Virus record (IMG/VR): IMGVR_UViG_3300045988_093513
Span: 1-64,000 of that record
DNA from: a virus
Length of the DNA stretch: 64,000 nucleotides
Strand: one strand, 5' to 3'
Positions 1 to 64,000 of the stretch are shown here, one piece after another. Under the pieces are notes generated by a model, which saw only the letters and a list, made by a program, of their open reading frames with translations, was not told the DNA's origin and did not search any database. The number at the start of each line of letters is the position of its first letter. Position 1 is the stretch's first letter. Made by a program: the position numbers and the translations under genes.

Positions 1-48
1 GCTAACTAATTACTATTCACAACTTACTATTCATATACTACTCTCATA

Positions 49-66
49 TACTACTACTACTACTAC
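49..66. repeat. (TAC)6 microsatellite in the 5' noncoding leader
   Basis: Six perfect tandem TAC units read directly from the sequence. Confidence 0.8.
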
Positions 67-268
67 TCTATACATATTACTTAAAAGGTGGGCTAATAAA
101 TAATCTTTCGCCGTTTTACATTAGGCTTTTCGCCACTTTTCACCACGAATTAAATTCGATTCCCACGAAGAAACATCGGCTTTTTCCCTTATATCTAGCG
201 ATTTCTCCGTATGGCTTTTCCTCAATAGTGCGTAGTGCAGGTGCACGAAACTATGGGGAAAACTGGAG

Positions 269-297
269 GTTGACAATCCACCGAAAGTTGACAATCC
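269..297 (+). promoter_or_regulatory. Direct repeat GTTGACAATCC x2 (at 269-279 and 287-297), each containing a TTGACA -35-like box. Possible promoter or operator.
   Basis: Two identical 11-mers 7 nt apart. A weak -10-like CATAGT lies 17 nt after the second TTGACA. Confidence 0.3.
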
Positions 298-383
298 CCA
301 CTTGAGCTTACATAGTGACCTGTCGAAAGTTGGCGGGTAGTCGACGGACGGCATACAACTAAACATCCTACGTGTAGTAGCTA

Positions 384-449
384 GAGGCTATCTATTTAAC
401 TCTCTAGCCACTGGCTATTACGCATGGGATAAGAGCTTGAGATAGCCCA
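384..449. repeat. Inverted repeat GAGGCTATCT...AGATAGCC flanking the nested palindrome TAGCCAcTGGCTA. Candidate operator or origin-like element.
   Basis: Read from the sequence. The region lacks a credible ORF. Confidence 0.35.
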
Positions 450-701
450 GCATTTCATACGTAAAGTGCTGGTCAACGTCAACAGAGCCAGCTATTAACG
501 CCTAAACAGTGGGGGTGAAGCGTACTCTTCACATCTACTTACGGATAAGTTATTAGCAAACCCTGGTTATTCTGGTTGAGTGAATAACAGTGAACGAGTG
601 CCTAAACCAATACTTGGGAGCACTATGTAGTTTTTCCAGCGGGTCTTTTCCTGATAAAAGCCTGCTTCCATTGTGTTAATTTTGCGTTGTTTTTATAGGG
701 G

Positions 702-899
702 GTGATTATTATGGCGTTAAAAGATATCGTGAAGGTTTCATGTACAAACTTCAAGGTATACGTGGGGGATAAGATGGTTTATTCCCCATTTAATGGTGTA
801 TTGGCACCGTTTTGGGATAAAAGAGTCCTCTGGATTGACTCAGCGGGTGATATTCTTCTGATTGGTATTGAAGGGAGTGATGAAGATGAGGAGAAATAA
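702..899 (+). CDS. Small hypothetical protein. The real start is probably the ATG at 711.
   Basis: ORF with a G-rich SD (GGGGGTGA) upstream. No recognisable domain. Confidence 0.3.
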   Translation: MIIMALKDIVKVSCTNFKVYVGDKMVYSPFNGVLAPFWDKRVLWIDSAGDILLIGIEGSDEDEEK

Positions 900-1026
900 A
901 ATCTCAATCGAGGAGCATAATGATAATGTTATGCTAGTCTTTTTGGGAACTATAATTGGAATGATTATGGTTCCGGTTTCATACCTGTTAGTAACTGTTA
1001 TGAAATAAACGAGAAAGGAGTGTGCT

Positions 1027-1494
1027 ATGGTCAAGAAAATCGATTGTAGTGTAAGTGGCTATCAGAATAGTCACTTCTTCGTAGAAGATAGCGGTATTAC
1101 CACTACAACCCTCGCTCAGATGGAAAGGTTTACAAAAGGGGATGTAACAGAGATTATCGCTCCCGTTTGGCAACTGTGTGATTCTCGTCATGAGAATCCA
1201 GTTGCTAACCTAGGTGGTATCTTCCCGAAATGCGTTGTTAATCCTATGGATACACGTAAGATGAGGGAAGAAGCCATCGAAAAAATTAAGCCGTATTACG
1301 GATTTGGGGATACCTTGTTCTGTGTAGTAACGGGGATGTCCTCAGCGTTGATTGCGTTAGTAAATGCATGCACAACGCTAGATGTGAAGCTATGTTTGCT
1401 TCACTACAATGTTGTTTACGAATGCTATCAAATGCAGCCTGTGGACAACTACTTCCTCGACAATAAGTTGAGATTAGCCGGAATACGGAGATAG
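1027..1494 (+). CDS. Hypothetical protein (155 aa)
   Basis: Strong RBS AAAGGAG 7 nt upstream of the ATG. No motif recognised. Confidence 0.5.
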   Translation: MVKKIDCSVSGYQNSHFFVEDSGITTTTLAQMERFTKGDVTEIIAPVWQLCDSRHENPVANLGGIFPKCVVNPMDTRKMREEAIEKIKPYYGFGDTLFCVVTGMSSALIALVNACTTLDVKLCLLHYNVVYECYQMQPVDNYFLDNKLRLAGIRR

Positions 1495-1590
1495 GCTTCT
1501 AAAGGGTTGTGCCTTAAACAGCCCTATTCCATGGGGAGCTTCCCCCAAAATATATTGTTTTGCCTATTAAGGCAGAAAGGAGCCATTATC

Positions 1591-1944
1591 ATGGCAGACG
1601 CAAGAATCGAGAAAAGGGATGGGAAATTATTCCTGGTCGCAGAACTGACAAAGGAAACAAGGCAGTATGCGAAAGATGGCAGAGGTCATCGTGCTGGCGA
1701 GAACTATGATACGTTCGTCGCTCATACTTCCGGCTTGGAGTACGATGGAAAGACCTATCGTTTTGACCTCTACATGCCTATGAAGGCGTGGAAATCCACA
1801 GATGATGCGACTAAGAAGAAGCTTCTTGCTACACTGAAGAAGCTTAACTCAGCTAAAGCAGCCGAAATGAAAGATGCCTCTGTGGAAGAAATTACAGAAG
1901 CCATTAAAGAGCATTTAGCTAGCATGCTCTCTGCTCTCCAGTAA
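1591..1944 (+). CDS. Hypothetical protein (117 aa). Start re-assigned to the ATG with an AAAGGAG RBS.
   Basis: The ORF track starts at 1507, but the ATG at 1591 has a consensus SD (GAAAGGAGCC). Confidence 0.45.
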   Translation: MADARIEKRDGKLFLVAELTKETRQYAKDGRGHRAGENYDTFVAHTSGLEYDGKTYRFDLYMPMKAWKSTDDATKKKLLATLKKLNSAKAAEMKDASVEEITEAIKEHLASMLSALQ

Positions 1945-1960
1945 GAAAGGTGGTATCTCT

Positions 1961-2221
1961 ATGAAATACTCCAAGATGGCTTTCGTCAAAGCTATCCTAC
2001 ACGGTTGTGCAGATAGCTATTTCATTGATGACAACGGTAATGTCCGCACTAAGACTGCAACCGTTAATCACGATAGGGTTATTGTACGGGATGGAAAGTC
2101 CCGTACAAAATACTCAATCTCTGGTTTCATGTATATGTTAGCTAGGACTATGGGTGTACAGCCCACATACGACGATGTATTAAATGGGTTAGATACCCAT
2201 GCCAATGTTTTGGCAGAATAG
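1961..2221 (+). CDS. Hypothetical protein (86 aa)
   Basis: RBS AAAGGTGG upstream. Tightly packed in the operon. Confidence 0.45.
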   Translation: MKYSKMAFVKAILHGCADSYFIDDNGNVRTKTATVNHDRVIVRDGKSRTKYSISGFMYMLARTMGVQPTYDDVLNGLDTHANVLAE

Positions 2222-2229
2222 GGGGAACT

Positions 2230-3135
2230 ATGCCAAGTTCAGAAGATTTAATGTTTGCCAATTATTCTAGCAAACTGGGGAGAATTATTACAGGGAGAAA
2301 CTGCTCCCTGTTAAAGGACGGTCGCCAGAGACGCCATTTCGGCATTGAAATCGAGGCTTGCGATTATGACCCCAATGACTATGTAGACTATGAAACTGGG
2401 GAGAATGCAAAGTATCGCCTGTTCAGTCCGTTTGACGGGATGGATAGTCTTGGGCAGATTAAGGATGATTGCTCCTTAGTCGGGAACCATTTCGAGTTTA
2501 TAACAGCCCCGATGACCATGGAGTTACTGAAGGGGCTTAATTGGGCAGGTTTCTTCGATGTTATTAGGTCTGCTGACTATCAACAGACTGACTTCGATGA
2601 GAGTGACGCAGCTGGGATTCACGTCCACGTCAACAGGAAGTCCTTCCACCATCCATTTGAAGCTGCCGTGAACGCATTAGCGTTCATTACGGAGAATGAG
2701 GATACAATCCGTCGGTTCGCTCGTCGCTCCAAGGAACAGTGGGATAACTGGTGCAGTTCACCATACGAATTGTCCCTCTGCCCCGATAGGTTCATCAGTA
2801 AAATCAAAAATGGGGATTATAGTCAATTTGGCTATGGGTATGATTCCCGCTTACGGGTGGACGAAACAAGGTACACATCGGTCAACTTTTGTTCCCATAA
2901 CACATGGGAACTTAGGATTTTCAACTCTACGTTGAGAACTCCGGAAATGTATAATATTCTGGACTTTGCCGAAGCGTTATGGGAACTGGCAGATACGGAC
3001 CACTACGAAATGAGCCTCGAGGCTATGAGTGACAAGCTCATGGAACTTGGAAATCCTACTGCTGCCAATGAGATGTTCCATCCGCCTATAGACACCTATG
3101 CAGACTACGACTACGGTTGCGACAGAGATGACTGA
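2230..3135 (+). CDS. Amidoligase (COOH-NH2 ligase, GCS2-like) family protein
   Basis: GIEIEACD (GxExE) motif near the N-terminus. GIHVHVNRKSF motif and the amidoligase-typical layout. RBS GGGGGAAC. Confidence 0.55.
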   Translation: MPSSEDLMFANYSSKLGRIITGRNCSLLKDGRQRRHFGIEIEACDYDPNDYVDYETGENAKYRLFSPFDGMDSLGQIKDDCSLVGNHFEFITAPMTMELLKGLNWAGFFDVIRSADYQQTDFDESDAAGIHVHVNRKSFHHPFEAAVNALAFITENEDTIRRFARRSKEQWDNWCSSPYELSLCPDRFISKIKNGDYSQFGYGYDSRLRVDETRYTSVNFCSHNTWELRIFNSTLRTPEMYNILDFAEALWELADTDHYEMSLEAMSDKLMELGNPTAANEMFHPPIDTYADYDYGCDRDD

Positions 3136-3253
3136 TAAATAGTGAGCCTATTGAGTGTGGGTAACTAAGTGTGTAACGATGTTACCCATACTAATAGCCC
3201 CATTATTTAGTAGGGGTAGTATTAGTTGCTACTGGACAAAGTAGCAGAAAGAG

Positions 3254-4324
3254 GTGTCTATGTGTATTATCGCAGTATATCCAAAGGGTTTGCCGTTTAA
3301 CAATGGAGAACTCAAGAAGTGCTTTGAAAATAACCCCGATGGTGCTGGGGTTATGTGGCAAGAAAAGGGAAAGGTCCATATCAAGAAGGGCTTCATGAAA
3401 CAGAAGTCTCTGCTTAAATTCCTGAAAACCTTGCCGACAAATGTAGACAGGGTGATTCATTTCAGAATCGCCACGTCTGGTAAGGTTAGCGGTGCTTGTT
3501 GTCATCCATTTCCCGTGGCTGGAGATTTCAAACAGATGATGAAAACGGAAAGCGTGGCACCAGTTGCCTACGCTCATAACGGCGTATTGACAGATTATAC
3601 GCCCAAGGAAGGTATGAAATCCCCATTCTCAGATACGATGATTTTCGGGAAAGAGGTGCTCAATCACCTGCTTGATACAGGTATTGACCTATTTGACCCG
3701 ATTATCGATGTCATGCTTGAGGCAACCATCGACGGAGATAGAATGGTTATCATGAACGACCATGAACTCATTACTCTTGGAAAGTTTGTCACAAGCAAAA
3801 CCAGTGGTGCTCAGTATTCAAACACGTCTTACTCTTACAGTAGAAACATATTCAAATCTTACGGCTACTATGATTATTATTCCGACCCATGTGCGTCTTA
3901 TTATTCTGGTGGTTGTAGTTCTAGCAAAACTACTGGCAAGAAAGGAACAACGGATACTAAAAGCGTTACGTTGTCAAAAGGGTATAACGATAGCGACATC
4001 TGTGTTAGCTTTACCGCAGAAATTACATTCGACCCGTCAAGTAAGGCAGTTCTTGGCTACACCCGTATGGACTACGAGAATTTCGTGTACGAGAACTTGG
4101 AAGAACGTAATATCTACGGCATCGACGTTGCTATCACTGGTGTAGGAGACCATGCTATTACGTTTGAGGTAAAATGTATGGCTTACATGAGTGAAATTTG
4201 TGCACCATTCCATAACATCCACAATGGCTCGACCATTCATGACACTTGGGTAAGTAACAATAAAGAATACGCAAATATCAGTGTTGATATTGCAATATCT
4301 GATTTGTGTTTTGATAAGGAGTAA
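3254..4324 (+). CDS. Class-II (Ntn-hydrolase) glutamine amidotransferase-like protein with a C-terminal S/Y/G-rich low-complexity tail
   Basis: N-terminal MCIIAVY places a nucleophilic Cys at position 2, as in Gn-AT class II. RBS AGAAAGAGG. Confidence 0.5.
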   Translation: MSMCIIAVYPKGLPFNNGELKKCFENNPDGAGVMWQEKGKVHIKKGFMKQKSLLKFLKTLPTNVDRVIHFRIATSGKVSGACCHPFPVAGDFKQMMKTESVAPVAYAHNGVLTDYTPKEGMKSPFSDTMIFGKEVLNHLLDTGIDLFDPIIDVMLEATIDGDRMVIMNDHELITLGKFVTSKTSGAQYSNTSYSYSRNIFKSYGYYDYYSDPCASYYSGGCSSSKTTGKKGTTDTKSVTLSKGYNDSDICVSFTAEITFDPSSKAVLGYTRMDYENFVYENLEERNIYGIDVAITGVGDHAITFEVKCMAYMSEICAPFHNIHNGSTIHDTWVSNNKEYANISVDIAISDLCFDKE

Positions 4325-4341
4325 CAAGAAAGGAGAATAAC

Positions 4342-6852
4342 ATGCCTAGATACTGTAGATTTGATGATGACGTAATGTTTCACCGTTCGTTGGCAAGCAT
4401 TTTACATAAACCAAGAGCTATTGGTGTTAGACTGACTGACCCCAATCTCCACACTCTTAAACGGAACATTGCTGGCATTACATTTAATGTACAAGAATAC
4501 GTAGAAAGATATGGCACCTCGGGTTCCGGTTTCATTTGGTGTACTCAGGAAGAGTATGAACATAACTGGACCTACTTGGCGAGCGAGGTGTTACGCAGAT
4601 GCTTGCGTGTATATCCAGGTGACGAGGGTTATTCAGTTGTCCTAGCGAAAGATATGCCAAAGTTTTCGGTAGGTATTACGAAGAATTTGGATGTAGTCGT
4701 AAGAGATGCAAGTGGACGTTGGTTGTATCTTGAAAAGACAGGCAACACCATCGAATCAGTCGTGTCTGATGTTCCGCCAGAATGTGCCGTTGTTTATAGC
4801 CCTGGCAACGAGGATATAGAAAAGCGTCTCTCGACAGATAGGTATTGGGTAACTATTCGTGGTGGCAAGTACGTAATCATAAGGCCACCGCTTAACTGTC
4901 CTGATAACATCGTTGTCCCATACGGTACGTTCTTTAACTCCCGCTTCGTATTTCATGGGGACGACAGTTACCTATTTGAACCATCACCAGCAGCTCGTGT
5001 ATTGCTTATTGGGAACAGTGAACTGACAACATATCAAGCCCCAAGTTGCGGAGTATACGGACAGCTTGTACTTCACGAAGATGACGATAAAATGTATATG
5101 ACATTGACACCAGTTTATCCAGATATCTTCGGTCGTAGGATTACACGTAAATACAATGACGTAAGCGGCTCTGTGTTTCAAGAATCTTCTTATGAATTCT
5201 GTGGCTCTTTGTCTTGTCGGTTCAATTTCAACACGAGGAATGACAGGTACGTAGATTGCTTAAATGGTGACACTCTTAACATCGGAGACCGCCCTGACAT
5301 GTATAACGGGATGCCAACGAGAGGAGAAACATTTGACGACCATTTCGTGGTTGAAAATGGATTCATCCATTCTGTATGGCTTCGTATGATGTCTGTTGAC
5401 GACGATGGCAATAAAGTATACAAGAATGTAGACACAGATGATTTCGTCATGAATCTGTTGTCTAATCCCGAACCACTGTCGGGACACGCTCTGTCGTATA
5501 AAGGAGAGAATTATCGGTGGGATGGTAGAAATGCTGCGTGGATTCGTGAAGAGGATGCCATATACATTCCACCAGTGCTTAGGCATAACTCATTCGACGT
5601 ATTCACACATTGTAGATTCGTCGTTTACACGACGTGTTCTTTATGTCACGCAAAAACTATATACACCGAACGCACCGATAGGTATACGTTCATTTACTTC
5701 ATCGATGGCAAGAGATACAGTAAGTCTCTGTGTGATAATTGCCTTTATACAATTCTCCACGGTGGTATACTGGACATTCCGATTGAAGATGGTAGTGTGT
5801 TACACGTCAGTGAACGTGGACTGATTAGTTGCAACGAAGGGTATACATTGTCAAAGTGGTGGGTGTTAGATTCCGAAGAAGGAGTAGGAGAAGGTTTCAT
5901 CGATGAACACGCAATATGGGACCATGAAAGGCAAGAATGGAAACTGGAAAATGATAACGACGGTGCATTACGTCTTACCTTAACGTCAGGCGGTTACGTT
6001 ATTAGTGAACGCTACTGCACTCACGTAAACGGGTACTTCTACAAACCTGACCCCATATTTTTCAAGGATAACAACGAGGACACGCAGAAGTTCTTCGGTA
6101 TTGAACTTGAGGTTATGGATGGCGGTGAGAGTTCTCTAAACGCTAAGCGGGTATGTCATAGCCACGAGGAACTGTACGCAAAGCACGATGGTTCACTTGA
6201 TGACGGTATGGAATTAGTGTCCCACCCATGTACGGTTAGCTGGCACTTGACACATCTGTGGGATGACGTTTTATCAAAGCTCCACACGTTGCACTATCAT
6301 GCCCGTAACGGCAGTGGTATTCATGTGCACGTGTCAAAGAAGTATTGGGAAAACAATGGTGGTCTTTGCCGTATCACAAACCTGATTACATTCTGTGACA
6401 TAAACAGAGAAGCGTTAAGACTCTACGCAAATAGAGAAAGAGAGACGTTCGACCATTGGACACACGAGTACATGTCACCAAGTAATACGAAGAAAGTCGT
6501 TGTCAATGCATTGACTAATTTCGGTGATACCGAGGAAGCAATGTGTGATTTATATGACAAATACTCCAGTGTTACCAACCATTATTCCGTAGTCAACCTG
6601 AGTAACACAACTACCGTAGAGATTCGAGCATTCGCAAGTACACTAGATATACACCGCATGCACAGTATTGTCCAGTTCGTAGATGTATTGACGGAGTTAT
6701 CTACTGAGGCAACATTGGGCAACCCAATCACGTTCCAGCTTATTCAGACACGAGCACAGAGCAAAGGATACACCGAGTTATTGCAGGACCCGAAGTTTAT
6801 AAGGGCTATCGATGAAAGTAACTGTTATGTAGATACTCGTGTTTGTTCCTAG
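4342..6852 (+). CDS. Large protein (836 aa) with a C-terminal amidoligase domain
   Basis: Amidoligase motifs FFGIELEV, DGSLDDGMELVSHP and GIHVHVSKKYW. Strong RBS AAAGGAGAA. Confidence 0.55.
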   Translation: MPRYCRFDDDVMFHRSLASILHKPRAIGVRLTDPNLHTLKRNIAGITFNVQEYVERYGTSGSGFIWCTQEEYEHNWTYLASEVLRRCLRVYPGDEGYSVVLAKDMPKFSVGITKNLDVVVRDASGRWLYLEKTGNTIESVVSDVPPECAVVYSPGNEDIEKRLSTDRYWVTIRGGKYVIIRPPLNCPDNIVVPYGTFFNSRFVFHGDDSYLFEPSPAARVLLIGNSELTTYQAPSCGVYGQLVLHEDDDKMYMTLTPVYPDIFGRRITRKYNDVSGSVFQESSYEFCGSLSCRFNFNTRNDRYVDCLNGDTLNIGDRPDMYNGMPTRGETFDDHFVVENGFIHSVWLRMMSVDDDGNKVYKNVDTDDFVMNLLSNPEPLSGHALSYKGENYRWDGRNAAWIREEDAIYIPPVLRHNSFDVFTHCRFVVYTTCSLCHAKTIYTERTDRYTFIYFIDGKRYSKSLCDNCLYTILHGGILDIPIEDGSVLHVSERGLISCNEGYTLSKWWVLDSEEGVGEGFIDEHAIWDHERQEWKLENDNDGALRLTLTSGGYVISERYCTHVNGYFYKPDPIFFKDNNEDTQKFFGIELEVMDGGESSLNAKRVCHSHEELYAKHDGSLDDGMELVSHPCTVSWHLTHLWDDVLSKLHTLHYHARNGSGIHVHVSKKYWENNGGLCRITNLITFCDINREALRLYANRERETFDHWTHEYMSPSNTKKVVVNALTNFGDTEEAMCDLYDKYSSVTNHYSVVNLSNTTTVEIRAFASTLDIHRMHSIVQFVDVLTELSTEATLGNPITFQLIQTRAQSKGYTELLQDPKFIRAIDESNCYVDTRVCS

Positions 6853-8453
6853 AGAAATACCAATTAGATGGCGTTAATCTTATGAAGAGAAAGGACACAT
6901 TCATACAGGCTGACAGTATGGGTATGGGAAAGACTGCACAAGCAATCGAGTACATGAGACAAACTACCGACTGTCACTTTGTTGTAGTGTGTCCTTCTTC
7001 TCTCAAGACTAACTGGTGTCGCGAAATCAATGATTGGTTAGACATAACAGTTCAACCCGATGTCTACACGGGGAATATTATTGTGACTAACTATGAGAAA
7101 GTAGGACGCATGATAGATATGATTGGTGATTATGTGTATAATTTTAAGGGGGTAATATTTGACGAAGCACACATGATTAAAAACGTATACGCCGGCAGAA
7201 CGTATGAAGCTAAACGTCTTGTTGATAAAGTTGGCAATCCAATGATGTTGACAGGAACACCAATATTAAACAGACCCAACGATTTGCTGGGTCTATTGTA
7301 CGTTGGTGGCAAGCTATCAGAGTTCGGTGGTATTGACGCATACACACGGCGATACATTCCCAATGTTGAGAAAGATAACGCCATTTTCTATTGTAACTTT
7401 GCACACCTAGACGAGTTGCACAAAAGGATAGAACCTTTTATTTGTCGCCGTCGATGGTGTGATGTACACCGTCCAGTATTCCCGATTAAGAAAACGGAAG
7501 TTACACTAGGTAGTTTTTCTAACGTCCCATTATCATCAGTCAACATTACTAACATACAAAAGGTAGAGACTGAGGTAATGAAACGTAAACTACCATTAGT
7601 TGTACAATGGATTCAACGAGATTACGATACGCACCACGAGCCTCTGGTAGTATTTGCTAACCATAGGCAGATGATAGACGTATTAAATGCGGTGTTTCCT
7701 AATAGCACCGTAGTGTATGGTGGTATGACGTACAAAGAAAAGGAACAGAGCGTACAGAAGTTCCTTAATGGTGACGCCGATATTATCCTATGCTCACTAG
7801 CTTGTGCTGCTTGCGGACTTAATCTGGTACGTTCTCATAGAGTTGTGTTCGCTGAGTTCCCTTGGGCTAAAGGGATATACGAACAGGCTATTGCTAGATG
7901 TGCAAGACGAGGGCAGACCGAGACGATAGAAGTGTTCGCATTGATTATGGAAAACAGTTACGATAGATATAGACTAGAACAAATGAGATGGAAGTCTGCG
8001 ATAGCAGATGATATTATTGACGGACAGGACAAGAAAGATGGAAGATATTATCTCGGTAATTTACCGCATAGCGTTCTCGCTTGTCTTGAAGATGGTAGTA
8101 TAGATACGTCACCATACTTTGGCATGGACATCTACTCCGATGAATTTATAATAGCAGTCGCAGAGATGTCACGAGATTGGTTGCTTGCTAATACGCAAGT
8201 GAAAGATGACGAGGATATATACTGGGAATGTGTGTTCTGTTGTTTCACGCAGTATGTATTTGGTACGGCTGTTGACCTGTTGTTGCAAGGTTTACCATAT
8301 GATTTATCTAACCTAAGCAACATGAATTTACTGGCAGATATGTCTGGCTACGGTGTGAAAACATTGCAGACTAGATACACATGGTTTCTCAATCGTTGTA
8401 AACAGTTAGGGTTTGACCAGTCGTGGATATTCCTAGCTAGATTTCTTACATAA
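6843..8453 (+). CDS. SNF2-family helicase (DEAH-box)
   Basis: Q-motif LEKYQLDG, Walker A ADSMGMGKT, DEAH box FDEAHMIKN and motif VI QAIARCARRGQTE. The first in-frame ATG is at 6882. The track uses TTG 6843, overlapping the upstream gene's stop. Confidence 0.7.
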   Translation: MFLEKYQLDGVNLMKRKDTFIQADSMGMGKTAQAIEYMRQTTDCHFVVVCPSSLKTNWCREINDWLDITVQPDVYTGNIIVTNYEKVGRMIDMIGDYVYNFKGVIFDEAHMIKNVYAGRTYEAKRLVDKVGNPMMLTGTPILNRPNDLLGLLYVGGKLSEFGGIDAYTRRYIPNVEKDNAIFYCNFAHLDELHKRIEPFICRRRWCDVHRPVFPIKKTEVTLGSFSNVPLSSVNITNIQKVETEVMKRKLPLVVQWIQRDYDTHHEPLVVFANHRQMIDVLNAVFPNSTVVYGGMTYKEKEQSVQKFLNGDADIILCSLACAACGLNLVRSHRVVFAEFPWAKGIYEQAIARCARRGQTETIEVFALIMENSYDRYRLEQMRWKSAIADDIIDGQDKKDGRYYLGNLPHSVLACLEDGSIDTSPYFGMDIYSDEFIIAVAEMSRDWLLANTQVKDDEDIYWECVFCCFTQYVFGTAVDLLLQGLPYDLSNLSNMNLLADMSGYGVKTLQTRYTWFLNRCKQLGFDQSWIFLARFLT

Positions 8454-8469
8454 ACACGGCACACTAAAA

Positions 8470-8504
8470 GGGCGTAACTCACACGGGTTACGCCCTTTTT
8501 TTTA
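8470..8504. terminator. Bidirectional rho-independent terminator between convergent operons
   Basis: 9-bp stem GGGCGTAAC/GTTACGCCC followed by T9 on + strand and an A/T run on the other side. Confidence 0.65.
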
Positions 8505-8996
8505 TTCATTTTCTATCGTCGTGATATCTGGGTTGTGCTTATCGCCCTCAAGCTCCAGTGTTCTAAAGCGTTGTAACAAGTCATAAGTAATCTTACTATC
8601 AGTAGATATAAACTTATTCTCTGTGACTTCTCTCTTATCGGGTGCAGCAAGTCCAGCCCTGTCTAGTATATCTTTACTTGCGTTAAACCTAACGAGTTCA
8701 GAACGTGCGTTAAAGGCTAGGTCTTTTAAGTTCTCATAAATCAATGCACTATCATCAAGAAACTGCTGCCTCATTGCTTCCTGCTTATCAGTGATAAGTT
8801 CTTTCTGTACTCTAGTTAAACCTCCGGTTTTTCCTATCGCACTTCTTGCCTTCTTAATTGGTACACCGGCTGATACCTGTTCGACTACTTGAATATCATC
8901 GTCAGTAACGTAGCGTTGATAGCTTCTCCCTTTCCTGCCAGCTTTCCCATCCTTACGGTTGAAATGTTTATCACCGTATTCTTTTAGTACCGACAA
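8502..8996 (-). CDS. Basic hypothetical protein with a possible HTH DNA-binding region
   Basis: ORF with Lys/Arg-rich N-terminus and a GVPIKKARSAIGKTGG segment. Function unknown. Confidence 0.4.
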   Translation of the reverse strand: MSVLKEYGDKHFNRKDGKAGRKGRSYQRYVTDDDIQVVEQVSAGVPIKKARSAIGKTGGLTRVQKELITDKQEAMRQQFLDDSALIYENLKDLAFNARSELVRFNASKDILDRAGLAAPDKREVTENKFISTDSKITYDLLQRFRTLELEGDKHNPDITTIENE

Positions 8997-9008
8997 TAAA
9001 TCACCTCC

Positions 9009-9812
9009 CTATATAGTCATGCCAGCATCCATTGCTAACTTTAACTGTTCATTCCACATAGGATTTAAAAATCTATTCTTCGTGTCGCCACTCATTTGGC
9101 ATACAAAATATCCCATAGGTAACGGGCGTCCGCCACCCTTCTTAATGTAATCAGGATACGCCTGAAATGATGGCTGCTTAATCTCCCATACTGTTCTAAC
9201 CACTGGGCATTTAGCAAACACGTTATGTTGAATACTAATCTTTGGCGTGGCTGATGGTGCGTGCCTATGTTCTTTCCATACACAATCAGCATTGAAGTAA
9301 TCATACGCATCCTGTCTAACCATATGTCTATGTACAATGTAATGCACGTAACAATTCTTATTGACGTTGAAGTATACGATACCTTGGCTACCCTTATATA
9401 AATTTCTGTCACCTAATAGCGAGGCGACTACGCCTTCAATACTGATATATGTATCACTGTATACTCTGTCTGGATGATTACCAGATATAATTCCTAATAG
9501 TTTACCGCTATCATATAAAGGTTTAATATCATCAACGAGTGCATAGATTTGTTTATCGCCGCTCAATGTTTCCTCGATGATGCTACCTTTGCTATTCTTT
9601 GTCACCGTGTTAGTTGCATCACCGCCGATTACAACCTTCACGTTATCAGGTAAGCCACTCAAGAACTCAACCTCTTTCTTAAAATAGTCTCTGTCATTTA
9701 GCCCTTCGTGTATGTCAGATAACACAGCGAGATAACCGAAATCACCATTAACTCTACACTGTATTACGTGTTGCTTTAATGTCTCTTGAATAACTTTTTC
9801 TTGCGTAGCCAT
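9009..9812 (-). CDS. Calcineurin-like metallophosphoesterase
   Basis: Motifs LSDIHEG, GGDATN and GNHPD, matching DxH...GDxxD...GNH(D/E). Confidence 0.6.
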   Translation of the reverse strand: MATQEKVIQETLKQHVIQCRVNGDFGYLAVLSDIHEGLNDRDYFKKEVEFLSGLPDNVKVVIGGDATNTVTKNSKGSIIEETLSGDKQIYALVDDIKPLYDSGKLLGIISGNHPDRVYSDTYISIEGVVASLLGDRNLYKGSQGIVYFNVNKNCYVHYIVHRHMVRQDAYDYFNADCVWKEHRHAPSATPKISIQHNVFAKCPVVRTVWEIKQPSFQAYPDYIKKGGGRPLPMGYFVCQMSGDTKNRFLNPMWNEQLKLAMDAGMTI

Positions 9813-10225
9813 ACGTCCTCCAGATACTGTCTCATTCCTTTGCCATACTTACCACTGAGTAAGTCGCATCTAATGTCTTTAATCCACTTATCGTACTCTT
9901 TAGTGCACGGTTTATTTAATCGCTCCTGCCAATCCGGATACCTTTCTTTAACCATTGAGATGAACATGTCCAACATGTCCTGCTCCTCTTGTTCGATTAA
10001 AGTTTCTTCTATGCTAGGTGTACACGGCTCCTTACACCTGTAATTCATGGGCATCTTGTTGAACATCTTGAGGGCGATTCGTGTTTCACCGTATGCCCAC
10101 TGTCGTTCGTTAAGTCTAGTGATTCTTCTGATAGATGAACATACCCCTTTGTCGTTCAGCTTACCAGCTCGGTACTCCTCTATCATGCGATTCATAAACT
10201 TAACTGTATTAGGCCCCTTCGCCAC
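9776..10225 (-). CDS. Hypothetical protein (149 aa)
   Basis: ORF in the operon. No motif recognised. Confidence 0.4.
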   Translation of the reverse strand: MAKGPNTVKFMNRMIEEYRAGKLNDKGVCSSIRRITRLNERQWAYGETRIALKMFNKMPMNYRCKEPCTPSIEETLIEQEEQDMLDMFISMVKERYPDWQERLNKPCTKEYDKWIKDIRCDLLSGKYGKGMRQYLEDVWLRKKKLFKRH

Positions 10226-10237
10226 TCACATCACCTC

Positions 10238-12439
10238 TTATAGGGCACACACAGATGCGCCACACGAATCACACTGCCAGCAATGACCAGATAATTTCAC
10301 GTTCTTACTGTGACACTCTGGACATTCCATATCCGTCTGTCTATCCTCAACTTCTACATCCTGTACAATAGGCTCATGTGAATCAAGTGTATACGCATCG
10401 TTCAGTGTCACGCCTACCGCAAACCCTACGCTATCTGTATTCAGTTTAAACAACTGCTTAATGATAGCATCAATACTTACGCCGCACCGCATGGAAAGCG
10501 AGATAAGTCTAGTGATACCATCAACTTCATCCTTATGGCGCTCACTATTAACGAAAATCTCAAACATCTTATCGTCTTTCCAGTTAACTGTGATATACAA
10601 TTTAGTACCATCACCCATTACCTGTGTATATGTTTTGCCAACAAGTGTACCAATATCACCACGGCGTTCTGGTCTGATACTATCGTGAAGAATTACAGGC
10701 TTCTCTTCCTTCTTACTAAGTCCAAGGATATTACCTCTTGCACAATTATCTCTGAACACTGTGATACCTTTGCATCCTGCCCGCCATGCCGCATCATAGA
10801 TAGCAAAGATTTTATCAGGTGTAGCAGACTCTGGCAGATTAACAGTAGAACTGATAGCATTATCTACATACTTCTGCATAATTGCCTGTGTCAATACACG
10901 CTTGATTGGTTCAATGTCATGAGACTCTACAACATACGGGAACATCTTCTTAATATCTTCGGCACTTGTATCCATTGGCAGTTCATTACGTTCGAGCAAG
11001 CCCTCAATAGAGTGTGCGAATACTCTGAATGACTTACCCTGTTCTTCAAGTTTGTGTGTAGTTCTTTCGTAATACAGTTTATAGATTGGTTCGCAACCAC
11101 CAGTATATCTACCGGCCAGCAGACTAATACTACCAGTCGGGGCAACACTAATAATCTGACCATTAAGTAAACCATACTTCATAACACAAGCCTTTGTGTC
11201 ATTATCAAGAGACTGGAAGAGTTCTGACTTAGCGGTCTTGTCATAGTTGTATTCGCCGAAAGTATTGAAGTAATCATTAGACAGGAAAGCAGACGCCTTC
11301 ACTGCTTCATTCATTAAGCAACGGAACAACCTTTCAGTAAACTCAAGTGCCTCTTCACTTCCGTATTCAAGCCCAAGTTCCACAAGCATATCTGCATAAC
11401 CGAACACGCCCAACCCGATAGGTCTCCAGTCACGAATGTACTTACGGTTCTCTTTATATGGCTGTTTATCATACGAGTAATCGAGTGCGTCATTCAATGC
11501 TCTAACTGCTACATGAACTGCGTCAATAAACAAACCCCAAGCAAACTTACCAGTTGTCATGTCTACGAATTTAGCTAAGTTGATACTGCCTAAGTTGCAT
11601 GAACCCCACGCACCAAGAGGTGCCTCAGCGCAAGGATTTGTCGTAAGGATATGGAAGTTATCATATCCAGACAGAAGATTATATTCATTGAACCTATCAA
11701 TGAACAATGCACCTGGGTCTCCCCAGTTCCACTGACATTCACAAAACTTCTTAAAGAAATCACGGGCGTTAATTGTTTTCTCGATGTGTTCACCAGTAGC
11801 CTTCACATCAAAGTGTAACTTGTATGGTTTGTCACAATCTACCGCAGTCATAAACTCATCTGTGAATTTAATAGACACATTCATAGACTGAAGTCTATCA
11901 CCTTTCATCTTGACATCAAGCAGTTCTTCAATGTCTGGGTGGGAACAGTCGATAGATACCATCGTTGCTCCACGTCTTCCGTGCTGGCTAATAACATTAC
12001 CAGTCTCGTTGAACAAGTCAAGGAACGACACTGCACCAGTAGAAGTATTAGCGGCATTGTTTACTTTAGCATTACGTGGTCGAAGAATAGAAATATCTGT
12101 ACCAACTCCACCGCCTTTACTAAAGATACGTGCCATGTGTTTGTTAGCTTCATAGATTGCTTCGATAGTATCGTCTTCGATAGGGACTACGTAGCAATTA
12201 CTACCAGCCGCATTGATTTCCTCTTTGCGTCCTGCAAGGTACATAGTTCTTCCACCAAAGAAGAAAGTACCACTAGCTAACATGTTCTCAACTTTATCTC
12301 TAATACTTTCTTCGCAGATACTAGCTACTCTTTTACAGAATTCAGCTGGGGTTTCTGCATCATCTTTCGCATACTTAGAACGGAACACGTTGTACGCTAC
12401 CTCGTCATTTGCCCAGCTTACTTCGCTATCATGAATCAT
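10238..12439 (-). CDS. nrdJ: Ribonucleotide reductase, class II monomeric (adenosylcobalamin-type)-like
   Basis: NPCAEAPLGAWGSCNLGSINL active-site motif. 733 aa. C-terminal CxxC...CxxC zinc ribbon. Confidence 0.6.
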   Translation of the reverse strand: MIHDSEVSWANDEVAYNVFRSKYAKDDAETPAEFCKRVASICEESIRDKVENMLASGTFFFGGRTMYLAGRKEEINAAGSNCYVVPIEDDTIEAIYEANKHMARIFSKGGGVGTDISILRPRNAKVNNAANTSTGAVSFLDLFNETGNVISQHGRRGATMVSIDCSHPDIEELLDVKMKGDRLQSMNVSIKFTDEFMTAVDCDKPYKLHFDVKATGEHIEKTINARDFFKKFCECQWNWGDPGALFIDRFNEYNLLSGYDNFHILTTNPCAEAPLGAWGSCNLGSINLAKFVDMTTGKFAWGLFIDAVHVAVRALNDALDYSYDKQPYKENRKYIRDWRPIGLGVFGYADMLVELGLEYGSEEALEFTERLFRCLMNEAVKASAFLSNDYFNTFGEYNYDKTAKSELFQSLDNDTKACVMKYGLLNGQIISVAPTGSISLLAGRYTGGCEPIYKLYYERTTHKLEEQGKSFRVFAHSIEGLLERNELPMDTSAEDIKKMFPYVVESHDIEPIKRVLTQAIMQKYVDNAISSTVNLPESATPDKIFAIYDAAWRAGCKGITVFRDNCARGNILGLSKKEEKPVILHDSIRPERRGDIGTLVGKTYTQVMGDGTKLYITVNWKDDKMFEIFVNSERHKDEVDGITRLISLSMRCGVSIDAIIKQLFKLNTDSVGFAVGVTLNDAYTLDSHEPIVQDVEVEDRQTDMECPECHSKNVKLSGHCWQCDSCGASVCAL

Positions 12440-12645
12440 AACCTATCACTAATCCCTTTCTTGTACTTAATAACTTTAATAGAATCATCTGTCTTTGGCA
12501 GTGGATACACGTGTACTCGCAGGTCTTTGTTCGTCACGTTTTCATCTATCAACTGCTTTGTTTCATCATTGTCATCAGTTAACCCAACACATCTGGGCAT
12601 GCCACTGGAATCAAAGATAACAACTGCGTATCCGGTACGTCGCAT
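12436..12645 (-). CDS. Small hypothetical protein. It overlaps the ThyX-like gene's 3' end.
   Basis: ORF only. Glutaredoxin-like beta-alpha start but no CxxC. Confidence 0.25.
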   Translation of the reverse strand: MRRTGYAVVIFDSSGMPRCVGLTDDNDETKQLIDENVTNKDLRVHVYPLPKTDDSIKVIKYKKGISDRL

Positions 12646-13244
12646 TTTCTAGCCTCCACTAACTCCTTGAAATAAGGTAATCTTTTATACATCCAAGCGC
12701 AGAAGTATCTCCATTCATCTAACTGGTGGTGGATTCTCTGCGTGTACATTGTCATAAGTTGCAGGTAATTCGTTGTTACTCTTGCCTCTTCCAACATACC
12801 TACTGGCACAGAATAAATCAGCTCTCTCTTAATCTTAGGTGGAATAGGTTCTCCGTTATACTTACCAAGCAAGTCTTCTCTATACTTGATAAATGCATCA
12901 ATCACTGGGCTTGTTGTACCAAGTGCGCCAATCTCACTCTGTGCAAAATGGTTTGGTGTTAATACGAACTTTGGGTTTGTAATACTATGCATGATTGACT
13001 GGCTCATAACAATCTGGAACCAGTGATATCTCTGTGCCTGCTGCCACCACTTGATACTGGCAACGATAGAAAACTGAACATTAACACCTGTAAGTACATT
13101 CGCCTCACCACTATTAAGTGGCATGCTAGCCAAACGTAACATCACGTTAACTCCACGGTCATCACTCAGTGGTGTACCATATGATAACCCAATAGCCTTA
13201 GCCGATTCTTTCAGCCCTGCCACTTTCTCGTTCTGAATAATCAT
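12579..13244 (-). CDS. ThyX-like (flavin-dependent thymidylate synthase family) protein with a non-canonical active-site motif
   Basis: From memory, it aligns with the ThyX core (FxxxAxIxxxxQ and a C-terminal N...LM...R...Q.EW block). The canonical RHR-x7-S motif reads QRYHWFQIVMSQS instead. Confidence 0.45.
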   Translation of the reverse strand: MIIQNEKVAGLKESAKAIGLSYGTPLSDDRGVNVMLRLASMPLNSGEANVLTGVNVQFSIVASIKWWQQAQRYHWFQIVMSQSIMHSITNPKFVLTPNHFAQSEIGALGTTSPVIDAFIKYREDLLGKYNGEPIPPKIKRELIYSVPVGMLEEARVTTNYLQLMTMYTQRIHHQLDEWRYFCAWMYKRLPYFKELVEARKCDVPDTQLLSLIPVACPDVLG

Positions 13245-13480
13245 TCTGTTCCTACCTTCTTTCCTACTCTATCAGTTCTACCCTTGTGTCTAGGGTTACG
13301 TCCAAATCTAAATGCATGCAGTGGACATTTCACGTTAGGGCACTTGGCTACTTCATTCCTATCATAGCATGCACAGTCAAGACAGTTCAGTCTAATGGCT
13401 TTGAGTGGCGTTAGCTTACCACTCGCAATTTTCTGTAACATATTTGCTCTTCCTGCTTCTTCCTTGCTCATCCTAGCCAT
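13241..13480 (-). CDS. Small Cys-rich, putatively zinc-binding protein
   Basis: CLDCACYDRNEVAKCPNVKCPLH cysteine cluster. Confidence 0.4.
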   Translation of the reverse strand: MARMSKEEAGRANMLQKIASGKLTPLKAIRLNCLDCACYDRNEVAKCPNVKCPLHAFRFGRNPRHKGRTDRVGKKVGTE

Positions 13481-13489
13481 TCAAATCAC

Positions 13490-13900
13490 CTATTCCTTTT
13501 CTACTTCGTATCTAGGTACTCCACGATTAAACGCTACGTTATTCTTCATATCAAAATATACTCTGTTCAAAAACTTAATTGCAGCTTCGAGCAGTCTAAT
13601 GGCATACTGTACTTCAGCTACCTTTTTCCATGCCTCCTGGCATTCTGTATCTGTAAGTGTATGCCTATCTCCTACTGCAACTTTGTCACTATACTCTGCC
13701 GACTTCTCAGCCGTCAATGCCTTTGCTTTCTGTTCTGTGAACGCAAGCTCTTTATACATCCATGCAACCTTACTATCGAAAGTTTCCATCAGTTTGGATG
13801 CAGTAACCATCAGGCGATACGCACTAGCTGGGTCATTATCCTGCACGGTAGGGTATCTTTCTTTCACGGCGTTATACTGTTTCAGAAGTTCATCTTCCAT
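13490..13900 (-). CDS. Hypothetical protein (136 aa)
   Basis: ORF in a co-directional operon. Confidence 0.4.
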   Translation of the reverse strand: MEDELLKQYNAVKERYPTVQDNDPASAYRLMVTASKLMETFDSKVAWMYKELAFTEQKAKALTAEKSAEYSDKVAVGDRHTLTDTECQEAWKKVAEVQYAIRLLEAAIKFLNRVYFDMKNNVAFNRGVPRYEVEKE

Positions 13901-13925
13901 ATTGTCACCTCAATTGTTACACGTG

Positions 13926-14213
13926 TCAGTGTAAATACTGTAAATCAATCTCAGCCATCTTTTCTGTAGCCAACTCACCGTCACGAACCTTATCGGCTAA
14001 GTAGGATACGAACGCATCCTTTGCTTTGAGAAGATTCCGCCAACCCTCAAAGTCCTTCGGGTCACATGTCATGAAGTTGGAAATGATAGCCTGGGTATAC
14101 TGCTCATCGAAATCGCCCAGCAATTCAAGCATCTTCTGTGCGTCATGTCCGAGCTGTTCGTCCAAGGCTAACTGTTGTTTCTCAGTCATCGAGCTTATTG
14201 ATTTCCACGGCAT
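13926..14213 (-). CDS. Hypothetical protein (95 aa)
   Basis: ORF in a co-directional operon. Confidence 0.35.
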   Translation of the reverse strand: MPWKSISSMTEKQQLALDEQLGHDAQKMLELLGDFDEQYTQAIISNFMTCDPKDFEGWRNLLKAKDAFVSYLADKVRDGELATEKMAEIDLQYLH

Positions 14214-14466
14214 TTACTTTGGCGGCAAGTTTCATAAGCAGCTTCTGTGCTTCTTCGTATGTCTTTACGACAGCCAGAATCTGTCCACGACTAGAACCAT
14301 CTGGGATACCCATCAGCATATACCCAGTAATTTCATTACTTTCGCTATCCTTCATAGCCTTAATGTACATGTCTACAACTCTCATCATTTTGTTTTCTTT
14401 ATCAGATACTACAAACATATTAAACACCTTTTGCCTTTCTGCAATTATAGAAGATATCGTATACAT
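14182..14466 (-). CDS. Hypothetical protein (94 aa)
   Basis: ORF in a co-directional operon. Confidence 0.35.
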   Translation of the reverse strand: MYTISSIIAERQKVFNMFVVSDKENKMMRVVDMYIKAMKDSESNEITGYMLMGIPDGSSRGQILAVVKTYEEAQKLLMKLAAKVNAVEINKLDD

Positions 14467-14944
14467 CTTCTCTTACACAGTAAATATTATCCCTATAGTT
14501 ATAACCCAAGACAACTATGTGACTGTTATCTTGATTGAAAAAATTATGTAACCACTTCTTACGCTTATCCTCTTTCTCAACTATGTTTATCTTGCCGCCA
14601 CACAAGTAAGTCAAGAAAGCATCATCACTCATCATGTAACAGAAACCTTTGTAGTGATAGCAGTCTACGCTTGGTAACTCATTGAAGAGTTTCTCGTGCG
14701 TAGACATATGCTTACATTCAATAAGGTACTTCTCATCCTTAATCTCCACCTGTAAATCAGCCGCTAAGCTATTCCGCAGGCAAGGGATTAAACAGTTGGA
14801 CTTGAGTGCGCCACTCATTGGTGTCTTGTAAACTGGCAAACCCATGGCAATCATTCGAGCCAGCACTCTACGTTCAAACGTCCTACCACTACGTCGGTTT
14901 CGCTTACCCGTTGCGACTCTTAGCGGGTCCTTTCGGCGAACCAT
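14420..14944 (-). CDS. Holliday-junction resolvase, PD-(D/E)xK (Hjc / T7 endonuclease I-like)
   Basis: GRTFERRVLARMIAMGLPVYKTPMSGA...DLQVEIKDEKYLIECK gives the G..FER, SG, D and ExK motifs. Start set at ATG 14944, which has a GGAGAGGAG RBS. Confidence 0.55.
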   Translation of the reverse strand: MVRRKDPLRVATGKRNRRSGRTFERRVLARMIAMGLPVYKTPMSGALKSNCLIPCLRNSLAADLQVEIKDEKYLIECKHMSTHEKLFNELPSVDCYHYKGFCYMMSDDAFLTYLCGGKINIVEKEDKRKKWLHNFFNQDNSHIVVLGYNYRDNIYCVREDVYDIFYNCRKAKGV

Positions 14945-15428
14945 ATGTATACTCCTCTCCAAGATAATCAAAATAATCATATACTTCGTTATCCTTGAGT
15001 GCGTATAGAGCCATTAAATCATATACGATGCAGTCGATAAGTTTATCTTCTACATCCTTACAGTAAACGCCATTACGAAGAATAGCAATATCATTCTTGT
15101 CTTTCATCGTGATGATGGTACGGAATAATTCATCCCTTGTTGGCATCCTACCTACACGTCTTACAGCCGCGTCATATACAGCGTCAAGTACATTACCTTT
15201 ACCTACGTATTCTTCACCCTTAATTACAATCTTGTCAAGGATATCGTCAAACAGTCTCGCAACGAAGTCGTAATACACATACAAATCATTCGGTACTTCA
15301 GTCTCGCCGTTCTCGTCGTCAACCATACCATCGTTCGGGTTCCCCTTCGTCTTACAAAGGCTCGCAATAGCTGGTGCTAACATAATCATTAACCTCATGT
15401 ATTCCTGCTTATTCATTTGTATTAGCAT
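14904..15428 (-). CDS. Hypothetical protein (174 aa)
   Basis: ORF. The start may be internal. Confidence 0.35.
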   Translation of the reverse strand: MLIQMNKQEYMRLMIMLAPAIASLCKTKGNPNDGMVDDENGETEVPNDLYVYYDFVARLFDDILDKIVIKGEEYVGKGNVLDAVYDAAVRRVGRMPTRDELFRTIITMKDKNDIAILRNGVYCKDVEDKLIDCIVYDLMALYALKDNEVYDYFDYLGEEYTYGSPKGPAKSRNG

Positions 15429-15639
15429 TCCCCTTTCTCTTTCCAGTATACTTATTAAGAACTCTTACAACGTCTGCTACTTCTTCGTTGTCTTCGATAC
15501 CGAGCATCGTCAGAAGTCCACCGACCAATACCTGCGCAGCATCGTTACCATCCACGTTGGTATCAAACGAGATGTACGCACTACCATCTTCTGCATCTTT
15601 CCACGTCACTGTTACTGTTTTAGTTGATGTATCCTTCAT
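15409..15639 (-). CDS. Hypothetical protein (76 aa)
   Basis: ORF. Confidence 0.3.
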   Translation of the reverse strand: MKDTSTKTVTVTWKDAEDGSAYISFDTNVDGNDAAQVLVGGLLTMLGIEDNEEVADVVRVLNKYTGKRKGNANTNE

Positions 15640-15880
15640 GTTTATGTTCTCCTTTGTTCTTAAATTCTTCTACCATATCAGCCATTGTTTCAAAGATTTT
15701 GGTAGCTTCTTCTTCTGTCATTTCGTATGTTGCCATCAGAGCAAGGAACAATGCAGTAGCAGTCACCGGCGTATCCACGTCAGAGTCTACTTTGATATCT
15801 ACTCCCTGTTTAGAAAGCACAGCCTTTACCTTAATATTCATTGTTGTTTCGTCTTTAAGTTTACTCGTTACGTTATCCAT
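15620..15880 (-). CDS. Hypothetical protein (86 aa)
   Basis: ORF. Confidence 0.35.
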   Translation of the reverse strand: MDNVTSKLKDETTMNIKVKAVLSKQGVDIKVDSDVDTPVTATALFLALMATYEMTEEEATKIFETMADMVEEFKNKGEHKHEGYIN

Positions 15881-15881
15881 T

Positions 15882-16799
15882 TTATATCTCCTTTATGTTT
15901 GCATATGGGCATTTATCTTTTACGTTACAGAACCTCTCACATTTCATACCTCCCCAACGCTCTCTGTAACTACACTGCTTTGGGAGTAGCCCTGTCTCCA
16001 TTGCGTGTACTAAGTTGTCTGCTTTCGCTTTCATATATTTGCTAACCCAGTGGTCGCTAATCTTGTTTACCTCTACCAGATAGGCTGGTTGCATAACGCC
16101 ACGGGATTCAGCCATGTAAGTATTACCATCTCGAACAATCATCTCACATATCATCTTCTTAGCTGTCTTGCCAAGACACTTCTTTAGCTTCATGCGATAA
16201 TCATTCAGCTGTATTGCGAGGTCAAGTCTACCGCTACCATGTACTCCATCATATGTGAAGTATGTTCTATACTTTGGTTTACCATTCTTGTATAAACCAA
16301 TCTGCTCCTTATGCTTTACAGCGCCAAGAACCTTGGCTGCTTTGTAACTGCCATATGTTTTATCGTCGTACAGGTAGCCAGTGTTTTCCTCGTCTGTTGC
16401 TTCTTCATCGAAATAGTCAAACGCACCAGTAGAAACCCCGTCGTCTAACCGTTTCTCCGTCATTGCGTTTCCTTCTGTGTTTTCTTCCAGTGCTTCATGT
16501 ATTGCAGTACCGTGTAGTGCGAACACCGACTGCATCGGGTCAATCGTATATGGCTCTGTAAGCTTCAAGTATTCTTCCAGTGTACCGTTAAGTAACTGTG
16601 TCGTACTGGGCTTCCCAGTCCATCTACGTTCAGCGGCGATAGCAAGTAGTGCTCTCCTAGATAAGCATCGACCGCATGGTACATACAGCATACCAGTTGT
16701 AGGGTTCAGCTTACCCTCTAACCGGCAATGTTTTAAGCACTCGTTCACAGGACATTCTCTTCCGTCTGGACATCTAAAATGTGTAAGTGGCATTAGCAT
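15882..16799 (-). CDS. Cas4/RecB-like PD-(D/E)xK nuclease with a putative Fe-S cluster
   Basis: N-terminal Cys cluster and C-terminal CERFCNVKDKC (Cx3Cx5C). Central D...ExK-like segments. Confidence 0.4.
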   Translation of the reverse strand: MLMPLTHFRCPDGRECPVNECLKHCRLEGKLNPTTGMLYVPCGRCLSRRALLAIAAERRWTGKPSTTQLLNGTLEEYLKLTEPYTIDPMQSVFALHGTAIHEALEENTEGNAMTEKRLDDGVSTGAFDYFDEEATDEENTGYLYDDKTYGSYKAAKVLGAVKHKEQIGLYKNGKPKYRTYFTYDGVHGSGRLDLAIQLNDYRMKLKKCLGKTAKKMICEMIVRDGNTYMAESRGVMQPAYLVEVNKISDHWVSKYMKAKADNLVHAMETGLLPKQCSYRERWGGMKCERFCNVKDKCPYANIKEI

Positions 16800-18778
16800 T
16801 CACCTTCGCAATCTTCTAACACGCTCTTGTCTCTGTTCCACTTCATCATGAATCTAGTAGAGCCTAACTGATAACCTCTAACTTTCGCAAGATTAAATCG
16901 TGTGATACCGTGCCATTTCTGCTCTGCCTCAAGGCCAATCCCTGGTCTTAAGTCTGGTCTCCACATGAGTAAACAGATGTCGGCACTCGCTTCAATGTCA
17001 CCAGCCCCTTTCAGTAAATTCATTGTTGGTTCTTCGTACTGATTACTCTGACGATTCAACTGACTCAGCATTACGAATATTAAGTCTTTGTCTTTTGCGA
17101 TTCTCTTCATCGCCTTTGCCTGCTGAGCAGCACCATCATACTCTTCAGTACCTTTCAGATATTGGAAGTAGTCACAGACAACCATGTCAACTGGCCTATC
17201 GAACAATCCCTTGGCATTAATAGCTGAGATAGTTCTGTCAATCTCATCCATGGTTACTCCGTTCTTATCTATAATTATAAGCCTATTTCCAATTTTGTCA
17301 AGTTGTTTTTTTATCTCTGCGGAATCTGTAAAGTATTCTCGTACTTTGTAGAACGGACAGCCGATCAACTTAGCCAGTATCCATTCAAGTACATTACCTT
17401 TACTCATCTCCTGCGAAAAGAATACAACTCGCATATCATTATTTAAAATACTCTTTAAAATATAGTCGATAGCGAAAGAAGTTTTACCGCTTCCGCTATA
17501 CGCTCCCACGACAACCACCTGTCCTTTCATGATACCACCAACACAGGTATCAATACCAGTAATACCAGTCTTGAATATTCCTTTTTCGTACAACTTACCA
17601 AGGTCGCCCAAGCAGTCGTACAACGTAGCCGCATTGTCGGTTAATGTATCTACTTCTTCTACGTCAAGGTCAAACGCTTCTTTCAAATCTGTTACGTCTT
17701 TGCCCCAACGCTTAGCTAAAATATCAATCAAGTCTGCCTTTACCATCTGGCTCTTTACAGTTTTCATAAACTCTGTAGCATATGAATACTGGTCCTCAAT
17801 GGAATTACATTCATCCAACTTACGGACAAGAACAAACTGGTCGATATATACTGTCTGTAACGCTTTAACATCTACGCCATTGACTAGCGCATCGTTCATA
17901 TCCTTACACCCATCGGGTAAAGGACAAACCCTTACGTTAAAATTTGTTATACTATTGAACCTATCACGAACTCTGTCGATATGTTTCAACCCAGGTTCGT
18001 CCATATCTGGTACAAGTATAATCTGCGTGTTGGGTGGAACCGTTCTATTCAATAGCTGAATCTGTTCCTTGCCAATTTCCGCTCCACAATATCCGGCGGT
18101 AGGTAATCCCATTTCGGTACCAGACATTACGTCAAAGTATCCTTCCACCAGATAAAGAACATTACCACCAACCTTGCGAGATACATTCAATCCGTACAGT
18201 GTTTCACTCTTATCAAACACTTCACTGTTCTTTGAGTTCTTGTACTTATATTTCGCATTGAAGTACCGTTTAGCGATAGCTACTGGCTGGTCATTAACAT
18301 TGTAAATAGGAATAACCAAACTACCGGACGCCTGCTTATCTGCTCCGAGATGGAATAGCTTAGCTACATCTTCTCCAATCTTTCTCTTACGCAGATAATC
18401 TTTAAGCTCTTCGTTTGATTCAAGATTGCGGCTGGCTGTTACCACTCTATGTCTATAGGCTTGAATCAAATCTCTCTGCCTTACATATTCTACATTAGTT
18501 GATACGTCAATGTTCAACATATCAGCTAGCTTTTCAGTAGCGGCTTCGTATGTTACGTGCTCGTATTCAGCAACAAAGTTAATTACATTGCCGCAAGCAC
18601 CGCACGAAAAGCAATAGAATGTTCCGTGCGGAAATACGGTAAATGCAGAAGCATTCTCTCCGCCATGGATTGGACAAACGCCTCTCCACGTGTTGCCTGT
18701 TCTCTTGAGTGTTGTGTACTGACTAACATAATCTGCCAAATCTACTTTCGCTTTAATAACACTTTCGAGATTACTCAC
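16793..18778 (-). CDS. Bifunctional DNA primase-helicase (T7 gp4-like)
   Basis: CHC2 zinc ribbon CPIHGGEN...CFSCGACG, TOPRIM EGYFDV and a DnaB-type Walker A GAYSGSGKTSF. Confidence 0.75.
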   Translation of the reverse strand: MSNLESVIKAKVDLADYVSQYTTLKRTGNTWRGVCPIHGGENASAFTVFPHGTFYCFSCGACGNVINFVAEYEHVTYEAATEKLADMLNIDVSTNVEYVRQRDLIQAYRHRVVTASRNLESNEELKDYLRKRKIGEDVAKLFHLGADKQASGSLVIPIYNVNDQPVAIAKRYFNAKYKYKNSKNSEVFDKSETLYGLNVSRKVGGNVLYLVEGYFDVMSGTEMGLPTAGYCGAEIGKEQIQLLNRTVPPNTQIILVPDMDEPGLKHIDRVRDRFNSITNFNVRVCPLPDGCKDMNDALVNGVDVKALQTVYIDQFVLVRKLDECNSIEDQYSYATEFMKTVKSQMVKADLIDILAKRWGKDVTDLKEAFDLDVEEVDTLTDNAATLYDCLGDLGKLYEKGIFKTGITGIDTCVGGIMKGQVVVVGAYSGSGKTSFAIDYILKSILNNDMRVVFFSQEMSKGNVLEWILAKLIGCPFYKVREYFTDSAEIKKQLDKIGNRLIIIDKNGVTMDEIDRTISAINAKGLFDRPVDMVVCDYFQYLKGTEEYDGAAQQAKAMKRIAKDKDLIFVMLSQLNRQSNQYEEPTMNLLKGAGDIEASADICLLMWRPDLRPGIGLEAEQKWHGITRFNLAKVRGYQLGSTRFMMKWNRDKSVLEDCEGEC

Positions 18779-18789
18779 GACATCACTCC

Positions 18790-19569
18790 TTAATTATCAA
18801 TCATTGCCAGCATAGCGTCTCTAAGTTTCGGGTCTAACCTATCCATGTTATTCAGGCACCACTGCATGTATTCTTTCGGTACTTCACTAAGATGTTTGCC
18901 CTTATGTTTACCAAACGGGAATACCATATCTCCTGCTGGGGAAGCTCCGTTATCTTCTGTAAACGGATTTCCGTCATCAACAGATGGAGCCATATCATCG
19001 AATGCACTTGTAACTGTAGCGTCATCCATACGTGCGTTACTCGTTTCCTGTTCCTGTGGCTGTACGTATCCTTCTGGCAGTGCCCATAAAGGAAGGTTCG
19101 GCTTACGAATTACATTGCCCCAGTTATCAATCGGTGCCCAAGTTACAGGCAGGTCATACAGGTATCTACCAATACCCCACGCCGATGCCGCTCTCTTAAA
19201 CGCACCAGACAGTCCGCCCTTAAATGCTTCAAAGTCTGTGAGGTTTGCGCCATCTTCTCTAGTGTACTTCTCGCCACCGTTATAGAGAGTAATCGAACAG
19301 ATAAAACCTTTAATAGGTTCTTCGGTATCAAACCCACGACGCTGTCGCTTAATAACACCCATGTCGATTGGCCTGTAATCTACGCTCCATCCGTCAATCA
19401 GATTGCGTTCTATAAGTTCATCCAGTCTATTAGAAATGGCTCGTGCATCGATATACGCCATAGCCATGCCTTTAGTACCGTCTTTACTCTTCTTCTGGAT
19501 ACGCCACTCAACATACTTTGGGTCAAAAGGTTTCTTTAATTCTTTAATTACGTCTGCAAATAATGCCAT
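18790..19569 (-). CDS. Rad52/Sak-family single-strand annealing protein
   Basis: KPFDPKYVEWR...AYIDARAISNRLDE...GWSVDY...KGGLSGAFKRAASAWGIGRYLYDLP, the signature of Rad52/Sak SSAPs. Confidence 0.65.
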   Translation of the reverse strand: MALFADVIKELKKPFDPKYVEWRIQKKSKDGTKGMAMAYIDARAISNRLDELIERNLIDGWSVDYRPIDMGVIKRQRRGFDTEEPIKGFICSITLYNGGEKYTREDGANLTDFEAFKGGLSGAFKRAASAWGIGRYLYDLPVTWAPIDNWGNVIRKPNLPLWALPEGYVQPQEQETSNARMDDATVTSAFDDMAPSVDDGNPFTEDNGASPAGDMVFPFGKHKGKHLSEVPKEYMQWCLNNMDRLDPKLRDAMLAMIDN

Positions 19570-19722
19570 GTTTATTCTCCTTTATCATTTAGAAAAAAAT
19601 ATCACAAATCTTAATACCAACAATAGTTCCGATTAATGCACAGATGAAGTTCTCAATCACCTTGCCACCCCCTTCACTATAAACATTATACCACACTTGA
19701 ACCAAATTGTCAAGCACTTTTT

Positions 19723-22650
19723 CTAAACTTTTTTGATGGCTGGGGTGAAGTCAACAATCATCGTCCCACGAAGCTTCATAAGATAAGTCCTACCAACTTC
19801 CAGTGAGCTTCCTTTATTATCAAAGATAACTAACTCTTTGACAGTATCATTTACAACACCAGTAACAAAGTGCATAGGCTTACCTTGTTTAGTCTTATGT
19901 GCTTTACGTTTAGTTACTGTTACAAGGAAAATAGTCCTATCATCGCACAAATCAGACACATAATCGTCCACAGAAGAAAAAGAATATCCGATAGATGCAA
20001 GTTCCATCTCTCCATTAGACTGGACATCTTCGTGATGTACGAACTTAAACGGTGGCTTACTCTTCCTAGAATCTTTGACCCAATCAATGTACTGTAACAA
20101 CTCCTCTCTATTGCCTTCAACTGCACCAGCTTTCACTATAGACTCAAGTACCCTACGGTTAACACTCTTATTGTCCTCTATCCACTGCTTACCATCGTGA
20201 TTGAACGTCAAAGTATCAAACGCATTTCCTACGTATTTTAACATGTCAAATCCTAGGGTTATATGATTAGACATCGGAACGTAGGTATGTTTAAAAACGT
20301 CGTTATTTAACGGTGTTTTTGAGCATTTTAACGATTTTATACTTGGTGGTTCTACCTTAATGTGCAGTTGTAAAGAGTGTGAAATGTACTTTGATACCTT
20401 CGCTCTGTCGTCTTTGTTGTACTCAAGTAGTGAAGCCATGTAATACTCTGGATAATTAGCTTTAAGATAAGCTGTTCTCCATGATGTTAACCCGTATGCA
20501 ACTGCATGCGACTTATTGAATAGGTAATTAGCCGACTTGCTTATGCTATCGGAAAGATAATCAATGACATCTTTAGGAACCCCATGCTTAAGCCCTTCTT
20601 CTTTGAACTTATTCATAGCCGGTTCCATTTCTGAAACAACTTTACGTCCGATAATCTTACGTAGAATATCCGCTTCACCAAGTGAATACCCACACAAAGC
20701 CTGCGCTATCTGCATTACCTGCTCTTGATATAAGATTACGCCATATGTTTCTTTGGTAATCTCATCATAGGCCGGATACAAACTCTTGACTGACTTACGT
20801 CCAGTTCTTCTATCCACGTAGTCCTTAGCCATACCACTATCGAGTGGGCCTGGTCTACATAATGCCATGACTGGTATTAAGTCTTCTGCACCATGAATAG
20901 TAATAGAACGGATGAAACCTTTCATCGCCGCTGACTCAATCTGAAAACAACCTTCTGTCATTCCACTATTCAACAACTTACATGTTGCATCATCTTTCTC
21001 TGGTATATTATTCCAAAGTTTCTGTGCATCTGTACCCATCATATCAGCCATTCTATGTACAATAGATAACTGCATAAGCCCAAGCATATCAAGTTTAAGG
21101 CACCCCTGTGCTTCAAGGTCGTGATAATCAGTTGCACAAACAAAGTCGTCTCCCTGTTTCTCTATCGAGCACCATTCAGTAGGGTCTCTAGGGAATACCA
21201 TAACGGCACTGGCATGCATACCATAAGACTGTAAACGTCCAAAGAAATGCTTAGCAAGCGTTCTGAGTCTCTCGTCTTTTACTCCTTCCCATGTTTGAAA
21301 ATTGGTACTAATCTTATTGACGTAACTGGAAGGTAGCCCGAGAGCTTGCCCAGCTCTTTTAACAGCCGCCTTCTCCTGCATGTAGTTCATAGTACGTACA
21401 TGATAAACATCACCATACTTCTGACGTACATACTCAATCACTTCATCACGTCTATCGCTTTCAAAGTCGACATCTATATCGCAAGGAGTTACACGCTGTT
21501 CATTACAAAAGCGCTCGAAGACGTTATGCCACCTTACGGAATCTACCTGAGTAATACCCGAGAGATAAGCTGTACAACACCCACCAACAGACCCGCGACC
21601 CAACCCAGTAAGAATACCATGCTCATTGCAATAACCCATAATATCTTTGATAATGCAGAGATAATTGAGATAATCGCATCGCCGAAGCACAGGTAACTCT
21701 CGTTCAACTCGTACCACATAATCGCTTTTATTGGGCCTGGCTCCCATGTGTAACCGTTTCCACCCTTCGTTACACCAGTCACGAATCTGTCTTTCAGGGT
21801 CTTTAGTGTTGTACTTAGGATAATTGTCACCCCCTTCTGGAATTACAACATTACACTTGTGAATGATGTTACTGGATTCTTGAATCATGGCGTCAACCTG
21901 TTCTCTGCCGAACCCATCTTCCATCATTCTCTGTGTAACTTCTTTGCCATCCATCATGTAAAAATCTTTACTACTATAGGCATCATTAGTTCCTCTTACG
22001 CTTACCCACATATCGTGATAAACAGCATCAGCAGGATTGGAATAATGACTATCATTAGTAACAAGGACATTGTAACCGTGAGACACAGCATAATCGTAAA
22101 CCCTCTTATTATACTCTCTCTGTTCTTTGAATCCATGTGGCTGTACCTCCATGTAGAAATCATCGCCAAACAAATTAGCGATAGTATCAACAACATCGGG
22201 ATATCGATTAAAGAAGCCAGCTATACATGCGGTAGTACAAATCAATCCTTCGTGGTACATCTCTAAATCTTTAATACCAATCCTAGGTTTTCGATAGAAC
22301 TGACGTGCCGCAACAGTAGACAGTTTATACAAGTTCCTAAGTCCGTTAATATCTTTAGCTAACAGTATGATATGTGCATTCTCTCCGCTCTTCATCTCTG
22401 GTTCTGGACAAAAATAACCTTCCATACCAAGTATGGGTTTGATACCCGACCGCTTACACTTGTGATAAAACGCATACAACCCAGTAGTTGTACCATGGTC
22501 TGTTAATGCTACCGCTTCATATCCAAGTTCTTTACCTCTTTGAATAATCTCGTCAATAGTACAATACCCATCTCCTATAGAATAGTCGGAATGCTGATGT
22601 AAGTTTGTAAATGTACTACTCATCTGACGCTTCCTTTCTCTGCTTCTCAA
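19723..22650 (-). CDS. dnaE: DNA polymerase III alpha subunit (DnaE-type replicase, compact 975 aa)
   Basis: N-terminal PHP domain LHQHSDYS...DHG. Conserved GLGRGSVGG palm motif. Confidence 0.75.
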   Translation of the reverse strand: MRSRERKRQMSSTFTNLHQHSDYSIGDGYCTIDEIIQRGKELGYEAVALTDHGTTTGLYAFYHKCKRSGIKPILGMEGYFCPEPEMKSGENAHIILLAKDINGLRNLYKLSTVAARQFYRKPRIGIKDLEMYHEGLICTTACIAGFFNRYPDVVDTIANLFGDDFYMEVQPHGFKEQREYNKRVYDYAVSHGYNVLVTNDSHYSNPADAVYHDMWVSVRGTNDAYSSKDFYMMDGKEVTQRMMEDGFGREQVDAMIQESSNIIHKCNVVIPEGGDNYPKYNTKDPERQIRDWCNEGWKRLHMGARPNKSDYVVRVERELPVLRRCDYLNYLCIIKDIMGYCNEHGILTGLGRGSVGGCCTAYLSGITQVDSVRWHNVFERFCNEQRVTPCDIDVDFESDRRDEVIEYVRQKYGDVYHVRTMNYMQEKAAVKRAGQALGLPSSYVNKISTNFQTWEGVKDERLRTLAKHFFGRLQSYGMHASAVMVFPRDPTEWCSIEKQGDDFVCATDYHDLEAQGCLKLDMLGLMQLSIVHRMADMMGTDAQKLWNNIPEKDDATCKLLNSGMTEGCFQIESAAMKGFIRSITIHGAEDLIPVMALCRPGPLDSGMAKDYVDRRTGRKSVKSLYPAYDEITKETYGVILYQEQVMQIAQALCGYSLGEADILRKIIGRKVVSEMEPAMNKFKEEGLKHGVPKDVIDYLSDSISKSANYLFNKSHAVAYGLTSWRTAYLKANYPEYYMASLLEYNKDDRAKVSKYISHSLQLHIKVEPPSIKSLKCSKTPLNNDVFKHTYVPMSNHITLGFDMLKYVGNAFDTLTFNHDGKQWIEDNKSVNRRVLESIVKAGAVEGNREELLQYIDWVKDSRKSKPPFKFVHHEDVQSNGEMELASIGYSFSSVDDYVSDLCDDRTIFLVTVTKRKAHKTKQGKPMHFVTGVVNDTVKELVIFDNKGSSLEVGRTYLMKLRGTMIVDFTPAIKKV

Positions 22651-23056
22651 GTGTCATCTTCTCCCACTCTTTACGTGCGGACTCTTTCGCTTCTTCCATC
22701 TTCTTGAGGTACAGGCCATAATATGTATCACTCTTCTGCTTCATGTAGTTAGATACGTAATCTTCGGAATCAAGACTCTCACGTATTCTATCATTCTCTT
22801 CCGTGTGTTCGCCAGTGTACTCTTCAACAAGTATCTCTACTGGATATGCACATAAATAAATATGGAATGGCGTTTCTACGTAGGATAAACACTCACGACC
22901 ATTAAGGTTGTTCAATACCTGGTTAGGCATAGGAGCATTTGTTTTGCTTGTCATACGTCTCATTGTATGTTTCTTACCTGCTCCATATAAACCAAGTACA
23001 TCTGCCTTATGAATATATACACCGAAACCAAGGTTCATTAATTCTTTATCCTTCAT
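22616..23056 (-). CDS. Hypothetical protein, first gene of the leftward replication operon. Start re-assigned to ATG 23056.
   Basis: ATG preceded by an AAAGGGGG SD and a consensus promoter. The track's TTG start at 23155 lies upstream of that promoter. Confidence 0.4.
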   Translation of the reverse strand: MKDKELMNLGFGVYIHKADVLGLYGAGKKHTMRRMTSKTNAPMPNQVLNNLNGRECLSYVETPFHIYLCAYPVEILVEEYTGEHTEENDRIRESLDSEDYVSNYMKQKSDTYYGLYLKKMEEAKESARKEWEKMTLEKQRKEASDE

Positions 23057-23086
23057 CCGGCTCACCCCCTTTCCAACTCTATTTGA

Positions 23087-23115
23087 ATTATACCACAGTT
23101 CCAAAAGTTTGTCAA
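23087..23115 (-). promoter_or_regulatory. Sigma-A/sigma-70 consensus promoter for the leftward replication operon
   Basis: On the minus strand: TTGACA, a 17-nt spacer ending TGTGG, then TATAAT. Followed by the SD and the ATG at 23056. Confidence 0.55.
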
Positions 23116-23217
23116 GGGGGTTTTGAAAAAATTTTTCGGCAAAAACTGTTGGCAAATTTCAATGGCCATTATCTTATATTATTGAAAGAAACTTTTAAAA
23201 ACTTTAAAATAAAAAGC

Positions 23218-23246
23218 TTGACAAGGTTTCTCTTTTGTGGTACAAT
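23218..23246 (+). promoter_or_regulatory. Consensus promoter P1 (rightward), first copy of a tandem ~69-bp duplication
   Basis: TTGACA, a 17-nt spacer ending TGTGG, then TACAAT. Confidence 0.55.
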
Positions 23247-23286
23247 AATGTCAGAAAGAAATTTCAAAAACTTCAAAAGAAAAGAC

Positions 23287-23315
23287 TTGACAAAGTTTAT
23301 CTTTTGTGGTATAAT
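23287..23315 (+). promoter_or_regulatory. Consensus promoter P2 (rightward), second copy of the tandem duplication
   Basis: TTGACA, a 17-nt spacer ending TGTGG, then TATAAT. The flanks (GAAA..AAATTTCAAAAACTTCAAAAGAAAAGAC) match P1's. Confidence 0.6.
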
Positions 23316-23319
23316 AATG

Positions 23320-23900
23320 TTGTAGAAAAGTGGACAACTAAATATATGAGTAACCGTTACATTGCGAATACATCTCAGACAATGTAACACGGTGTTGTAA
23401 ATACAATTGTTGACCGAAACTCAATCATGTAGCAAGACAAGGTTACAGGAAATCAGGGTACTTTATGTATTGGTATCTCAGCGAAGGCCAGAAGTAATCC
23501 ACACTTCATGGGGGTCAGGCGCAAGTAATGTCCGTTAAAGGGAGAAACTTTATGGTGGGTTAAAATCCACCCCCAAAATATTTAGGCAGGAGGCTCAAGT
23601 CGAAAGACGGCGTTGGACAACCACTTACCAAGGGTTGAGTGAGGTTAAGTTCTTTAAGAACTAGGTGTGTTGTCACCTTGAACGACCGAGGCGATGGGGT
23701 TCATTCCATTATCTCTGTTAAGACGCTACGTACTGACCGTGAAGTATACAACTTTTACGGTTTAGTATGCGGCGTCTACCTCCTCACTCCCTCAGCTCCG
23801 AGGTTCATTCCCGCCCCGACAGGGCGAATGAACCAAGGAGCCATGAGAGGGAAAGATAAAATATCTATACTTAACATTAAACTTTAAATAAAATATATCT
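23320..23900 (+). ncRNA. Candidate noncoding or leader transcript with several stable hairpins
   Basis: About 580 nt downstream of the two consensus promoters with no convincing ORF. Hairpins include GTTCTTtAAGAAC, gtcGAAAgac, and GGTTCATTC(c)CGCCCcgacaGGGCGAATGAACC at 23805-23837. The only long ORF (GTG start, 82 aa) looks non-proteinaceous. Confidence 0.3.
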
Positions 23901-23906
23901 TACCTC

Positions 23907-23935
23907 TTGACAAATATTGAATAATATGATATACT
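23907..23935 (+). promoter_or_regulatory. Promoter P3 immediately upstream of gene 23979
   Basis: TTGACA, a 17-nt spacer with TGA (extended -10), then TATACT. Confidence 0.45.
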
Positions 23936-23978
23936 ATACATATATTAGAGATAGTGAGAATGAAAGGAGAGATATTAA

Positions 23979-24500
23979 ATGACTGAATCTAAGTTTAAAG
24001 TAGGTGATAGAGTATATGCTCCATTCCGTGGTTACGGTACTGTAATAAGGGCAAAGGATGATTACGCTGTCTACCCAGTGGTAGTAAAGTGGGATAAAGG
24101 TAGTGCTGAGGACATTAGCACGTTTACTTCAGATGGTCGTTTATCTATATATATTAACGACGATTATACTTATACAATTACAGATGAAGAGCACACACTT
24201 AACAAAGAGGAGAAAGATTCTAAATCAGACAAGGAGGTTAAAGCAATGGCTGATAACAAAGTAAAGATTGAGTATTCACCGATTAACCCTTCTCATTATA
24301 GGGTAGATGGTATCCCAGAGGCTATTGATATTATGGAACATCTCATGACACAGGAGCAGTTTAAAGGATTCCTTTGGGGTAATATTATTAAATATGCGTA
24401 TCGATATGGACGCAAGGGAGATGAACACGATACAGCGGGTAAGATTGAGTGGTACGCAAATAGACTTAAGGAAGCGTGTGGAGAAAAGGGGAAGTCGTAA
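23979..24500 (+). CDS. Phage protein with a conserved C-terminal domain (DUF3310-like)
   Basis: Strong RBS AAAGGAGAG. C-terminal PSHYR...IEAIDI...GNIIKYAYRYGRKG...KIEWYANRL resembles a widespread phage domain. Confidence 0.4.
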   Translation: MTESKFKVGDRVYAPFRGYGTVIRAKDDYAVYPVVVKWDKGSAEDISTFTSDGRLSIYINDDYTYTITDEEHTLNKEEKDSKSDKEVKAMADNKVKIEYSPINPSHYRVDGIPEAIDIMEHLMTQEQFKGFLWGNIIKYAYRYGRKGDEHDTAGKIEWYANRLKEACGEKGKS

Positions 24501-24815
24501 ATGAAACTAAAAGAGTATTTATATTGCTTAGTTGCCGACCAGCCAGTGGCTATTGAAGATGCGGAAGAAGACACTAGCATAAGTTGGCTTGATAGGGATA
24601 CTACATTTGCGGATAAAACGTTAATCCCTAAAGAGATTCTTGATTTAGAAGTGTATAAGTTTTGCGGCAATACCTATTACCCTGGTAACTTCTGTTCAGA
24701 AGAAGATGAATGCTTCTATGACCCTTATGAAGATTGGTATGGATGTGTTAAGTTTTATGTTAAGGGTTTTCAGAAAGTAAAAGACAAACTAGGATTTAAA
24801 GGAATGGTTAAGTAA
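24501..24815 (+). CDS. Hypothetical protein (104 aa, Cys-containing)
   Basis: ORF abutting the previous gene (ATG overlaps its stop). Confidence 0.4.
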   Translation: MKLKEYLYCLVADQPVAIEDAEEDTSISWLDRDTTFADKTLIPKEILDLEVYKFCGNTYYPGNFCSEEDECFYDPYEDWYGCVKFYVKGFQKVKDKLGFKGMVK

Positions 24816-24826
24816 ATAAAAAAATA

Positions 24827-24854
24827 GGGAGGCGAAAGCCTCCCCTTTTTTATT
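24827..24854. terminator. Bidirectional rho-independent terminator
   Basis: GGGAGGC-GAAA-GCCTCCC hairpin (GNRA loop) followed by CTTTTTTATT, with an A-run on the other side. It sits between convergent genes ending at 24815 (+) and 24858 (-). Confidence 0.7.
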
Positions 24855-24857
24855 GGT

Positions 24858-27800
24858 TTAATTCAGTAAGTTACCAAGTGCTCTTACGTTAGAACGTACA
24901 ATATCAGCTTCTTCATTATCCGATTTAGTTACCATCTTTTCCGCCTGTTCTGCTGTAACCTTTGGCTTAATATATTTATCTACTGCTTTGTGCGCCTGTT
25001 CTGGTGTCTTGCCATAGGATTGCAGTTTTCTAAGATTAGCTTCTGTCGGATTGTTAACGTAGGCAATCATTACGTCTTTAGCACTGTTAGAGTAATCTTG
25101 GTTAATATCTGTTACAAATCTGTTGAGGTCTGTATTAAGTTTATTCTCGATTGGGTTAAAGCCCATAATGTTTTTAGCTCTATCTACATCACTCATAGAC
25201 TGGTACTCTGTCTTAGGCATTAACTTACTGTAAGAATAATACTGTCCTCTTGCCGCCTGTAACCATCTTGATGCCGCTGGTACTGCTTTCAACCAAGCAA
25301 ACATCAGTTGGTCTGTTGTATACTTATCATACATGATGGCATCGAAGCTTGCACCAGCAGCAGAACTAAAGTCGATAGCTGTACCTAACGACGGGCCACC
25401 AAGGTTACGTAGGTCTGTCGGGTCTTTCATGATATCGGAAAGACCTACCTTCTTACTGATATCTACACCGAACACCGGAGCTGCAATACCGTAGCACAGT
25501 GCTTCACCGATATCACGTGAGAACTGGTCGTTTCTTCTTCCAGCTGCTTTCAGAATAAAAGCCTTTATCCAATCTTCTGGGTTTGTACCAGTGATTGCTT
25601 GGCTCATACCAGAAATCATAGTCATCATCGGGATACCGGAAATAACACCAGAGAACAACATCATTGTTCCAAGGAATCTCTTGAGTTCTGTACTCTTCTT
25701 ATTCTTAAGCATCCAGTACATAAAGTGGAATGTCTGGAATCCGTAAGATGCAAACTGGAATACACACTTAGCAAGCTGTCCGCCTTTAGCCAAGAGTAGT
25801 GGGTCTGTTGCTCTGTTGAAGTTAAAGTTCGTGCGATATACGAAATCTCTAATTGTAGCCATACGCTGTGCGTTATATTCTTCTTCGCCAATCTCAGACT
25901 TGCTTTCTCTGAACGCCTTATACTTAGGACTGGTATCAATGAGATTCTGTGCTACAAGTGCAGCAAACAATCTACATGCAAGGTCTGCACCTCTGAATCC
26001 ACTCATACTTAAATCAAGAATCTTCTTACCTGTCTTTGGCATCTTGTCGATAATACTTTCGCCTTCGTATGCACTACCAGCGTTACCCAACTGAGTAGCC
26101 ATATCGTTCATAACCGATTCACCGTCTTTGCCATTCAGTGTATCGAGCATTTCGTCGAACACTTGCAGTTCGATAGCTGTCTTATCTCCCCGTTTTATAG
26201 CTTCGTCAAATGCCTTTTCACCTTCTTGTTCAAGTAAGCTCTTCCCTTTCTTAGTAAGGTACAGGTCTGCCATTACCTGCTGAATTTCTTTGCCGTATTG
26301 GCTTACGTCAAACTCGCCTTTCAAAATATCAGACGGCTTATGTGCCTTAGTTAAGATACCTGGCATCTTCTTCATTGCATAAGCAAACGCACTTTCTCCC
26401 CCGAGTGCATACACGTTAGCTAACTGTGCATACTGTGCGAGTGCCGTACTCACGTTGAACATACCAAGTTTTAAGTATACGTTGACAGCGATACTGTTAT
26501 GAAGTAATGCGGGAAGCCACATGTCTGGGAGGTATACACCACATGCATTCAAGATATTACGCATACCAGGAACCGCATAGATAGCATCAACCACCATAAC
26601 ACTGAGTCTTCTCATGAATGCATCAGCCGGCTTATCTCTACCATTCATATTATCTACGAGTTCGCACATAATATTGTATGGAGAATAGTAAGAGTCTCTC
26701 CTAGTTCTATCATAGTTTCTTCCTGTGTACTTGTAGATAGTCTGCGTCATATCTCTATAGAATGGAGTGAGTGCTTCTACACTATTCACGGTGTGTAAAT
26801 AATGTTTGAGAGAACCGATAACGTCATGGGAATACAGTCCGCTATTAGATGTACGTTCACGGGCGTAGTTAGCCGCTAAATACTGTGCACCATTTGCTTT
26901 TAAAGCGTCGCTAACTTGTCTGAATGTCTGCACTTTATCTTTGCCAACACGAATCATCCTGGCTGTCTGAATCAAACGTGGCTTATACTTACCAAATTCT
27001 TCCTCGTCTTCTTTATCCATATTGCGAAGAGCGTTAACAACTCTTTCGATACTATCGTCGCCCTGCCATTCTTCACTATCATTAAATTTCTTGCGAATAA
27101 ATTTTGCAAGTCTACCAGAGATATCTGTTTCGGCTTCTTTCTTACCTCTGCTAACATCCTTCTCTGTGAGAGTACCAATAGATGTATCAACGTTACCGAC
27201 AATATCTGTACGACCGCCGCCCTGTTCTTGCAGCCATTCATCACGTGTCTTTTCTACATATCGTTCGTTCTGTCCGATAGGATGTTCGTTTCTGTATTTA
27301 GACCTATCACGTTTGCTTTCAAAAGAACCAATGCTATATGTAATAACGTGATAATACTTATCGCCTCTCTGGACGATAAAGCCTTCGTCTTTAGATTTCT
27401 CATTCTTGTTGGCCTGCTCCTCTGTAATCTCGTGCCATACTTCTTTCTGTAGAATATATCTAGCATAGTATCTCGGTGCGTATGCATGCAAGAACCCAGT
27501 ATGTACACGATTGATGATATCATCATTCTGCAAAGCTCTCTTCTGTTCTCTTTCGTATGCGTTCATCAGTAACGCACGATATAGTGCTTGGCTTGCGATA
27601 AACCCATCGATGACAGGTTGAGCGTATCCTCTCTGTTTCATGAGTTTACGTCTGAATTGTTCGCATTCTCTTAATACCTGCTTTTGTAATCTAGCTCTCA
27701 TGCGAGCCTGACCTTCTACGCCAGTGCCATCTTCGTTCGATGGATATGCAATGAACAGGTTCTTGAACTTACCGTTCTGCATGCGTTCATCTTTACATGC

Positions 27801-30800
27801 ATAGAATACCAGTGTACCAGTATCTTCTCTGTACCAGAAGGCTTGATTCTTGTAGAACTTTTTCTTTTTCTTGTCGTAATATTCTTTCATCTTTTCAATC
27901 TTGTCGTTCATTTTAGCCATGGCTGTAGCCTTATCTGGCTGATTATGCAGAACAAAGAATATGTCATCATCGTATACTTTAAGCATAGCATTCTTACCAG
28001 AAGAAGAGCGATTCTTACATCTTTCGTCCTGCCCAGCTTCGTATGGAAGGTCGAACAGTTCGACAAGGTCTCTACCTCTATCACTGTTGACATTGATTTC
28101 AGTATTGAAGTACTGTCTCAATGCCTTGGTCTGTAACTCGTTTCCGTCAATGGTGAGGAGCTGTTGCAACTGCTTAACGTATGCGTCACTCTTTGCATTT
28201 AATTCCTGCTGATAAGCGATAGAACGCTGCGATTCATCGAACAGTCTGTCTGCGTCTTCTTTGTTAACAAGTTCTTCCAACCATCTCATACCTGGAATCA
28301 ATGCGAGCTTAATGTCCTTGGCATGGTTAAGTCCACTGGTGGATGTCTGAGAGAATGTCTTGTTGCGTTTGTTTGCGATAGCGTACAGTAATTGCATGAA
28401 CTTACCACGTGGAGAACCAGCGTCATGAGATACATCTCGTGCATTGGTAATAACACCCTTGCTAGTACCAACGTCAACCTTCTTCTTTTCCTTTTTCTTT
28501 TTAACTGTTGCGTGCTGATTAGTCTGCGTTTTAAAGTTGAGTACACCAAAGTTAGAATTCGATGTAAGTTCACTTATAGATTCTGCCGCCTTCTTTAACT
28601 GTTCTCTCATTCTCTTCTTGTCTTTATTTCTGATTTCATGTTTTGGGTCTTGTACATCTAACTCACGAAGCAGTTCTGCAGATTTATAAAGCCATGTAGT
28701 CATGAAGGCTGAAGAATCGCTTCCTGCGATATTTCTTCTTTCATTATCGCCAGTGGTATTCGGTGGCGTTGTATCCAAGTGACTATACGTTTCTGTAATT
28801 AATTGCTTCGTCGAGTAGAATAATGGTATTTCTTTATTGACTGTTTTAGCACCGAATATAATACTTGGTAATATCATACTCATGACTAAGGTTTCATAGT
28901 TGCTTGCATCAACGTTTTTGTAGAACATACCAAGTGTGGTCGCCCCGACTTTGCTGACGAATCTAGCGTCACCAGTCTTAGTACCATCATATCCGATTAA
29001 GTTTGCTATAGTCCACATAGCCGCTGTATCTTCGACAAGTTTATTTACATCTACAAGTTCTGTAATTGCCAGTATTTGTCCCGCTAACAAACTATCGTTA
29101 TTATTTAAAATCTTGAGAGACTTTTCAAGCTCTTTTTTAAGTGCTCGACCGATAGCTTCTTCGGCATCGTCCTTTAAATCCTCTGGAAGTTCCTGTGCGT
29201 TTCTATCTACGGCAAGACCTCCAAACTTCTCATCTTTCCAGTTTGCGTCACTAGGAAGTGCAAGTCTATACTTACCTTTTGCTACGTCAATCGTTACTGC
29301 TTCATCGGTGAATGCATGCATTAACTCGTGGTATACTGTAGAACGATGGTCGTCTGCTACTATCCTACCCATAGACTCTTTATATCCACTATCTTTATTC
29401 AGCCGGCTTGCAATATATGGAGCTACACCCAACGTGTTGCTTGCTCTATTTACAAACAGTGTGTGTGCAAATTGAACATTTACATTTTTATCCAGATGTC
29501 CTTTGAGGTTAGCGCCCAAGAACGCCGTGTTTTCTTTACTCATTCTAATAACATCTTCTTTTGGCGTCCCTAAGAGTTCTGAACTCAAATCTCTGATTGC
29601 ATCTACGGTTAACGGTTTCAGTTCGTGTAACTGTTTGCCATAGATTATATCGATTGCATTCGGTAAATCTACATTCTTTACACTGTAAGACTGGTTAGAA
29701 TTAAAGAGCTCTGGTCTTGTAGTTACACTTTTAAGAAGTTTATCAAGGATGTCTACAGTTTTGTTTGCAGAATCAAGACCTTTTAATCTTTTCGATGCTA
29801 TTGTGAATAGCGAACAAAGGTTAGCAATATCAGTGTACGATAACTTATCTTTCTGTGCAAGTTCGTAGCTGAATGTATGTAACGATGTGATTAAACCATC
29901 ACTGCCCATCGCACTATCGTTATGCGCCATCATCAGATAGTTATAATTTGGGTCCGCCATTAAGTCTTCAATGGTGTATGGAATATCCTTACCGTACTCT
30001 TCTTTTAAGTCCGACTTATCTACAGAACCCATGTACTGCAATAAAGTAGCGATAGGGTTTTCATATGGTTCGAGCTTGTTCTTTGCTTTCCACTTTGTAG
30101 AATCTATATCATGAATATCAACTCTACCTTTGATATTCTTAATCGGAGAGCTATCGGTGATATCAAGTTTCTTGACAACGTAATACCCATCCTGATAGTC
30201 CATGATGTTTAAAGCACCAAGGATTGCTTCCCTAAGTTTGGTGTACGCCCACGAATTAATGTACCCGCTTTCTTTTGTCTCTTCGTCGCTATAGTCAAAC
30301 TTCGGCTTCTTGTTTACAACAACGAATCTCTTATCTTTTTTATCTACTCGAAGAGAGATTGCGTTAACATCGTCACGGAATTCATTTGGCCCTTCGGAAA
30401 ATATTGGTTTGTTTTGAGGGTTGTGAGAAGTTCCAAACTTTTTTATCAAAGATGTGTTTCTAGCTCTCCCTGCAATTTCCATCTGCTCGAGATGAACAAA
30501 TCTATTAACGTCCGCCTTAATCTGTTTCATAACTCGCTCACGCACTGTTGCTTCCGATTCGTTTTTCTCTTTTGCTACCTTTTGAATGTATCCATTAAGG
30601 CCGTTATTGATAAGAGCTTCTTTAGGAAGCGTATTGTTTATAGCTAATACTGCCTTTACAATAACGTTGTTAGAAATACCAGATTCGTCGATGTTAAAAT
30701 AGTCATGTAACAATGTAGTGATGGCACCAACTACAGTACCAGACGACTGCAGAACACCGTGGTCCGTGGAATAATTAGTGTCACCAGGTTTAGAACCTTC

Positions 30801-33800
30801 TTTCTTGGCGAAGAATTCTGTAACGTTACCTTTAACTAAGTTAGGTTCTACTTTTTCTTTTCCGAGAGCTGCGTTTGCTGCGCTCTCTTCACGGACGGAA
30901 GTAATTACCCAGTTATCTGCCCGACAAAATTCTTTGAGTTTAGCGAGTCTATCCTCTTCTTTGTTAGCTCCTTTATATTCTTTATACTGTTTGTCCGTTA
31001 ACAGGTACTTATTTCCTTTGTAGGATACGACACGTTCTTCGCTTCTCTCTGCTGCGAACTTTCCTTTGTTTGTTCCGTATGCGTAGTTGTATACTACTTT
31101 ACTAAGCTTTACATCTCGATGGCCAGGGGCTGCCTTATTTGGGTCTACCTTATGTTCTCTCTTCATCTTATCGGCGATACTTTCAATCTTAGCTTCGAGT
31201 GCTTTCGATAACAGTATCGCATCTACTTTTGTGACACCGTGTTGCACAGCAAACCCTAACTTCAGAGCTACACTACTATCCGTCGGATAGAAATGCCCAG
31301 CACCCATCATGCCAGCAGAGAGTACACCACGCTTTGCCTTATTAATAGCGTTCTTCCACCTATTAATAAAGTTGTCTTTTGTTTTGTTGTATTTATCCTC
31401 GGTCTTAACTTTTTCTATATACCCTTTGCTACACTCTTCCCACAGGTCTTCAATCCACTTATCTGTAAATTTATTCAACCCGCTGATTGTGTCTTCGTCG
31501 TATCCGAGCACTTTCATAATCTGTTTATATTTTTCTACGGTTACCTGTCTACGTTTCCCGTTTTCTGTTACGATAAGAGACATATCGCTGATATTAATAT
31601 CGTCAATGCTGGACTTGTTATCGGCTATATACTTACCAACAAACTTACTTTCTTCAAATTCGCTTTCTGGCATCATCATTGCCGTGGTTTTAGTGTTAAG
31701 CCACGGGAATTTAGTGGTACGTCTATTTACAAGTTTATTAACTTCCTGACCATCGACATGCATCTTGCTGATAATGTTATGGCTATAACTTAAGCCAAAT
31801 AGTTTTCTACCTCTTTGGTCTTTTTGAACGTCTTCGCAGATTTGTTTAAGCCCTTGTTCAAAGTTTCTCATGCTAACATACCAATGGTCTCTATCAAGAC
31901 CTTTAGTTTCAGCGGTAGGGAATAAGCCGTTAATTTTTTTGATTAAATCAATAGCGTATTCTCGAACATTGTCTGCGTCAGAACTATCTTTATGTTGTGC
32001 AAATTCAGATTCACCAATGTCGCCATAGTTATCTCTTACTGTTCTTACGATAAATGCAATCATAAGATTTGCTTTTTCAGTAGAAGACAGGAATGCGCCA
32101 TCCTGGTTCTGCCGCTTCAACATATTTTTATAAAGCCCCGTATCCAGTTCATTACATAACTGAATCTCGAATGATGTAATGGCAAGATAACGAGCTGCTT
32201 GGGCTGCTACCGCATAATCAAAACTTCTTTCGAGTGTAAGGTTGTTGTTGTCTATATAGTCGTGGTGAATTGATGTTACTGCATTTTTTTCGTTCTCCAC
32301 GCCATCGCCAGTTTTATCTTGACTCTTATCTCCGATATCGTCATCGTCTTCGCTATGCTGTTCTTTACTGCCTTTGGTTTTCTTCTGCCTATTCGTTTTA
32401 GCCTCTTGCTTTTTCACGTCTTCGTTATCTACCTGCATATATTTATCCTTAGCTGCTTCAGCTAAGGCAATAGCTTCTGCTATTATATTGGCTTTTGAAA
32501 CCGCAACAGCTCTACCATTCTTAGTTAAGAGTTCATTTCCGGCGACATTGTTTATAAATGCATCTCGTGTGAGACCAATATAATCGGAAAGTTCAATATC
32601 TGGTTGCGATACCTTATCGCTTTTTTTAGAATTACCATACGCTGCTCGCAGAATAAATGTCTTGCCATATTCGTTTGCCTTCAGCTCAACATCTTTCGGT
32701 ACTTTACTTAATGATTCTACGATATCTTCTTTAATATTACCAAGCTTCTGCATCATTCGATATGCGTTCCAAGCTTCCTCGCCCTTATCTGTATTCACTA
32801 CAGAAAGGAAAGCATCCGAGAAGGCGTAAATAAACTCACGAGTGTAGTCTTCAAAGTCTTTATCAGTACCAGTTTTCTTAAAATTATTCAGTAATTCTCT
32901 CAGGTGTTCTGCGTATGGCCCACGAACCATTTCGTTATTAACTGCGGCGATAATTTCCATACGACCAGTGGATTTAATGCCTTGTTGTGGCTGAGCATAT
33001 TGCTCTAATAACCATGGAAGTGCATCTGCAAACTTTTCCATTCCGTATTCGTGGAGTTCTTTCGGCATACTATATGAAGACATGTCCTGAACCAACCGGT
33101 ACGCTGTCTGCTTGTCCTCATCCGCACCAACAAACAGGTCGCCAGTTACGGAGTAAAGCTGTCTAGGTGTAAGCTTTGCCAGAATAATACTATTTCCACC
33201 ACGGTCTACTATGTATTGCTGATATTTGCTATTCAAAACGTACCAGAACCATGTGTTTAAGCTAGCGACACCCTTAGAATTCTCAGGGTCTTGCTCCATC
33301 TTAACACGTACTCCATCATACGTTGCGATAGCTGTATGAATAGCGCCAGGTAAGATATCGAGCAGGTCTGCGTAGGCACTTCTAAAGTCGGTCGGGTTGT
33401 CAAAATCAACAACACCATTACGGTTTGCACCGTTAGCTACCGTCATTTTATCACGAAGCAGGTTGATACCATAAGACGCAAGAGCACCAAAGGCAGCCAT
33501 GTATTGCATCTTGGCATGGAACTCTTCTTCTTTACTCTTAAATTTATGAGCTCCACCAAGAAAACTAATATACTGTTTCGCCTCTGGTAATATGGTCACT
33601 AGATTAGCGAAAGACATCCTGTTGATAGTACCGTAGTGTTTACCAACAACGTCTTTTAATTCTTTATATAACTTCCCTTTACGATACTCATTGTAGCGTT
33701 GACTTGCTTTAACGTCTACGGAGTCCTGAACAACTCCTGTCTGCACAAACTTTAACGTGGGCAGGTCTTTATCTTTTGGTAACTCCTGTGCATTATTCGC

Positions 33801-36800
33801 TTCACCGTTACGGCTAGCAATAATGTCGTTTATTCTATTGAAAGTGGCGTTCAGACTATCGAGTTCGTCCAAGAGGTCGTCTTCGCTAATATCATCTTCG
33901 TCCATAAGGTCGTCTTCGATATGAGTTTCATCCTCACTACCTTTGTCTGGTGTACCACCATCTTCTTTGAACAGCGGGCTATCTTCTTCCTGTAATTTAT
34001 GTGCTATTTTTTTCTTGTCAGTTTGTTTTGTACTGGTTTCGGAACTTTCGGTTTCGCTGCTCGTGCCATTGTTGTCGAACCGCCCCTGTTGATGTGTGTT
34101 CCTCCCAGCTTCTGTCCTGGTTTCTGTTTTGCTGTCCGTACTACCTTTGGCATTCTTGGGTGGCTGAGTGTTTTCATTTTTCCCTCCTGTTGAAATCTTT
34201 GTAATCGAATCGTTAGATTGCACTGGCTGTTGCTGTGTATTGCCAGTTGTATCTTTCGGTGTATTAGTATTGTCCTGCTTCTTAGGGGTGACAGCGACAT
34301 TGTTATTGTTTTTGTTGGTAGCACTATTTGTATTGTCTTTTGCGTTTACACCAATGACGCTATTATAAACATCATCTGGAATGCTCTTTAGAATAGTAAC
34401 GGCTGCTGGTTTTGCGGCGTCATCATCGGCTCTTCTGAAAACTTCCAAGGCAGGTTTTGGAATATTGAGAGCATTTCTCTTATCAAGCTTGTCGATAATG
34501 TTCCGTGCTCTATCTAATCCGTTTGGTGTGTTAATATTTGCGATAACATTAACCCTTGAATTTCTATCGTTATTTACACTGTCTTCTACTGGATTGGTAG
34601 TTTTACCTACGTTCTCCGGCTCTTTCATTTCCGCCGTTAAATAACGCTGATTTGCAGCATTTTGAACGTTTTGCACTTGCGGCTGTACTACCTGCTGTGC
34701 CACCTGTGGTCTTGCCAGACCACCAAGTGGAGACGTGTTAAGTCTATCAGTGTGTACTGGTGCTTGTGTCTGTTCTACTCTCTGCTGTGTAACTGCTTCT
34801 TGTTTTGTCATGATAGGCTTCTGTACTACTGGGGTCTGCTGTTCTGTCTGTACTTTCTGTGCTGCCTGTTCCTGCGGCTTCTGTAATTTCTGCTGAGTTT
34901 CTTCTACAACCGGTTGTTCTACCAGTTCTTCCACCGGTACATCAGTAACATCTACAACAGGCTGCTGTTCCTGTGTTCTTTCCTGTCTATTCTTCGCTTC
35001 CATATAAGCGTTAGGGTCAACGGCTCTAAGTACATCTCTGATAGCATTAGTATCATCATTGTTCGCTCTATCAAGAAGTTGCTGATTAACTTTCAAGAAT
35101 CTGCTCTTGGTTTTATCAGCCAATTCTTCTGCCTTACCGTTCGGGGCAAGAGAGCGAATAATTTCCTGTGCTCTCTGGATAGCTTCTGTATCAGCGTCTT
35201 TCTTTCCAACACTTTTAATAACATTTTTAATATCATTCTTTACTGCGTCTAATTCCTGTTTTGCCTGTTCAGCCTGAGCTTTCTTTTCGTTATTACGTTC
35301 TCTTACGGCATTTACTACGTTCTTTCTATCAAGGTTAGACAGAATATAGTAAGCGGCGTTAGTGTCACCGTTTACTGCTTTATTTAACAATTCAGGAGAA
35401 AGCTTTGCATTCCCATCTGGAATATTTTCATTGATTGCATTAATGTCTGCATTGTTATATGCTCTAGTGAGAATATCTGGCAGGTCTGCCATTTTAGCTC
35501 TAGTATCATCAACGAACTGAGACATTGCATCGTTATGTTCAATAGGCTGCGGCTCTTTTTCTACTGGAGTTGTAATTGCATTTTGCAGTACAGGTGCTTC
35601 CTGTGTGACGGTACTTGGCATAACTGGCGCTGTATTACCCTGCTGTGGCATTACAGTATCACCAGTCAGAGACATAGTATTGTCATCAACTACGTTCGGC
35701 ATAAGAGGCTGTTCTACTGGTACTTCGTGTCCAATATAGTCGGACAGGTCTGTACTATCTGCCATAGCATTAGCAATACCAGTTGTCTGCATTAGGTTGT
35801 TATAGTCGTTCTTAGCTTCGGCTGTCGGGCCAAGAGAATCAATATTGTTATACAGGTAACGTCCTGCATTACGCACACCGGCTACACCTACACCAGAGAC
35901 AAGTGTTGGCAAAAATGCGGAGTTGAACGAGTTGATTTCATCGTCAGTAAAGTTGCCTCGGTTGCCATTAGCAATATCACGGAAGAAACTGCCAGCGTCA
36001 GCACGGTCATCGTCAAACTTATTAGACATTGCGTCCTGTACACGCTGCTGCCATGCTTCCTGAAAGCCTTCGCCAAACGCATTCGTCAGTCTGTTGCCGA
36101 TAAAGTCGATTGGTTTACTAGCTGTTGACAATCCATACGCAGCTCGCCCAAGCATAGTATCAGCACGTGCAGTGTCGCCTAAAAGTGCGCTAGCTACTTT
36201 ACCGCCATTAGAAGCTAATGCATCGGCAATACCAGCCTTCGCAAGACCTTTTCCGGCAAGAGAGAATAAACCACCAGTAGCACCAGTAGCTACATCAATC
36301 GCAGTGTCCATGAAAGAAGAACCAATAAGTTCTGCATTCTTATATGGGTCACCTGTAAAGCTATCCCATGCCGACTGGTCAATAGTACCATCGTATACGG
36401 TGCCAATAGGTCTCTGACCAGCTGCAATCTGTGCTTCCATGTTGTCTCTCTTGGCGTCCATATAGTTTTGACCGAAGTTAGCACCAATTTCAAGACCAGC
36501 GCTACCTAAGATACCAAGAGCAGGAAGAGCCATTCCACCGCCAGCTGCTAATGCTGCACCTGCTAACATACCCGGTGCAGAAGAACCAAGCATAGTACCA
36601 GCGTCACTGGAAAGACCATGCGGGTCAATAAGGTATCCGAGAGACCAACGAGACTTGTCTGGGTTATTATCATAGTCATTAGCCCAGTCAGAGTATCTTG
36701 CCGCCTGTCTTGTAAGGTCGCCACCAACACCAGCTAACCATGGGCTATCTGCTACTACCCCAGCAGCAGTTAAAGCTCCGCCAAGCGTAGACTCGGCAGA

Positions 36801-36962
36801 GCTTGTAAAACTGTCCCAAAAACTTCCAATGGCCCCTTGGTCTAGGTCACGTTCAGACGGAACCCAACCAAGAGCCAGCTTATCTTGGTATTGTCTGTCT
36901 GCCTGGTCTAACGCAGCAGCGAGCTGTGCCCCTGGCTGATAGTTATTAAACCTTACTGCCAT
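24858..36962 (-). CDS. Giant virion-associated protein (4034 aa) with a zincin HExxH motif, a long disordered linker and C-terminal hydrophobic segments. Polyvalent/ejection-protein-like.
   Basis: A single uninterrupted 12.1-kb ORF. VYHELMHAF at about 29310-29333. Gly-rich N-terminal region. About 300 aa of acidic/polar low complexity. C-terminal TM-like helices (FLGTMMLFSGVISGIPMMTMISGM). Confidence 0.65.
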   Translation of the reverse strand: MAVRFNNYQPGAQLAAALDQADRQYQDKLALGWVPSERDLDQGAIGSFWDSFTSSAESTLGGALTAAGVVADSPWLAGVGGDLTRQAARYSDWANDYDNNPDKSRWSLGYLIDPHGLSSDAGTMLGSSAPGMLAGAALAAGGGMALPALGILGSAGLEIGANFGQNYMDAKRDNMEAQIAAGQRPIGTVYDGTIDQSAWDSFTGDPYKNAELIGSSFMDTAIDVATGATGGLFSLAGKGLAKAGIADALASNGGKVASALLGDTARADTMLGRAAYGLSTASKPIDFIGNRLTNAFGEGFQEAWQQRVQDAMSNKFDDDRADAGSFFRDIANGNRGNFTDDEINSFNSAFLPTLVSGVGVAGVRNAGRYLYNNIDSLGPTAEAKNDYNNLMQTTGIANAMADSTDLSDYIGHEVPVEQPLMPNVVDDNTMSLTGDTVMPQQGNTAPVMPSTVTQEAPVLQNAITTPVEKEPQPIEHNDAMSQFVDDTRAKMADLPDILTRAYNNADINAINENIPDGNAKLSPELLNKAVNGDTNAAYYILSNLDRKNVVNAVRERNNEKKAQAEQAKQELDAVKNDIKNVIKSVGKKDADTEAIQRAQEIIRSLAPNGKAEELADKTKSRFLKVNQQLLDRANNDDTNAIRDVLRAVDPNAYMEAKNRQERTQEQQPVVDVTDVPVEELVEQPVVEETQQKLQKPQEQAAQKVQTEQQTPVVQKPIMTKQEAVTQQRVEQTQAPVHTDRLNTSPLGGLARPQVAQQVVQPQVQNVQNAANQRYLTAEMKEPENVGKTTNPVEDSVNNDRNSRVNVIANINTPNGLDRARNIIDKLDKRNALNIPKPALEVFRRADDDAAKPAAVTILKSIPDDVYNSVIGVNAKDNTNSATNKNNNNVAVTPKKQDNTNTPKDTTGNTQQQPVQSNDSITKISTGGKNENTQPPKNAKGSTDSKTETRTEAGRNTHQQGRFDNNGTSSETESSETSTKQTDKKKIAHKLQEEDSPLFKEDGGTPDKGSEDETHIEDDLMDEDDISEDDLLDELDSLNATFNRINDIIASRNGEANNAQELPKDKDLPTLKFVQTGVVQDSVDVKASQRYNEYRKGKLYKELKDVVGKHYGTINRMSFANLVTILPEAKQYISFLGGAHKFKSKEEEFHAKMQYMAAFGALASYGINLLRDKMTVANGANRNGVVDFDNPTDFRSAYADLLDILPGAIHTAIATYDGVRVKMEQDPENSKGVASLNTWFWYVLNSKYQQYIVDRGGNSIILAKLTPRQLYSVTGDLFVGADEDKQTAYRLVQDMSSYSMPKELHEYGMEKFADALPWLLEQYAQPQQGIKSTGRMEIIAAVNNEMVRGPYAEHLRELLNNFKKTGTDKDFEDYTREFIYAFSDAFLSVVNTDKGEEAWNAYRMMQKLGNIKEDIVESLSKVPKDVELKANEYGKTFILRAAYGNSKKSDKVSQPDIELSDYIGLTRDAFINNVAGNELLTKNGRAVAVSKANIIAEAIALAEAAKDKYMQVDNEDVKKQEAKTNRQKKTKGSKEQHSEDDDDIGDKSQDKTGDGVENEKNAVTSIHHDYIDNNNLTLERSFDYAVAAQAARYLAITSFEIQLCNELDTGLYKNMLKRQNQDGAFLSSTEKANLMIAFIVRTVRDNYGDIGESEFAQHKDSSDADNVREYAIDLIKKINGLFPTAETKGLDRDHWYVSMRNFEQGLKQICEDVQKDQRGRKLFGLSYSHNIISKMHVDGQEVNKLVNRRTTKFPWLNTKTTAMMMPESEFEESKFVGKYIADNKSSIDDINISDMSLIVTENGKRRQVTVEKYKQIMKVLGYDEDTISGLNKFTDKWIEDLWEECSKGYIEKVKTEDKYNKTKDNFINRWKNAINKAKRGVLSAGMMGAGHFYPTDSSVALKLGFAVQHGVTKVDAILLSKALEAKIESIADKMKREHKVDPNKAAPGHRDVKLSKVVYNYAYGTNKGKFAAERSEERVVSYKGNKYLLTDKQYKEYKGANKEEDRLAKLKEFCRADNWVITSVREESAANAALGKEKVEPNLVKGNVTEFFAKKEGSKPGDTNYSTDHGVLQSSGTVVGAITTLLHDYFNIDESGISNNVIVKAVLAINNTLPKEALINNGLNGYIQKVAKEKNESEATVRERVMKQIKADVNRFVHLEQMEIAGRARNTSLIKKFGTSHNPQNKPIFSEGPNEFRDDVNAISLRVDKKDKRFVVVNKKPKFDYSDEETKESGYINSWAYTKLREAILGALNIMDYQDGYYVVKKLDITDSSPIKNIKGRVDIHDIDSTKWKAKNKLEPYENPIATLLQYMGSVDKSDLKEEYGKDIPYTIEDLMADPNYNYLMMAHNDSAMGSDGLITSLHTFSYELAQKDKLSYTDIANLCSLFTIASKRLKGLDSANKTVDILDKLLKSVTTRPELFNSNQSYSVKNVDLPNAIDIIYGKQLHELKPLTVDAIRDLSSELLGTPKEDVIRMSKENTAFLGANLKGHLDKNVNVQFAHTLFVNRASNTLGVAPYIASRLNKDSGYKESMGRIVADDHRSTVYHELMHAFTDEAVTIDVAKGKYRLALPSDANWKDEKFGGLAVDRNAQELPEDLKDDAEEAIGRALKKELEKSLKILNNNDSLLAGQILAITELVDVNKLVEDTAAMWTIANLIGYDGTKTGDARFVSKVGATTLGMFYKNVDASNYETLVMSMILPSIIFGAKTVNKEIPLFYSTKQLITETYSHLDTTPPNTTGDNERRNIAGSDSSAFMTTWLYKSAELLRELDVQDPKHEIRNKDKKRMREQLKKAAESISELTSNSNFGVLNFKTQTNQHATVKKKKEKKKVDVGTSKGVITNARDVSHDAGSPRGKFMQLLYAIANKRNKTFSQTSTSGLNHAKDIKLALIPGMRWLEELVNKEDADRLFDESQRSIAYQQELNAKSDAYVKQLQQLLTIDGNELQTKALRQYFNTEINVNSDRGRDLVELFDLPYEAGQDERCKNRSSSGKNAMLKVYDDDIFFVLHNQPDKATAMAKMNDKIEKMKEYYDKKKKKFYKNQAFWYREDTGTLVFYACKDERMQNGKFKNLFIAYPSNEDGTGVEGQARMRARLQKQVLRECEQFRRKLMKQRGYAQPVIDGFIASQALYRALLMNAYEREQKRALQNDDIINRVHTGFLHAYAPRYYARYILQKEVWHEITEEQANKNEKSKDEGFIVQRGDKYYHVITYSIGSFESKRDRSKYRNEHPIGQNERYVEKTRDEWLQEQGGGRTDIVGNVDTSIGTLTEKDVSRGKKEAETDISGRLAKFIRKKFNDSEEWQGDDSIERVVNALRNMDKEDEEEFGKYKPRLIQTARMIRVGKDKVQTFRQVSDALKANGAQYLAANYARERTSNSGLYSHDVIGSLKHYLHTVNSVEALTPFYRDMTQTIYKYTGRNYDRTRRDSYYSPYNIMCELVDNMNGRDKPADAFMRRLSVMVVDAIYAVPGMRNILNACGVYLPDMWLPALLHNSIAVNVYLKLGMFNVSTALAQYAQLANVYALGGESAFAYAMKKMPGILTKAHKPSDILKGEFDVSQYGKEIQQVMADLYLTKKGKSLLEQEGEKAFDEAIKRGDKTAIELQVFDEMLDTLNGKDGESVMNDMATQLGNAGSAYEGESIIDKMPKTGKKILDLSMSGFRGADLACRLFAALVAQNLIDTSPKYKAFRESKSEIGEEEYNAQRMATIRDFVYRTNFNFNRATDPLLLAKGGQLAKCVFQFASYGFQTFHFMYWMLKNKKSTELKRFLGTMMLFSGVISGIPMMTMISGMSQAITGTNPEDWIKAFILKAAGRRNDQFSRDIGEALCYGIAAPVFGVDISKKVGLSDIMKDPTDLRNLGGPSLGTAIDFSSAAGASFDAIMYDKYTTDQLMFAWLKAVPAASRWLQAARGQYYSYSKLMPKTEYQSMSDVDRAKNIMGFNPIENKLNTDLNRFVTDINQDYSNSAKDVMIAYVNNPTEANLRKLQSYGKTPEQAHKAVDKYIKPKVTAEQAEKMVTKSDNEEADIVRSNVRALGNLLN

Positions 36963-36979
36963 GTAACCTCCTTCATATA

Positions 36980-38455
36980 TTAAAAGAATCTATTAACAAT
37001 TTGTCCTTGTGATACCATGTTTTCTGTCGCGTTCATAGAGTTCTGTACATCACCTAATGTCACGGGTTTTCCATCCGCAGTAGTGCCAACAATTGTGTTA
37101 GTGAACGTATCAAGCAGCCCTTGGTTTACATTGTTCTGTGCGTCTTGGTCTGCTGGGTTTGTACCAGCTGGATGTGACATCTCCTCAGACTGAGAAATAA
37201 TTGACGCGGCGATGTTATCAATCAGCTCATTAGCTGTACCTCTTCTACCAGTCTGTTCCATCATCATGCCATAGTCCGCTATCTTCTTTAATGCGGACTG
37301 TGTGGCGAGGTTACGAGCTTCGGTAGTAGAGCTTGGGTCCCAGATAATATTCTGAGCCTGTTTGAACTCTGGACTATTTACTAACTTATCAACATTGTTT
37401 TTGATACTATCCTCGTCTTCCACTACATACCCAAGAGGAGAACCGCTGCTGCCAGCAGAAGCAGTACCACCTTTTCCTTTACTATAAGAACCGCCATTAT
37501 TTTGTATGATTGCTAGCTTCGCTTTTGCCAATTCAAATTCTCTATCCTTATTTGCTTGTTCCTGTGCTGCTTTATACGCATTATTGTTAAGTGTCATCTG
37601 TTGTCCAATCATTGCACCAAGGTCTGCCAGCTTCTTACTATTCGGGTCAAACTGTACGCCAGTAAGAGCTGCACCAAGTTTAGCAAGAATGGCAATGTTA
37701 GCGGTGTTGTTACTCTTTGCAATTTGGTCAGCGAACTGCGCGGCCATTGTTTTTTGCATGTTCTTGTTATCGATGGTGGCACCAGTATGAGTAGTATCGG
37801 CAGACATCTTGTTAATCAAATCGAAGAAACGCTGGTTGCGATTGTGAGCGCCCATAGCTGCCGCTGTAATTTCTGGAGCCTGTCTACCTAAATAATCGTT
37901 GAGGATTCTACGCTCTGGGTTGATGGTCGGCTGGTTCACCATTTTGTTGATGAAATCCATTGGCAGTTGTTCATTCGGGTCGTTGAACTTACCGCCAGAT
38001 TTGATGTAAGCGCCAATCAGATTTGTCTGATAAGGAGAGCCATTACTAGAAATAGAGTTTGGATTTGCACCAAGCATATTCATTACATCCGACGTGTATT
38101 GGTCAATAGATGTTCCATTACCATCAGTGAAATCTCCATTACCAACGTTGCCTTCGCCACCAAGCCACGCTTGTACGGCCCCCTTGACACCATATTTGCC
38201 AATCAAATCTCCCATGTATGCTCGCGCTACTGCCTCTTGGTTTGATGGAGACCAGTCTGTACCATCAAGACCATGTTGTTCCGCAGCTCCTTCAAACGTA
38301 GATGGCATAAACTGGTACTTACCACGAGCACCAGAGTCAGCAATAACGTTATATGGGTCTTCTTCGCCGCCAGATTCTCTCTGGGCAATAGCTTGAAGCA
38401 CCGAATCAACAACGTTGTATTGCTGTCCTTCGTTAAAGAAATCTGTAGCTGCCAT
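36980..38455 (-). CDS. Lytic transglycosylase (SLT-domain) virion protein
   Basis: AQRESGG...GARGKYQFMPSTF motif (E-S...GLMQ-type) near the N-terminus. Gly/Asn-rich remainder. Confidence 0.6.
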   Translation of the reverse strand: MAATDFFNEGQQYNVVDSVLQAIAQRESGGEEDPYNVIADSGARGKYQFMPSTFEGAAEQHGLDGTDWSPSNQEAVARAYMGDLIGKYGVKGAVQAWLGGEGNVGNGDFTDGNGTSIDQYTSDVMNMLGANPNSISSNGSPYQTNLIGAYIKSGGKFNDPNEQLPMDFINKMVNQPTINPERRILNDYLGRQAPEITAAAMGAHNRNQRFFDLINKMSADTTHTGATIDNKNMQKTMAAQFADQIAKSNNTANIAILAKLGAALTGVQFDPNSKKLADLGAMIGQQMTLNNNAYKAAQEQANKDREFELAKAKLAIIQNNGGSYSKGKGGTASAGSSGSPLGYVVEDEDSIKNNVDKLVNSPEFKQAQNIIWDPSSTTEARNLATQSALKKIADYGMMMEQTGRRGTANELIDNIAASIISQSEEMSHPAGTNPADQDAQNNVNQGLLDTFTNTIVGTTADGKPVTLGDVQNSMNATENMVSQGQIVNRFF

Positions 38456-39570
38456 TAGAACAATCCTCCATACCCATTATTACGAGCGAAAGACCTAGTG
38501 TAATCACCGACACGATATCCCATAGGCTGCGTCAAGGAATAGTTCTGCCAGTTGTCCATCGGGTTCTGTACCATAGTCTGTGTATCCTGTGTCCCAGCCG
38601 CATCGTTTCCTTTCGTCGCATCATGGATACCCTGATACGCGCCGTACAACTGTCCAAGTCCCCCAAGCTGGCTGAGACCATAATTCTTAGCACCATTCAA
38701 AGCACCAGCCCAACCAGAGCCACCTGTAGCAAGACCTACGACAGCACCTTTAAGCATAGAACCAAGGAGCCCTGGCCCTTTATTAGCAGCTTCCATCCCT
38801 TTATTTACGGCGTCCTGCGTAGCTTTTTGCCCTTCCTCCTGAGACGCTTTACTCAGTGTACTGTCTCTAGTTGGAAGGCTGGTCTGGTCTACCTGTGTAG
38901 CACTCTGCATCAATTGACCTGCATCTGGTGTCGCGACATTGTTAGTAAGTGGCTGACCAGTAAACGGGTTAGTCATTGGGTAATCGCCAACAGTGGGGAA
39001 CAGTCCTGGAGCAGGGTCGCCAATAGTCGGTGTAGATGACGTGCTCTGGTTTGGATTCGGGTAAAATTTATTTGGATTATAACCCTCATACGGGTTTTCG
39101 TTATACTCCTTCAGCGTATGCTGCTGTGCATAGCCCATGTTAGCATGCTCACCGAACCTATCTTTCCAAGAGTTCGAGTTAGTCATAATATCTGCAAGTC
39201 TATTATTGTCAACGTTTGTAATACCATAGTCAGCAAGTAGCCCCATAACACGTGGGTCAGCCTTCAGTTTATCAACATCGTATGTACCATCATCGTTACG
39301 GTACTGTCCAACACCATTGATAATGTCATTTGCCTGTTTAAGTCCAGCAGTAACATCGGTGTCGTAGCGAATCTTAGCGTCATCGCGGTTGTGTCTACCT
39401 TGCATGAATAAACCAATCAGTCCACTCTTTCCGTCGCCACCGTTGGCGGCATTAAGGGCATTAGCTACCTGCGTTAAGAAACCGTAGCCACTACCAGAGA
39501 GTAGTCTACCAAGCCCACCAAGCGGCCCGTGAGATACTTCCCAGTTATGAGTAACAGGAGCAACAATCAT
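38455..39570 (-). CDS. Gly/Asn/Gln-rich virion (internal/ejection?) protein
   Basis: ORF with strongly biased composition. Start overlaps the upstream gene's stop (ATGA). Confidence 0.4.
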   Translation of the reverse strand: MIVAPVTHNWEVSHGPLGGLGRLLSGSGYGFLTQVANALNAANGGDGKSGLIGLFMQGRHNRDDAKIRYDTDVTAGLKQANDIINGVGQYRNDDGTYDVDKLKADPRVMGLLADYGITNVDNNRLADIMTNSNSWKDRFGEHANMGYAQQHTLKEYNENPYEGYNPNKFYPNPNQSTSSTPTIGDPAPGLFPTVGDYPMTNPFTGQPLTNNVATPDAGQLMQSATQVDQTSLPTRDSTLSKASQEEGQKATQDAVNKGMEAANKGPGLLGSMLKGAVVGLATGGSGWAGALNGAKNYGLSQLGGLGQLYGAYQGIHDATKGNDAAGTQDTQTMVQNPMDNWQNYSLTQPMGYRVGDYTRSFARNNGYGGLF

Positions 39571-39586
39571 TTATATATCACCTCTC

Positions 39587-40321
39587 TTAGAATAACCCAG
39601 TTTTAGACCGAGTGTTTGTGTTAGTCGCAATATACGATGCGTTATTGTATACGTTACCAACGGAGTTAAGTGTGTTATTGCCAGAAGTATTCACGCCACT
39701 AGCAAGAGCGAGCCACTGTGCAGGTAAGTACATACTGTTCGCCTGAGTAGAGGAGTTAAGGTTGTACTTATCGTTAGCGTTCTGAACCTGCGAATTGATA
39801 AGGTTAAGGTTCTGACCAAGCGTATTGTTGGTAAGATTAGCAGCTTGATTAAGATTATTAGCGTAATCTTGTGCCATCTGGTTAGACAGGTTCTTCTGAA
39901 TCTGATTGTTGGCACTATTTAGTGCAGAAGAATTGATTACGCCACGACTAGCGAGATCATTAAGTCCCGCACCCATGCTGGTTTTGTACATGTTATTATA
40001 CACCGTCTGCATGTTCTGTAAATACTGTTGCGGTAATTGACCATTACTAATCTGGTCTAACTGGTTGGTGTATCTATTCAGTCCCTGAATCTGACTTGCC
40101 GCATTACCGAGAGCGGAAGACATGTCGTTGTGAGCCTTATTCCAATCTGGTTGATATACGTTACCAATAGAACCATTAGCTTTGTTGACCAGTTTGTCAA
40201 CAGCAGGTTGAATACTCTGCATATATCGGGTCTGCGCCGCGATAAGTTCTTTTTCTTCCTTCGATAATTCTCTTTGTTTTACTTCCTGAGAGGAAGAAGA
40301 GCTAGAGTGTCCACCACCCAT
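39587..40321 (-). CDS. Asn/Gln-rich hypothetical virion protein
   Basis: ORF with poly-Ser and N/Q-rich repeats. Confidence 0.4.
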   Translation of the reverse strand: MGGGHSSSSSSQEVKQRELSKEEKELIAAQTRYMQSIQPAVDKLVNKANGSIGNVYQPDWNKAHNDMSSALGNAASQIQGLNRYTNQLDQISNGQLPQQYLQNMQTVYNNMYKTSMGAGLNDLASRGVINSSALNSANNQIQKNLSNQMAQDYANNLNQAANLTNNTLGQNLNLINSQVQNANDKYNLNSSTQANSMYLPAQWLALASGVNTSGNNTLNSVGNVYNNASYIATNTNTRSKTGLF

Positions 40322-40731
40322 TAGTTCACGTCCTTTCTGATAATAGCGTATCCGTCTTGCATAGAAATAAACTTACTATGCGTTAATCGTGTATACGCTT
40401 TGTAGTTCCTATTTGTAAATGTATAGCACGTTTTGATATTTAAGATACGACATATAGTACAAACGTATTCCCAAATTGCTTGCCATTTACAATTAGATGG
40501 CCCAATCTGCAAATACTTTTCGTAAATATTAAACAAGAAGAAACTACCGTCATCCCAAAACTTAACGTACTTAAACTTCTTACACTCTTCACTTAATATT
40601 TCTCCAGTCTTTTCTTCATACCGTTTAATCTTAGCTGGCAGTTTCTTCTTGTCAAAATCAACGGGAGTTAATTGCGTCAGCGAGAGAAGTCCACTGTCCT
40701 GTGTTTCCATTGTTTCTAGCCCCACTTCCAT
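40321..40731 (-). CDS. Hypothetical protein (136 aa)
   Basis: ORF overlapping the upstream gene's 3' end. Confidence 0.3.
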   Translation of the reverse strand: MEVGLETMETQDSGLLSLTQLTPVDFDKKKLPAKIKRYEEKTGEILSEECKKFKYVKFWDDGSFFLFNIYEKYLQIGPSNCKWQAIWEYVCTICRILNIKTCYTFTNRNYKAYTRLTHSKFISMQDGYAIIRKDVN

Positions 40732-42199
40732 CTGTACTTGTAATCACGGTTGCTGACAAATGTTCCAAATTGATACGGTTTGTCGTGACCAGTGAATATT
40801 GCAGTGTTTCGTCACGAATTTGCGAACGAACATGTTTAGTTGTAGTGTTAGAATCAAGTGTAGCAAACACATGTCCGTTACATGAAGCTTCCGTATTACC
40901 ATCGCCCATACTTGTACTAATGTTTACGTTGTTAATATAAGAACTTAACAAATCGTAATCATGAATAACCCTAGAAGAGTAAGACTGGCTAATAGGGGTT
41001 GTATTAAAATCCTGAACAATGGTATCGCTAAGATATGCCAAGAAGCCTTGATTACCGTGTTCTCCGCACACAAGTACACCATTCTGCGTTTCGGTCATAC
41101 CGTTTACGGTAATGTCTTTGAAGTTCCATTTAGTAAACGCACCTAGATTATAATGGAACACGTAAAGGTCGTCATAATTGTTCTTAGCGATTACCATTTG
41201 TCGTCTATCTCGAAGGTCTGCAATCCATGGGTTAGACACGCCATCCATAATACTTGGATTACACTTTTGTCCAAACTCTTCTGTGCTGTAGTTACCATAA
41301 GTAGCACTGTTAGTCAGCTTACGCAACCCTTGTGTTGATACAAATGCGATGTCGTTTGCGAACGGTACAATAGCGTTAGCTCCTACCGCATCAGAGTTTG
41401 TACCAACCAATGAGATATACCAGTTCGGAGCTTCACCAGAAATAGTATACACGTTACCAGATGTTTTGAATACAACGATATCGGTAGACATCGGCACGAT
41501 AGTCAAGAACTTACCAGCGTCATCTGCACCTACATTTTGGATGTACTTGGCGGAAGACTCGTCGTCTGGGTCGTCATAGGCAATACCAATAGCTTTTTCG
41601 CTAAGAGCGTCACTGACTGCGGAATAGTAAATCGTATCATCGCCGCTAGCTGCACATACTAATCGCCCAGACTTATAGTACAGTACGTCTACATTTGGGC
41701 TATTGTTAAGTGTACCACCAGCAACACTAGAGCCATCGAGCGTTACTAGTTTGTTACGCTGCGATACCAGCCATGGGGGCGGTTGCATTAAGTACGCTTG
41801 CAACTTACGTCCACTAGCAAAGAATATATTACCACCAAAGTTCAAACATTTTGGTTTATCAATAGTTCCGCTAGTCTGACCGAGTGTAGTAACGACGCCA
41901 GCACCATTTAACATCTTGATAGTCTTCTTGCTACCACTATGTCCGACAAAGAAAAACGTAATTCGAGTAGAGGCATCATACCACAAATGGGTAACTGGTG
42001 TTGACTCTGTGTCGATTGGGTTATCAATAGCCGGCCTTGTACAGAACTTACCTGAGTAAAAATTAAATTGGAAGTTAGTGGCATCAACACATTCGTTGTC
42101 GGCAATTTTATCTGGCTCTCTCGAGATGTTAATGCCACCCGTATTATCGCTAAACTCAAGCTGCTGTTTAGCTTCATGTTTACGTACTTGATATGCCAT
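40658..42199 (-). CDS. Beta-rich tail/baseplate-like structural protein (513 aa)
   Basis: ORF. Composition typical of tail proteins. No specific motif. Confidence 0.4.
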   Translation of the reverse strand: MAYQVRKHEAKQQLEFSDNTGGINISREPDKIADNECVDATNFQFNFYSGKFCTRPAIDNPIDTESTPVTHLWYDASTRITFFFVGHSGSKKTIKMLNGAGVVTTLGQTSGTIDKPKCLNFGGNIFFASGRKLQAYLMQPPPWLVSQRNKLVTLDGSSVAGGTLNNSPNVDVLYYKSGRLVCAASGDDTIYYSAVSDALSEKAIGIAYDDPDDESSAKYIQNVGADDAGKFLTIVPMSTDIVVFKTSGNVYTISGEAPNWYISLVGTNSDAVGANAIVPFANDIAFVSTQGLRKLTNSATYGNYSTEEFGQKCNPSIMDGVSNPWIADLRDRRQMVIAKNNYDDLYVFHYNLGAFTKWNFKDITVNGMTETQNGVLVCGEHGNQGFLAYLSDTIVQDFNTTPISQSYSSRVIHDYDLLSSYINNVNISTSMGDGNTEASCNGHVFATLDSNTTTKHVRSQIRDETLQYSLVTTNRINLEHLSATVITSTDGSGARNNGNTGQWTSLADAINSR

Positions 42200-42206
42200 A
42201 TATCAC

Positions 42207-42638
42207 CTACAGTAATTTGTAAAACAATCCAATGAAGTCTTTATTGCCAACAACACTGACATCGTGGTATTCAATGTCAATAGCTGGCTTGACTTTATCG
42301 TCTAAGTAAACCAAGCCGATACTAGCGTTGACTGTTTTCGGCTTCAACTTTTTCAATTCTTTCTTCGATTCTGTCAAGGATTTCTGAAGTTGATTGTTCG
42401 ACTCTTCTGCTTTCGTCAACGCTATCCTCGATTCGTTCAGTTGTTTCTTTAGCGTCGTCAACTCCTGACTCTGCTTTTCCAATGTTGCCAGCTGTTTCTT
42501 GTTGTTGCTCTTCAGCTGTGTCAAGTCTTGTTTGAAGTCTATCCAATCTTTCTGACTGATAGTCATATCCGCAGCTGAAGCCACTGATGAAGCAGACAAG
42601 AGCAAGCACGAAGATAACAATAGCACGTTTAATTTCAT
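42207..42638 (-). CDS. Secreted or membrane-anchored coiled-coil protein next to the endolysin (i-spanin-like architecture)
   Basis: N-terminal hydrophobic segment MKLNVLLLSSCLLLSASSVASA followed by a heptad-rich coiled coil. Overlaps an alternative-frame ORF at 42322..42645. Confidence 0.4.
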   Translation of the reverse strand: MKLNVLLLSSCLLLSASSVASAADMTISQKDWIDFKQDLTQLKSNNKKQLATLEKQSQELTTLKKQLNESRIALTKAEESNNQLQKSLTESKKELKKLKPKTVNASIGLVYLDDKVKPAIDIEYHDVSVVGNKDFIGLFYKLL

Positions 42639-43222
42639 TAGTCATACCATTCCTCTACGTCATAATAATCATTGCCAATTTTATAAGAATCCGAATACTG
42701 CCACATCTTAGCTGGACGTTCTGGATGTTCATCGTTCCAGTAGTTAGTGTTACTATAGTTAGCTACCCACAGCTGTACATAATCTGGTAGTGCACCGACA
42801 TCAATGTCGTCAGTCAGTCCATAGTATCCAGAGTACACACCGACTGGAACATCGTGCGTATACTCCGTGATTACATTCAGAAAAGCCATGATAATCTCTG
42901 CTCTTTCAAAAGGAGTTGCATCTGGCATGTTTGATTCTTCCATATCGAACCAAATACCAAGAGACAGGTCAGCTCCCTCGTATTCATCCAGTTTATCAAC
43001 GAGAGCCATAGCTTCCTGTTCCGCACGGAGTTTATTTCGTGCGTGCGTAAAGCAATATACACCGACTGGTACACCTTGGTCAAGTGCATTGTTCATGTGC
43101 CTATCGAAGTCCTCGTCAATGTCAGCCCCTTCACTAATCTTGACGATTATTCCCTTGATTGGGTCTGGAGCCTCCTCGAGGTTTGGATTCTCCCTCCACC
43201 CATTCACGTCGATTACCTTCAT
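42638..43222 (-). CDS. GH25-family muramidase (endolysin), catalytic domain only
   Basis: KVIDVNGWREN...KGIIVKISEG...GVYCFT pattern of GH25 lysozymes. 194 aa with no binding domain. Confidence 0.6.
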   Translation of the reverse strand: MKVIDVNGWRENPNLEEAPDPIKGIIVKISEGADIDEDFDRHMNNALDQGVPVGVYCFTHARNKLRAEQEAMALVDKLDEYEGADLSLGIWFDMEESNMPDATPFERAEIIMAFLNVITEYTHDVPVGVYSGYYGLTDDIDVGALPDYVQLWVANYSNTNYWNDEHPERPAKMWQYSDSYKIGNDYYDVEEWYD

Positions 43223-43517
43223 TTTTACCCTCCAAAAAATCTGGTATTTTATTACCGTCGTTATCAGTTTTAATTTTTAAGAACATCAGTAATGCAGCCA
43301 TCGCAGCGGGTGAACACATGAGCGTACCCAATGCAATTAAATCGGACAACACTACTTTCCCCAATACAAACCACATCCACAACCAAGCCACGTTATATAC
43401 CACGAAGAGATATACGTAAGCCCACAGGATTACATTTACCCACCGATAGTTCTTAGGTGTCTTGCCAATGTCAATGGTGCGTTTGATTGCTTGCCTTAGC
43501 GTATTCAGAATGTTCAT
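43134..43517 (-). CDS. Holin-like small membrane protein
   Basis: Two or three predicted TM helices (VNVILWAYVYLFVVYNVAWLWMWFVLG..ALGTLMCSPAAMAALLMFL). Adjacent to the endolysin. Confidence 0.4.
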   Translation of the reverse strand: MNILNTLRQAIKRTIDIGKTPKNYRWVNVILWAYVYLFVVYNVAWLWMWFVLGKVVLSDLIALGTLMCSPAAMAALLMFLKIKTDNDGNKIPDFLEGKNEGNRREWVEGESKPRGGSRPNQGNNRQD

Positions 43518-43783
43518 TGTCGTCCCTCTAGTTTATGAACCTCTGTCTCAAGAGCGTCAAGGCGAGTCTTGTTAATTGAATGTGCCTCTTCCAGTCTAGC
43601 AATACGTTTATCCAAACCGCGTCTATCCACAGCGCTGCGCTCAAGTTCCTTGCGAAGTTCTTCCAGTAAGTTGTTATTCTGTGCAATAGCCGTCTTCAAT
43701 GGGCTAAGTACAACAAAATTAAATGCTCCGCTGACGAACGTAGCAATAGAGAGCACAGCTAAAATATCGTCCCAAATAAGCAT
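43514..43783 (-). CDS. Small TM + coiled-coil protein (holin/antiholin-like)
   Basis: N-terminal TM LAVLSIATFVSGAFNFVV, then a coiled coil. Confidence 0.35.
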   Translation of the reverse strand: MLIWDDILAVLSIATFVSGAFNFVVLSPLKTAIAQNNNLLEELRKELERSAVDRRGLDKRIARLEEAHSINKTRLDALETEVHKLEGRQ

Positions 43784-43791
43784 AGTCCTCC

Positions 43792-44214
43792 TTACGTCCC
43801 TTCTGTCTTCGATACATACAGACCGTCGGCAGTAGAACGAGTAATATATCCAGAATCGTTAGTTAATTGAGATACCTTTGTTGGTACAGCAGGTACAGCT
43901 GGGATATCTGTTTTCTTTGCGTACCCTACGTCATTCGCAAGTGCAGACAGTTTGGTAGGTACTGTTGGTATATCAGACTTCTTAGCGTACGTAGTGAGCA
44001 TGCCACTCAGTGCATCAATCGTCACGTACTGAGCTTCTGATGCTGGCGATGTCTCGTAGTTAATGATAGCAGCCACATACCTAGAATCGCCAATAGTTAC
44101 TGGATATACGTTCATAATTTTATATCCAGAACCAACCAATGTAGTAATCCTATCGTTGATTGCCTGGGCTAGAGTATCTGTTTTCTGTGCTGTTACACAG
44201 TCTACCTTATACAT
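43792..44214 (-). CDS. Hypothetical protein (140 aa)
   Basis: ORF with an RBS. Has an internal duplicated DIPxVPxxVS motif. Confidence 0.4.
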   Translation of the reverse strand: MYKVDCVTAQKTDTLAQAINDRITTLVGSGYKIMNVYPVTIGDSRYVAAIINYETSPASEAQYVTIDALSGMLTTYAKKSDIPTVPTKLSALANDVGYAKKTDIPAVPAVPTKVSQLTNDSGYITRSTADGLYVSKTEGT

Positions 44215-44231
44215 ATTACCTCCTTTAATGT

Positions 44232-44259
44232 AAATAAAAAAGGGGGCGTTACCGCCCCC
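44232..44259 (-). terminator. Rho-independent terminator (minus strand)
   Basis: GGGGGCG-TTAC-CGCCCCC hairpin followed by a U-run on the minus strand. Confidence 0.6.
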
Positions 44260-44270
44260 TAAATTGTGTG

Positions 44271-44933
44271 TTATGTCGTAGCCGTTGGAGTTGCATACGG
44301 GTTAGCTACCGTATACGCTGGCTGAGGAAATGGTCTCAGCTGATTAACAATCATGACAGTCTGTGCACACTGCCCGACATTAAACTGAGCGGCCTGTAAT
44401 TCTCTATCTTTTTCTGCCAGCTTATCACGAAGTTCCTGCATAGTGTTTGCAGTAATCAGAGCACGAGTCTTCTCTGCCTCTTCGTGAATAGCGCTTGTAA
44501 TAGTGCAGGTATTCTGATAGTTCTCTGCCTTCACAGAATCAATGTTGCGATTGGTTTCGCAGCAGCACTGTTGCTGTGCAAATCTATTCTCTGCAAGCTG
44601 GCTACCAAGGTCGTAGTTACCCTGCATGATAGTCTTTTCCAGTCCAGCGCGAGTGTTCAAAATAGAGTTATTAAGAGCAAACGTAGAATCAGAAAGCCCA
44701 TAAGTAACGCCGCGAATCTGTCCCATTTCGTCCTGATGATTAAACCCTGCTTGCATCTCTGCCTGAGTAAGACCGCTGCCACGGTTCCCCCAACCGAAGC
44801 CACCGCCACCCATAAGAGCAAAGATAGCAATCATCCACATAAACCACATGCCACCGCCATTACAGCCAAAACCGTCTCCGTATCCGCCATTGACAGGCAT
44901 TACGGGCGTAATCCCAGTACCTTCCATAAGCAT
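44271..44933 (-). CDS. Gly-rich membrane-associated hypothetical protein
   Basis: GGGMWFMWMIAIFALMGGGGFGWG hydrophobic and Gly-rich N-terminus. CCC motif. Confidence 0.4.
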   Translation of the reverse strand: MLMEGTGITPVMPVNGGYGDGFGCNGGGMWFMWMIAIFALMGGGGFGWGNRGSGLTQAEMQAGFNHQDEMGQIRGVTYGLSDSTFALNNSILNTRAGLEKTIMQGNYDLGSQLAENRFAQQQCCCETNRNIDSVKAENYQNTCTITSAIHEEAEKTRALITANTMQELRDKLAEKDRELQAAQFNVGQCAQTVMIVNQLRPFPQPAYTVANPYATPTATT

Positions 44934-44979
44934 ACCTCCTAAAAGTAGAACAAAGGTTGGAATTTTATATAGACCCTAG

Positions 44980-45195
44980 CTAGAGGTTTAAGCCATACTG
45001 CGATAAAAACTGATTAAGCTGTTCCTTACTCATCCCAGCACTGTTACCTAGGTTCTGTACAATGCCAGCAAGTTCTTCAGGAGACTTACCTTGGCACATA
45101 TCGAATACTCGTTTGGCGATGGGGTCAGACTGTACCCGACTCATGAACTGGTTGTACATCACCCGCTGGGGATTCATTGGCTGCTGTTGATACAT
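44980..45195 (-). CDS. Small hypothetical protein (71 aa)
   Basis: ORF. Overlaps the upstream gene's end. Confidence 0.3.
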   Translation of the reverse strand: MYQQQPMNPQRVMYNQFMSRVQSDPIAKRVFDMCQGKSPEELAGIVQNLGNSAGMSKEQLNQFLSQYGLNL

Positions 45196-45484
45196 TTACA
45201 TCCGCTCCTTTCATCTGAGCAACAATACTTTCAAGGTTCGCAATCCGTTCCTCGATTGTTTTGTTATTAGATGGAGTTTCCTGCAGAACGTATTTGCGAA
45301 TCACAGCCTTGCCATTCATATCAATAAACTTAGTGCAAATAGCACTGTTATCATTCAGCGCGAAATACGATACACGTCCGTCCAGTGGAACACGGCAAGC
45401 AGAAACCGCGTCTACATTTGGGACACGCTGGATGACCTCATAACCATAATTAGCGTTTGGATAGACATAACCATCAAGGTACAT
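45125..45484 (-). CDS. Hypothetical protein (119 aa)
   Basis: ORF. Confidence 0.35.
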   Translation of the reverse strand: MYLDGYVYPNANYGYEVIQRVPNVDAVSACRVPLDGRVSYFALNDNSAICTKFIDMNGKAVIRKYVLQETPSNNKTIEERIANLESIVAQMKGADVNVSTAANESPAGDVQPVHESGTV

Positions 45485-45525
45485 ATTACCACTCCTTTCT
45501 TATACCCTCTCTATTGATATAAGAA

Positions 45526-45981
45526 TTAGATGGTTGCTACGTACTGTTTGAACAGTTTGCCTTCTGGCATATCTGGGTCATCCCAATAGAGGGCTTTAGC
45601 TACTGCGATATACTTTTCTGGGTCTTTGCCTAAGACGTTAGAGAGGTCACTATACAGCATGTTAATCGCGTAATACAAATCCGCAGGATGTTCAATGTTA
45701 CGTTTCTTCGCTTCCTCCTCCACTTCTGCAAACGTCCAGTGCGGGCCAGTAGTACCATCAACGTTCTCCATGTGGGCTACCGCTTTGATGGCGATATCGT
45801 TATCAAAGTACGGGCCGCAATCCAGTTCGTGCAGTTTAAGCAGTAGATGTTTTGCCTTCGGGTCTGCGGTTTCCAAAGTAAGACTATCCAAGTATTCACA
45901 GATAGCATTATGCAATTCGCGAGTCTTCGTACCGTCCAAGGCGTCCGAAGACATGTCAAGATATTTCCTAGCAGTAAGCAT
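45526..45981 (-). CDS. Hypothetical protein (151 aa)
   Basis: ORF. Confidence 0.4.
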   Translation of the reverse strand: MLTARKYLDMSSDALDGTKTRELHNAICEYLDSLTLETADPKAKHLLLKLHELDCGPYFDNDIAIKAVAHMENVDGTTGPHWTFAEVEEEAKKRNIEHPADLYYAINMLYSDLSNVLGKDPEKYIAVAKALYWDDPDMPEGKLFKQYVATI

Positions 45982-45997
45982 ATTAGCCCCCTATATA

Positions 45998-46264
45998 TTA
46001 AGAAATTTTAGACACATCAATCTTCTGATTCTCAAATTTCTTGTAAGCATCTAAGTACACCTCATTCTTATCCCCATTAAACGTGACTTCATAATACATG
46101 CCGTCTGGCAAATCGGTTGAAACAAGTGCTTTCCAGTTCTGCAAAGTTTTGGAAAACCATACCACATACACATTGTCTAACGTCATGTACATATTATCAC
46201 TTTTGTCAATGTGTTCATTTGCGTAATCAAGCACGATTTTTCTTGCAATTTTCTGATATTCCAT
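45998..46264 (-). CDS. Hypothetical protein (88 aa)
   Basis: ORF with an AAAGGGGAG RBS. Confidence 0.4.
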   Translation of the reverse strand: MEYQKIARKIVLDYANEHIDKSDNMYMTLDNVYVVWFSKTLQNWKALVSTDLPDGMYYEVTFNGDKNEVYLDAYKKFENQKIDVSKIS

Positions 46265-46404
46265 ACAATTACTCTCCCCTTTCTCTCTGCTGTTAAGGAC
46301 AATTCATATTAGTAGAATGCTTATTTATTTCAGGCGACCAATAAAGTGTTACATCTTGTGAAATATGAGGCACTGCAGTCCAGGAATCAGAATCATGGTG
46401 TGTG

Positions 46405-46896
46405 TCACATCTCATAAACCACACTACATTCTCTCCCCCACATTAAACCTGTTCCATCTGGAGAAGCACTAAATGTCATATCGCTATTGATTACCCCCCC
46501 CGTCGAAACGTTCAGCGTATAGCCATCAGCAGCGATAACTTCTGCTTCATAGGCCGTACCTTTGGGGATAGTGAAGGAGGATGTGTGGTCTGTGCCACCA
46601 TTCTTTTTTGGGGTGTATACATGGATCGTCTGATTAGCACTTTGTGTAATTGTTACGTTGACATAAGTGACGGCTTCTTTCCATGCAGCATAAGTAACGC
46701 CATTCTTTTCTACTCTCAAGTTAGTTGCGTTAGCATCAGTAGTGCTTCCCAGTTTTACATACCCTTTTGTTCCGTCAACTTCAAGGGCAAGATAAGGACT
46801 ACCACCCACTTCTTCTGGGGTTGTATAAATGTCACAGGCCTCTTCCGTTCCGCCTGTTTTTAGAATGTGCAGTTTTTTAGTAAGTGTCCCCATCAA
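46405..46896 (-). CDS. Hypothetical virion protein (163 aa)
   Basis: ORF, beta-rich. Confidence 0.4.
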   Translation of the reverse strand: MMGTLTKKLHILKTGGTEEACDIYTTPEEVGGSPYLALEVDGTKGYVKLGSTTDANATNLRVEKNGVTYAAWKEAVTYVNVTITQSANQTIHVYTPKKNGGTDHTSSFTIPKGTAYEAEVIAADGYTLNVSTGGVINSDMTFSASPDGTGLMWGRECSVVYEM

Positions 46897-46902
46897 GTCC
46901 TC

Positions 46903-47073
46903 CTATTTTACCCATATTTGTTTACCATCAATATCTAACACGGTATCGTGGTCAAGCGCTTCCAGTTTATCTAGCTCTACGTACAAACGGTCGCGTTGGA
47001 GTTCGACGGTACGATACTCGTCGGCGGTATATCCGCCTAGCCAATGTATGATGGCGTTTTTTATTTTATCCAT
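46903..47073 (-). CDS. Unlisted small protein (56 aa). It is below the ORF-track size cut-off.
   Basis: ATG preceded by a consensus SD (GGAGGT). Translates MDKIKNAIIHWLGGYTADEYRTVELQRDRLYVELDKLEALDHDTVLDIDGKQIWVK. Confidence 0.4.
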   Translation of the reverse strand: MDKIKNAIIHWLGGYTADEYRTVELQRDRLYVELDKLEALDHDTVLDIDGKQIWVK

Positions 47074-47393
47074 ACTTTACCTCCAGGGATGGTTAATGAT
47101 GTGGATACCTTAACATCAGTGGCCGTTACTACCCCAGTGAAAGCTGGAGAGGCTTTTGGTGCGTACATATTGAATTTACTGTTGATTACTTTGTTTTGCA
47201 CTGGGTTGGTACTCGTACCAGATAATGCATTATCTACAGTTATGCTATTATCTGTAATATCAGCCTTGGTAGCAATCTCCTTACCTTTGTATCTGGTAGT
47301 ATTCTGTAAGTCAATCTCCCCAGTGAATGTGACTGGGTTGGTTCGTATACCTTTCCAAAATCTCTTTAGATTATCGAACGTAATCCAAGACAT
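47061..47393 (-). CDS. Hypothetical virion protein (110 aa)
   Basis: ORF. Confidence 0.4.
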   Translation of the reverse strand: MSWITFDNLKRFWKGIRTNPVTFTGEIDLQNTTRYKGKEIATKADITDNSITVDNALSGTSTNPVQNKVINSKFNMYAPKASPAFTGVVTATDVKVSTSLTIPGGKVWIK

Positions 47394-47397
47394 TTAA

Positions 47398-48276
47398 TCA
47401 CACTCCTTCTGCGGTAAAGAGTCCATCAATATCACCATCTGTTGCAGAGGCAATCACAAACGCGCCGCCGTAGTTATCCCAACCAATACCGTTCCATACT
47501 ACGTTATCGCCAGCCTTAATCGGAGAACCGTTAGCATCAGTGCCACCTGCCGTAGTGATATTGTACATGTCGCCTGTTTTATTCTGTGCATCTGCAGGAA
47601 GGTCGGTAAATGCATCAACAATGCCACGATAGATGACGGCCTGAGAGATGTCAGACTTCTTAGCATAGTCGGTCAGCGTAGTGGTCAGAGAAGTCTTGGA
47701 TACATAAGTGTTCGCGGCGTTGACCTTAGTTTCAAACGGAGTAACGTCAATAGTACCCTGTACTGCACTAAGTACCCCATCTACCATCTGCAAGTTAGCG
47801 CCAACTTTAATACCACCAGATGTAGTAGCGGATGCTACTGGCAGTATATATTTATTAGCGCCAACTGCTACCCCAGCCAGCTTGGTTTTTTCAGCAGAGG
47901 TGAAATCCTCTGTAGACAACTGCTTACCTTCTGCTTTGTCAACCTTTGTAGCGAGGTCGGTAGCGGCAGAAGCCTTAGTGTAATACTTGCCATCAGCAGT
48001 TGCAGTCTTCTGGTACGCAGACAGGTCAACAGACATTACACCTTCTGCACTAATAGCAACATTATCGCCACTCTTAACGCCACCAAGTGTAGTAGAATCT
48101 GCGGTCGGGAGCACGTACAAGTTTGCACCCGTGGCGATACCAGCCAGCTTAGTCTTCTCGGCAGTGGTGTAGTTGTTATCGGAAAGAACTTTAGTACCGT
48201 CTTTCTGCACAAAGATTTCCTTAGACTTCTCAAGGAAACGAGCCATTTGTGGGAGTTTAACAAATTTATCTTCCAT
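47398..48276 (-). CDS. Tail fibre protein with internal tandem repeats
   Basis: Repeated FTSAEKTKLAG(I/V)AxGANxYxLPxA..TxGGxKxG modules. The repeats are also visible at the DNA level. Confidence 0.5.
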   Translation of the reverse strand: MEDKFVKLPQMARFLEKSKEIFVQKDGTKVLSDNNYTTAEKTKLAGIATGANLYVLPTADSTTLGGVKSGDNVAISAEGVMSVDLSAYQKTATADGKYYTKASAATDLATKVDKAEGKQLSTEDFTSAEKTKLAGVAVGANKYILPVASATTSGGIKVGANLQMVDGVLSAVQGTIDVTPFETKVNAANTYVSKTSLTTTLTDYAKKSDISQAVIYRGIVDAFTDLPADAQNKTGDMYNITTAGGTDANGSPIKAGDNVVWNGIGWDNYGGAFVIASATDGDIDGLFTAEGV

Positions 48277-49787
48277 TAAATTTTCCTTTCAGCAAACAGT
48301 AAGTCAATGTCATCGTTAGTCGCGACATTGTTTGTGATATCATCAACATACTTAATAATAGTAGAGTTGTTCTGAACAACTTTATTGTCAGTGTAACTAG
48401 TGGCACGGGTATACCCTTCAATGTCACCCGTCTCTCTATTCTGAACTTCGGTGTCCAACCTATCAGACAACGCCGTATCGGAAGCCTGTAGATTATCAAC
48501 CTGTGTTCTGATGTTGGCGTTAATCTCATCGTCAGATGCCTTACGAGTGTTAATCTCGCTAGTAAGGTTACTGGAGAGTTCGCCAATCTTTTTGGTGACA
48601 TTAGCGGCTACGTTAGCATCGTTGCCAAGAGCGTCAGCTAGTTCCTTCAAGGTGTCAAGTGCTTCTGGGGCACCGCCTACCAGACTAGCAACCTTCTGGT
48701 CTGTATACAGTTTAGCAGTAGACAGAGACTCGGCAACTTTATCAGATACCTGAGCAGAAGTGTCTGCACCCATCTCAGCCAGAGTGATATCTTTCTCCGT
48801 GTTGTCGAGATACAGTACATGTAATGCACCTTTAGTTTCACCCGTCAGTTCCTTCGGTGGGTTCTGCAGGTTGTTCAACTTAGATGCCAAATCGTTAGCA
48901 GTGTTTGTTGCAGTTGTAACAGCTGCATCAACTCTCTTGGCATCAGCCTTGGCGTTTTCCATGTACGCTTCTGTGGTCTTCTCAGATTCTTTCGCAGCTT
49001 TCTGCGAAGCACTAGCGGCGTTCATGTAGTCCTGAGTGTTCTGTTCGGAAGCCTGAGCCCTACGCAGCAGTTCTGCCACGTCGTTCTTCATGTTGGACAC
49101 GTCCGTCTCGTTATCCTTGATACCCTTCAAAGTATCAATGGCTTCCTGCACTTTCTTCTTGGAGTACAAAGCCCAAGAGCGAGAGGATTGCGTTAGTCCA
49201 GTAGGAGATTCAAAGTCTGGCTCTCTGTCTGGGGTTGTTTCAGATACCGCCCATGCCTCAGCTTTATTGACACTGCGTTCGATATCAACCATTGCATCGT
49301 CATGCGCAGTCTTGATTTGTTCAAGAGAGTAGGTACGCACCTTATGAATTTTATCTTCAGCGTCACGTTCCCACTGGTCGATATTAGCTTTAGCCTGTGT
49401 CAGCAAAGAGTTGAATGTACTGGTCATGTACGTCATCTTTTCAGAGACCAGCGTGTTGATAGTGTTTACACCAGACGTACTAGCACTCTGTGTATCCTGT
49501 AGTGCTTGCTGTGCCTTCTCCGCATTTGTCTTTGTGGAGGCTTCGAGTTTCGTTACGTTCGCTTCAGAGGCTTGAATCTTTTTATAAGTAGAGTCAATGC
49601 CATCCTTGATGGAAGTAACGTCACCAAGTGCGGCACCAGCGTCCTGCGTCTTACCGTCATCATACGTAACGATAAGATGGGCTTGTTTATCTAATGCTAC
49701 ACTGGAGATACCGATACCACGTTCCCCTTTCTGTCCGTAACGTAACGTTACTTTGACAGGAGAACTGGATACAGTTACATGATTCAC
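48276..49787 (-). CDS. Coiled-coil tail fibre / needle-like structural protein (503 aa)
   Basis: Long alpha-helical, heptad-rich sequence. Start overlaps the upstream gene's stop. Confidence 0.4.
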   Translation of the reverse strand: MNHVTVSSSPVKVTLRYGQKGERGIGISSVALDKQAHLIVTYDDGKTQDAGAALGDVTSIKDGIDSTYKKIQASEANVTKLEASTKTNAEKAQQALQDTQSASTSGVNTINTLVSEKMTYMTSTFNSLLTQAKANIDQWERDAEDKIHKVRTYSLEQIKTAHDDAMVDIERSVNKAEAWAVSETTPDREPDFESPTGLTQSSRSWALYSKKKVQEAIDTLKGIKDNETDVSNMKNDVAELLRRAQASEQNTQDYMNAASASQKAAKESEKTTEAYMENAKADAKRVDAAVTTATNTANDLASKLNNLQNPPKELTGETKGALHVLYLDNTEKDITLAEMGADTSAQVSDKVAESLSTAKLYTDQKVASLVGGAPEALDTLKELADALGNDANVAANVTKKIGELSSNLTSEINTRKASDDEINANIRTQVDNLQASDTALSDRLDTEVQNRETGDIEGYTRATSYTDNKVVQNNSTIIKYVDDITNNVATNDDIDLLFAERKI

Positions 49788-50188
49788 ATGCTACCTCCTT
49801 GAGAAATACCTGGGGAAATGAATGCTTTACCGTTACAGATTCGTTTAACGTCGTGTCCGTCAAACATATTAACGTCCCAATAAAGCTCTTCCCATTCTTT
49901 ATAAGAATTACCACCAGTATCAATGGAAGCAGTTTCTTCCGCACTCAGTGATAAATTAACAATACCATTTTTAGGGTCTACATCTACCTGATGCATCTTT
50001 GCAATAACCGTGGTATCCTCGGCTGACGCTTTTACACTAGCGTAAAACTTGTAATCACTAATATCAATAGGTGTATCCTTTTCTCCCTCAAGGAGTTCAA
50101 ACTGAATATCAAAGTCTGCCCCCTGAGCGATAACGATATCAACTACTGGTACTAGCGGTGTTGCATTGTCACAGTTATGTCTGAGCAT
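49784..50188 (-). CDS. Hypothetical protein (134 aa), Ig-like composition
   Basis: ORF. Confidence 0.35.
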   Translation of the reverse strand: MLRHNCDNATPLVPVVDIVIAQGADFDIQFELLEGEKDTPIDISDYKFYASVKASAEDTTVIAKMHQVDVDPKNGIVNLSLSAEETASIDTGGNSYKEWEELYWDVNMFDGHDVKRICNGKAFISPGISQGGSM

Positions 50189-51123
50189 TGTTCACCTCCA
50201 TAATTTTTATACAAAGTGTCTATCACTCCTCCGTAATAGGCGCGTACAATCGGGCATCTACGTAAGGTTGCTTCGTCAGACATTAACGAGCATCCACCGC
50301 CACAGAACCTAAGCATATCGCATTTTGCACACATGCCCTGCTGTCTTTTAATTGTCTTATCCCATTCGCGAGAATATTCGCTTGGCTTACTCTCGTCATG
50401 GCAATTATACAAACTCCCATCTAGGTCTATATTGATAACTGTAGTTCCGTTACCGCACTTGTTGCCATAATCATATTGCCCTGTTAGTTGATACAGAGTT
50501 GAGAATATCATCGATGCTTCTGGTACTGTTGCCGTACCGTTAATGAACCTTTCTGTACAGGTACACATGTCTTTGTACAACTGGTCAACATCGACTTCCT
50601 CGAACTCCAACTGACTACTCGTAAAATTCAGAGGGAAATCAAAGTTCAAGCTAAACTCTTTATCTGGTAACAGCTCGCTTACGCGATTGATTACATCATG
50701 TACGACCGTCCATTTTGTTAGCACTGCCGAGATGCATAAGTTGTCAACGTCTTTAATGTTTGGGTTCTCTTGAAGAACATCGTATCCTCTGGTTTTCTTA
50801 CTAATTGGTCCATCCCAAGATACAGTTACACCGACATCATACTTATTCAGCCATTCTACTTTATCTTTATCTAGTAACTTACCGTTCGTTATAATGCCGT
50901 AACATAAATCAGAACGGTGAGACATGATTTCTTTAATGGCACCAAAGTACAACAGAGGCTCCCCGCCAAAAAATACGACAGGTGTTTTCGGCGGTATGGA
51001 ATGGAAGTATTCCCAGAACCTTGGTTTAATAGCTCTCGGGATTTGTCTTTCTTTAATCTGTCTCTGACAACAGTATGTACATTGTAAGTTGCAATCATTC
51101 CCTAGAATTACGAACAGTTTCAT
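50152..51123 (-). CDS. Radical SAM enzyme with a C-terminal SPASM domain
   Basis: CNLQCTYC (CxxxCxxC), GGEPLL and ITNG motifs. C-terminal CAKCDMLRFCGGGC (Cx2Cx5Cx3C). Confidence 0.65.
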   Translation of the reverse strand: MKLFVILGNDCNLQCTYCCQRQIKERQIPRAIKPRFWEYFHSIPPKTPVVFFGGEPLLYFGAIKEIMSHRSDLCYGIITNGKLLDKDKVEWLNKYDVGVTVSWDGPISKKTRGYDVLQENPNIKDVDNLCISAVLTKWTVVHDVINRVSELLPDKEFSLNFDFPLNFTSSQLEFEEVDVDQLYKDMCTCTERFINGTATVPEASMIFSTLYQLTGQYDYGNKCGNGTTVINIDLDGSLYNCHDESKPSEYSREWDKTIKRQQGMCAKCDMLRFCGGGCSLMSDEATLRRCPIVRAYYGGVIDTLYKNYGGEQCSDITVTMQHR

Positions 51124-52270
51124 ACGTCTTACCTACGCAAGCTGTAACAACTTCGCCACCCTGAATATTAAGGACGGTACGAATCAAATCCATGATATAA
51201 TCTGTTGCAAACAAGAACGTTACCGCTTCCAGTGGAATACCAACGGCTGCAAAAATAATTGCACAATCCATGAGCGTCCCGCCGATAATACCTGGAGCAC
51301 ACATCAAAGCTACAGTGGTTAATAACAATACCGTTACAATCGCCGCTACGCTTAGAGGTACTCCAAAGATGGATGAGGCGTACATAACATATACACCCAC
51401 GCAGACACACGAACCGACACGCATCAATACAGAAACGATAGGGGTGAGGTAATCAATCACTTCATGTGGAATGTCTGTATCTTTTTTCAATAATACGATA
51501 CGATTTCCGATAGTATTGGATGCGCCACCAGCAATAGCGTTAGCAACGTCCTCTACAAAGATAGCTCTCAGGAACGATGCCCCATCTACTTTGTGCAAGT
51601 AAAGGACGGGAAGTGACGCAAGTAAAGTAAACAATACAACCCCAACAATCAGTGTACCAAACATGCATACATAACTCTGTAATACGCCAAGACCAAATTT
51701 AACCACAACAGGGTACAGCAATGCGAATACTCCAACAGGTGCGATATACATGATGCAGTTAGCAATTTTCAGAAAGACGTGCTGGATAATACCAAGGGCG
51801 TGTGCGATAGAACTCTTATATGCACTTGTCCGCCCAACTAAACCTACCATGATTGCTAACGTTACAATCTGTAACATGTTACCCGTCGCAAACGAGTGAA
51901 CAATATTGACAGGGATACAGCCGTTGATGAACGACAGCACTGTAGGAGCCTGTACAGCGACCGTATTTGTTGCGGTTACGACAAACGTAGGTACACCAAT
52001 TACCCACGTTAATCCTAACCCTAACGCGACACCAATTACACTCAAGCCAAACATTAAGATAAAGGCGTGTACCGATACCTTTTGTCCATCATGCATATCG
52101 ATAATCGCTTTCGCGATAGACGCAAATGCTAACGGAACAACACACACCTTGAGTAACGACGTAAACATAGTGCCCAATTCTTTGAGGGGGTACTGTAACC
52201 ACGCGACATCTCCAAACACAAGCCCTAAACAAAGTGCTAACGCAATAGAGATTGCAATATTCCTATACAT
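51095..52270 (-). CDS. Sodium:dicarboxylate/amino-acid symporter (SDF, GltP/GltT-like) family membrane protein
   Basis: About 8 TM plus re-entrant segments. Motifs KVCVVPLAFASIAKAI, YIAPVGVFALL and DLIRTVLNIQGGEVVTACV match SDF signatures. Confidence 0.5.
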   Translation of the reverse strand: MYRNIAISIALALCLGLVFGDVAWLQYPLKELGTMFTSLLKVCVVPLAFASIAKAIIDMHDGQKVSVHAFILMFGLSVIGVALGLGLTWVIGVPTFVVTATNTVAVQAPTVLSFINGCIPVNIVHSFATGNMLQIVTLAIMVGLVGRTSAYKSSIAHALGIIQHVFLKIANCIMYIAPVGVFALLYPVVVKFGLGVLQSYVCMFGTLIVGVVLFTLLASLPVLYLHKVDGASFLRAIFVEDVANAIAGGASNTIGNRIVLLKKDTDIPHEVIDYLTPIVSVLMRVGSCVCVGVYVMYASSIFGVPLSVAAIVTVLLLTTVALMCAPGIIGGTLMDCAIIFAAVGIPLEAVTFLFATDYIMDLIRTVLNIQGGEVVTACVGKTYETVRNSRE

Positions 52271-52278
52271 GTATCCTC

Positions 52279-53265
52279 CTATAAATCTAACGCTTGCGCA
52301 ACGTCACTCCACAATAACTTTGGGTTTTCGAGCCCAATAGAAAGTCTAGCACAGAACCCTTGCGGATACCGTTCCTTACTTCTGAAGAAATCAGCGATAG
52401 AGTAAGTGCACCCGAAAGTTCCAACAGTCTTAAACTGTTTCAATCGCTTGCAGAACTCTTCTGTTTTTCCTGGTAGTGTAATTAAGCCACCACATCCAGG
52501 CCACAAGCAATCTACACCAGCTTCCTTGAGATTATCATAAATGTATGCTGCGCCATCTGTGTGCATAATCATTCTGCACGCCAATGTCTGCAACCCACGA
52601 CTAACCATGTACGCTTTATCTGGAGATACGCAGTTACCACGATGGGCGATAACCCACGACAAGTTATCCTGTCCTGGGTTTGCGAGTGGAACTGGCTTCT
52701 GTTCTAACCATCGCATGGTATCGGCAAAACATAAACCACCTGCCACTACATCGCCATAACCGCACACATATTTAGTATAAGACTCAATACATACATCGGC
52801 TCCATTCTTAATTGGATTCGAGTAATGGAGAGACACGATTGAGTTGTCTACCGCCAAGATACCGTTATAACGATGAGTTGTATCCGCCAGTGTTTGTACG
52901 TCATACCACTTAGCAAATGTTGTTGGGTTATCAATGATTACTAACACAGTTCCTTTAGAGGTGGCTAGAACGATTTCTAGGTCAGGCAACTGACCGACAT
53001 CTTTTAATTGAACGGTATTGATATTCTTATAGTGCAACCAATCACGTGTTTCAAAATATGTTTCGTCGTCGACAATAACTACATCTGGTTGCAAAATATC
53101 TAGGAGGGTTACAATAGCCTCCTGACCACTGTTACACAAAACTGTACGCCATCCTCCATAGAGTTTTGTCAGTTCCTCTTCCACCTGCCTAATAGGCATG
53201 TTGTGTGTTCTTACATATCGTCCAGTATTGTCACTAACGACGTTCATGTCAATAGTTGGTAACAT
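52279..53265 (-). CDS. PLP-dependent enzyme of the Cys/Met-metabolism (cystathionine gamma-synthase/lyase) family
   Basis: LCNSGQEAI and ESYTKYVCGYGDVVAG (SxTKY..GH.D-like PLP-lysine motif). Confidence 0.5.
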   Translation of the reverse strand: MLPTIDMNVVSDNTGRYVRTHNMPIRQVEEELTKLYGGWRTVLCNSGQEAIVTLLDILQPDVVIVDDETYFETRDWLHYKNINTVQLKDVGQLPDLEIVLATSKGTVLVIIDNPTTFAKWYDVQTLADTTHRYNGILAVDNSIVSLHYSNPIKNGADVCIESYTKYVCGYGDVVAGGLCFADTMRWLEQKPVPLANPGQDNLSWVIAHRGNCVSPDKAYMVSRGLQTLACRMIMHTDGAAYIYDNLKEAGVDCLWPGCGGLITLPGKTEEFCKRLKQFKTVGTFGCTYSIADFFRSKERYPQGFCARLSIGLENPKLLWSDVAQALDL

Positions 53266-53273
53266 ACATTCTC

Positions 53274-54236
53274 CTATTCAATTCCATAATCGGCTTTGTC
53301 TACTTTGTCAAAGTTGGGGTAGTTGTCAAGTAATGCATTAAACCATTTCTCTAGTTTGTTTGTAGTAGTTGTCGACAAATAAAACTCCTCGGCATGACCA
53401 CTAGCGTTAGACGTGAATCTTCCACTATACAACTGCCCGCTACCCCATACAAATATGGTATACAATGTAGCATACTTCTCATTAACTGTACGTAAATATT
53501 GTTTTATTTGATAATTAACATACGCTCTGGGCATGTACTTTTTGAAGGTATCGCCATAGCGCATTTTAATTTCACAGTTCGAGCAAACACCACATTGCTG
53601 TGGTAATGTTGTACAGCATGTTCTACACAGCGGGATTAAATCATCATACCCCCATTCGTGCAACGCCTGTAGCTCGTCGATAGCATTGATATGTACCATA
53701 CAGAATTTCATGTTACCGAATATGGTATACATATCTTTGTTCCCGTCTTTGTCTAATGTAAGTGTACCGTCATCTGCAATTTTGATGCCATAACTTGTAA
53801 TGGCTTCCTCCGTCTTGCCGATGTTGTTTGACCTGGTGTTTGGAGGCGGTGCCTCTATCCCAATCATAATACCTGGATATCGTTTTGCAAGTTTACCAAG
53901 TGAACGATACATATAATGTTTAGAAAGAATATCTTCGCTATACATGTGCTCATATGCACTTTCAAACTCCGCGTCTTGTGGAATATCTTCCTCTTTAATT
54001 TGAATCGGTTTTAGAATTGTGGCGGTGATACCGTCCTCTGCACGTATGAGTGGTAGCAAGTTGTTCTGCGCACTCATTTCTAGGTCTGCTGCTCCTCTTT
54101 CGCTTGTCTCTGGGAAAATAATATACACAGGTTGTATTTGTTCCGCAGTGTTTCTCGCCGTTTTACATAGCAGATAAGTACTGTCTAACCCACCTGACCA
54201 ATATATATATTGCATTATAACCTCCTCAACAGTCAC
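53274..54236 (-). CDS. QueC-like PP-loop ATPase (7-cyano-7-deazaguanine synthase family)
   Basis: N-terminal YIYWSGGLDSTYLL (SGGxDS PP-loop). C-terminal CRTCCTTLPQQCGVCSNC matches the QueC CGVCxxC zinc motif. Confidence 0.55.
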   Translation of the reverse strand: MTVEEVIMQYIYWSGGLDSTYLLCKTARNTAEQIQPVYIIFPETSERGAADLEMSAQNNLLPLIRAEDGITATILKPIQIKEEDIPQDAEFESAYEHMYSEDILSKHYMYRSLGKLAKRYPGIMIGIEAPPPNTRSNNIGKTEEAITSYGIKIADDGTLTLDKDGNKDMYTIFGNMKFCMVHINAIDELQALHEWGYDDLIPLCRTCCTTLPQQCGVCSNCEIKMRYGDTFKKYMPRAYVNYQIKQYLRTVNEKYATLYTIFVWGSGQLYSGRFTSNASGHAEEFYLSTTTTNKLEKWFNALLDNYPNFDKVDKADYGIE

Positions 54237-56184
54237 AATTGCAGTTTATAAAACCAGTAACAGTGCTATGTGTTGCGCCCAAGGAGAATGTAACGGATTT
54301 TCTTAACAATGTGTTAATAATATCTTGAAGCGTATATGTTCCGTTCTGAAACATAGGAGTAACATCCAGTTGATTCCACGCTACCCCGCGACTGAGTCCG
54401 TCAGGGTGTCTATTATCACTGCGAAAATTAGCAGTAATAACATACCCTGGATTGGTCTGCCCGTCTAGTGTATATGGAGCTCCCAGACCTCCACTACCAT
54501 AGACCGCACCATTTACATTCAAATCCCCATTGATAGTAACACCATTATTAAAACTAGTAGCACCAGCAAAATACGCGCTACCGTTTTCATTGTCAATCCA
54601 TGCTTTGTTTTCTTTTCCAACGCCATTAAAGTATGTCCTTTTACCCCTTAACACAAGACCATAAGTTTCTGAGCCGTTATCCTGCCACGTTTCTTTTCCA
54701 ACACTTGGGTTTTCTGTGGTGCTATCATTGACCGTAAACACGATTTTGTTTGCGTTAATCTCTCCAGTTGTACTAATTGTGCCATTACTAATAATACGGT
54801 TCGCTGTAATCATACCGTCAGCCCCATCTGTCGGGGACATGTTCATGTATGTTAGCGTACTAACATCAGCCGTCCCTAACGTAGCATCAACTGCATTGAC
54901 AGTGTCAGCAGTGAAGTCACGGATAGAACCGCTATCTGCACTCAACTCTTTTGCTTTAATTCGATTAGACTCTACGGCATCGGCTACGATAGTGTCGTTG
55001 ATAGTAAGAGAGTCTACCTCGATAGTATCACTATGTAAAGACTTTGTGTTAATCTCGTTAGTAGTAATATCTTTGCTTGTTATCCTATTACTATGAATAT
55101 CTATGAACGTATTTAAGTCAGAATGCCGTGGATTACTTACATCAACAGCTACGGAAGTAGAGTGATTGGACTCACCAATACAGTCGAAGTACGTTAAACT
55201 AATAGTGTCGTGTTCTTTCGTTGTGTAATAGGTGAAGGAATGTTGGGTATTATCAACTGTAAACTTCACATTATTAACATAGATATTAGTACCAAGTCCA
55301 TACGTAGGAGCTTTGAACTCAACTATAATTTTGTACTGGTCTTCGTTATCGTTAGTATCAACTTTTACCGTCGGAGCTTCTGGTGTGGTTAGCTGGGGGA
55401 ACGAGTAAGCAGACTCGAGAGACGTAGAATATTTCTCGCTAATACCGAAGTTCGCTGCATAGATTGTCCCGTTACGCTCTTTAGGTACATACAAGTAAGA
55501 CTTGCCACGAGACCTAGTTAGTAACCCGTCATCAACGCCGAAGTTATTATTACCATCACGTAACTCTGTGTACGTGTAGAAAGCGTTTGGCTGCTGTGTC
55601 CATTCGATTAGAAGACCTTTTGCAGTCGCTGCAGTGGTCAACGACGCTGGCGGTGTCGTATCTCTAACTTGTACTGGAATGAATGTAATGGCACTAGGTG
55701 CTTTACTTTCCTCAGAACGTTTACCATCATCGGTCACACCGATGGCTACAACTCTATAACGATAGCCTGGCAATACGTTAGGAATCGTAGCGGTCAGTGC
55801 GCCATCCTTTGACTGGTAGATACGTGACCCCACCTGATTCCAATTTACGGATGCGTTACCCTTCTGAGGAGCTTGCTGGAGATTTAACAGAGCGTATTTA
55901 TAGACACGAGCTTCGTTAAAGCTACCAGTTTCCCACGTAACCGTAAGGTTATAATAGTCTCCAGATTTCTCGTAAGTTATTTTAACGTTCGATAATTGGT
56001 TACTGATGGTAGTTACAGTGGTTCCATCTCCACCGCCACCACTTCCGCTACCTGTACCTGCATACGTTGCGATATAATTTAACGACTTGCGCACAGCATC
56101 GGCAAACTTACGACCATCACCTTGGGAGTCTGTTGGAATAGCGGCTACAAGGCGAGCCGCTTTCTTGTTAAAGTCCGTTGCCAT
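54226..56184 (-). CDS. Tail fibre / receptor-binding-like protein (652 aa) with FN3-like segments
   Basis: Gly-rich linker, beta-rich repeats and a Cys-rich C-terminus. Confidence 0.4.
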   Translation of the reverse strand: MATDFNKKAARLVAAIPTDSQGDGRKFADAVRKSLNYIATYAGTGSGSGGGGDGTTVTTISNQLSNVKITYEKSGDYYNLTVTWETGSFNEARVYKYALLNLQQAPQKGNASVNWNQVGSRIYQSKDGALTATIPNVLPGYRYRVVAIGVTDDGKRSEESKAPSAITFIPVQVRDTTPPASLTTAATAKGLLIEWTQQPNAFYTYTELRDGNNNFGVDDGLLTRSRGKSYLYVPKERNGTIYAANFGISEKYSTSLESAYSFPQLTTPEAPTVKVDTNDNEDQYKIIVEFKAPTYGLGTNIYVNNVKFTVDNTQHSFTYYTTKEHDTISLTYFDCIGESNHSTSVAVDVSNPRHSDLNTFIDIHSNRITSKDITTNEINTKSLHSDTIEVDSLTINDTIVADAVESNRIKAKELSADSGSIRDFTADTVNAVDATLGTADVSTLTYMNMSPTDGADGMITANRIISNGTISTTGEINANKIVFTVNDSTTENPSVGKETWQDNGSETYGLVLRGKRTYFNGVGKENKAWIDNENGSAYFAGATSFNNGVTINGDLNVNGAVYGSGGLGAPYTLDGQTNPGYVITANFRSDNRHPDGLSRGVAWNQLDVTPMFQNGTYTLQDIINTLLRKSVTFSLGATHSTVTGFINCNCDC

Positions 56185-56193
56185 CTATTCACC

Positions 56194-56700
56194 TCATTTC
56201 GGAAGTAATTTTGCAATACCTGTAGCAAAGTCCATCTCAGACCCCATATCAAACCCATGATTCTGCATAGCTAAAGCGATGACAATTTGTGCCATAAGGT
56301 TGGCAAGAGCTGGTTTCATGAAGAATGAGTCCGTTGGGAGTGTACTCGTCAAAGTGTCAACTCTCGGTGGTTGTTTCCAGTACCTGAATGTACACGGCAA
56401 ATCTCCATAGCAAGTAAGTTTATCCCCGTCTCTACATACTGGTGGTTTACCAGTGGGAGTACCATACCCATCTGGAATGTACATCTCCGTCTCGTTCATC
56501 GTGAGCCAGCCAGCAGCTTCATCATAATCATTTTGTACCATAACCTGCCAAATCATATTGATTGCATCATTCACGTAGGCAATCAGCTCTTGGTCAGTGT
56601 AGGCGGTCTCAATGGCGTCTGAAAGTCTCTCTCTAATCGCAAACCTTCGAATAAACATTTCAACGGTCATGTTCTTGAGATAGTCTGGTTTTTCAGCCAT
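56194..56700 (-). CDS. Virion-assembly hypothetical protein (168 aa)
   Basis: ORF in the structural operon. Confidence 0.4.
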   Translation of the reverse strand: MAEKPDYLKNMTVEMFIRRFAIRERLSDAIETAYTDQELIAYVNDAINMIWQVMVQNDYDEAAGWLTMNETEMYIPDGYGTPTGKPPVCRDGDKLTCYGDLPCTFRYWKQPPRVDTLTSTLPTDSFFMKPALANLMAQIVIALAMQNHGFDMGSEMDFATGIAKLLPK

Positions 56701-57158
56701 TAACTACCAGCCCCCTGTCCCTGTTGCATCTGCTGCCCCTGCATTGGGTCTGCCTCAAGGACAGTAGCATCAATAAGACGTTTAAGTTGCCAGTCTCTAT
56801 AGAACGGAACCTTATCTGTCAGAAGTTTAATCTTCGGACGTATAGCGAAATATCGAACAACCATAGGACACGGATACTCTTGGTCTAGCAATTCCATATT
56901 TACCGTCTCCCCTTCTTCAGTAAAGGCGATAGGATACTGCCCCACAAACTCAATGAAATCACTTGGACGTTCCATTGCCTGTCCAGCTTCAATCTGAAAC
57001 TCTTTAACAAACTCTGGAGTTTTACTATCCGAACATTCAAGGGATACCGTATCAATAGCGTTGTTAAGGCAATAGATAAGTTCTTCATCAGAGTATTTCA
57101 ACTTGGACATATCGTTAAGTTTCTGACGCGCCTTAATCAGTAGTTGGTTTACTGTCAT
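56700..57158 (-). CDS. Virion-assembly hypothetical protein (152 aa)
   Basis: ORF. ATGA overlap with the next gene. Confidence 0.4.
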   Translation of the reverse strand: MTVNQLLIKARQKLNDMSKLKYSDEELIYCLNNAIDTVSLECSDSKTPEFVKEFQIEAGQAMERPSDFIEFVGQYPIAFTEEGETVNMELLDQEYPCPMVVRYFAIRPKIKLLTDKVPFYRDWQLKRLIDATVLEADPMQGQQMQQGQGAGS

Positions 57159-57170
57159 TCAATCACCCCT

Positions 57171-57704
57171 TTACAAATAGAATGGAAGTTCTCTTGTGAT
57201 TTCATAGTCATTGGCTTGACCATTGGTCTCAGCGGAAACGGCGTTAGCGATGTCGTCATCAGAAATAGAGCCATTGATATAGCCAATACACAATCTAACC
57301 AAGAGAAGATAAAAGAAATAAGGAAGTTCAATGATTTCATCCAAGTGGTGAATCAACGGGACGTGTCTAAAATAAATCATAGTGTCATCGGTGTCGGTGT
57401 AAATCTTTGTGCCACGGATGTGCCACTTGATTTTCTTGCGTTCGCCCTCTGGTAGTTCTTCATCGGACAACCACCCAGAGAAGTTGATATAATCGTCTGG
57501 TAACTCTACACCATACTTGCGCGCTTTAACTGTAGTCTCTTTTTTAACATACGGAGAGTTAAGCCGAACAAGTTCAAGATTCACATATGTTAGTACATGG
57601 TTAATAGCTGTCACAAGTTCTTCATCAGAGTGACTACGATTATACAATTCGTTGAGTCCCATCAGGATGTCATTGGACAACCTTCTTGCACGAATGTACT
57701 CCAT
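57171..57704 (-). CDS. Virion-assembly hypothetical protein (177 aa)
   Basis: ORF. Confidence 0.4.
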   Translation of the reverse strand: MEYIRARRLSNDILMGLNELYNRSHSDEELVTAINHVLTYVNLELVRLNSPYVKKETTVKARKYGVELPDDYINFSGWLSDEELPEGERKKIKWHIRGTKIYTDTDDTMIYFRHVPLIHHLDEIIELPYFFYLLLVRLCIGYINGSISDDDIANAVSAETNGQANDYEITRELPFYL

Positions 57705-57713
57705 AATTCCTCC

Positions 57714-58073
57714 TTACATGTGGTCAACTGTCATAAACTCTGGGTTGTCCTTCAGCCACTGTTTGATATACTTGTTGAAGCTCTCGTGGTCGCCACACGC
57801 CATAGCTTCTTTAGCACACTGGAGTGTGAGCTCTGTCGGGTCGTTCCAGCATTCATAAGGGATACGCCCAAGCCTTCGCCCACCTTTATGCTTCCCGAGA
57901 TACGGGTCTTTCTTTCTATCCTCGTAGCAGGAACGCATAATGTCAGTTGCGTCCCAAGTATTAGTCAGTGACCAGTTACCATGTTTATCGACATCAACGT
58001 CTTGTCTTACAATGTTATTACTCATGTTATCTCCTTTTGATATAAGAAAAAAGGGGAGCCATAGGCTCCCCAA
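57714..58073 (-). CDS. Hypothetical protein (119 aa)
   Basis: ORF. Confidence 0.4.
   Translation of the reverse strand: MGSLWLPFFLISKGDNMSNNIVRQDVDVDKHGNWSLTNTWDATDIMRSCYEDRKKDPYLGKHKGGRRLGRIPYECWNDPTELTLQCAKEAMACGDHESFNKYIKQWLKDNPEFMTVDHM
58046..58071 (-). terminator. Rho-independent terminator after the capsid gene (minus strand)
   Basis: GGGGAGCC-ATA-GGCTCCCC hairpin followed by U7 on the minus strand. Confidence 0.65.
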
Positions 58074-58094
58074 TCTTCTATACGAGAACCTCCG

Positions 58095-59057
58095 TTACGG
58101 CGCAACGGTTGGAGTAATAGTCTCCACGACAACTGGTTTCGGGTTAACCTTACCAGTCAGGTTCTTAATACGAGCGTTAGCATTCGGTGCGGTACATTCG
58201 ATAGATGCTACGCCAGTGATTACCTTTTCCTTATAAGTACCGACTCTCGGCGGTTCTTCAGTATGGAACGGAATAAGGTAGCCAAGTTTCCAATACTGCG
58301 GGTCGAGCAGGTCAACCACATCGTCAGAGTACATACGATGGGCTTCCAGACGAAGAGAACCAAAGTCAGTCTCGATGATTTCGAGAGAGGTGGTGATACT
58401 CTTGTCACCTGCCTGGCGAATCGGCAGTGCACCCTGAGTAAAGTCGGCGCATCCACGCTTATTACGTGCGGACATAATAGCGACGGACGGGTCGCCACCA
58501 CGCTGCCAGGTCAGCTGCATTGCGTCATTCAGAAGGTCGAAAGTAAGGTTGCCCTTAGCAACGTCCTTCGCTGCGTCAATGCAGTTCTGGAATGTGATGG
58601 AGCCCATCTTAGTTTCTTTAACTTTACCTTCACCGCTGGAAACACCATGACCATTTGCGTCATACTTGACGGAGTTCATAGCGCCTTCCGGAGTGTCATA
58701 CAGATAGAACGTATTAGCGTCCTTAACTGCTACGTAGTAGGCAACGTTTTCTTTACATACAGCACCACCACGAACGATGAGGGCATCGCCGTTTACAAAG
58801 CCGTGGTCGTTCAGAGTGAACTCACCAAAAGCTACGGTTACACCTTTCAGTTCATCTTCAAGGAAGTACGGAATACCACCAAAAGTACCAGCAACGTTTT
58901 CAGACATCGGGGTTGCAGTGGTGTTGTTTACGATAGCATATTCAAGGTCACCTGCGATTTCCTTGCCAGCCTTAACGAACTGGTACGCTACTTCGTCACG
59001 AACACCGTACTTTTTGATAGCCTGAGTGATATCAGAGATGTTATCGTTTGTGTTAAC
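58095..59057 (-). CDS. Major capsid protein, 3' exon (HK97-fold-like)
   Basis: The frame is open from 59057 (after an in-frame TGA at 59058-60) to the stop. The sequence is capsid-like and the position is portal-scaffold-capsid. The listed ORF from the first ATG (58907) is a truncation artefact. Confidence 0.5.
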   Translation of the reverse strand, partial: VNTNDNISDITQAIKKYGVRDEVAYQFVKAGKEIAGDLEYAIVNNTTATPMSENVAGTFGGIPYFLEDELKGVTVAFGEFTLNDHGFVNGDALIVRGGAVCKENVAYYVAVKDANTFYLYDTPEGAMNSVKYDANGHGVSSGEGKVKETKMGSITFQNCIDAAKDVAKGNLTFDLLNDAMQLTWQRGGDPSVAIMSARNKRGCADFTQGALPIRQAGDKSITTSLEIIETDFGSLRLEAHRMYSDDVVDLLDPQYWKLGYLIPFHTEEPPRVGTYKEKVITGVASIECTAPNANARIKNLTGKVNPKPVVVETITPTVAP

Positions 59058-59810
59058 TCATACTTTCATATGAGACCAGACTATATTATACTTAATCGGT
59101 GTTATCGTATAGTCGTTGGGATTTCATACGCTTTTCACAGTAATTATTTAACCTTTTCTGTTTACGTAAAATATTGAACTTTAGTCCAGATTCTATAAAT
59201 GACTTTAGGTTCATAGTGAAACTCAGTTGTACTTTGTTTTTGGTTCGTATTTCTCTTGTCTTACCACACGATACACCAAAGGATTGTAGCATCCTTTTTA
59301 TATCGTATGTCCAAGAGTATGTAGTTCCGTACCCCATCATCCAATTTGTATTACCATTTGGATTGGCACGCTGTGAGACCCAACCATCAGAATCAAGTAC
59401 ACCTTCTAAAAATTCTTTCTTTAACTCTTTGTCCCATTGATACACATAGTCTGGGATGTATCTACATCCAGCTGTGTCATCAACGAATATCTTAAATTCT
59501 TTAGAACATACTTGAAGATAGTATTTGTTAGTCCCTACCCTTTGGTGGACTTTCACATCTCTATTGATAAAACGTGATAAGTAATCAGCAACTTTACCAA
59601 TAAACTCTTTATCAATACATTCAAATGAGTATGCGTACGTGTTCCCTCTTTTGAAAACACTAGCATCTCCAAAGTAACAACCAAGTAAATAAGCGTATGT
59701 CTTATCTGCGGGTTTCCTATTCATAATACATATCCTTTCTATTTTTACACTTTGGTAAGAAGGGCTTTAAGGGTTTCCTGCATATGGATAACTTTTATAT
59801 GGGCAAACAT
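59058..59810 (-). mobile_element. Intervening element in the capsid gene. Probably a group I intron carrying a LAGLIDADG homing endonuclease.
   Basis: A 750-nt insertion between two in-phase capsid ORF halves. It contains a free-standing LAGLIDADG ORF in a different frame with its own RBS. Confidence 0.45.
59092..59724 (-). CDS. LAGLIDADG homing endonuclease
   Basis: Two LAGLIDADG motifs: AYLLGCYFGDASV and EFLEGVLDSDGWVS. RBS AAAGGATATG. Confidence 0.7.
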   Translation of the reverse strand: MNRKPADKTYAYLLGCYFGDASVFKRGNTYAYSFECIDKEFIGKVADYLSRFINRDVKVHQRVGTNKYYLQVCSKEFKIFVDDTAGCRYIPDYVYQWDKELKKEFLEGVLDSDGWVSQRANPNGNTNWMMGYGTTYSWTYDIKRMLQSFGVSCGKTREIRTKNKVQLSFTMNLKSFIESGLKFNILRKQKRLNNYCEKRMKSQRLYDNTD

Positions 59811-60119
59811 TTACCCATGCATGAACTGCTGAACAGTGTTGTACATCCAACGTCTCGGCACGGTTTCCGTGGTATCGAAGTTGATAACTTCAGGATGCTT
59901 GTTCACCATTGCCGGACGGAGAGAATCTCTCAGCCATTCATGTTTAGTGGATACTACGGTAGTTTTACCGAACATCTGTGTAAGTTTAGTTTTATCTGGG
60001 TCGAGGTTGGTAATGAAGTCAGACATATCTCTAACAGTACCAACGACGTTATAAGAGCGAAGGGCAGAACCTTTATTATGCGGGGCTGCTGCACCTGTAG
60101 CTGGCATACCTACTGCCAT
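59811..60119 (-). CDS. Major capsid protein, 5' exon (N-terminal about 100 aa)
   Basis: Same frame phase as the 3' exon. Terminated by a TAA that I infer lies inside the intron. Confidence 0.45.
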   Translation of the reverse strand: MAVGMPATGAAAPHNKGSALRSYNVVGTVRDMSDFITNLDPDKTKLTQMFGKTTVVSTKHEWLRDSLRPAMVNKHPEVINFDTTETVPRRWMYNTVQQFMHG

Positions 60120-60142
60120 TGAGCTGTTACCTCTCTTTCAAT

Positions 60143-60829
60143 TTATACGCCAAGCTCTTTCGCAAACCTAGATACGTATGCCGCCTGTTGGTCGTTAGTC
60201 ATCTGACCAAGCGCAGCGTAGTCCATAGTTTTCTGTGCCTGTGGCATTGCACCACGGTTATTTGTCGGTTCGACATACGGTGGACGTACCTGCGGCTGGA
60301 CAGGCCGAGGCATAGGCTGCGGAGCCTGCTGTGGCTGGTTGCCACGATGATAATACATATTCGATACGGCCTGCATGTAATTGTCAAGCACTTCCGCGTT
60401 ACCAGTCTTGAGAGCGTCCTGTACTTCCACATACATTTTGTACGGGAGGTTCTGGAGACTACTCAGAGCGAGCTGGTTAATCGTGTCGAAGTTCGGGTCT
60501 TGTCTGTATTTATTAGCAACAGATGCAATTCTTTGAGAAGCAGCTGCCTTTTCGGCTTCCTGCTGTTTCATTTCGTTAACCCTCTGTAGGGTGGCTGCTT
60601 TGACATTACCAACTTCATTGACATATGCTGCCATATGTTTACTGTTGTACTCGTCAAAATCTTCACCAAAGAGCTGTTTAACTCGGTCTTTGCAATACGT
60701 ATCAACCTGGTCGAGGTACGCTCTCTGGTCAGCCATAGCACGCTGCTGTACTTCTTCTGGGGACATCTGCGGCTGCTGGGGCTGAACATTCTGGGGCTGA
60801 GGGTTGTTCGCAAACTGCTGCATCATCAT
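60143..60829 (-). CDS. Gln-rich alpha-helical scaffolding-like protein. Possibly exon 2 of a split scaffold gene.
   Basis: Q/P-rich ends. The frame stays open about 66 nt upstream of the MMM start and encodes a matching QQRQ-rich sequence. Confidence 0.4.
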   Translation of the reverse strand: MMMQQFANNPQPQNVQPQQPQMSPEEVQQRAMADQRAYLDQVDTYCKDRVKQLFGEDFDEYNSKHMAAYVNEVGNVKAATLQRVNEMKQQEAEKAAASQRIASVANKYRQDPNFDTINQLALSSLQNLPYKMYVEVQDALKTGNAEVLDNYMQAVSNMYYHRGNQPQQAPQPMPRPVQPQVRPPYVEPTNNRGAMPQAQKTMDYAALGQMTNDQQAAYVSRFAKELGV

Positions 60830-61161
60830 CTGTCGCTGCTGTTCGAGAGCCTGACGCTGAGCTGCGAGTTCCTGTGTTTTCCTAGTGTCTTAACCTTCGA
60901 GTAAAGTCGTTAATTTTACCCCGTCATTCCACAGGAGAATGACTGCTGCATATTTCTATGCAGAAGAGACTATTTCTTCACCTTCTCCTTTCAGAGGTCA
61001 GGTGTCTGGCACTTCCGTCCACTTGGACGTACTCCCTGCAACGGGATAGTCGTTACGGGTTCCCAGCATAGCTGGGCTTCCCACGAGATTGCCCTCGTCT
61101 TTACGTTAGGGTGTTCCTCGTTTTCACCAGATTTAAATCAAGGATTTCTCCAAGAAGTGAC

Positions 61162-61569
61162 CTATTTTGTTAAGTCAGCCTGTCGCATATAACCATTACG
61201 CATTTCATCCATAGAAACCTGTACGTCCTGTCCATCTACACGGACAGTCTGCATTTCCGGCTGCGGCTGTGGTACTTCCTGCGGCTGTTCTTGGACGGGT
61301 TCTGGTTCATCATCATAGTCGCCTGTCGGTTCTCCGAAAAAGGCGTCGGCAAAAGTGACGTCCCCGTTCTCGTCAATACCAAATGCAGGTTCATCAGCGT
61401 CATTGTTCTGCGGTGCAGTCTGCGCATCCGGTGTTTCCACTGGCGCAGTTGTTGCAGGAACAGGTTCCTGAGCTGGTTCTACCATTGGCATTCCGTTCTG
61501 CATTTCTTCCATAAATTCCTCCTTTTTGCACTCCGTAAAGGTTGGTGCAGTAAAATATATATACGCCAA
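61162..61569 (-). CDS. Acidic scaffolding-like protein (TTG start). Possibly exon 1 of a split scaffold gene.
   Basis: A 135-aa highly acidic, Pro/Gln/Glu-rich protein. It sits between the portal-side genes and the capsid gene. Confidence 0.4.
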   Translation of the reverse strand: MAYIYFTAPTFTECKKEEFMEEMQNGMPMVEPAQEPVPATTAPVETPDAQTAPQNNDADEPAFGIDENGDVTFADAFFGEPTGDYDDEPEPVQEQPQEVPQPQPEMQTVRVDGQDVQVSMDEMRNGYMRQADLTK

Positions 61570-61726
61570 TAACCATGCAAAATTTGTTCGTTAAATAACG
61601 AGGTTTTACACGGTTTTGACGAAATTAACTGGCACGGATTGCTAGAATCGAACTAGCGAATTGCTGGGTCAAAGCCAGCCGCCTTCACCACTTGGCTAAA
61701 CCCGTATCACTATTTGTATAAGAAAA

Positions 61727-62563
61727 CTACCTATTATTCTGGTTGTATGCACGCAATGCATTAAATCCACGGATAAGTGGGTCGTGTTCATCGTGATATG
61801 CAGACGGGTTTGCATCCCTGTATGTCTGAGCATCAAGCTGATAATAGTCAGCAGGGCTAGGCTGTGCATAAGCGTTATCCATAGCGTAGTAGTCTGCTAC
61901 GGAATTACCTGGCATATCGAAGCCTTCAGAAGAACCAGTGGAACCAGAGTCATCTGGTACACCAAGCGCCATAGCATCCTGAGCAGCTGCCGGTCCATAG
62001 TTCTGCCGCATAGCAGCTTCATACTCCATCTGCTTACGAAGTTTTTCTCTTTCATACGCTTCATACTGAGCCTGTGTATGGTCGATACCACCATTGTTTA
62101 CAAGGTATTCATGCATACCCCAGTTCATCGGTGTCTTATCACGGTTAGCAATTTGTTCGTCTGTCCATCCTGCGTCTTTCATAAGCTGAATACCTCTATC
62201 GTTGATAGTATCGCCAGTATTAGCATATGTCAGCGGTGCATTAGGTGTACCAGAAGGTAAATTACGTGTAGCAAATTCATAAGAACCGGCCTTAGGTGTC
62301 GGCTTCAGCTGACTACCGTTATCGATAGCTGCCTGCCCACGGTTAGCGGACCGTACCCAAGCGTTACTATCATCACGGGTCGGTGCCATAAACCTATTAC
62401 GAATACGTTCACGCTCTTTGTCATATTCAGACATGGGAGCGTTTTCCTGTGCAGTTGGCGTACTGCCATGAATCTGATTGTAAACATCTGTGAGAGCTTT
62501 AGCTGCTTCATATCTTTGAACATCCGCCTGTCGAGGGATACTCCTCGTATACTTAATTGCCAT
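61727..62563 (-). CDS. Hypothetical head-assembly protein (278 aa)
   Basis: ORF with an AGGAGG RBS. Confidence 0.45.
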   Translation of the reverse strand: MAIKYTRSIPRQADVQRYEAAKALTDVYNQIHGSTPTAQENAPMSEYDKERERIRNRFMAPTRDDSNAWVRSANRGQAAIDNGSQLKPTPKAGSYEFATRNLPSGTPNAPLTYANTGDTINDRGIQLMKDAGWTDEQIANRDKTPMNWGMHEYLVNNGGIDHTQAQYEAYEREKLRKQMEYEAAMRQNYGPAAAQDAMALGVPDDSGSTGSSEGFDMPGNSVADYYAMDNAYAQPSPADYYQLDAQTYRDANPSAYHDEHDPLIRGFNALRAYNQNNR

Positions 62564-63999
62564 TAATAACCTCCTACTCCATTAGTCGGTTCAGCAGGTG
62601 CGCCATTAGGAACCCTATTATCGGCTGGCTGCTGACCAATTTGTTTGTCTGGAGAGAGGGCGTCACTACCTTGTCGCACAGTAGAAGTGACCGCTCCTCC
62701 TGCTCCTTGTGGTGCAGATACATTCTGCATAGGAACCGTACTCTGACCAGTGTTGTTTGTATTTGTTGGTAACGTATGATTCAAGAATACTACCTGCACA
62801 TAGGGGGGGAGTGAGTAGAGAACCTGAATCGGTAACGAGCCATACTGGAAGTAGTAAGCCACAACATCAGGGGGGAGAGTCTGAAGTGTTGCCTGAATGA
62901 TTTGTGCTTCAAGCATAGTACGCTGTTGCGCAACAACAGGGTCAGTAATATAGTCACCTGTATTTTTAATACCCATATTTTCCATCCAACGTTTCGTGAT
63001 GTTATAAATGTTATGTGGAGTTGCAACCGCAACACCAGTAGCGTTTACTTGCATGATAGCAGTCATGAGCGTCTGAAGCTGGGTATTCATAGCTTCTTTA
63101 CTCTGGATGGAGAGACCAGCGTTTACAACCAGATCGAAAGAGCCAGACAAGTCATCTGGTTTGATTTCCATTGGTTCCCCTGTTAATCGAATAACAGTGT
63201 TTTGGTCAATAAACTTTTGGTTCAAAGATATAAGAAAACGATATAGTTCATATACACCCGTTTCAGCAAACATACGAGCAATAAGTTCCAGTCGCTGATT
63301 AGATGCATTCATGATGGTATTGATACCGCTTGCTGTGTTATGTGTTACGGTATAGTGTTTGCCTACGCAGAACTGACCATCTTCGGCATCAACAGTTAAA
63401 CACCGCATTGGAATAATATCGGTCGGTTCGATTAATACTATTTTAACCCTATCAACACTACGTTTAGACTGTACATACTTGTTTGCTTTTCGGCTTAATC
63501 TAAATGGATTATCGAGGCAACTAATAGTTAAATGCCAATATGTACGACCTTCTTTAGCTAACTTGCCAGGGAATTGCTCTGACTTAGAATAATTCCAGCC
63601 AAAGGAACAAATCAAGCGTTCTACATCGTCCAATAACTGCCCGTTTGCTTGAGAGAAAATAGCCAACGAACCAGAATGGTGACAACCATCAGTGTCCATA
63701 AGTCCACGAAGAAGTTCCATACGCTGTCTATAAGAAGCACTAAAGAAAATCTCCGGTATGTGTTTACAGTTATCTTTCATGTCGTCGTATCTTGCATCGC
63801 GGGCAATGTGTAGTTTTCTAAGGATGGTGTGCAAGTCTGTGCCAACTATGTCATACGTAATAGCCTTTCCTGCGTTTTGGTGTGAAGACGGTCTGATAAA
63901 ACCACCTCTGAACTTTGCCCATTCGGACATGGCGTCCACTATTTCTTTATCCATTGAGGTAAAGCGATTGGTGTGTAAGCAGCCGTCGCCCAAGAACAC
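62563..63999 (-). CDS. Intein-containing packaging/structural protein (portal or large-terminase-like). The 5' part is outside the window.
   Basis: The ORF runs to the window edge. The N-terminal 221 aa seen are the C-terminal part of an intein. The remainder is the C-extein. Confidence 0.55.
   Translation of the reverse strand: MFLGDGCLHTNRFTSMDKEIVDAMSEWAKFRGGFIRPSSHQNAGKAITYDIVGTDLHTILRKLHIARDARYDDMKDNCKHIPEIFFSASYRQRMELLRGLMDTDGCHHSGSLAIFSQANGQLLDDVERLICSFGWNYSKSEQFPGKLAKEGRTYWHLTISCLDNPFRLSRKANKYVQSKRSVDRVKIVLIEPTDIIPMRCLTVDAEDGQFCVGKHYTVTHNTASGINTIMNASNQRLELIARMFAETGVYELYRFLISLNQKFIDQNTVIRLTGEPMEIKPDDLSGSFDLVVNAGLSIQSKEAMNTQLQTLMTAIMQVNATGVAVATPHNIYNITKRWMENMGIKNTGDYITDPVVAQQRTMLEAQIIQATLQTLPPDVVAYYFQYGSLPIQVLYSLPPYVQVVFLNHTLPTNTNNTGQSTVPMQNVSAPQGAGGAVTSTVRQGSDALSPDKQIGQQPADNRVPNGAPAEPTNGVGGY
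63337..63999 (-). mobile_element. Intein (partial) with a LAGLIDADG homing-endonuclease domain
   Basis: Blocks FLGDGCLH and LRGLMDTDGCH (LAGLIDADG x2). C-terminal splicing block LTVDAEDGQFCVGKHYTVTHN followed by the +1 Thr. Confidence 0.65.
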
Positions 64000-64000
64000 A

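Follow-up and report, generated by a model that had tools for sequence, protein, structure and literature searches.

An amidoligase and glutamine amidotransferase-like gene module with two ligases and an orphan extension in an uncultured human gut phage

Amidoligase and GAT-II pairs in phages and integrative elements

Few 'known unknowns' of phages and integrative elements are as widespread as the genes for amidoligases and class II glutamine amidotransferases (GAT-II), which occur in LUZ24, phiEco32, Marvin, the crAss-like phages, the OM43 phages and the integrative elements (ICEs) of Firmicutes. The functional statements found on them in the retrieved literature are predictions from the 2009 era, which have been repeated in genome papers. 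Text searches on amidoligases in anti-defence, hypermodified, SNF2 and conjugative contexts retrieved no experimental study, nor did literature searches retrieve a biochemical characterisation of any Amidoligase_2 member or of the GATase subfamily considered here, and hence the reaction type is extrapolated from distant relatives.

The amidoligase and its Ntn-type GATase partner recur as a pair, as gp105 and gp106 of mycobacteriophage Marvin, as gp18 and gp19 of LUZ24 and in Firmicutes integrative elements, where the order is DUF960-amidoligase-GATase_6-integrase with integrases and relaxases nearby. The OM43 phages also carry the pair (MEP401/402; PMC10580990). In Firmicutes prophages the amidoligase is partnered instead by a gamma-glutamyl cyclotransferase (PMC3485107, PMC11318856), an enzyme that also breaks gamma-glutamyl-amine bonds and thereby points to gamma-glutamyl chemistry. 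A larger arrangement is the podovirus 'peptide/peptidoglycan modification cassette' of LUZ24 (gp14-gp23), phiEco32, tf, RIO-1 and CW02, for which Iyer et al. 2009 and Hardies et al. 2013 are reported to predict cell-wall or peptide modification against superinfection. In metagenomic contigs, amidoligase and amidotransferase genes are also found together with genes of thymidine hypermodification (Lee et al. 2021, PMC8989533).

The locus described here comes from an uncultured phage of a human gut metagenome with a genome of ~69 kb. Its amidoligase catalytic domains are homologous to those of the Marvin, OM43 and Firmicutes pairs (E 1e-14 to 1e-23), its Ntn GATase starts with Met-Cys as in Marvin (gp106, 4e-9) and its genes are adjacent and co-oriented, as are those found at element ends or in apparent early regions elsewhere (PMC10580990). 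It differs from the mobile-element pair in having two amidoligase paralogues rather than one, a GATase extended by a linker and a ferredoxin-like C-domain, and an SNF2 gene coupled downstream. Moreover, one of the ligases has an orphan N-terminal region of ~545 aa, whereas the Firmicutes proteins commonly have a short LIM/zinc-finger N-terminus. With the podovirus cassette it shares an Amidoligase_2 protein and a class II GATase, flanked by small upstream genes on one side and replication genes on the other. COOH-NH2_lig (PF14395), ATP-grasp/RimK and the gamma-glutamyl cyclotransferase of that cassette are absent from the scanned ORFs of the window (the whole 64,000-nt stretch of DNA that was analysed), and the LUZ24 GATase is ~510 aa in length in contrast to the 195-aa catalytic domain and unrelated tail of the gut-phage protein. 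Closer kinship with LUZ24 gp12-gp23 was considered and set aside, as pairwise comparison shows nothing past family level. The module also differs from the ergothioneine enzymes EgtA/EgtC and from YbdK/GCL with gamma-glutamyl hydrolases, in that it shows no membership at the sequence level, is accompanied by none of the other ergothioneine genes and belongs to a phage. Tentatively, we read it as a lineage-specific variant of the amidoligase and Ntn-amidohydrolase (GAT-II) module of many phages and integrative elements, acting on a host target.

Layout of the operon and its enzymes

The four ORFs of the module all lie on the + strand (Table 1), the third spanning 4342-6852, and their order is identical in every examined relative, down to 48% identity, which argues against a chance arrangement. 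A nucleotide search with the four-gene cluster against 50,697 phage records gave no match. The two small ORFs that precede the cluster keep their position and size in three relatives (L001, L002 and L003) and have no family match in Pfam, PHROGs, NCBIfam or PADLOC; their membership of the module is uncertain. The terminator closes the + strand operon and faces convergent - strand genes, and from this strand-separated gene arrangement the operon looks like an early one. Beyond the window, the remaining ~5 kb of the genome encodes the terminase, a TSCPD protein and the portal, and a search with the portal protein gave matches dominated by an intein. A second metabolic island, comprising a radical SAM enzyme, a transporter of the Na+:dicarboxylate/amino-acid symporter family, a PLP enzyme and a QueC-like PP-loop ATPase, is found ~42 kb from the module, on the opposite strand and among tail-fibre genes.

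Table 1. Features of the module and its flanks (positions in the window)
Feature	Position	Strand	Description
Two small conserved ORFs	1591-1944; 1961-2221	+	117 aa and 86 aa; directly upstream of amidoligase A
Amidoligase A	2230..3135	+	301 aa, stand-alone Amidoligase_2
Structured spacer	3136..3259	+	~125 nt, three stem-loops, ends at GATase Shine-Dalgarno and ATG
Ntn (class II) glutamine amidotransferase-like protein	3260..4324	+	354 aa, stand-alone
Orphan N-terminal region of 836-aa protein	4342..5976	+	aa 1 to ~545
Amidoligase B	6010..6852	+	C-terminal Amidoligase_2 domain of 836-aa protein, aa ~557-836
SNF2-family DEAH ATPase	6843..8453	+	536 aa
Bidirectional intrinsic terminator	8466..8499	.	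strong; 15-bp stem between A and T runs (terminator scan)

Amidoligase A matches Pfam Amidoligase_2 (PF12224; E 5e-8, 33.5 bits) above the cut-off of 22 bits, as well as phrog_22302, phrog_16683 and phrog_2443 'amidoligase' and, with an E-value of 2.5e-14, Marvin gp105. The 836-aa protein has an Amidoligase_2 match at residues 610-781 that falls below the Pfam cut-off (E 1.6e-3, 18.8 bits), but it matches phrog_16683 at 2e-30, is paralogous to the 301-aa protein (E 5e-13) and has many full-length homologues with a precomputed PF12224 match. Amidoligase A displays the pattern E40-x-E42, E89, H131/H133 and E227-x-R229 (positions from alignment) and amidoligase B the pattern E588-x-E590, E624, H661/H663 and E760-x-R762, which is invariant in 21 homologues. 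By alignment, both carry the complete predicted catalytic residue pattern of enzymes with the glutamine-synthetase/glutamate-cysteine-ligase (GS/GCL) fold. This is the fold found for the Amidoligase_2 proteins, with YbdK and glutamate-cysteine ligases as the closest solved structures, and the residues are presumably catalytic by analogy with E. coli GshA. The original prediction of two amidoligases, one stand-alone and the other at the C-terminus of an 836-aa protein, is thus borne out by Pfam, PHROGs and the residue pattern.

Two paralogues in one operon are reminiscent of PafA and Dop, the ligase and the deamidase/eraser of pupylation. In a similar system here the Ntn hydrolase would unmask a C-terminal Glu from Gln or remove tags, and a small phage or host protein would be ligated to host proteins, redirecting or destroying them. 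Conserved small ORFs are indeed located directly upstream, and peptide-tagging roles for such amidoligases were reportedly proposed by Iyer et al. 2009. However, these ORFs end in ...SALQ and ...VLAE, whereas Pup has a terminal Gly-Gly-Gln/Glu, and relatives differ in these ends. Neither a Pup-like substrate nor genes for proteasome or AAA partners were seen, the similarity to PafA/Dop is no better than that to GCL or YbdK, and both paralogues appear to retain the full ligase residue set, such that neither looks like a specialised eraser. Pupylation-like tagging is, on balance, quite unlikely.

The GATase gene lies between the two ligase genes. The listed GTG start at 3254 falls inside the Shine-Dalgarno stretch AGAGGTG, which places the start at ATG 3260, with AGAGG 6-7 nt upstream; gene callers in relatives likewise give a protein of 354 aa, and the N-terminus then reads MCIIAV. 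As the 356-aa ORF with the GTG start, the protein matches GATase_4 at E 3.5e-4 and 20 bits, below the cut-off of 23 bits, and this call, like that for the 836-aa protein, was accepted because it is confirmed by other evidence. The catalytic domain (aa 1-195; 3260-3844) is assigned with high confidence to the Ntn alpha-beta-beta-alpha fold, nearest to GlmS-N, EgtC and YafJ-type proteins. Cys2, directly after the initiator Met, is invariant over 58 homologues, as are the glutamine-pocket residues Arg69, Asn107-Gly108 and Asp125, in keeping with the Ntn-type GATase and Cys2 nucleophile that had been proposed. No fused synthase (acceptor) domain is present; the catalytic domain is followed instead by a disordered, Tyr/Ser-rich linker (aa 196-243) and a ferredoxin/ACT-like C-terminal domain of ~110 aa (aa 244-354; 3989-4321), which is variable among relatives. 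As the synthase domain is absent, the protein is named GATase-like and a role as an EgtC-style hydrolase is allowed. The solved stand-alone relatives among its matches are the amidohydrolase EgtC and a pair of YafJ-type proteins that are uncharacterised. From a reading of their sequences, the N-termini of the module proteins look unlike signal peptides or membrane segments.

The GATase gene is preceded by a structured RNA leader. The spacer folds with -44.3 kcal/mol (z = -5.3), and its sequence is near-invariant in relatives with 48-57% protein identity, with two compensatory pairs. It occurs once in the window, a covariance model (R1) finds it in this phage family only, and a search of positions 1-9000 with Rfam gave no match for the conserved leader. 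The spacer is also the site of extra ORFs in relatives, with 40-aa and 205-aa ORFs inserted upstream of the structured part in L002 and L003.

The orphan region, the SNF2 ATPase and DNA as a candidate target

The first ~545 residues of the 836-aa protein form a beta-rich and acidic region in which numerous Cys, Trp and Pro residues are invariant, and within it a CxxCH...CxxC motif resembling a zinc ribbon lies at aa 432-467 (5635-5742). That the first ~550 aa resemble nothing recognisable had been noted originally, and this has stood up well. The N-terminal ~545-560 aa match nothing in Pfam, PHROGs, NCBIfam, PADLOC or PDB profile searches, and an HMM search of 1.84 billion representative proteins returned five matches, all from the phage's own family. 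Judged by sequence, residues 1 to ~545 are a genuine orphan, as those representatives include no relative from beyond the family. Self-comparison revealed no internal repeats. Homology to the N-extensions of the sister-clade amidoligases was considered and rejected: in the sister clades the large-amidoligase extensions differ, whereas the catalytic domains, the GATase N-domain and the SNF2 protein are orthologous.

These differing extensions bear on whether the module could simply serve small-molecule auxiliary metabolism, making or recycling a free gamma-glutamyl compound such as a glutathione-like peptide or a gamma-glutamyl amine, or shifting Gln/Glu nitrogen for replication, with no macromolecular target. 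The nearest solved folds, YbdK, the glutamate-cysteine ligases and EgtC/GlmS-N, are all those of small-molecule enzymes, the phage encodes the symporter-family transporter mentioned above, and in phage papers such genes are classed among the auxiliary metabolic genes for nitrogen or amino acids (PMC10945688, PMC10580990), although the published metabolic claims rest on annotation. An orphan extension of ~545 aa that is swapped for unrelated ones in sister clades is nevertheless hard to explain for a universal metabolite, and the integrase-proximal element ends and apparent early phage regions in which the genes are found are better suited to host-conflict functions. A purely metabolic role seems unlikely.

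The last gene of the operon encodes an SNF2-family protein with matches above cut-off to SNF2-rel_dom (PF00176; 2e-23, 83 bits) and Helicase_C (PF00271; 4e-13, 50 bits) and a match to the DNA helicase family phrog_62 (2e-67). Its helicase core (aa 1-400) contains a Walker A motif, GMGKT, and a DEAH box (FDEAHM), and is followed by an acidic C-terminal extension (aa 401-536; 8043-8450) that has no family match. The start is most likely TTG 6843, giving a 10-nt overlap with the stop of the 836-aa gene, as the ATG at 6882 favoured by one gene call would lose the N-terminal 'YQLDGV' SNF2 motif. An SNF2 DEAH helicase directly after the 836-aa gene had been part of the original prediction, whose amidoligase, GATase and SNF2 domain calls all hold in HMM searches, two of them below the Pfam cut-off and otherwise confirmed. 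Sister-clade orthologues (E 1e-58 to 1e-62) are 339-394 aa in length and are without the C-terminal extension. Matches to DpdE, DrmD and ZorD are generic and far below the family cut-offs, and a PADLOC scan of the module enzymes for parts of defence systems likewise returned generic SNF2 matches only.

The SNF2 gene had been taken to fit a DNA-directed process, a view that is weakened by its distribution. Its position beside the amidoligase and GATase is confined to one gut-phage lineage, and hence the association is explicable by inherited synteny, whereas the pair in Firmicutes integrative elements, Marvin and LUZ24-type phages has no adjacent SNF2 gene. Within the lineage the three share an operon across clades at ~35-50% GATase identity, with the SNF2 gene overlapping the GATase gene in clade L012 and the 836-aa gene here, and retention across such diverged clades could reflect a real functional link. 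Moreover, the acidic character of the 836-aa protein extends over all of its segments, with a net charge of about -34, which is unlike the usual DNA-binding targeting domain.

If the module did act on DNA or the nucleotide pool, bases with a carboxyl or amine group would receive an amino acid or amide from the amidoligases, with ammonia or glutamate provided by the GATase, and the SNF2 protein would move along or open the phage DNA for enzyme access. SNF2-like proteins do act in DNA-modification systems, here with generic matches to DpdE and DrmD that lie far under the family cut-offs, and translational coupling of the SNF2 gene to the 836-aa gene and its upkeep in sister clades are consistent with such a role. 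The association of amidoligase and GAT-II genes with hypermodified bases is also sound insofar as accessory amidoligase and amidotransferase Pfam matches occur in thymidine-hypermodification contigs (PMC8989533), as do PLP, radical SAM and PP-loop enzymes, of which this phage also has examples. Extending it to the present genes is not supported, however, for want of the defining ones among the scanned ORFs. Unlike the clusters of Lee et al. 2018/2021, these ORFs contain no recognisable kinase or pyrophosphorylase, and the PLP and radical SAM genes are apart from the amidoligases, in the distant island on the other strand.

The scanned ORFs of the window (~75 aa and up, searched against Pfam and PHROG in batches that included a pseudo-alignment of 37 unrelated ORFs) contain no 5-HMUDK, aGPT-pyrophosphorylase (aGPT-Pplase), dUMP/dCMP hydroxymethylase, TET/JBP, DpdA/TGT, glycosyltransferase or DNA methyltransferase, and no Thymidylat_synt or TET_JBP match that would denote a source of 5-hmdU. 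A divergent ThyX-like ORF could be taken in favour of base modification, with a Thy1 match (E 2e-4) that is below cut-off and an RHR motif that reads RYH. The ORFs at 8502-8996 and 9009-9812 (at least 100 aa) and a 4034-aa ORF have no Pfam match, and many other ORFs are equally matchless, so very divergent hypermodification homologues could hide among them. The rest of the genome holds the terminase, TSCPD and portal genes, and the pair occurs in integrative elements and temperate phages without such a pathway. A DNA-hypermodification function of the module is not supported and is, in our estimation, highly doubtful; the original prediction is correct as annotation and unsupported as a functional guess.

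Proposed chemistry and significance

To return to the tentatively favoured reading, that of a module acting on a host target, family knowledge suggests a reaction in which each of the two ligases would activate a carboxylate as an acyl-phosphate at the expense of ATP and couple it to an amine, in the manner of YbdK, glutamate-cysteine ligase and PafA. The GATase pocket appears to be built for a free gamma-glutamyl group, and the enzyme may either release ammonia from glutamine for amidation or cleave gamma-glutamyl-X like EgtC. Taken together, this chemistry would amount to the net writing and trimming of gamma-glutamyl-type amide (isopeptide) bonds. The fast-evolving orphan region most likely docks the 836-aa enzyme on a host-specific macromolecular target, for which a protein or a cell-wall precursor peptide would be favoured over DNA. 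The SNF2 protein would be an ordinary phage helper in DNA remodelling or replication, kept with the module through synteny and translational coupling rather than shared chemistry. The target and the purpose, be it host takeover, superinfection exclusion or counter-defence, are a guess.

A more daring version would have the two ligases and the Ntn hydrolase as writer and eraser of gamma-glutamyl-type isopeptide marks on a host macromolecule picked by the orphan domain. This would be a counterpart of PafA/Dop-style tagging, with which the phage would take over gut bacteria or counter their defences, and it has a variant in which the mark is placed on phage DNA with the aid of the SNF2 protein. 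We regard this version as improbable.

Since 2009 the amidoligase/GAT-II pair has been on record from phages and mobile elements, and it is the variant with two ligases and an orphan extension that is new. With two ligases, one hydrolase, a proposed orphan docking domain, a conserved RNA leader and variable targeting regions, the gut-phage lineage provides a compact test case for the substrate of these enzymes. Were the target to be DNA, the module would represent new chemistry and a new class of phage base modification, and were it to be a component of host defence or of the envelope, this would at last account for a very common accessory module.

Composition and setting of the cluster

The four open reading frames of the original prediction are all found in place, and their order is kept in relatives down to 48% identity. 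The 301-aa protein matches Amidoligase_2 above the Pfam threshold, as does the 536-aa protein with SNF2-rel_dom and Helicase_C, and the latter carries GMGKT and DEAH motifs. The other two assignments lie just under the cut-off and are backed by further features. The class II glutamine amidotransferase (GATase) scores 20 bits against GATase_4, to which are added a Met-Cys start and the invariant residues Cys2, Arg69, Asn107-Gly108 and Asp125, whilst the C-terminal amidoligase of the 836-aa protein scores 18.8 bits against Amidoligase_2 and displays the catalytic pattern. The predicted Cys2 nucleophile also stands, with Met-Cys resulting from the start at ATG 3260, which is preferred because the GTG at 3254 sits within the ribosome-binding site AGAGGTG. 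Neither ligase domain has lost any part of the ExE / E / H / ExR pattern that marks the glutamine-synthetase/GCL superfamily, so that, judged from sequence, both seem fit for catalysis. For the SNF2 gene the most likely start is TTG 6843, giving a 10-nt overlap with the stop of the 836-aa gene.

A non-coding leader of about 125 nt ends at the GATase start, with a predicted fold of three stem-loops (-44.3 kcal/mol, z -5.3). Among relatives with just 48-57% protein identity, the leader is almost invariant in sequence and shows two compensatory base-pair changes, and it remains joined to the GATase where these relatives carry extra ORFs upstream. The leader has no second copy in the window and no Rfam match, and sister clades lack it. 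It may act as an RNA element in regulation or processing. Further upstream, a 155-aa ORF conserved in all relatives contains the motif APVWQLC(D/E)SRH-NP-ANMGG-FP-C and has no family match in Pfam, PHROGs or PADLOC.

The window represents 64 kb of the ~69-kb genome of a tailed phage that is uncultured and was sampled in a human gut metagenome; a 68,912-bp contig (run ERR1190694) carries the 836-aa protein at 100% identity. Plus-strand genes run from before position 1 to the end of the cluster and nearly all others lie on the minus strand; the ~5 kb beyond the window holds the terminase, a TSCPD protein and the portal. The phage encodes an SU10-type portal and capsid, a PolIII-alpha replicase, a primase-DnaB fusion, Rad52, a class II ribonucleotide reductase and a 4034-aa ORF. 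A nucleotide search against 50,697 phage records returned no relative of the cluster. The giant ORF contains no Pfam domain at E <= 0.001 and, as it directly follows, in the minus-strand reading direction, the gene for a transglycosylase (SLT) of 491 aa, may be an injected or virion-associated protein. The portal is interrupted by a LAGLIDADG-type intein and measures ~1015 aa both here and in L002, a relative with the same four-gene order; that of L003, another such relative, is 674 aa long with no LAGLIDADG match recorded.

Features of the window discussed in the text
Feature	Coordinates	Strand	Matches or remarks
155-aa ORF	1027-1494	+	
301-aa amidoligase	2230-3135	+	
Leader RNA	3136-3259	+	
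354-aa GATase	3260-4324	+	
836-aa protein	4342-6852	+	
536-aa SNF2 ATPase	6843-8453	+	
Strong bidirectional terminator	8466-8499		closes plus-strand gene run ending at 8453
221-aa ThyX-like protein	12579-13244	-	Pfam Thy1 E 2e-4, below cut-off; phrog_6721 2e-30
4034-aa ORF	24858-36962	-	
Tail-fibre-like gene	48276-49787		flanks metabolic island
Metabolic island, four genes	50152-54236	-	
Radical SAM enzyme, Cys-rich SPASM-like tail	50152-51123	-	PF04055 1e-8; phrog_1802 1e-32
Sodium:dicarboxylate/amino-acid symporter family membrane transporter	51095-52270	-	PF00375 5e-51
Cys/Met-metabolism PLP enzyme	52279-53265	-	PF01053 3e-34
QueC-like PP-loop ATPase	53274-54236	-	SGGLDS and CGVCSNC motifs; phrog_1550 1e-5
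Tail-fibre-like gene	54226-56184		flanks metabolic island
tRNA-Gln, anticodon TTG	61630-61705	-	single; amid structural genes
SU10-type portal with intein	62563-63999	-	continues beyond window end (positions 1-2484 of relative L001)

The orphan region of the 836-aa protein

The N-terminal part of the 836-aa protein had been described as resembling nothing familiar, and residues 1 to ~545 indeed find no family match in Pfam, PHROGs, NCBIfam, PADLOC or PDB profiles. Run against 1.84 billion representative proteins, a profile built from these residues gave 5 matches, all from its own family, and homology to the widespread 365-480-aa Firmicutes 'amidoligase family proteins' starts only at residue ~545-558. 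Constraint on the region shows in its numerous invariant Trp, Cys, Pro and Gly residues and in a zinc-ribbon-like CxxCH...CxxC motif at residues 432-467, and self-comparison reveals no internal repeats. It is acidic throughout, and no basic segment occurs anywhere in the protein. With just ~27 close homologues to build on, the structure model is of low quality (pLDDT 59.6) and yielded no credible fold match for the orphan region.

Distribution of the module and the question of DNA hypermodification

The GATase N-domain has ~1,800 homologues. Four distant ones (~35-50% identity) were looked up and all lie on gut-phage contigs, with an SU10-type portal visible in three of the four retrieved stretches. 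These contigs share the plus-strand operon, in which large amidoligases (one or two, of 433-616 aa) have N-terminal extensions unrelated to that of the 836-aa protein, together with a GATase of 285-324 aa and an SNF2 protein that is orthologous yet shorter (339-394 aa); gene order is variable and small ORFs are interposed in some.

Outside this lineage the amidoligase and Ntn-GATase pair recurs with no adjoining SNF2 gene. It is found as Marvin gp105/gp106, as DUF960-amidoligase-(56 aa)-GATase_6 beside integrase and relaxase genes in Firmicutes integrative elements, and as LUZ24 gp18/gp19 inside a larger cassette that also holds a COOH-NH2 ligase, an ATP-grasp enzyme and a gamma-glutamyl cyclotransferase. 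In one integrative-element stretch, L018, a DEAD/SNF2-like gene lies ~5 kb off on the opposite strand. The two-enzyme core is thus a general mobile-element module, and the SNF2 association is a trait of one phage lineage. In a Foldseek comparison with viral models, amidoligases bearing a variety of extensions turn up in crAss-like, Pseudomonas, Arthrobacter, Vibrio and other phages. C. difficile phage AR1086-1 has the amidoligase, but its next ORF is not homologous to the 354-aa GATase. The Firmicutes integrative element with the homologous pair also has, after the integrase, a dnd-type phosphorothioation cluster (L016 11011-15110; L017 5421-9520) comprising DndC (PAPS-reductase-like), DndD (SMC-like), DndE and a cysteine desulfurase, which is probably a neighbouring island with no functional link to the pair.

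The original prediction raised DNA hypermodification among the possible roles of the cluster, with the SNF2 protein fitting a DNA-directed process. Its domain annotation is good, but the functional interpretation exceeds the evidence, and the SNF2 association, restricted to one lineage, is explicable by inherited gene order. Window ORFs of at least ~75 aa were scanned against Pfam in batches, many also against PHROGs, and among them there is no thymidylate-synthase-type hydroxymethylase, TET/JBP protein, 5-hmdU kinase, aGPT-pyrophosphorylase, DpdA/TGT transglycosylase, glycosyltransferase or DNA methyltransferase. The absence of these hallmark precursor and modification genes from the scanned ORFs, the lack of a basic segment in the 836-aa protein and the occurrence of the module in integrative elements and temperate phages, which argues against a dedicated virion-DNA chemistry, outweigh the SNF2 coupling kept across the gut-phage lineage, the divergent ThyX-like gene and the separate island with radical SAM, PLP and QueC-like enzymes, such that hypermodification by the cluster enzymes appears distinctly improbable. 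Lee et al. 2021 (PMC8989533) report amidoligase and amidotransferase genes from some thymidine-hypermodification contigs, as accessory genes without an explanation.

The ThyX-like protein has RYH in place of the signature RHR and could be either a thymidylate synthase that has diverged or an enzyme acting on another pyrimidine substrate. The metabolic island, of which the close relatives L014 and L015 have at least the QueC-like gene, could constitute a sulfur- or amide-transfer pathway; a transporter gene is unusual in a phage.

Proposed chemistry and significance

By analogy with their family, the ligases would use ATP to activate a carboxylate for coupling to an amine. The pocket of the Ntn protein suits a free gamma-glutamyl group, and this protein would either hydrolyse glutamine to supply ammonia or cleave gamma-glutamyl-X. 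Among the matched solved stand-alone proteins of the class II GATase fold, EgtC alone has an established chemistry, that of a hydrolase, and in Firmicutes prophages the partner of the amidoligase is a gamma-glutamyl cyclotransferase instead of a GATase; together these favour the writing and trimming of a gamma-glutamyl-type amide. The variable, lineage-specific extensions on ligase and GATase suggest that a host-specific macromolecule would be recognised, and as no N-terminus of the cluster proteins, read by eye, resembles a signal peptide, the target may be cytoplasmic, either a protein or a cell-wall precursor. Such amide writing and trimming on a macromolecule is favoured tentatively, as a reading somewhat short of probable, whilst the synthesis of a free metabolite is a rather unlikely alternative and Pup-like tagging a still less likely one. 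Target and purpose are guesses under every reading.

Passages in phage genome papers credit Iyer et al. (2009) with predicting peptide or cell-wall modification, perhaps blocking superinfection, and other papers of the same set class amidoligase/GATase genes as nitrogen-metabolism genes (PMC10580990, PMC5498523, PMC11318856, PMC10945688). No experimental study of any member was found in the literature, of which Iyer 2009 and Hardies 2013 are known second-hand.

The locus is a new variant of a known, uncharacterised module. It differs in having two Amidoligase_2 paralogues, one with the orphan region of ~545 aa, and a GATase with an added ferredoxin-like domain. Unlike the LUZ24-type cassette, it shows no ATP-grasp or cyclotransferase partner among the scanned ORFs and has an SNF2 gene coupled downstream. 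As the module is both widespread and unexplained, it deserves experiment.

What the first reader, a model, noticed from the sequence alone, without database searches (positions are those of the whole stretch)
23057..23978. Divergent promoter hub with tandem duplicated consensus promoters and a ~600-nt ORF-poor transcript
Three promoters share an unusual TGTGG-TA(T/C)AAT extended -10. One points left and is followed by the RBS and ATG of the replication operon. Two point right as a perfect tandem ~69-bp duplication, each with TTGACA-17-TA(T/C)AAT. Yet the first rightward gene (23979) has its own promoter at 23907-23935. The intervening ~580 nt lack a convincing ORF and are hairpin-rich. This suggests an abundantly transcribed noncoding RNA or leader, an sRNA, or a replication origin or packaging site activated by transcription.
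Basis: seen in the sequence. Interest (0 to 1): 0.6.

Follow-up and report, generated by a model that had tools for sequence, protein, structure and literature searches.

The report
New large structured phage RNA gene
The gene-free stretch downstream of the duplicated strong promoters encodes a conserved, elaborately folded RNA of about 540 nucleotides that matches no catalogued RNA family; in sister phages it is fused to a tRNA gene, as the enigmatic giant phage RNAs ROOL and GOLLD often are.

Summary
The promoters are real. Four perfect TTGACA-17-TGTGGTAYAAT sites occur in 64 kb, against 0.16 expected. One points left into a RemA-like/PolIIIα operon. Two point right with a 69-bp period, but the two copies are 85% identical, not perfect.

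The 'ORF-poor' stretch (about 23322-23860, + strand) is a structured non-coding RNA gene. It sits at the same syntenic spot in about 25 related gut-metagenome phage contigs, which fall into clades at 95, 88, 71 and 62% identity, plus a probable distant 680-750-nt relative. Helices keep their pairing through compensatory changes: 13 of 27, 10 of 23 and 18 of 36 pairs in three domain models, against 0-6 in shifted controls. Invariant G-U pairs fix the strand. Substitutions show no codon periodicity, and no ORF is conserved.

No Rfam family matches, even at E≤10. Two clades carry tRNA-Cys directly 5' of the RNA. Promoter copy number varies from 1 to 3 across clades, and tandem pairs occur in three separate clades. 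The distant clade has its own terminator.

Best reading: a new family of abundant, trans-acting, large structured phage RNA, analogous to ROOL and GOLLD but not a member of either. Its function is unknown. A cis-acting leader or an origin-primer role is less likely.

The parts
23087..23115 (-). Leftward consensus promoter (TTGACA-17-TATAAT with a TGTGG -16/extended -10 element). It drives the operon of the RemA-like 146-aa gene, PolIIIα and the other replication genes.
   Evidence: 12 of 12 matches, TG present
22619..23069 (-). First gene of the leftward operon (ATG at 23056, 146 aa) with its RBS GGGGGTGA (23062-23069). The N-terminal domain is weakly RemA-like (PF04025).
   Evidence: A distant homologue, P0012, scores 31.3 bits against the Pfam cut-off of 26; the window protein scores only 14.2 bits.
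23190..23320 (+). Tandem duplication of the promoter unit: 62-nt copies at 23190-23251 and 23259-23320, period 69, 85% identical. Each copy holds an A-rich upstream tract, a -35 and an extended -10.
   Evidence: Copy number is 1, 2 or 3 in relatives.
23218..23246 (+). Rightward promoter P1 (TTGACA-17-TACAAT, TGTGG)
23287..23315 (+). Rightward promoter P2 (TTGACA-17-TATAAT, TGTGG). The predicted transcription start is near 23322.
   Evidence: the start site is inferred from the position of the -10
23322..23860 (+). Gene for a structured non-coding RNA of about 540 nt, a new family. The 5' end is inferred from P2. The 3' end is uncertain: conservation runs through the terminal hairpin, and a YUAACAU motif follows at about 23872-23879.
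23348..23479 (+). 5' domain. Helix 23350-23355/23441-23446 encloses hairpin 23356-23365/23378-23388 and helix 23390-23393/23413-23416, followed by the invariant single strand ACCGAAACUCAA. Hairpin 23456-23462/23472-23478 comes next.
   Evidence: model R1, alignment A6: 27 pairs, 99.3% of cells paired, 13 pairs with compensatory change, covariation score 0.463 against at most 0.145 in shifted controls
23525..23651 (+). Central domain. It holds hairpin UCC-GUUAAAG-GGA (23531-23543), hairpin 23554-23571, GNRA hairpin GUC-GAAA-GAC (23599-23608), and a hairpin around 23617-23641 whose exact register is ambiguous.
   Evidence: model R3, alignment A13: 23 pairs, 10 compensatory against 0-5 in shifted controls. 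The GNRA loop is kept while its stem changes in clades D and E.
23684..23781 (+). 3' domain: hairpin 23684-23719 and a long hairpin of about 23 bp at 23721-23777.
   Evidence: model R2, alignment A10: 36 pairs, 18 compensatory against 2-6 in shifted controls, covariation score 0.358 against at most 0.064
23784..23852 (+). Terminal hairpin. The outer stem GCUCC/GGAGC lies at 23795-23799/23837-23841; the inner part is variable. No U-tract follows, so it is not a classical intrinsic terminator.
23907..23935 (+). Separate promoter (TTGACA-17-TATACT, TG-extended) for the DUF3310 gene at 23979
23979..24845 (+). Rest of the short rightward unit: DUF3310 protein (23979-24500), a 104-aa ORF (24501-24815) and a bidirectional intrinsic terminator (24827-24845).
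19685..19713 (-). Fourth perfect copy of the same promoter type, between PolIIIα and the Rad52-like gene

Best explanation
Bases about 23322-23860 (+ strand) are a gene for a highly structured non-coding RNA of about 540 nt, belonging to a previously uncatalogued family.

It is transcribed by the host sigma-A/sigma-70 RNA polymerase from one to three tandem, perfect-consensus, TG-extended promoters; this phage has two. It is therefore probably made early and in large amounts (inferred).

In sister clades the same RNA lies directly 3' of a tRNA-Cys gene behind one such promoter. There it would be released from a tRNA-containing precursor by host tRNA-processing nucleases (inferred).

The RNA most likely works in trans through its tertiary fold. 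That fold has at least 12 helices, a conserved GNRA tetraloop hairpin, and several invariant single-stranded blocks that look like tertiary-contact or partner-binding sites. This makes it a functional analogue of the large phage RNAs ROOL and GOLLD.

Shown here: conservation, fold, strand, non-coding nature, promoters and tRNA linkage. Inferred: abundance, processing and trans action. What it binds or does is unknown.
For: 1. Conservation at a fixed syntenic position, between the RemA-like/PolIIIα operon and a variable rightward module. This holds in about 25 contigs of 60-72 kb, in clades A (95-98% identical to the window RNA), B (88-90%), C (71%) and D (62%). A probable distant clade E carries a 680-750-nt RNA at the same spot.

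2. Covariation.
- Whole-RNA alignment A3: 14 compensatory pairs against 1-4 in shifted controls, and 0 of 500 shuffles reach that.
- Domain models: 13 of 27, 10 of 23 and 18 of 36 pairs are compensatory, with covariation scores 3 to 6 times those of shifted controls.
- Every inter-anchor segment folds into the same hairpin with different sequence in clades A to D.
- The two clade-E sequences show 22 compensatory pairs against 1 in shifted controls.

3. Strand. Many invariant G-U pairs exist only on the + strand. The + strand also folds better. The promoters and the tRNA-Cys point the same way.

4. Not coding. Substitutions fall 54/54/53 by codon phase, single-base indels are present, and no conserved ORF has a start codon and RBS.

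5. Promoters. Four perfect consensus sites against 0.16 expected. Copy number upstream of the RNA varies from 1 to 3, and tandem pairs occur in three separate clades, A, D2 and E. That pattern fits selection on expression level.

6. tRNA-Cys(GCA) lies immediately 5' of the RNA in clades C and D1.

7. Independence from the downstream genes. Those genes have their own promoter and differ between clades. In clade E an intrinsic terminator ends the RNA unit.

8. No Rfam family matches the RNA.
Against: - There are no expression data of any kind. Abundance, transcript ends and stability are inferred from sequence alone.
- In clades A to D no intrinsic terminator separates the RNA from the downstream genes. 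The strong promoters must therefore read through, and the RNA could also act as a 5' leader.
- The family is phylogenetically narrow: one phage group, whose flanking protein family has only 13 clusters in 5.8 billion proteins. Much of the covariation rests on three or four independent lineages.
- The alignments made with the covariance models are fitted to the tested structures.
- Long-range helices and one central hairpin register remain ambiguous.
- In this window the RNA is not next to a tRNA.
- Homology of clade E rests on shared motifs, synteny and marginal model scores (E = 0.07 and 0.2).
Confidence: 0.72

Rival explanations
1. The structured region is a long cis-acting 5' leader (riboregulator, stabiliser or processing platform). 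It would control the short rightward early operon of DUF3310 and the 104-aa ORF, rather than act as an independent trans-acting RNA.
For: There is no intrinsic terminator between the RNA and the gene at 23979 in clades A to D. Transcripts from P1 and P2 must therefore continue into the genes until the terminator at 24827-24845.
Against: The downstream gene has its own near-consensus promoter at 23907-23935. DUF3310 follows the RNA only in clades A and B; clades C, D and E have other genes there. In clade E the RNA unit ends at an intrinsic terminator, followed by a new promoter. In clades C and D1 the RNA is fused to a tRNA, which is atypical for a leader. A length of 540 nt with at least 12 conserved helices far exceeds known riboswitches and leaders, and no Rfam cis-regulatory family matches.
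Confidence: 0.12
2. The locus is a transcription-activated replication origin. The tandem strong promoters would make a primer or pre-primer RNA, as with ColE1 RNA II or the T7 primary origin with its tandem promoters followed by an AT-rich segment. That RNA would initiate DNA synthesis next to the replication genes.
For: The locus abuts the replication module: PolIIIα, primase-helicase and a Rad52-like protein. It has tandem strong promoters, and an AT-rich stretch follows the RNA at 23855-23906. The RNA length resembles that of ColE1 RNA II (own knowledge).
Against: Selection clearly acts on the RNA fold, including G-U pairs, and on single-stranded blocks throughout 540 nt. A primer does not require this, although it does not exclude it. 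No direct repeats other than the promoter units, and so no iteron-like array, were found in 22900-24100; DnaA boxes were not specifically searched for. A tRNA gene sits between promoter and RNA in two clades. The local GC-skew turn at about 23100 coincides with the switch in gene orientation and needs no origin.
Confidence: 0.08
3. The region encodes one or more small proteins, for example the 82-codon GTG frame at 23639-23887, or it is a DNA-level site such as a packaging signal.
For: A stop-free frame of about 80 codons is open in clades A and B. A packaging site cannot be tested with these tools.
Against: The frame has no ATG and no RBS. Substitutions show no codon periodicity (54/54/53). 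Single-base and 2-base indels fall inside the frame. The amino-acid sequence is not conserved in clades C and D. Compensatory base-pair changes and + strand G-U pairs point to selection at the RNA level, not the DNA level.
Confidence: 0.03

Closest known systems
ROOL RNA (Rfam RF03087; Weinberg et al. 2017, PMC5737381; cryo-EM structure, PMC12286853)
   Same: Large: ROOL averages 581 nt and this RNA is about 540 nt. Both have many helices, are encoded by phages or prophages, are often next to tRNA genes and possibly co-transcribed with them, have no associated protein gene, and have unknown function. ROOL is reported to be as abundant as 16S rRNA in one strain; here perfect-consensus tandem promoters predict high expression.
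   Different: No match to the ROOL covariance model even at E≤10, tested on the exact RNA of clades A and C and on the clade-E intergenic gap (L069). The distribution is much narrower: one phage group rather than three phyla. In this window the RNA is not near a tRNA. Oligomeric nanocage formation is untested.
GOLLD RNA (Rfam RF01998; PMC12286853)
   Same: A phage or prophage RNA next to tRNAs, sometimes covalently linked to them. Both show a better-conserved part alongside a more variable part; here the central and 3' blocks are near-invariant, while clade E differs greatly elsewhere.
   Different: GOLLD is usually longer than 800 nt. There is no match to its model, and the secondary structure is unrelated.
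lncRNAs of Staphylococcus phage K (Kayvirus) (PMC9241854)
   Same: Phage-encoded long non-coding RNAs that the authors describe as resembling GOLLD and ROOL by their position relative to tRNA genes and their abundant transcription.
   Different: No sequence relationship could be shown. A blastn search of the locus against 50,697 phage records found nothing.
ColE1 RNA II and the T7 primary origin (transcription-primed origins; own knowledge)
   Same: Strong promoters, tandem in T7, make an RNA of several hundred nucleotides next to replication functions. An AT-rich segment lies downstream.
   Different: There is no evidence here for an RNA-DNA hybrid site or an antisense regulator. The RNA shows conservation typical of a tertiary fold, and it is tRNA-linked in relatives.

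Membership tests
ROOL RNA (RF03087) | Match to the family covariance model (sequence plus secondary structure) | tested here: not met
   cmscan of Rfam 15 at the gathering threshold on the whole window. Also run at E≤10 with lax filters on the 553-1101-nt region, on clade C and on the clade-E intergenic gap. No ROOL hit in any.
ROOL RNA (RF03087) | Phage or prophage location, often adjacent to tRNA genes | tested here: inconclusive
   Phage location is met. tRNA-Cys lies directly 5' of the RNA in clades C and D1, but not in the window, where the nearest tRNA is 38 kb away.
ROOL and GOLLD RNAs | Homo-oligomeric RNA-only nanocage | not testable with these tools
   Requires in-vitro transcription followed by cryo-EM or SEC-MALS.
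GOLLD RNA (RF01998) | Match to the family covariance model, which has a conserved 3' half | tested here: not met
   no GOLLD hit
Other large bacterial ncRNAs in Rfam (OLE, HEARO/omega RNA, raiA, RNase P, tmRNA, 6S, group I and II introns, T-box) | Match to the respective covariance model | tested here: not met
   Only sub-threshold eukaryotic miRNA-type hits on the terminal hairpin. ARAGORN finds no tmRNA or tRNA within the RNA.
Structured non-coding RNA gene (generic) | Conserved base-pairing maintained by compensatory substitutions, in excess of controls | tested here: met
Structured non-coding RNA gene (generic) | Absence of coding signal | tested here: met
   (no codon periodicity, no conserved ORF); indels
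Structured non-coding RNA gene (generic) | A discrete transcript is detected | not testable with these tools
   No transcriptome data are available. Promoters are predicted, and a terminator is found only in clade E.
Sigma-70/sigma-A extended -10 promoter | TTGACA, a 17-nt spacer, TGn and TATAAT | tested here: met
   This shows consensus only; activity was not tested.

The most novel reading that the evidence does not exclude
This is a third, independent class of giant phage RNA linked to tRNA genes, after GOLLD and ROOL. Like them, it would fold into an RNA-only higher-order assembly, or it would be a ribozyme, made in bulk early in infection of a gut Firmicute. The recurrent linkage to tRNA-Cys would then reflect a shared biology of tRNA-associated phage RNAs, such as tRNA protection or sequestration, or manipulation of ribosomes or defence systems.
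Probability: 0.2. Interest if true: 0.85.

Novelty: new member of a known kind. Interest (0 to 1): 0.62.

Why it matters
Bacterial and phage non-coding RNAs longer than 500 nt with ornate conserved folds are very rare. Nearly all whose function is known do sophisticated biochemistry: rRNA, RNase P and self-splicing introns.

ROOL and GOLLD were recently shown to self-assemble into RNA nanocages, but their function is still unknown (PMC12286853). An additional, unrelated family would give a third comparison point for asking what these RNAs do for phages. It shares the same ecological signature: phage-encoded, tRNA-linked and strongly promoted.

This family has practical advantages. It is compact. 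It has clear domain boundaries. It has natural variants with 1 to 3 promoters and with or without the tRNA. It sits in a defined early-gene context.

It also shows that raw-sequence reading of promoter architecture can flag unannotated RNA genes.

Tried and rejected
- Rfam at the gathering threshold and at E≤10 on the locus and on relatives found nothing beyond spurious miRNA-like hits on the terminal hairpin.
- blastn ('distant' mode) of the locus against 50,697 phage records gave no match.
- Three motif scans of IMG/VR returned only the same five contigs, plus one chance hit inside a coding gene (L014).
- A genome-contig scan with an 18-mer gave only chance hits. No prophage copy was found, so there is no direct host assignment.
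- L004 and L006, distant DUF3310 relatives, are densely coding upstream and lack the RNA.
- A second profile search for more distant homologues of the flanking 146-aa protein returned the same 13 clusters.
- A PDB sequence search with that protein's profile found nothing.
- A supplement search of the viral structured-RNA catalogue paper (PMC10690425) found no files held, so I cannot say whether the motif is among its unnamed candidates.
- A search for an antisense target found no sense or antisense match of 14 nt or more to the RNA elsewhere in the window.
- Long-range closing helices: three alifold runs gave three different solutions, and clade D contradicts two of them (GGACA:UGUCC and AGGGAG:CUCCCU). 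I report these as unresolved.
- My first promoter pattern had an 18-nt spacer by mistake and found nothing. It was corrected.

Full report
**Context**

The window is part of a dsDNA phage genome with its own replication module. That module includes a PolIIIα-type polymerase at 19723-22650(-), a primase-helicase, a Rad52-like protein, ribonucleotide reductase and a helicase. The window also holds tail genes and a 4034-aa ORF. The closest public phage records are unannotated human-faecal contigs whose polymerase is about 32% identical.

The finding lies at a point where transcription diverges. Genes to the left, as far back as about 8.5 kb, are on the - strand. To the right lies a short + strand island that ends at a bidirectional terminator at 24827-24845.

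**Checking the observation**

The three promoters described are present at the stated places.
- 23087-23115(-) and 23287-23315(+) match TTGACA-17-TATAAT at 12 of 12 positions.
- 23218-23246(+) has TACAAT as its -10.
- All three have TGTGG immediately upstream of the -10. This is the TRTG/-16 plus TG-extended -10 arrangement typical of strong Gram-positive promoters (own knowledge).
- 23907-23935(+) matches at 11 of 12 positions.

A whole-window scan for TTGACA-N14-TGN-TAYAAT finds four perfect sites and one with a single mismatch, against 0.16 expected. The fourth perfect site is at 19685-19713(-). My first attempt used a wrong spacer length and found nothing.

The leftward promoter is followed by GGGGGTGA and an ATG at 23056. 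The two rightward promoters lie in direct repeats with a 69-bp period. The two 62-nt units are 85% identical, not perfect.

The region 23320-23900 has only short, unconvincing ORFs. Its GC content is 43-48%, between flanks of about 30%. It folds with z = -4.8 on the + strand and -3.8 on the - strand.

**Related sequences**

I first used the two flanking proteins as handles, then conserved DNA motifs, and finally looked up contigs that encode homologues of the 146-aa left-hand protein. Together these recovered the same intergenic element in about 25 contigs of 60-72 kb. The sources were IMG/VR, ENA and Logan assemblies, and one contig is labelled human gut metagenome.

The RNA sequences fall into the following clades by identity to the window RNA.
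- Clade A: 95-98%.
- Clade B: 88-90%.
- Clade C: 71%.
- Clades D1 and D2: 62%.

A fifth group, clade E (L068 and L069, 70% identical to each other), carries a 680-750-nt element at the same syntenic place. It shares only short motifs with clades A to D:
- ACUGAAACUC in L068 (ACUGAAACGC in L069);
- a CGG-GUUAUAG-CCG hairpin;
- GGCUGGAGGUCU, then a GNRA hairpin, then GCG.

The central-domain model finds both clade-E loci at the expected place and strand, but only with marginal scores (17.9 and 15.9 bits; E = 0.07 and 0.2). I treat clade E as a probable, not proven, homologue.

The flanking 146-aa protein family has only 13 clusters in the 5.8-billion-protein collection. A genome-collection scan found no prophage copy. 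The element therefore appears confined to one phage group.

**It is a structured RNA on the + strand**

On the MAFFT alignment of 16 distinct sequences from clades A to C, the RNAalifold structure has 132 pairs, and 97.4% of cells are paired. Fourteen pairs carry compensatory changes, against 1-4 when partners are shifted by 1-3 columns, and 0 of 500 shuffles reach that number.

Adding clade D shows that MAFFT misplaces the variable stems. When the RNA is cut at invariant anchors, every segment folds into the same hairpin in clades A, B, C, D1 and D2, with different sequence each time. Examples:
- GUC-GAAA-GAC becomes GGUA-GAAA-UACC.
- UCC-GUUAAAG-GGA becomes CGG-GUUAAAG-CCG.
- GGUGGGU/AUCCACC becomes GGUGUAC/GUACACC.
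- The roughly 23-bp 3' hairpin is almost entirely rewritten.

Three covariance models gave structure-aware alignments.

| Domain | Model and calls | Pairs | Cells paired | Compensatory pairs | Shifted controls | Covariation score (shifted controls) |
|---|---|---|---|---|---|---|
| 5' | R1, | 27 | 99.3% | 13 | 0-5 | 0.463 (at most 0.145) |
| Central | R3, | 23 | 93.8% | 10 | 0-5 | 0.254 (at most 0.083) |
| 3' | R2, | 36 | 92.5% | 18 | 2-6 | 0.358 (at most 0.064) |

Two caveats apply. These alignments are fitted to the structures being tested, and the lineages are few. Even so, the signal is large and agrees with the unfitted analyses.

The two clade-E sequences show 22 compensatory pairs against 1 in shifted controls.

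Many invariant G-U pairs would be C-A mismatches on the opposite strand. Together with the promoter direction and the tRNA orientation, this assigns the RNA to the + strand.

Long-range closing helices and the register of one central hairpin remain unresolved.

**It is not coding**

Variable columns are spread 54/54/53 over the three codon phases. Single-base and two-base indels occur among clades. The only long stop-free frame lacks an ATG and an RBS, and it loses all amino-acid similarity in clades C and D.

**Transcription unit**

The number of consensus promoter units upstream of the RNA varies:
- one in most members of clades A and B;
- two in the window;
- three in L001, L003 and L035;
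- two in clade D2;
- two in clade E;
- one in clade D1; in clade C one consensus promoter precedes the tRNA-Cys, and a second pattern match lies about 70 nt further upstream.

Tandem promoter units thus occur in three separate clades. This argues for selection on dosage.

In clade C (L010, L015, L019, L020) and clade D1 (L064-L067), a tRNA-Cys(GCA) gene sits between the promoter and the RNA. Its CCA end lies 6-9 nt before the conserved RNA 5' region. There the RNA must be cut out of a tRNA precursor.

In clades A to D no intrinsic terminator follows the RNA. In clade E a 17-bp stem followed by a T-run ends the unit, just before the next promoter.

The genes downstream are not constant. DUF3310 follows the RNA only in clades A and B. 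In every clade examined a fresh promoter precedes the first downstream gene.

No sense or antisense match of 14 nt or more to the RNA exists elsewhere in the window.

**Most likely mechanism**

Taken together, the locus is an RNA gene and not merely a leader. Host RNA polymerase should fire the perfect-consensus, TG-extended promoters with A-rich upstream tracts as soon as the DNA enters the cell. That would give large amounts of a roughly 540-nt RNA; transcripts from P1 would be 69 nt longer.

The combination of covarying stems with long invariant single-stranded or junction blocks is the signature of an RNA with a defined tertiary fold or a specific partner. Examples of such blocks are ACCGAAACUCAA, CAGGGUACUUU, GGAGGCUCAA, CCAAGGGUUGAGUGAGG and ACUCCCUCAGCUC, together with a GNRA tetraloop conserved on a changing stem.

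I therefore commit to a trans-acting, stable, structured RNA as the best explanation, at about 0.72. Of that, the claim 'structured ncRNA gene' stands at about 0.9, and 'acts in trans rather than in cis' at about 0.6-0.7. Its molecular activity is unknown.

**Rivals**

- A cis-acting leader, about 0.12. This rival is supported only by the lack of a terminator in clades A to D.
- A transcription-primed origin, about 0.08. This is supported by the neighbourhood of replication genes, the tandem promoters and the AT-rich tail. It is not needed to explain any observation.
- A small protein or a packaging site, about 0.03.

**Comparison with known families**

Rfam 15 (4227 models) has no match at the gathering threshold. 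Nothing relevant appears at E≤10 on the exact RNA of clades A and C or on the clade-E intergenic gap. On the tested criterion the RNA is therefore not a member of ROOL, GOLLD, OLE, HEARO, raiA, RNase P, tmRNA, 6S, intron or T-box families.

In what it resembles, ROOL and GOLLD are closest. Both are large, ornate, phage or prophage RNAs that are often near or linked to tRNAs, are abundantly expressed and have unknown function (PMC5737381, PMC12286853). Phage K lncRNAs were likened to them on the same grounds (PMC9241854).

I could not check whether this motif is among the unnamed candidates of the IMG/VR structured-RNA survey (PMC10690425), because no supplement is held.

**Verdict**

The locus is a new family within a known kind, the large structured phage ncRNAs. 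It is narrow in distribution but well supported by comparative evidence.

Interest is 0.62. It would be higher if the RNA proves to oligomerise or catalyse.

Noticed in passing
window 60946-61181 (-) and 61630-61705 (-): A group I intron (Rfam 84.5 bits, E = 5e-20) lies about 450 nt from a tRNA-Gln(TTG) gene. The gene interrupted by the intron was not identified.
   Followed up: no
window 19685-19713 (-): A fourth perfect TTGACA-17-TGTGGTATAAT promoter lies between the PolIIIα gene and the Rad52-like gene. The replication operon therefore has an internal strong promoter of the same type.
   Followed up: partly
window 22619-23056 (-): The 146-aa first gene of the leftward operon is a divergent RemA-like (PF04025) protein. 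The clade-E homologue P0012 scores 31.3 bits against the cut-off of 26; the window protein scores 14.2 bits. It is always adjacent to the RNA and divergent from it. The A-rich AGAAAG/AAAAG tracts upstream of each -35 could be its binding sites, but that is speculation.
   Followed up: partly
L064 4100-4215 (-), L068 3640-3790 (-), L069 760-900 (-); absent from the window: A second conserved non-coding element occurs in clades D1 and E. It has repeated GUGAGUAAC...GUUAGUCAC hairpins and an invariant GGUGUGAGGGCAUGGYCSCGUAGUCCAGUACUC. It lies downstream of the large RNA and upstream of the first rightward gene. It could be another RNA motif or an operator array.
   Followed up: partly
L068 5429-8735; L071 527-4158; L072 3437-6447; L075 2721-5731; L078 701-3711: In several relatives the PolIIIα gene is split into two ORFs, in most cases with an HNH_3 endonuclease ORF between them (no intervening ORF was called in L068). 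This suggests an intron or a homing-endonuclease insertion. The window's polymerase is a single 975-aa ORF.
   Followed up: no
window 24858-36962 (-): A single 4034-aa ORF with no family assignment was examined here. It converges on the short rightward unit at a bidirectional terminator (24827-24845).
   Followed up: no
L010 3714-3788 (-), L019 6674-6748 (+), L064 4796-4869 (-): The tRNA-Cys(GCA) genes of clades C and D1 look homologous by eye (identity not computed). Yet they sit in RNA lineages that are not each other's closest relatives. This implies either repeated loss of the tRNA or its transfer by recombination.
   Followed up: partly
window 23872-23879; equivalent positions in clades B to E: A short motif YUAACAU recurs 20-35 nt after the terminal hairpin in all clades (CUUAACAU in the window, UCUAACAU in clades B to E). 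It may mark the true 3' end or a processing site.
   Followed up: no

Follow-up and report, generated by a model that had tools for sequence, protein, structure and literature searches.

The four-gene island that lies directly behind a tail gene in this phage is probably (about 0.7) a post-translational, RiPP-like cassette that matures a tail protein of the phage itself, as judged from genetic association and homology. It is apparently one variant of a widespread and so far undescribed phage system. No prior description of such a system was found in the searchable literature, in agreement with the earlier note on this DNA, which had suspected an undescribed modification system.

Gene content and operon layout

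In the window (the whole 64,000-nucleotide stretch analysed), the cassette and its neighbours comprise the following features:

49784–50188, minus strand: LtfC-like tail-fibre assembly protein (134 aa), downstream cassette boundary
50152–51123, minus strand: radical-SAM/SPASM enzyme (323 aa; Pfam and NCBIfam matches)
51095–52270, minus strand: SDF/DAACS-family membrane carrier (391 aa; PF00375)
52279–53265, minus strand: Cys_Met_Meta_PP, Cys/Met-metabolism-family PLP enzyme (328 aa; PF01053)
53274–54215 (ORF listed to 54236), minus strand: QueC-like PP-loop ATPase (313 aa)
54226–56184, minus strand: tail-associated structural protein, proposed substrate (652 aa)
54229–54246, minus strand: C-terminal run N-C-N-C-D-C, residues 647–652, proposed modification site
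54292–54342, minus strand: conserved segment GTYTLQDIINTLLRKSV, residues 615–631, candidate leader-like recognition element

Pfam and NCBIfam profile matches showed that the four enzyme families named in the earlier note were right on the whole, and matches of the flanking genes placed the cassette, as it had stated, among tail-fibre genes of the late operon: the 652-aa tail protein is encoded upstream, and the LtfC-like protein (PF23926, E = 3e-6; PHROG 3304, 'L-shaped tail fiber protein assembly') and PHROG tail-fibre proteins downstream. The LtfC-like protein is genomic context, and no role in the cassette chemistry is implied. The ORF coordinates give cassette junctions of 8–10-nt gaps or overlaps, and no terminator was found within the cassette. 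The PP-loop protein truly begins at an ATG at position 54215, which comes after a GGAGG right behind the TGA of the tail gene, in agreement with the length of its homologues (310–313 aa); stop codon, GGAGG and ATG thus follow one another in a tight late operon. The cassette GC content (0.39–0.44) is the same as in the remaining window. Alignments showed that the catalytic motifs of all four enzymes are invariant across lineages, and all four look functional from their sequences.

The 652-aa tail protein has its gene flanked by SU10-type adaptor genes on one side and by the cassette on the other. Profile scans assigned it to no Pfam or PHROG family, and a search for a GenBank phage homologue found none. 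It contains four cysteines, three of which fall within the final five residues, and its gene is the only real ORF in the window that terminates in C.C.C. Orthologues hold the same position in seven other loci (L001, L003, L005, L015, L016, L054 and L136), and gene order suggests a role as tail fibre or spike. The C-terminus of the tail gene, overlooked in the earlier note, belongs to the feature.

Association with a Cys-Asx tail

The search for co-occurrence in other phage genomes that the earlier note had suggested found the four genes together in 12 lineages, at cassette identities of 33–99% and in SU10-like podophage, myophage, siphophage-like and prophage backgrounds. Together with the base composition, this range of identities across phage lineages speaks against a host-derived insertion, which the earlier note had considered. 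Wherever an orthologous PP-loop gene occurs, all four genes are present, except at L008, where the contig ends. In 12/12 lineages a (Cys-Asn/Asp)n run closes an adjacent ORF, and this ORF is the only invariant cassette partner; no such ending occurred among 2,317 long ORFs from 111 control loci. Among unrelated phage backbones the cassette moves in the company of tail and lysis genes rather than replication genes, and its place between the tail genes and the lysis genes is kept. The window also contains the early Amidoligase_2 gene (2230–3135) and a weak class-II GATase match (3254–4324) to which the earlier note had pointed, but the proposed thematic link to the cassette lacks co-occurrence support because the cassette backbones differ widely in type.

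The L136 locus provides a natural exchange. Its flanking genes are 77–98% identical to those of the window (97% for the LtfC-like protein), whereas the cassette is different, with the QueC-like, PLP and SDF genes replaced en bloc by a different set of enzymes in this position. The tail-protein alignment stops at residue 635 of 652, so the Cys run moved together with the enzymes: L136 exchanged the cassette along with the last ~17 tail-protein residues. Replacement as a block is more in keeping with alternative tailoring steps than with general metabolism.

A substrate-first scan of viral contigs with a DNA pattern for CNCNCDC matched at least 120 contigs, compared with about 3.5 expected by our own estimate. 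Among the 80 matches listed, 54 have the motif either at the C-terminal end of a protein or immediately ahead of a Hint domain, and a same-strand SPASM radical-SAM homologue lies downstream (median 1.2 kb) in 42 of the 46 assessable loci. Radical-SAM homologues adjoin Cys-run ORFs in all three cassette types, and the core of radical-SAM enzyme and Cys-tail exists elsewhere without the other three genes. The window cassette is 'type A' of a broader phage system whose constants are the Cys-Asx tail and the SPASM radical-SAM enzyme; the QueC-like, PLP and SDF genes are best read as a rare accessory trio around this core.

Segments like GTYTLQDIINTLLRKSV precede the Cys run in many type A and B loci and in one Hint-type locus (GTYSIADLIQKLV in L012, GTYTLKAVLQDLI in L135, GTYTLRRILQELV in L133, HLIELRTAFTKLE in L006 and GTYALSTVIQGLV in L189), and may represent a leader-like recognition element, which is missing in L009 and hence not universal. 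In most type A lineages, as in the window, the sole Cys run forms the final 6–14 residues of a 400–670-aa structural protein, and in three (L006, L011 and L017) the proposed substrates are small proteins of 84–124 aa with CQxCQ repeats. A Hint domain follows the Cys run in four metagenomic loci and in the cultured Achromobacter phage 2-1; after self-cleavage, the run would sit at the mature C-terminus.

The small proteins resemble RiPP precursors, and the Hint variants indicate proteolytic processing in the wider family, as would be expected if the cassette made a free RiPP (a bacteriocin or signalling peptide), secreted or released by lysis, with the small Cys-rich ORFs as the real precursors and the tail C-terminus cleaved off as a peptide. 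We consider this distinctly improbable: the only Cys run of the window and of most type A loci is the end of a large structural protein, Hint cleavage would remove the domain behind the run and not free the run itself, the cassette contains neither protease nor exporter, and its place between tail and lysis genes is conserved. Moreover, SDF-family proteins are known as importers.

The radical-SAM enzyme

The radical-SAM protein matched Pfam Radical_SAM (36 bits; cut-off 29.5) and the NCBIfam SPASM model TIGR04085 (30.8; cut-off 27). Its family matches are all peptide maturases, led by PapB, the TIGR04084 rSAM/SPASM subfamily, CbpB and QhpD, and the best named family is the ranthipeptide maturase PapB (NCBIfam, E = 1e-21). 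In sequence, its nearest relatives of solved structure are RS-SPASM maturases of RiPPs (8vpo, 9gm3 and 5wgg; ChlB and CteB are named besides 8vpo). The motif C11-x3-C15-x2-C18, FFGGEPL and a seven-Cys SPASM pattern (C-x17-C with G-x4-C, C-x2-C-x5-C-x3-C and a final C) are conserved, and no N-terminal RRE domain was found. The scores fall far below every curated equivalog cut-off (77.5 versus 340 for PapB), so that any reaction assigned to the enzyme is tentative, with formylglycine formation, sactionine links and C–C links all possible. In PapB itself, an Asp can serve as acceptor when it lies C-terminal to the donor Cys at i+1 to i+7 (PMC12373016).

The accessory trio

The QueC-like protein retains the PP-loop and a Cys4 motif of the QueC zinc type (C-x7-CxxCxxC), and carries a family-specific C-terminal extension of ~90 aa. 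The canonical QueC signature, YxQxHxxE with VPxRN and YPDC (PMC13329287), was looked for in the protein and is absent. Among its PP-loop neighbours are LarE, NcsA and TtuA, all [4Fe-4S] sulfur transferases, and ArtA is a structural neighbour.

The earlier note had placed the target in nucleobase, DNA or metabolite chemistry. The best structural and sequence relatives of the PP-loop protein do include QueC, PHROG 1550 is annotated 'QueC-like', and radical-SAM and PLP enzymes occur in thymidine-hypermodification clusters. Nevertheless, a Pfam scan of every ORF of at least 250 aa in the window identified no TGT/DpdA, which the earlier note had proposed to look for, nor QueD, QueE, FolE or thymidine-hypermodification enzymes, kinases and transferases included. 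The canonical QueC substrate motifs are missing, the radical-SAM protein is of the SPASM peptide-maturase type and not QueE-like, the cassette accompanies tail and lysis genes in backbones whose replication modules differ, and in L136 it was exchanged jointly with the tail-protein C-terminus. It is thus highly improbable that the cassette makes or installs a modified nucleobase (by 7-deazaguanine or thymidine hypermodification) or makes a free metabolite.

Alternatively, the Cys-Asx run could be a metal or iron–sulfur site at the fibre tip whose centre is built or loaded by the cassette: the PLP enzyme would serve as a cysteine desulfhydrase supplying sulfide, the PP-loop protein as a sulfur transferase, the carrier as an importer of cysteine or cystine and the SPASM protein in cluster handling. 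Alternating C-x-C-x-C in a β-strand puts all thiols on the same face, H-x-H motifs (SHTH, AHTH and SHSH) directly precede the Cys run at several loci, and T4 fibre proteins contain metal-binding His motifs; the [4Fe-4S] neighbours of the PP-loop protein and the bifunctional cystathionine γ-lyase/homocysteine desulfhydrases among the Cys/Met-family matches point the same way. However, the zinc-type Cys motif differs from the three-Cys cluster motif described for LarE, cassette types B and C serve the same kind of tail yet contain no sulfur-mobilising enzymes, and SPASM enzymes with peptide-maturase homology usually modify a peptide covalently. As a whole, this explanation appears unlikely.

The PLP enzyme (PF01053, E = 3e-34) lacks ~45 N-terminal residues of the family but has a complete active site, with the invariant motifs RY.R.HN, NSG.EA, YFETR, DNS, ESYTKYV.GYGD (containing the Schiff-base Lys) and ARLS.GLE. 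In the PDB, methionine γ-lyases and cystathionine γ-lyases match it best (E ~5e-18). Because a free α-amino group is required, it cannot act on internal residues.

The carrier matches PF00375 over its full length (E = 5e-51; profile positions 3–386 of 387), and its family profile identified the aspartate transporter 9bgz (E = 1.6e-67) and GltPh (7e-41). Equivalents of GltPh D390, D394, R397, T398 and N401 are invariant, and the residues of TM8 that in GltPh bind the substrate amino group, α-carboxylate and side-chain carboxylate are thus conserved. The binding site is of the acidic-amino-acid type and could fit Asp, Glu or a cysteine thiolate. In all lineages M-R-(A/V)-G-S replaces NMDGT, an invariant Arg taking the Met311 position, and G replaces D405; NMDGT and D405 are sodium-site ligands in GltPh. 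Changes also affect the HP1 serines and the HP2 tip, and the protein, judged by its missing NMDGT, may not be a conventional transporter. Phage-encoded SDF proteins are as rare as the earlier note had claimed, with matches in only 22 of 50,697 GenBank phage records; many of the 22 also carry ordinary bacterial genes such as gltP, dctA and metZ. A carrier is puzzling here, as the co-substrate demand per burst is tiny.

The closest characterised relatives of these proteins are methionine/cystathionine lyases or synthases and Asp/Glu carriers, and the core system works elsewhere without the trio. The PLP enzyme and carrier might then be ordinary auxiliary metabolic genes that raise the Cys/Met supply of the infected host, with the QueC-like protein an unrelated passenger and only the radical-SAM enzyme linked to the tail. 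This is distinctly unlikely, given that in the loci examined the three genes are never separated from one another, from the radical-SAM gene or from the Cys-tail, that they score ~100 bits against equivalog cut-offs of 440–585, that the NMDGT coupling motif has been lost from the carrier in all lineages and that L136 replaces all three as a block with other enzymes at the same place.

Proposed mechanism

We infer that the tail protein is the substrate of the cassette. The late operon would yield the 652-aa protein ending in N-C-N-C-D-C and, from the genes directly behind, the four enzymes. The homology and co-occurrence data argue fairly strongly that the SPASM radical-SAM enzyme acts on the C-terminal Cys-Asn/Asp run. 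Most likely, the reaction would be that of the ranthipeptide maturases PapB, QhpD and NxxcB, in which a 5′-deoxyadenosyl radical would take a hydrogen from an Asp/Asn side-chain carbon beside a Cys to give a Cys-S-to-carbon thioether. The product would be a rigid tip resistant to proteases and reduction, with cross-links within a chain or between fibre chains.

The roles of the accessory trio are conjecture. Speculatively, the QueC-like ATPase could adenylate an Asp/Asn side-chain or C-terminal carboxylate/carbonyl in the same segment, an amino acid imported by the SDF carrier could attack the activated group via its thiol or amine, and the PLP enzyme could cleave the adduct by β/γ-elimination, leaving behind sulfur (a thioamide or thioacid, following the logic of YcfA–YcfC) or a nitrogen substituent.

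Comparison with known systems

The carrier shares with GltPh, GltTk and 9bgz (SDF/DAACS) the conserved substrate-binding residues of TM8, but it is phage-encoded and lies inside a tail-gene operon.

For the PP-loop protein, Cap9 (type IV CBASS) and QatC (QatABCD) are a precedent for QueC-family enzymes that act on proteins. They ligate 7-carboxy-7-deazaguanine to a protein N-terminus, whereas the presumed phage target is a C-terminal segment; Cap9 retains the CDG-binding motifs that are absent from the phage protein, and the window encodes neither a deazaguanine pathway nor a TGT-like partner. PesC, an ATP-dependent PP-loop enzyme from a RiPP cluster, turns the carboxylate at a precursor's C-terminus into a nitrile beside Asp β-hydroxylation (PMC13060819). 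This nitrilobacillin enzyme sets a precedent for PP-loop modification of a RiPP C-terminus, but it is asparagine-synthetase-like and not QueC-like, its cluster encodes MNIO and 2OG-HExxH enzymes in contrast to the radical-SAM, PLP and SDF proteins of the phage, and its product is a free peptide instead of the virion protein proposed here. The structural neighbour ArtA (PDB 9lei/9leh) is likewise a nitrile synthetase. Pairing of a PP-loop enzyme with a PLP C–S lyase has a precedent in YcfA–YcfC, the thioamide system of 6-thioguanine biosynthesis (PMC12494993), in which YcfA works on a guanine nucleotide. This enzyme was deposited as an 'asparagine synthetase domain-containing protein', and YcfC is grouped in that paper with cysteine desulfurases and not with the Cys/Met family, to which the phage PLP enzyme belongs; that system has neither a transporter nor a radical-SAM enzyme, and the phage cassette has both.

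In the core, the phage system resembles the ranthipeptide and other thioether RS-SPASM maturases (PapB/PapA, QhpD/QhpC, CteB/SCIFF and NxxcB), with CxxxCxxC, a full seven-Cys SPASM domain and a gene adjoining that of a Cys-rich substrate with Cys and Asp/Asn in alternation. It differs from them in the absence of an RRE domain and in its low PapB score. Those maturases act on a cleaved and exported leader–core peptide, whereas the phage enzyme would act on the C-terminus of a 400–670-aa virion protein or on a small tail-module protein, as part of a phage-encoded system in a late structural operon with other accessory enzymes.

The cassette and its neighbouring tail protein

The four ORFs of the cassette were all recovered by ORF calling on the minus strand, and profile searches confirmed three of the families named in the earlier note outright (radical-SAM (rSAM)/SPASM, SDF and Cys/Met-type PLP). 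The island is present as that note described it, save for the start codon of the PP-loop gene, which we corrected to the ATG at 54215; this ATG is preceded by a GGAGG that follows directly on the TGA with which the upstream tail gene ends.

50152-51123, minus strand, rSAM/SPASM enzyme
51095-52270, minus strand, SDF-family carrier
52279-53265, minus strand, PLP enzyme
53274-54215, minus strand, QueC-like PP-loop protein
54226-56184, minus strand, 652-aa tail-associated protein

Genes within the cassette are separated by gaps of 8–10 nt or overlap (the gap between the QueC-like and PLP genes is 8 nt). No terminator-like site lies inside the cassette, the sole strong one being located after the capsid gene, and its base composition is that of the rest of the window. 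A point missed in the earlier note is the end of the upstream 652-aa protein, probably a tail fibre by gene order, which reads ...TGFINCNCDC and places three of the protein's four Cys within the last five residues.

Co-occurrence of the cassette with Cys-Asx tails

Neither the whole island nor the PP-loop protein nor the 652-aa tail protein had a match in GenBank phages by near-identity and protein searches, and relatives were therefore gathered from metagenomes, IMG/VR and bacterial assemblies. Searches of GenBank phages with the SDF and PLP proteins yielded distant matches only, many of them in records with ordinary bacterial genes. HMMs from confirmed cassettes were run over 133 sequences. 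An orthologous PP-loop gene was always accompanied by rSAM, PLP and SDF genes, with one exception on a contig that ends there, and every locus with such a gene had an adjacent ORF with an alternating Cys-Asn/Asp terminal run (for instance ...DCDCDCNC, ...DCNCDCSD, ...NCNCNCDCSD, ...NCDCNCNCDCD or ...NCNCNCDNTC). This co-occurrence spans 12 lineages at 33–99% identity, on backbones of SU10-like podophages, a myophage (sheath initiator, PAAR and wedge proteins), siphophage-like viruses and a prophage on a contig that also carries bacterial genes. Across the lineages the cassette keeps its position, behind the tail genes and ahead of the lysis genes.

Endings of the C.C.C type occurred in none of the 2,317 long ORFs in 111 control loci, and all such ORFs in cassette loci (23/23) adjoin the cassette. 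A run of this kind could also be read as a metal or cluster site, a reading to which we give very little weight. Among 79 bacterial QueC-like loci (genome_contigs), the cassette was found in L054 alone, a contig of phage origin that was binned with a Lachnospiraceae MAG. The other 78, which have no cassette, SDF gene or Cys-run tail, were rejected as cassette members and used as controls; partner-type matches in them were isolated and weak (rSAM, 44 bits in locus L091; PLP, 54–56 bits in L098 and L124). A relative binned with Lachnospiraceae, a GH25 endolysin and the strong GGAGG Shine–Dalgarno sequence loosely suggest a gut Firmicute as host.

In three lineages the Cys run is found on pairs of small ORFs (84–124 aa) with CQxCQ repeats, between the rSAM and PP-loop genes. 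Pairs of small proteins (84–216 aa), flanked by the rSAM gene and the cassette gene that comes next, are encoded at L006 9407-9991, L011 9331-9992, L017 6275-6991 and L133 8809-9830, and each consists of an N-terminal helical segment, 6–10 CQxCQ-type repeats and a terminal CNCNC-type run.

Many substrates (those of L133, L134, L135, L012 and L189) also carry an H-x-H motif (SHTH, AHTH, SHSH or AHLH) 8–20 residues before the Cys run, which is not present in the tail protein of the window; the metal-binding His motifs of T4 fibre proteins resemble it. When the 150 C-terminal residues of the tail protein (54229-54678, minus strand) were used as query, word-indexed homology searching gave no match, and orthologous tail proteins do exist on contigs from the collection searched in this way.

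A constant core with three accessory sets

IMG/VR was also scanned for DNA encoding CNCNCDC, for which we estimate about 3.5 chance matches, and at least 120 matches were obtained. In 54 of the 80 loci listed, the motif is read in frame and either ends a real protein or stands right before a Hint (intein-like) domain, and the motif-bearing proteins of these 54 listed loci belong to many unrelated families. Of the 54, 42 have a same-strand SPASM rSAM homologue downstream (median distance 1.2 kb); as 8 of the other 12 have less than 1.1 kb of sequence left, the pairing holds in 42/46 assessable loci. The QueC-like/PLP/SDF trio was present in 2 of the 54 listed loci, both already known. Together, these counts identify the Cys-Asx tail and the SPASM rSAM as the constant core, which three accessory sets surround.

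Accessory sets around the core
Type A (the window): QueC-like, PLP and SDF proteins
Type B (L133, L134, L136): 275-aa protein, second rSAM and 217-aa protein, mutually homologous among the three loci
Type C: longer rSAM and a weak but recurrent 2OG-Fe(II)-oxygenase-like protein

That the PP-loop protein shares a domain, for instance one for recognition, with the 275-aa or the 217-aa protein of type B was considered and rejected (hhalign probability 0.1%). In the type A cassette of L012, a YafQ/RelB toxin–antitoxin pair directly follows the SDF gene on the opposite strand (9677-10226, minus strand).

The core is also found in a cultured virus, Achromobacter phage 2-1 (L257 3664-5106), in its Hint form: ...RANCNCDCNCS, then CFPAGTMVLMADGT, a 240-aa protein and the rSAM. 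Achromobacter phage JWF likewise has the core in this form. rSAM genes of the Campylobacter phage CP21/CP220 type were rejected as further cultured examples, the Cys run not being found nearby. A Hint domain (CF[AP][AP]GT...) directly follows the Cys-Asn/Asp run in L174, L187, L189, L198 and Achromobacter phage 2-1. Self-cleavage of this domain would leave the run as the C-terminus of the mature protein, perhaps through a thioester. One may speculate that such variants offer a second, parallel way to activate the C-terminal acyl group where the run ends.

Locus L136 belongs to a close relative of the window phage but carries cassette B instead of cassette A, and its SPASM rSAM is 40% identical to that of the window.

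Identity of L136 proteins to their counterparts in the window
177-aa protein: 97.7%
Adaptor: 81.6%
LtfC-like protein: 97.0%
Downstream fibre: 80.6%
Tail protein, residues 1-635: 77.5%

The alignment of the two tail proteins ends at residue 635 of 652. With a different cassette alongside, this indicates that the Cys run was exchanged together with the enzymes, and the swap is the strongest single argument for the tail end and the cassette forming one functional unit. We favour, at a probability of about 0.7, the reading that the enzymes of the cassette mature the Cys-Asx run at the C-terminus of the neighbouring tail protein.

The rSAM/SPASM enzyme is of the peptide-maturase type

The rSAM matched PF04055 at 36.0 bits (gathering cut-off 29.5) and the SPASM model TIGR04085 at 30.8 bits (cut-off 27). 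The cluster Cys residues C11, C15 and C18 (CxxxCxxC) and FFGGEPL, which holds the SAM-binding GGE motif, are invariant in the 12 lineages. A seven-Cys SPASM pattern, of the kind that serves two auxiliary [4Fe-4S] clusters, is likewise conserved (C-x17-C with G-x4-C, C-x2-C-x5-C-x3-C and a final C), the truncated L001 copy apart. In that 88%-identical relative, on the same contig as L014, the rSAM ORF (13106-13795) stops before the SPASM domain, with the other three genes and the NCNCDC tail intact; the core enzyme could have decayed there, or the cause could be a frameshift or an error of assembly.

NCBIfam matches of the rSAM were nearly all to peptide maturases, every one far under its cut-off, and the best of these many weak matches, the PapB equivalog NF047865, scored 77.5 against a cut-off of 340 bits. 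The nearest solved sequences are RiPP RS-SPASM enzymes. No cassette protein had a Pfam match to RRE/PqqD, and the cluster motif, already at residues 11–18, leaves no space for an N-terminal RRE. A further reading is that the cassette makes a RiPP that is released, which we regard as scarcely probable.

PapB takes H from the carbon that adjoins the carboxylate of an Asp/Glu acceptor, which stands at i+1 to i+7 counted from the donor Cys (PMC12373016). The tails ...NCNCDC, ...DCDCDCNC and ...NCNCNCDCSD each present a donor Cys followed by Asp/Glu within that range, and the C-D repeat would thus fit the PapB acceptor rule. Precedent is widened by NxxcB and QhpD to Asn and to protein substrates. 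If the tail run is matured, we put the formation of Cys-to-Asx side-chain thioethers by the SPASM enzyme at slightly below even odds.

The QueC-like protein and the case against a DNA target

The PP-loop (W-S/T-G-G-x-D-S-T) of the QueC-like protein is invariant and agrees with the canonical SGGxDS pattern. Also invariant is C200-x7-C208-x2-C211-x2-C214, a candidate metal site that aligns with the QueC motif of 3bl5 and is one residue off the spacing of the QueC zinc motif C(x)8CxxCxxC. The window's protein had no Pfam match to PF06508. The catalytic and substrate signature of canonical QueC, cluster 1 of PF06508, is YxQxHxxE, VPxRN and YPDC (PMC13329287); it was not found in this family, in which F34 and E46 alone align with YxQxHxxE and equivalents of RN and YPDC are missing from the invariant columns. 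A family-specific C-terminal extension of about 90 residues is arranged helix–helix–strand–strand–helix. The full-length family is very rare (about 10 clusters among 1.84 billion representatives), and the clusters of a 2026 QueC-family survey do not include it.

The earlier note had raised a nucleobase, DNA or metabolite modification system, the first two of which would have the cassette make or install a modified base in DNA. The DNA or nucleobase proposal fails on four counts: the partner enzymes that it needs are absent from the ORFs scanned, the signature of QueC is lacking, the rSAM is of the peptide-maturase type, and the cassette is linked with tail genes. Regarding the partners, DpdA/TGT, 5-hmdU kinase and aGPT-Pplase genes had no Pfam match in the 64-kb window, at the sensitivity of the Pfam models, and no QueD, QueE, FolE or TGT/DpdA was found among its ORFs of at least 250 aa or the called genes of related loci; about 6–10 kb of the genome lies outside the window.

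The PLP enzyme and the SDF carrier

The PLP enzyme matched PF01053 at 118.6 bits (cut-off 27, E 3e-34). Its active-site motifs are all invariant (Y-x-R, S-G, the Tyr of YFETR, DNS, S-x-T-K and RLSxGLE) and align, including the Schiff-base Lys and the C-terminal Arg of RLSxGLE, with methionine gamma-lyase 5m3z. The first ~45 residues of the family are missing, the protein beginning at about profile position 45. None of the named Cys/Met equivalogs (CGS, CBL, CGL, MGL and OAH sulfhydrylase) was reached, the best score being 100.6 bits against 440–730.

The SDF protein matched PF00375 over profile positions 3–386 of 387 (174.3 bits, cut-off 27.9, E 5e-51) and could be aligned over its whole length with aspartate transporters (E 1.6e-67 to 9bgz). 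D361, R364, T365 and N368 are invariant and correspond to D394, R397, T398 and N401 in TM8 of GltPh, which there bind an acidic amino acid and are typical of carriers of such substrates. In every lineage the NMDGT motif of TM7 is absent and replaced by M-R-(A/V)-G-S, and G372 stands at the position of D405; NMDGT and Asp405 are ion ligands in GltPh. These residues suggest that the protein carries an amino acid whose side chain is acidic or bears a thiolate, and that its ion coupling is altered.

A TcyP-like cystine importer was rejected, as NCBIfam gave no cystine-transporter match and just weak ones to DctA, GltP and SstT. Supply of cysteine by the PLP and SDF proteins was rejected as well: with four Cys in total in the window's tail protein, the demand is trivial. 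Plain auxiliary metabolism, to which a carrier and a PLP enzyme might otherwise be assigned, is in our judgement highly improbable.

A proposed route for the type A trio

Under the favoured reading of tail maturation, we propose with low confidence that the QueC-like, PLP and SDF proteins carry out a second tailoring step. The QueC-like enzyme would adenylate a carboxyl or carbonyl of the Cys-Asx segment, an imported amino acid would attach to the activated group through its thiol or amine, and the PLP enzyme would then trim the adduct. Given tail maturation, sulfur insertion is a tentative and rather unlikely candidate for the net chemistry, as is some reaction outside those named here; amide or nitrile formation and amino-acid ligation or cross-linking are each quite unlikely. 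The sulfur-insertion variant, which would give the carrier a role as well, is modelled on YcfA–YcfC, the only documented pairing of a PP-loop protein with a PLP lyase (PMC12494993), and the amide/nitrile variant on QueC itself and PesC (PMC13060819).

A further proposal, very unlikely as it stands, concerns function: the run at the fibre tip would be turned into a thioether knot and, in type A, would also bear an electrophilic or metal-binding group for covalent or metal-mediated receptor binding. Such a group might be an internal Cys-Asx thioester, a thioacid/thioamide or a nitrile, and would be made from the imported amino acid by the QueC-like, PLP and SDF proteins.

Other features of the window

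Several features outside the cassette were recorded.

2230-3135, plus strand, Amidoligase_2 protein
3254-4324, plus strand, weak class-II GATase match under the Pfam cut-off
4342-6852, plus strand, 836-aa protein with a second weak Amidoligase_2 match
24858-36962, minus strand, single 4,034-aa ORF
36980-38455, SLT-transglycosylase gene
45526-45981, minus strand, DUF7841 protein
58095-60119, minus strand, split SU10-type major capsid gene
62563-63999, minus strand, portal ORF running past the window end

The early region (2230-6852) is possibly a separate peptide- or metabolite-ligase system. The 4,034-aa ORF, located between the replication module and the SLT-transglycosylase gene, had no Pfam match at E ≤0.001 and may encode a giant virion or ejection protein. 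The N-terminal (59811-60119) and C-terminal (58095-58907) parts of the capsid gene are separated by a LAGLIDADG endonuclease ORF (59092-59724, E 6e-12); the same arrangement is found in L005, with an intact 418-aa gene in L003 and L136, and looks like an intron or mobile insertion. In the portal ORF, an in-frame LAGLIDADG_3 match (residues 93–160) upstream of the SU10_portal match suggests an intein, and the L005 portal (1,015 aa) has an in-frame LAGLIDADG_3 too. In unrelated backbones, a DUF7841 gene recurs on the downstream side of the cassette at a distance of a few genes, also in L006 (13161-13607, directly after the SDF gene) and L136 (12841-13287); it may be just a common late gene.

Significance and comparison with known systems

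To our knowledge, phage tail fibres and receptor-binding proteins are regarded as unmodified encoded polypeptides, save for proteolysis and chaperone-assisted folding. The sequences compared here make it appear that a dedicated, modular enzyme system tailors their C-termini. If the fibre-tip receptor-binding proposal is true, it would be the first case of a virion protein tailored by enzymes of the RiPP type, which come in at least three interchangeable sets, and adsorption would hinge on a nutrient imported by the infected cell. For host-range engineering, a recombinant fibre made without its maturases could be inactive; for annotation, the cassette genes now carry the labels 'metabolic' or 'hypothetical'. 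In phage evolution, near-identical phages trade an enzyme cassette and the few matching substrate codons as a unit. RiPP enzymology would gain a new substrate class, whole structural proteins without an RRE, and an unprecedented QueC-like/PLP/carrier trio. More than 100 contigs of uncultured viruses have the core, as does Achromobacter phage 2-1, which is cultured, so that the core system is open to direct testing by mass spectrometry.

Searches of PMC and bioRxiv turned up no account of tail proteins that end in Cys-Asx and have rSAM maturases of their own, nor of the trio. The enzyme families are known already and the core resembles RiPP maturation; the chemistry of the trio may be new. Cap9 and QatC are QueC-fold enzymes able to act on proteins, and their features (a TGT-like Cap10 or QatB partner and a CDG-binding site) were not found for the QueC-like protein. 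YcfA, which uses free L-cysteine and whose catalytic residues are Asp19, Gln129, Glu134 and Glu183 (PMC12494993), offers a likeness in gene arrangement: as in YcfA–YcfC, where the partner is a PLP-dependent C-S lyase, a PP-loop gene of the adenylating type stands next to a PLP gene, and the two are co-conserved in all type A lineages.
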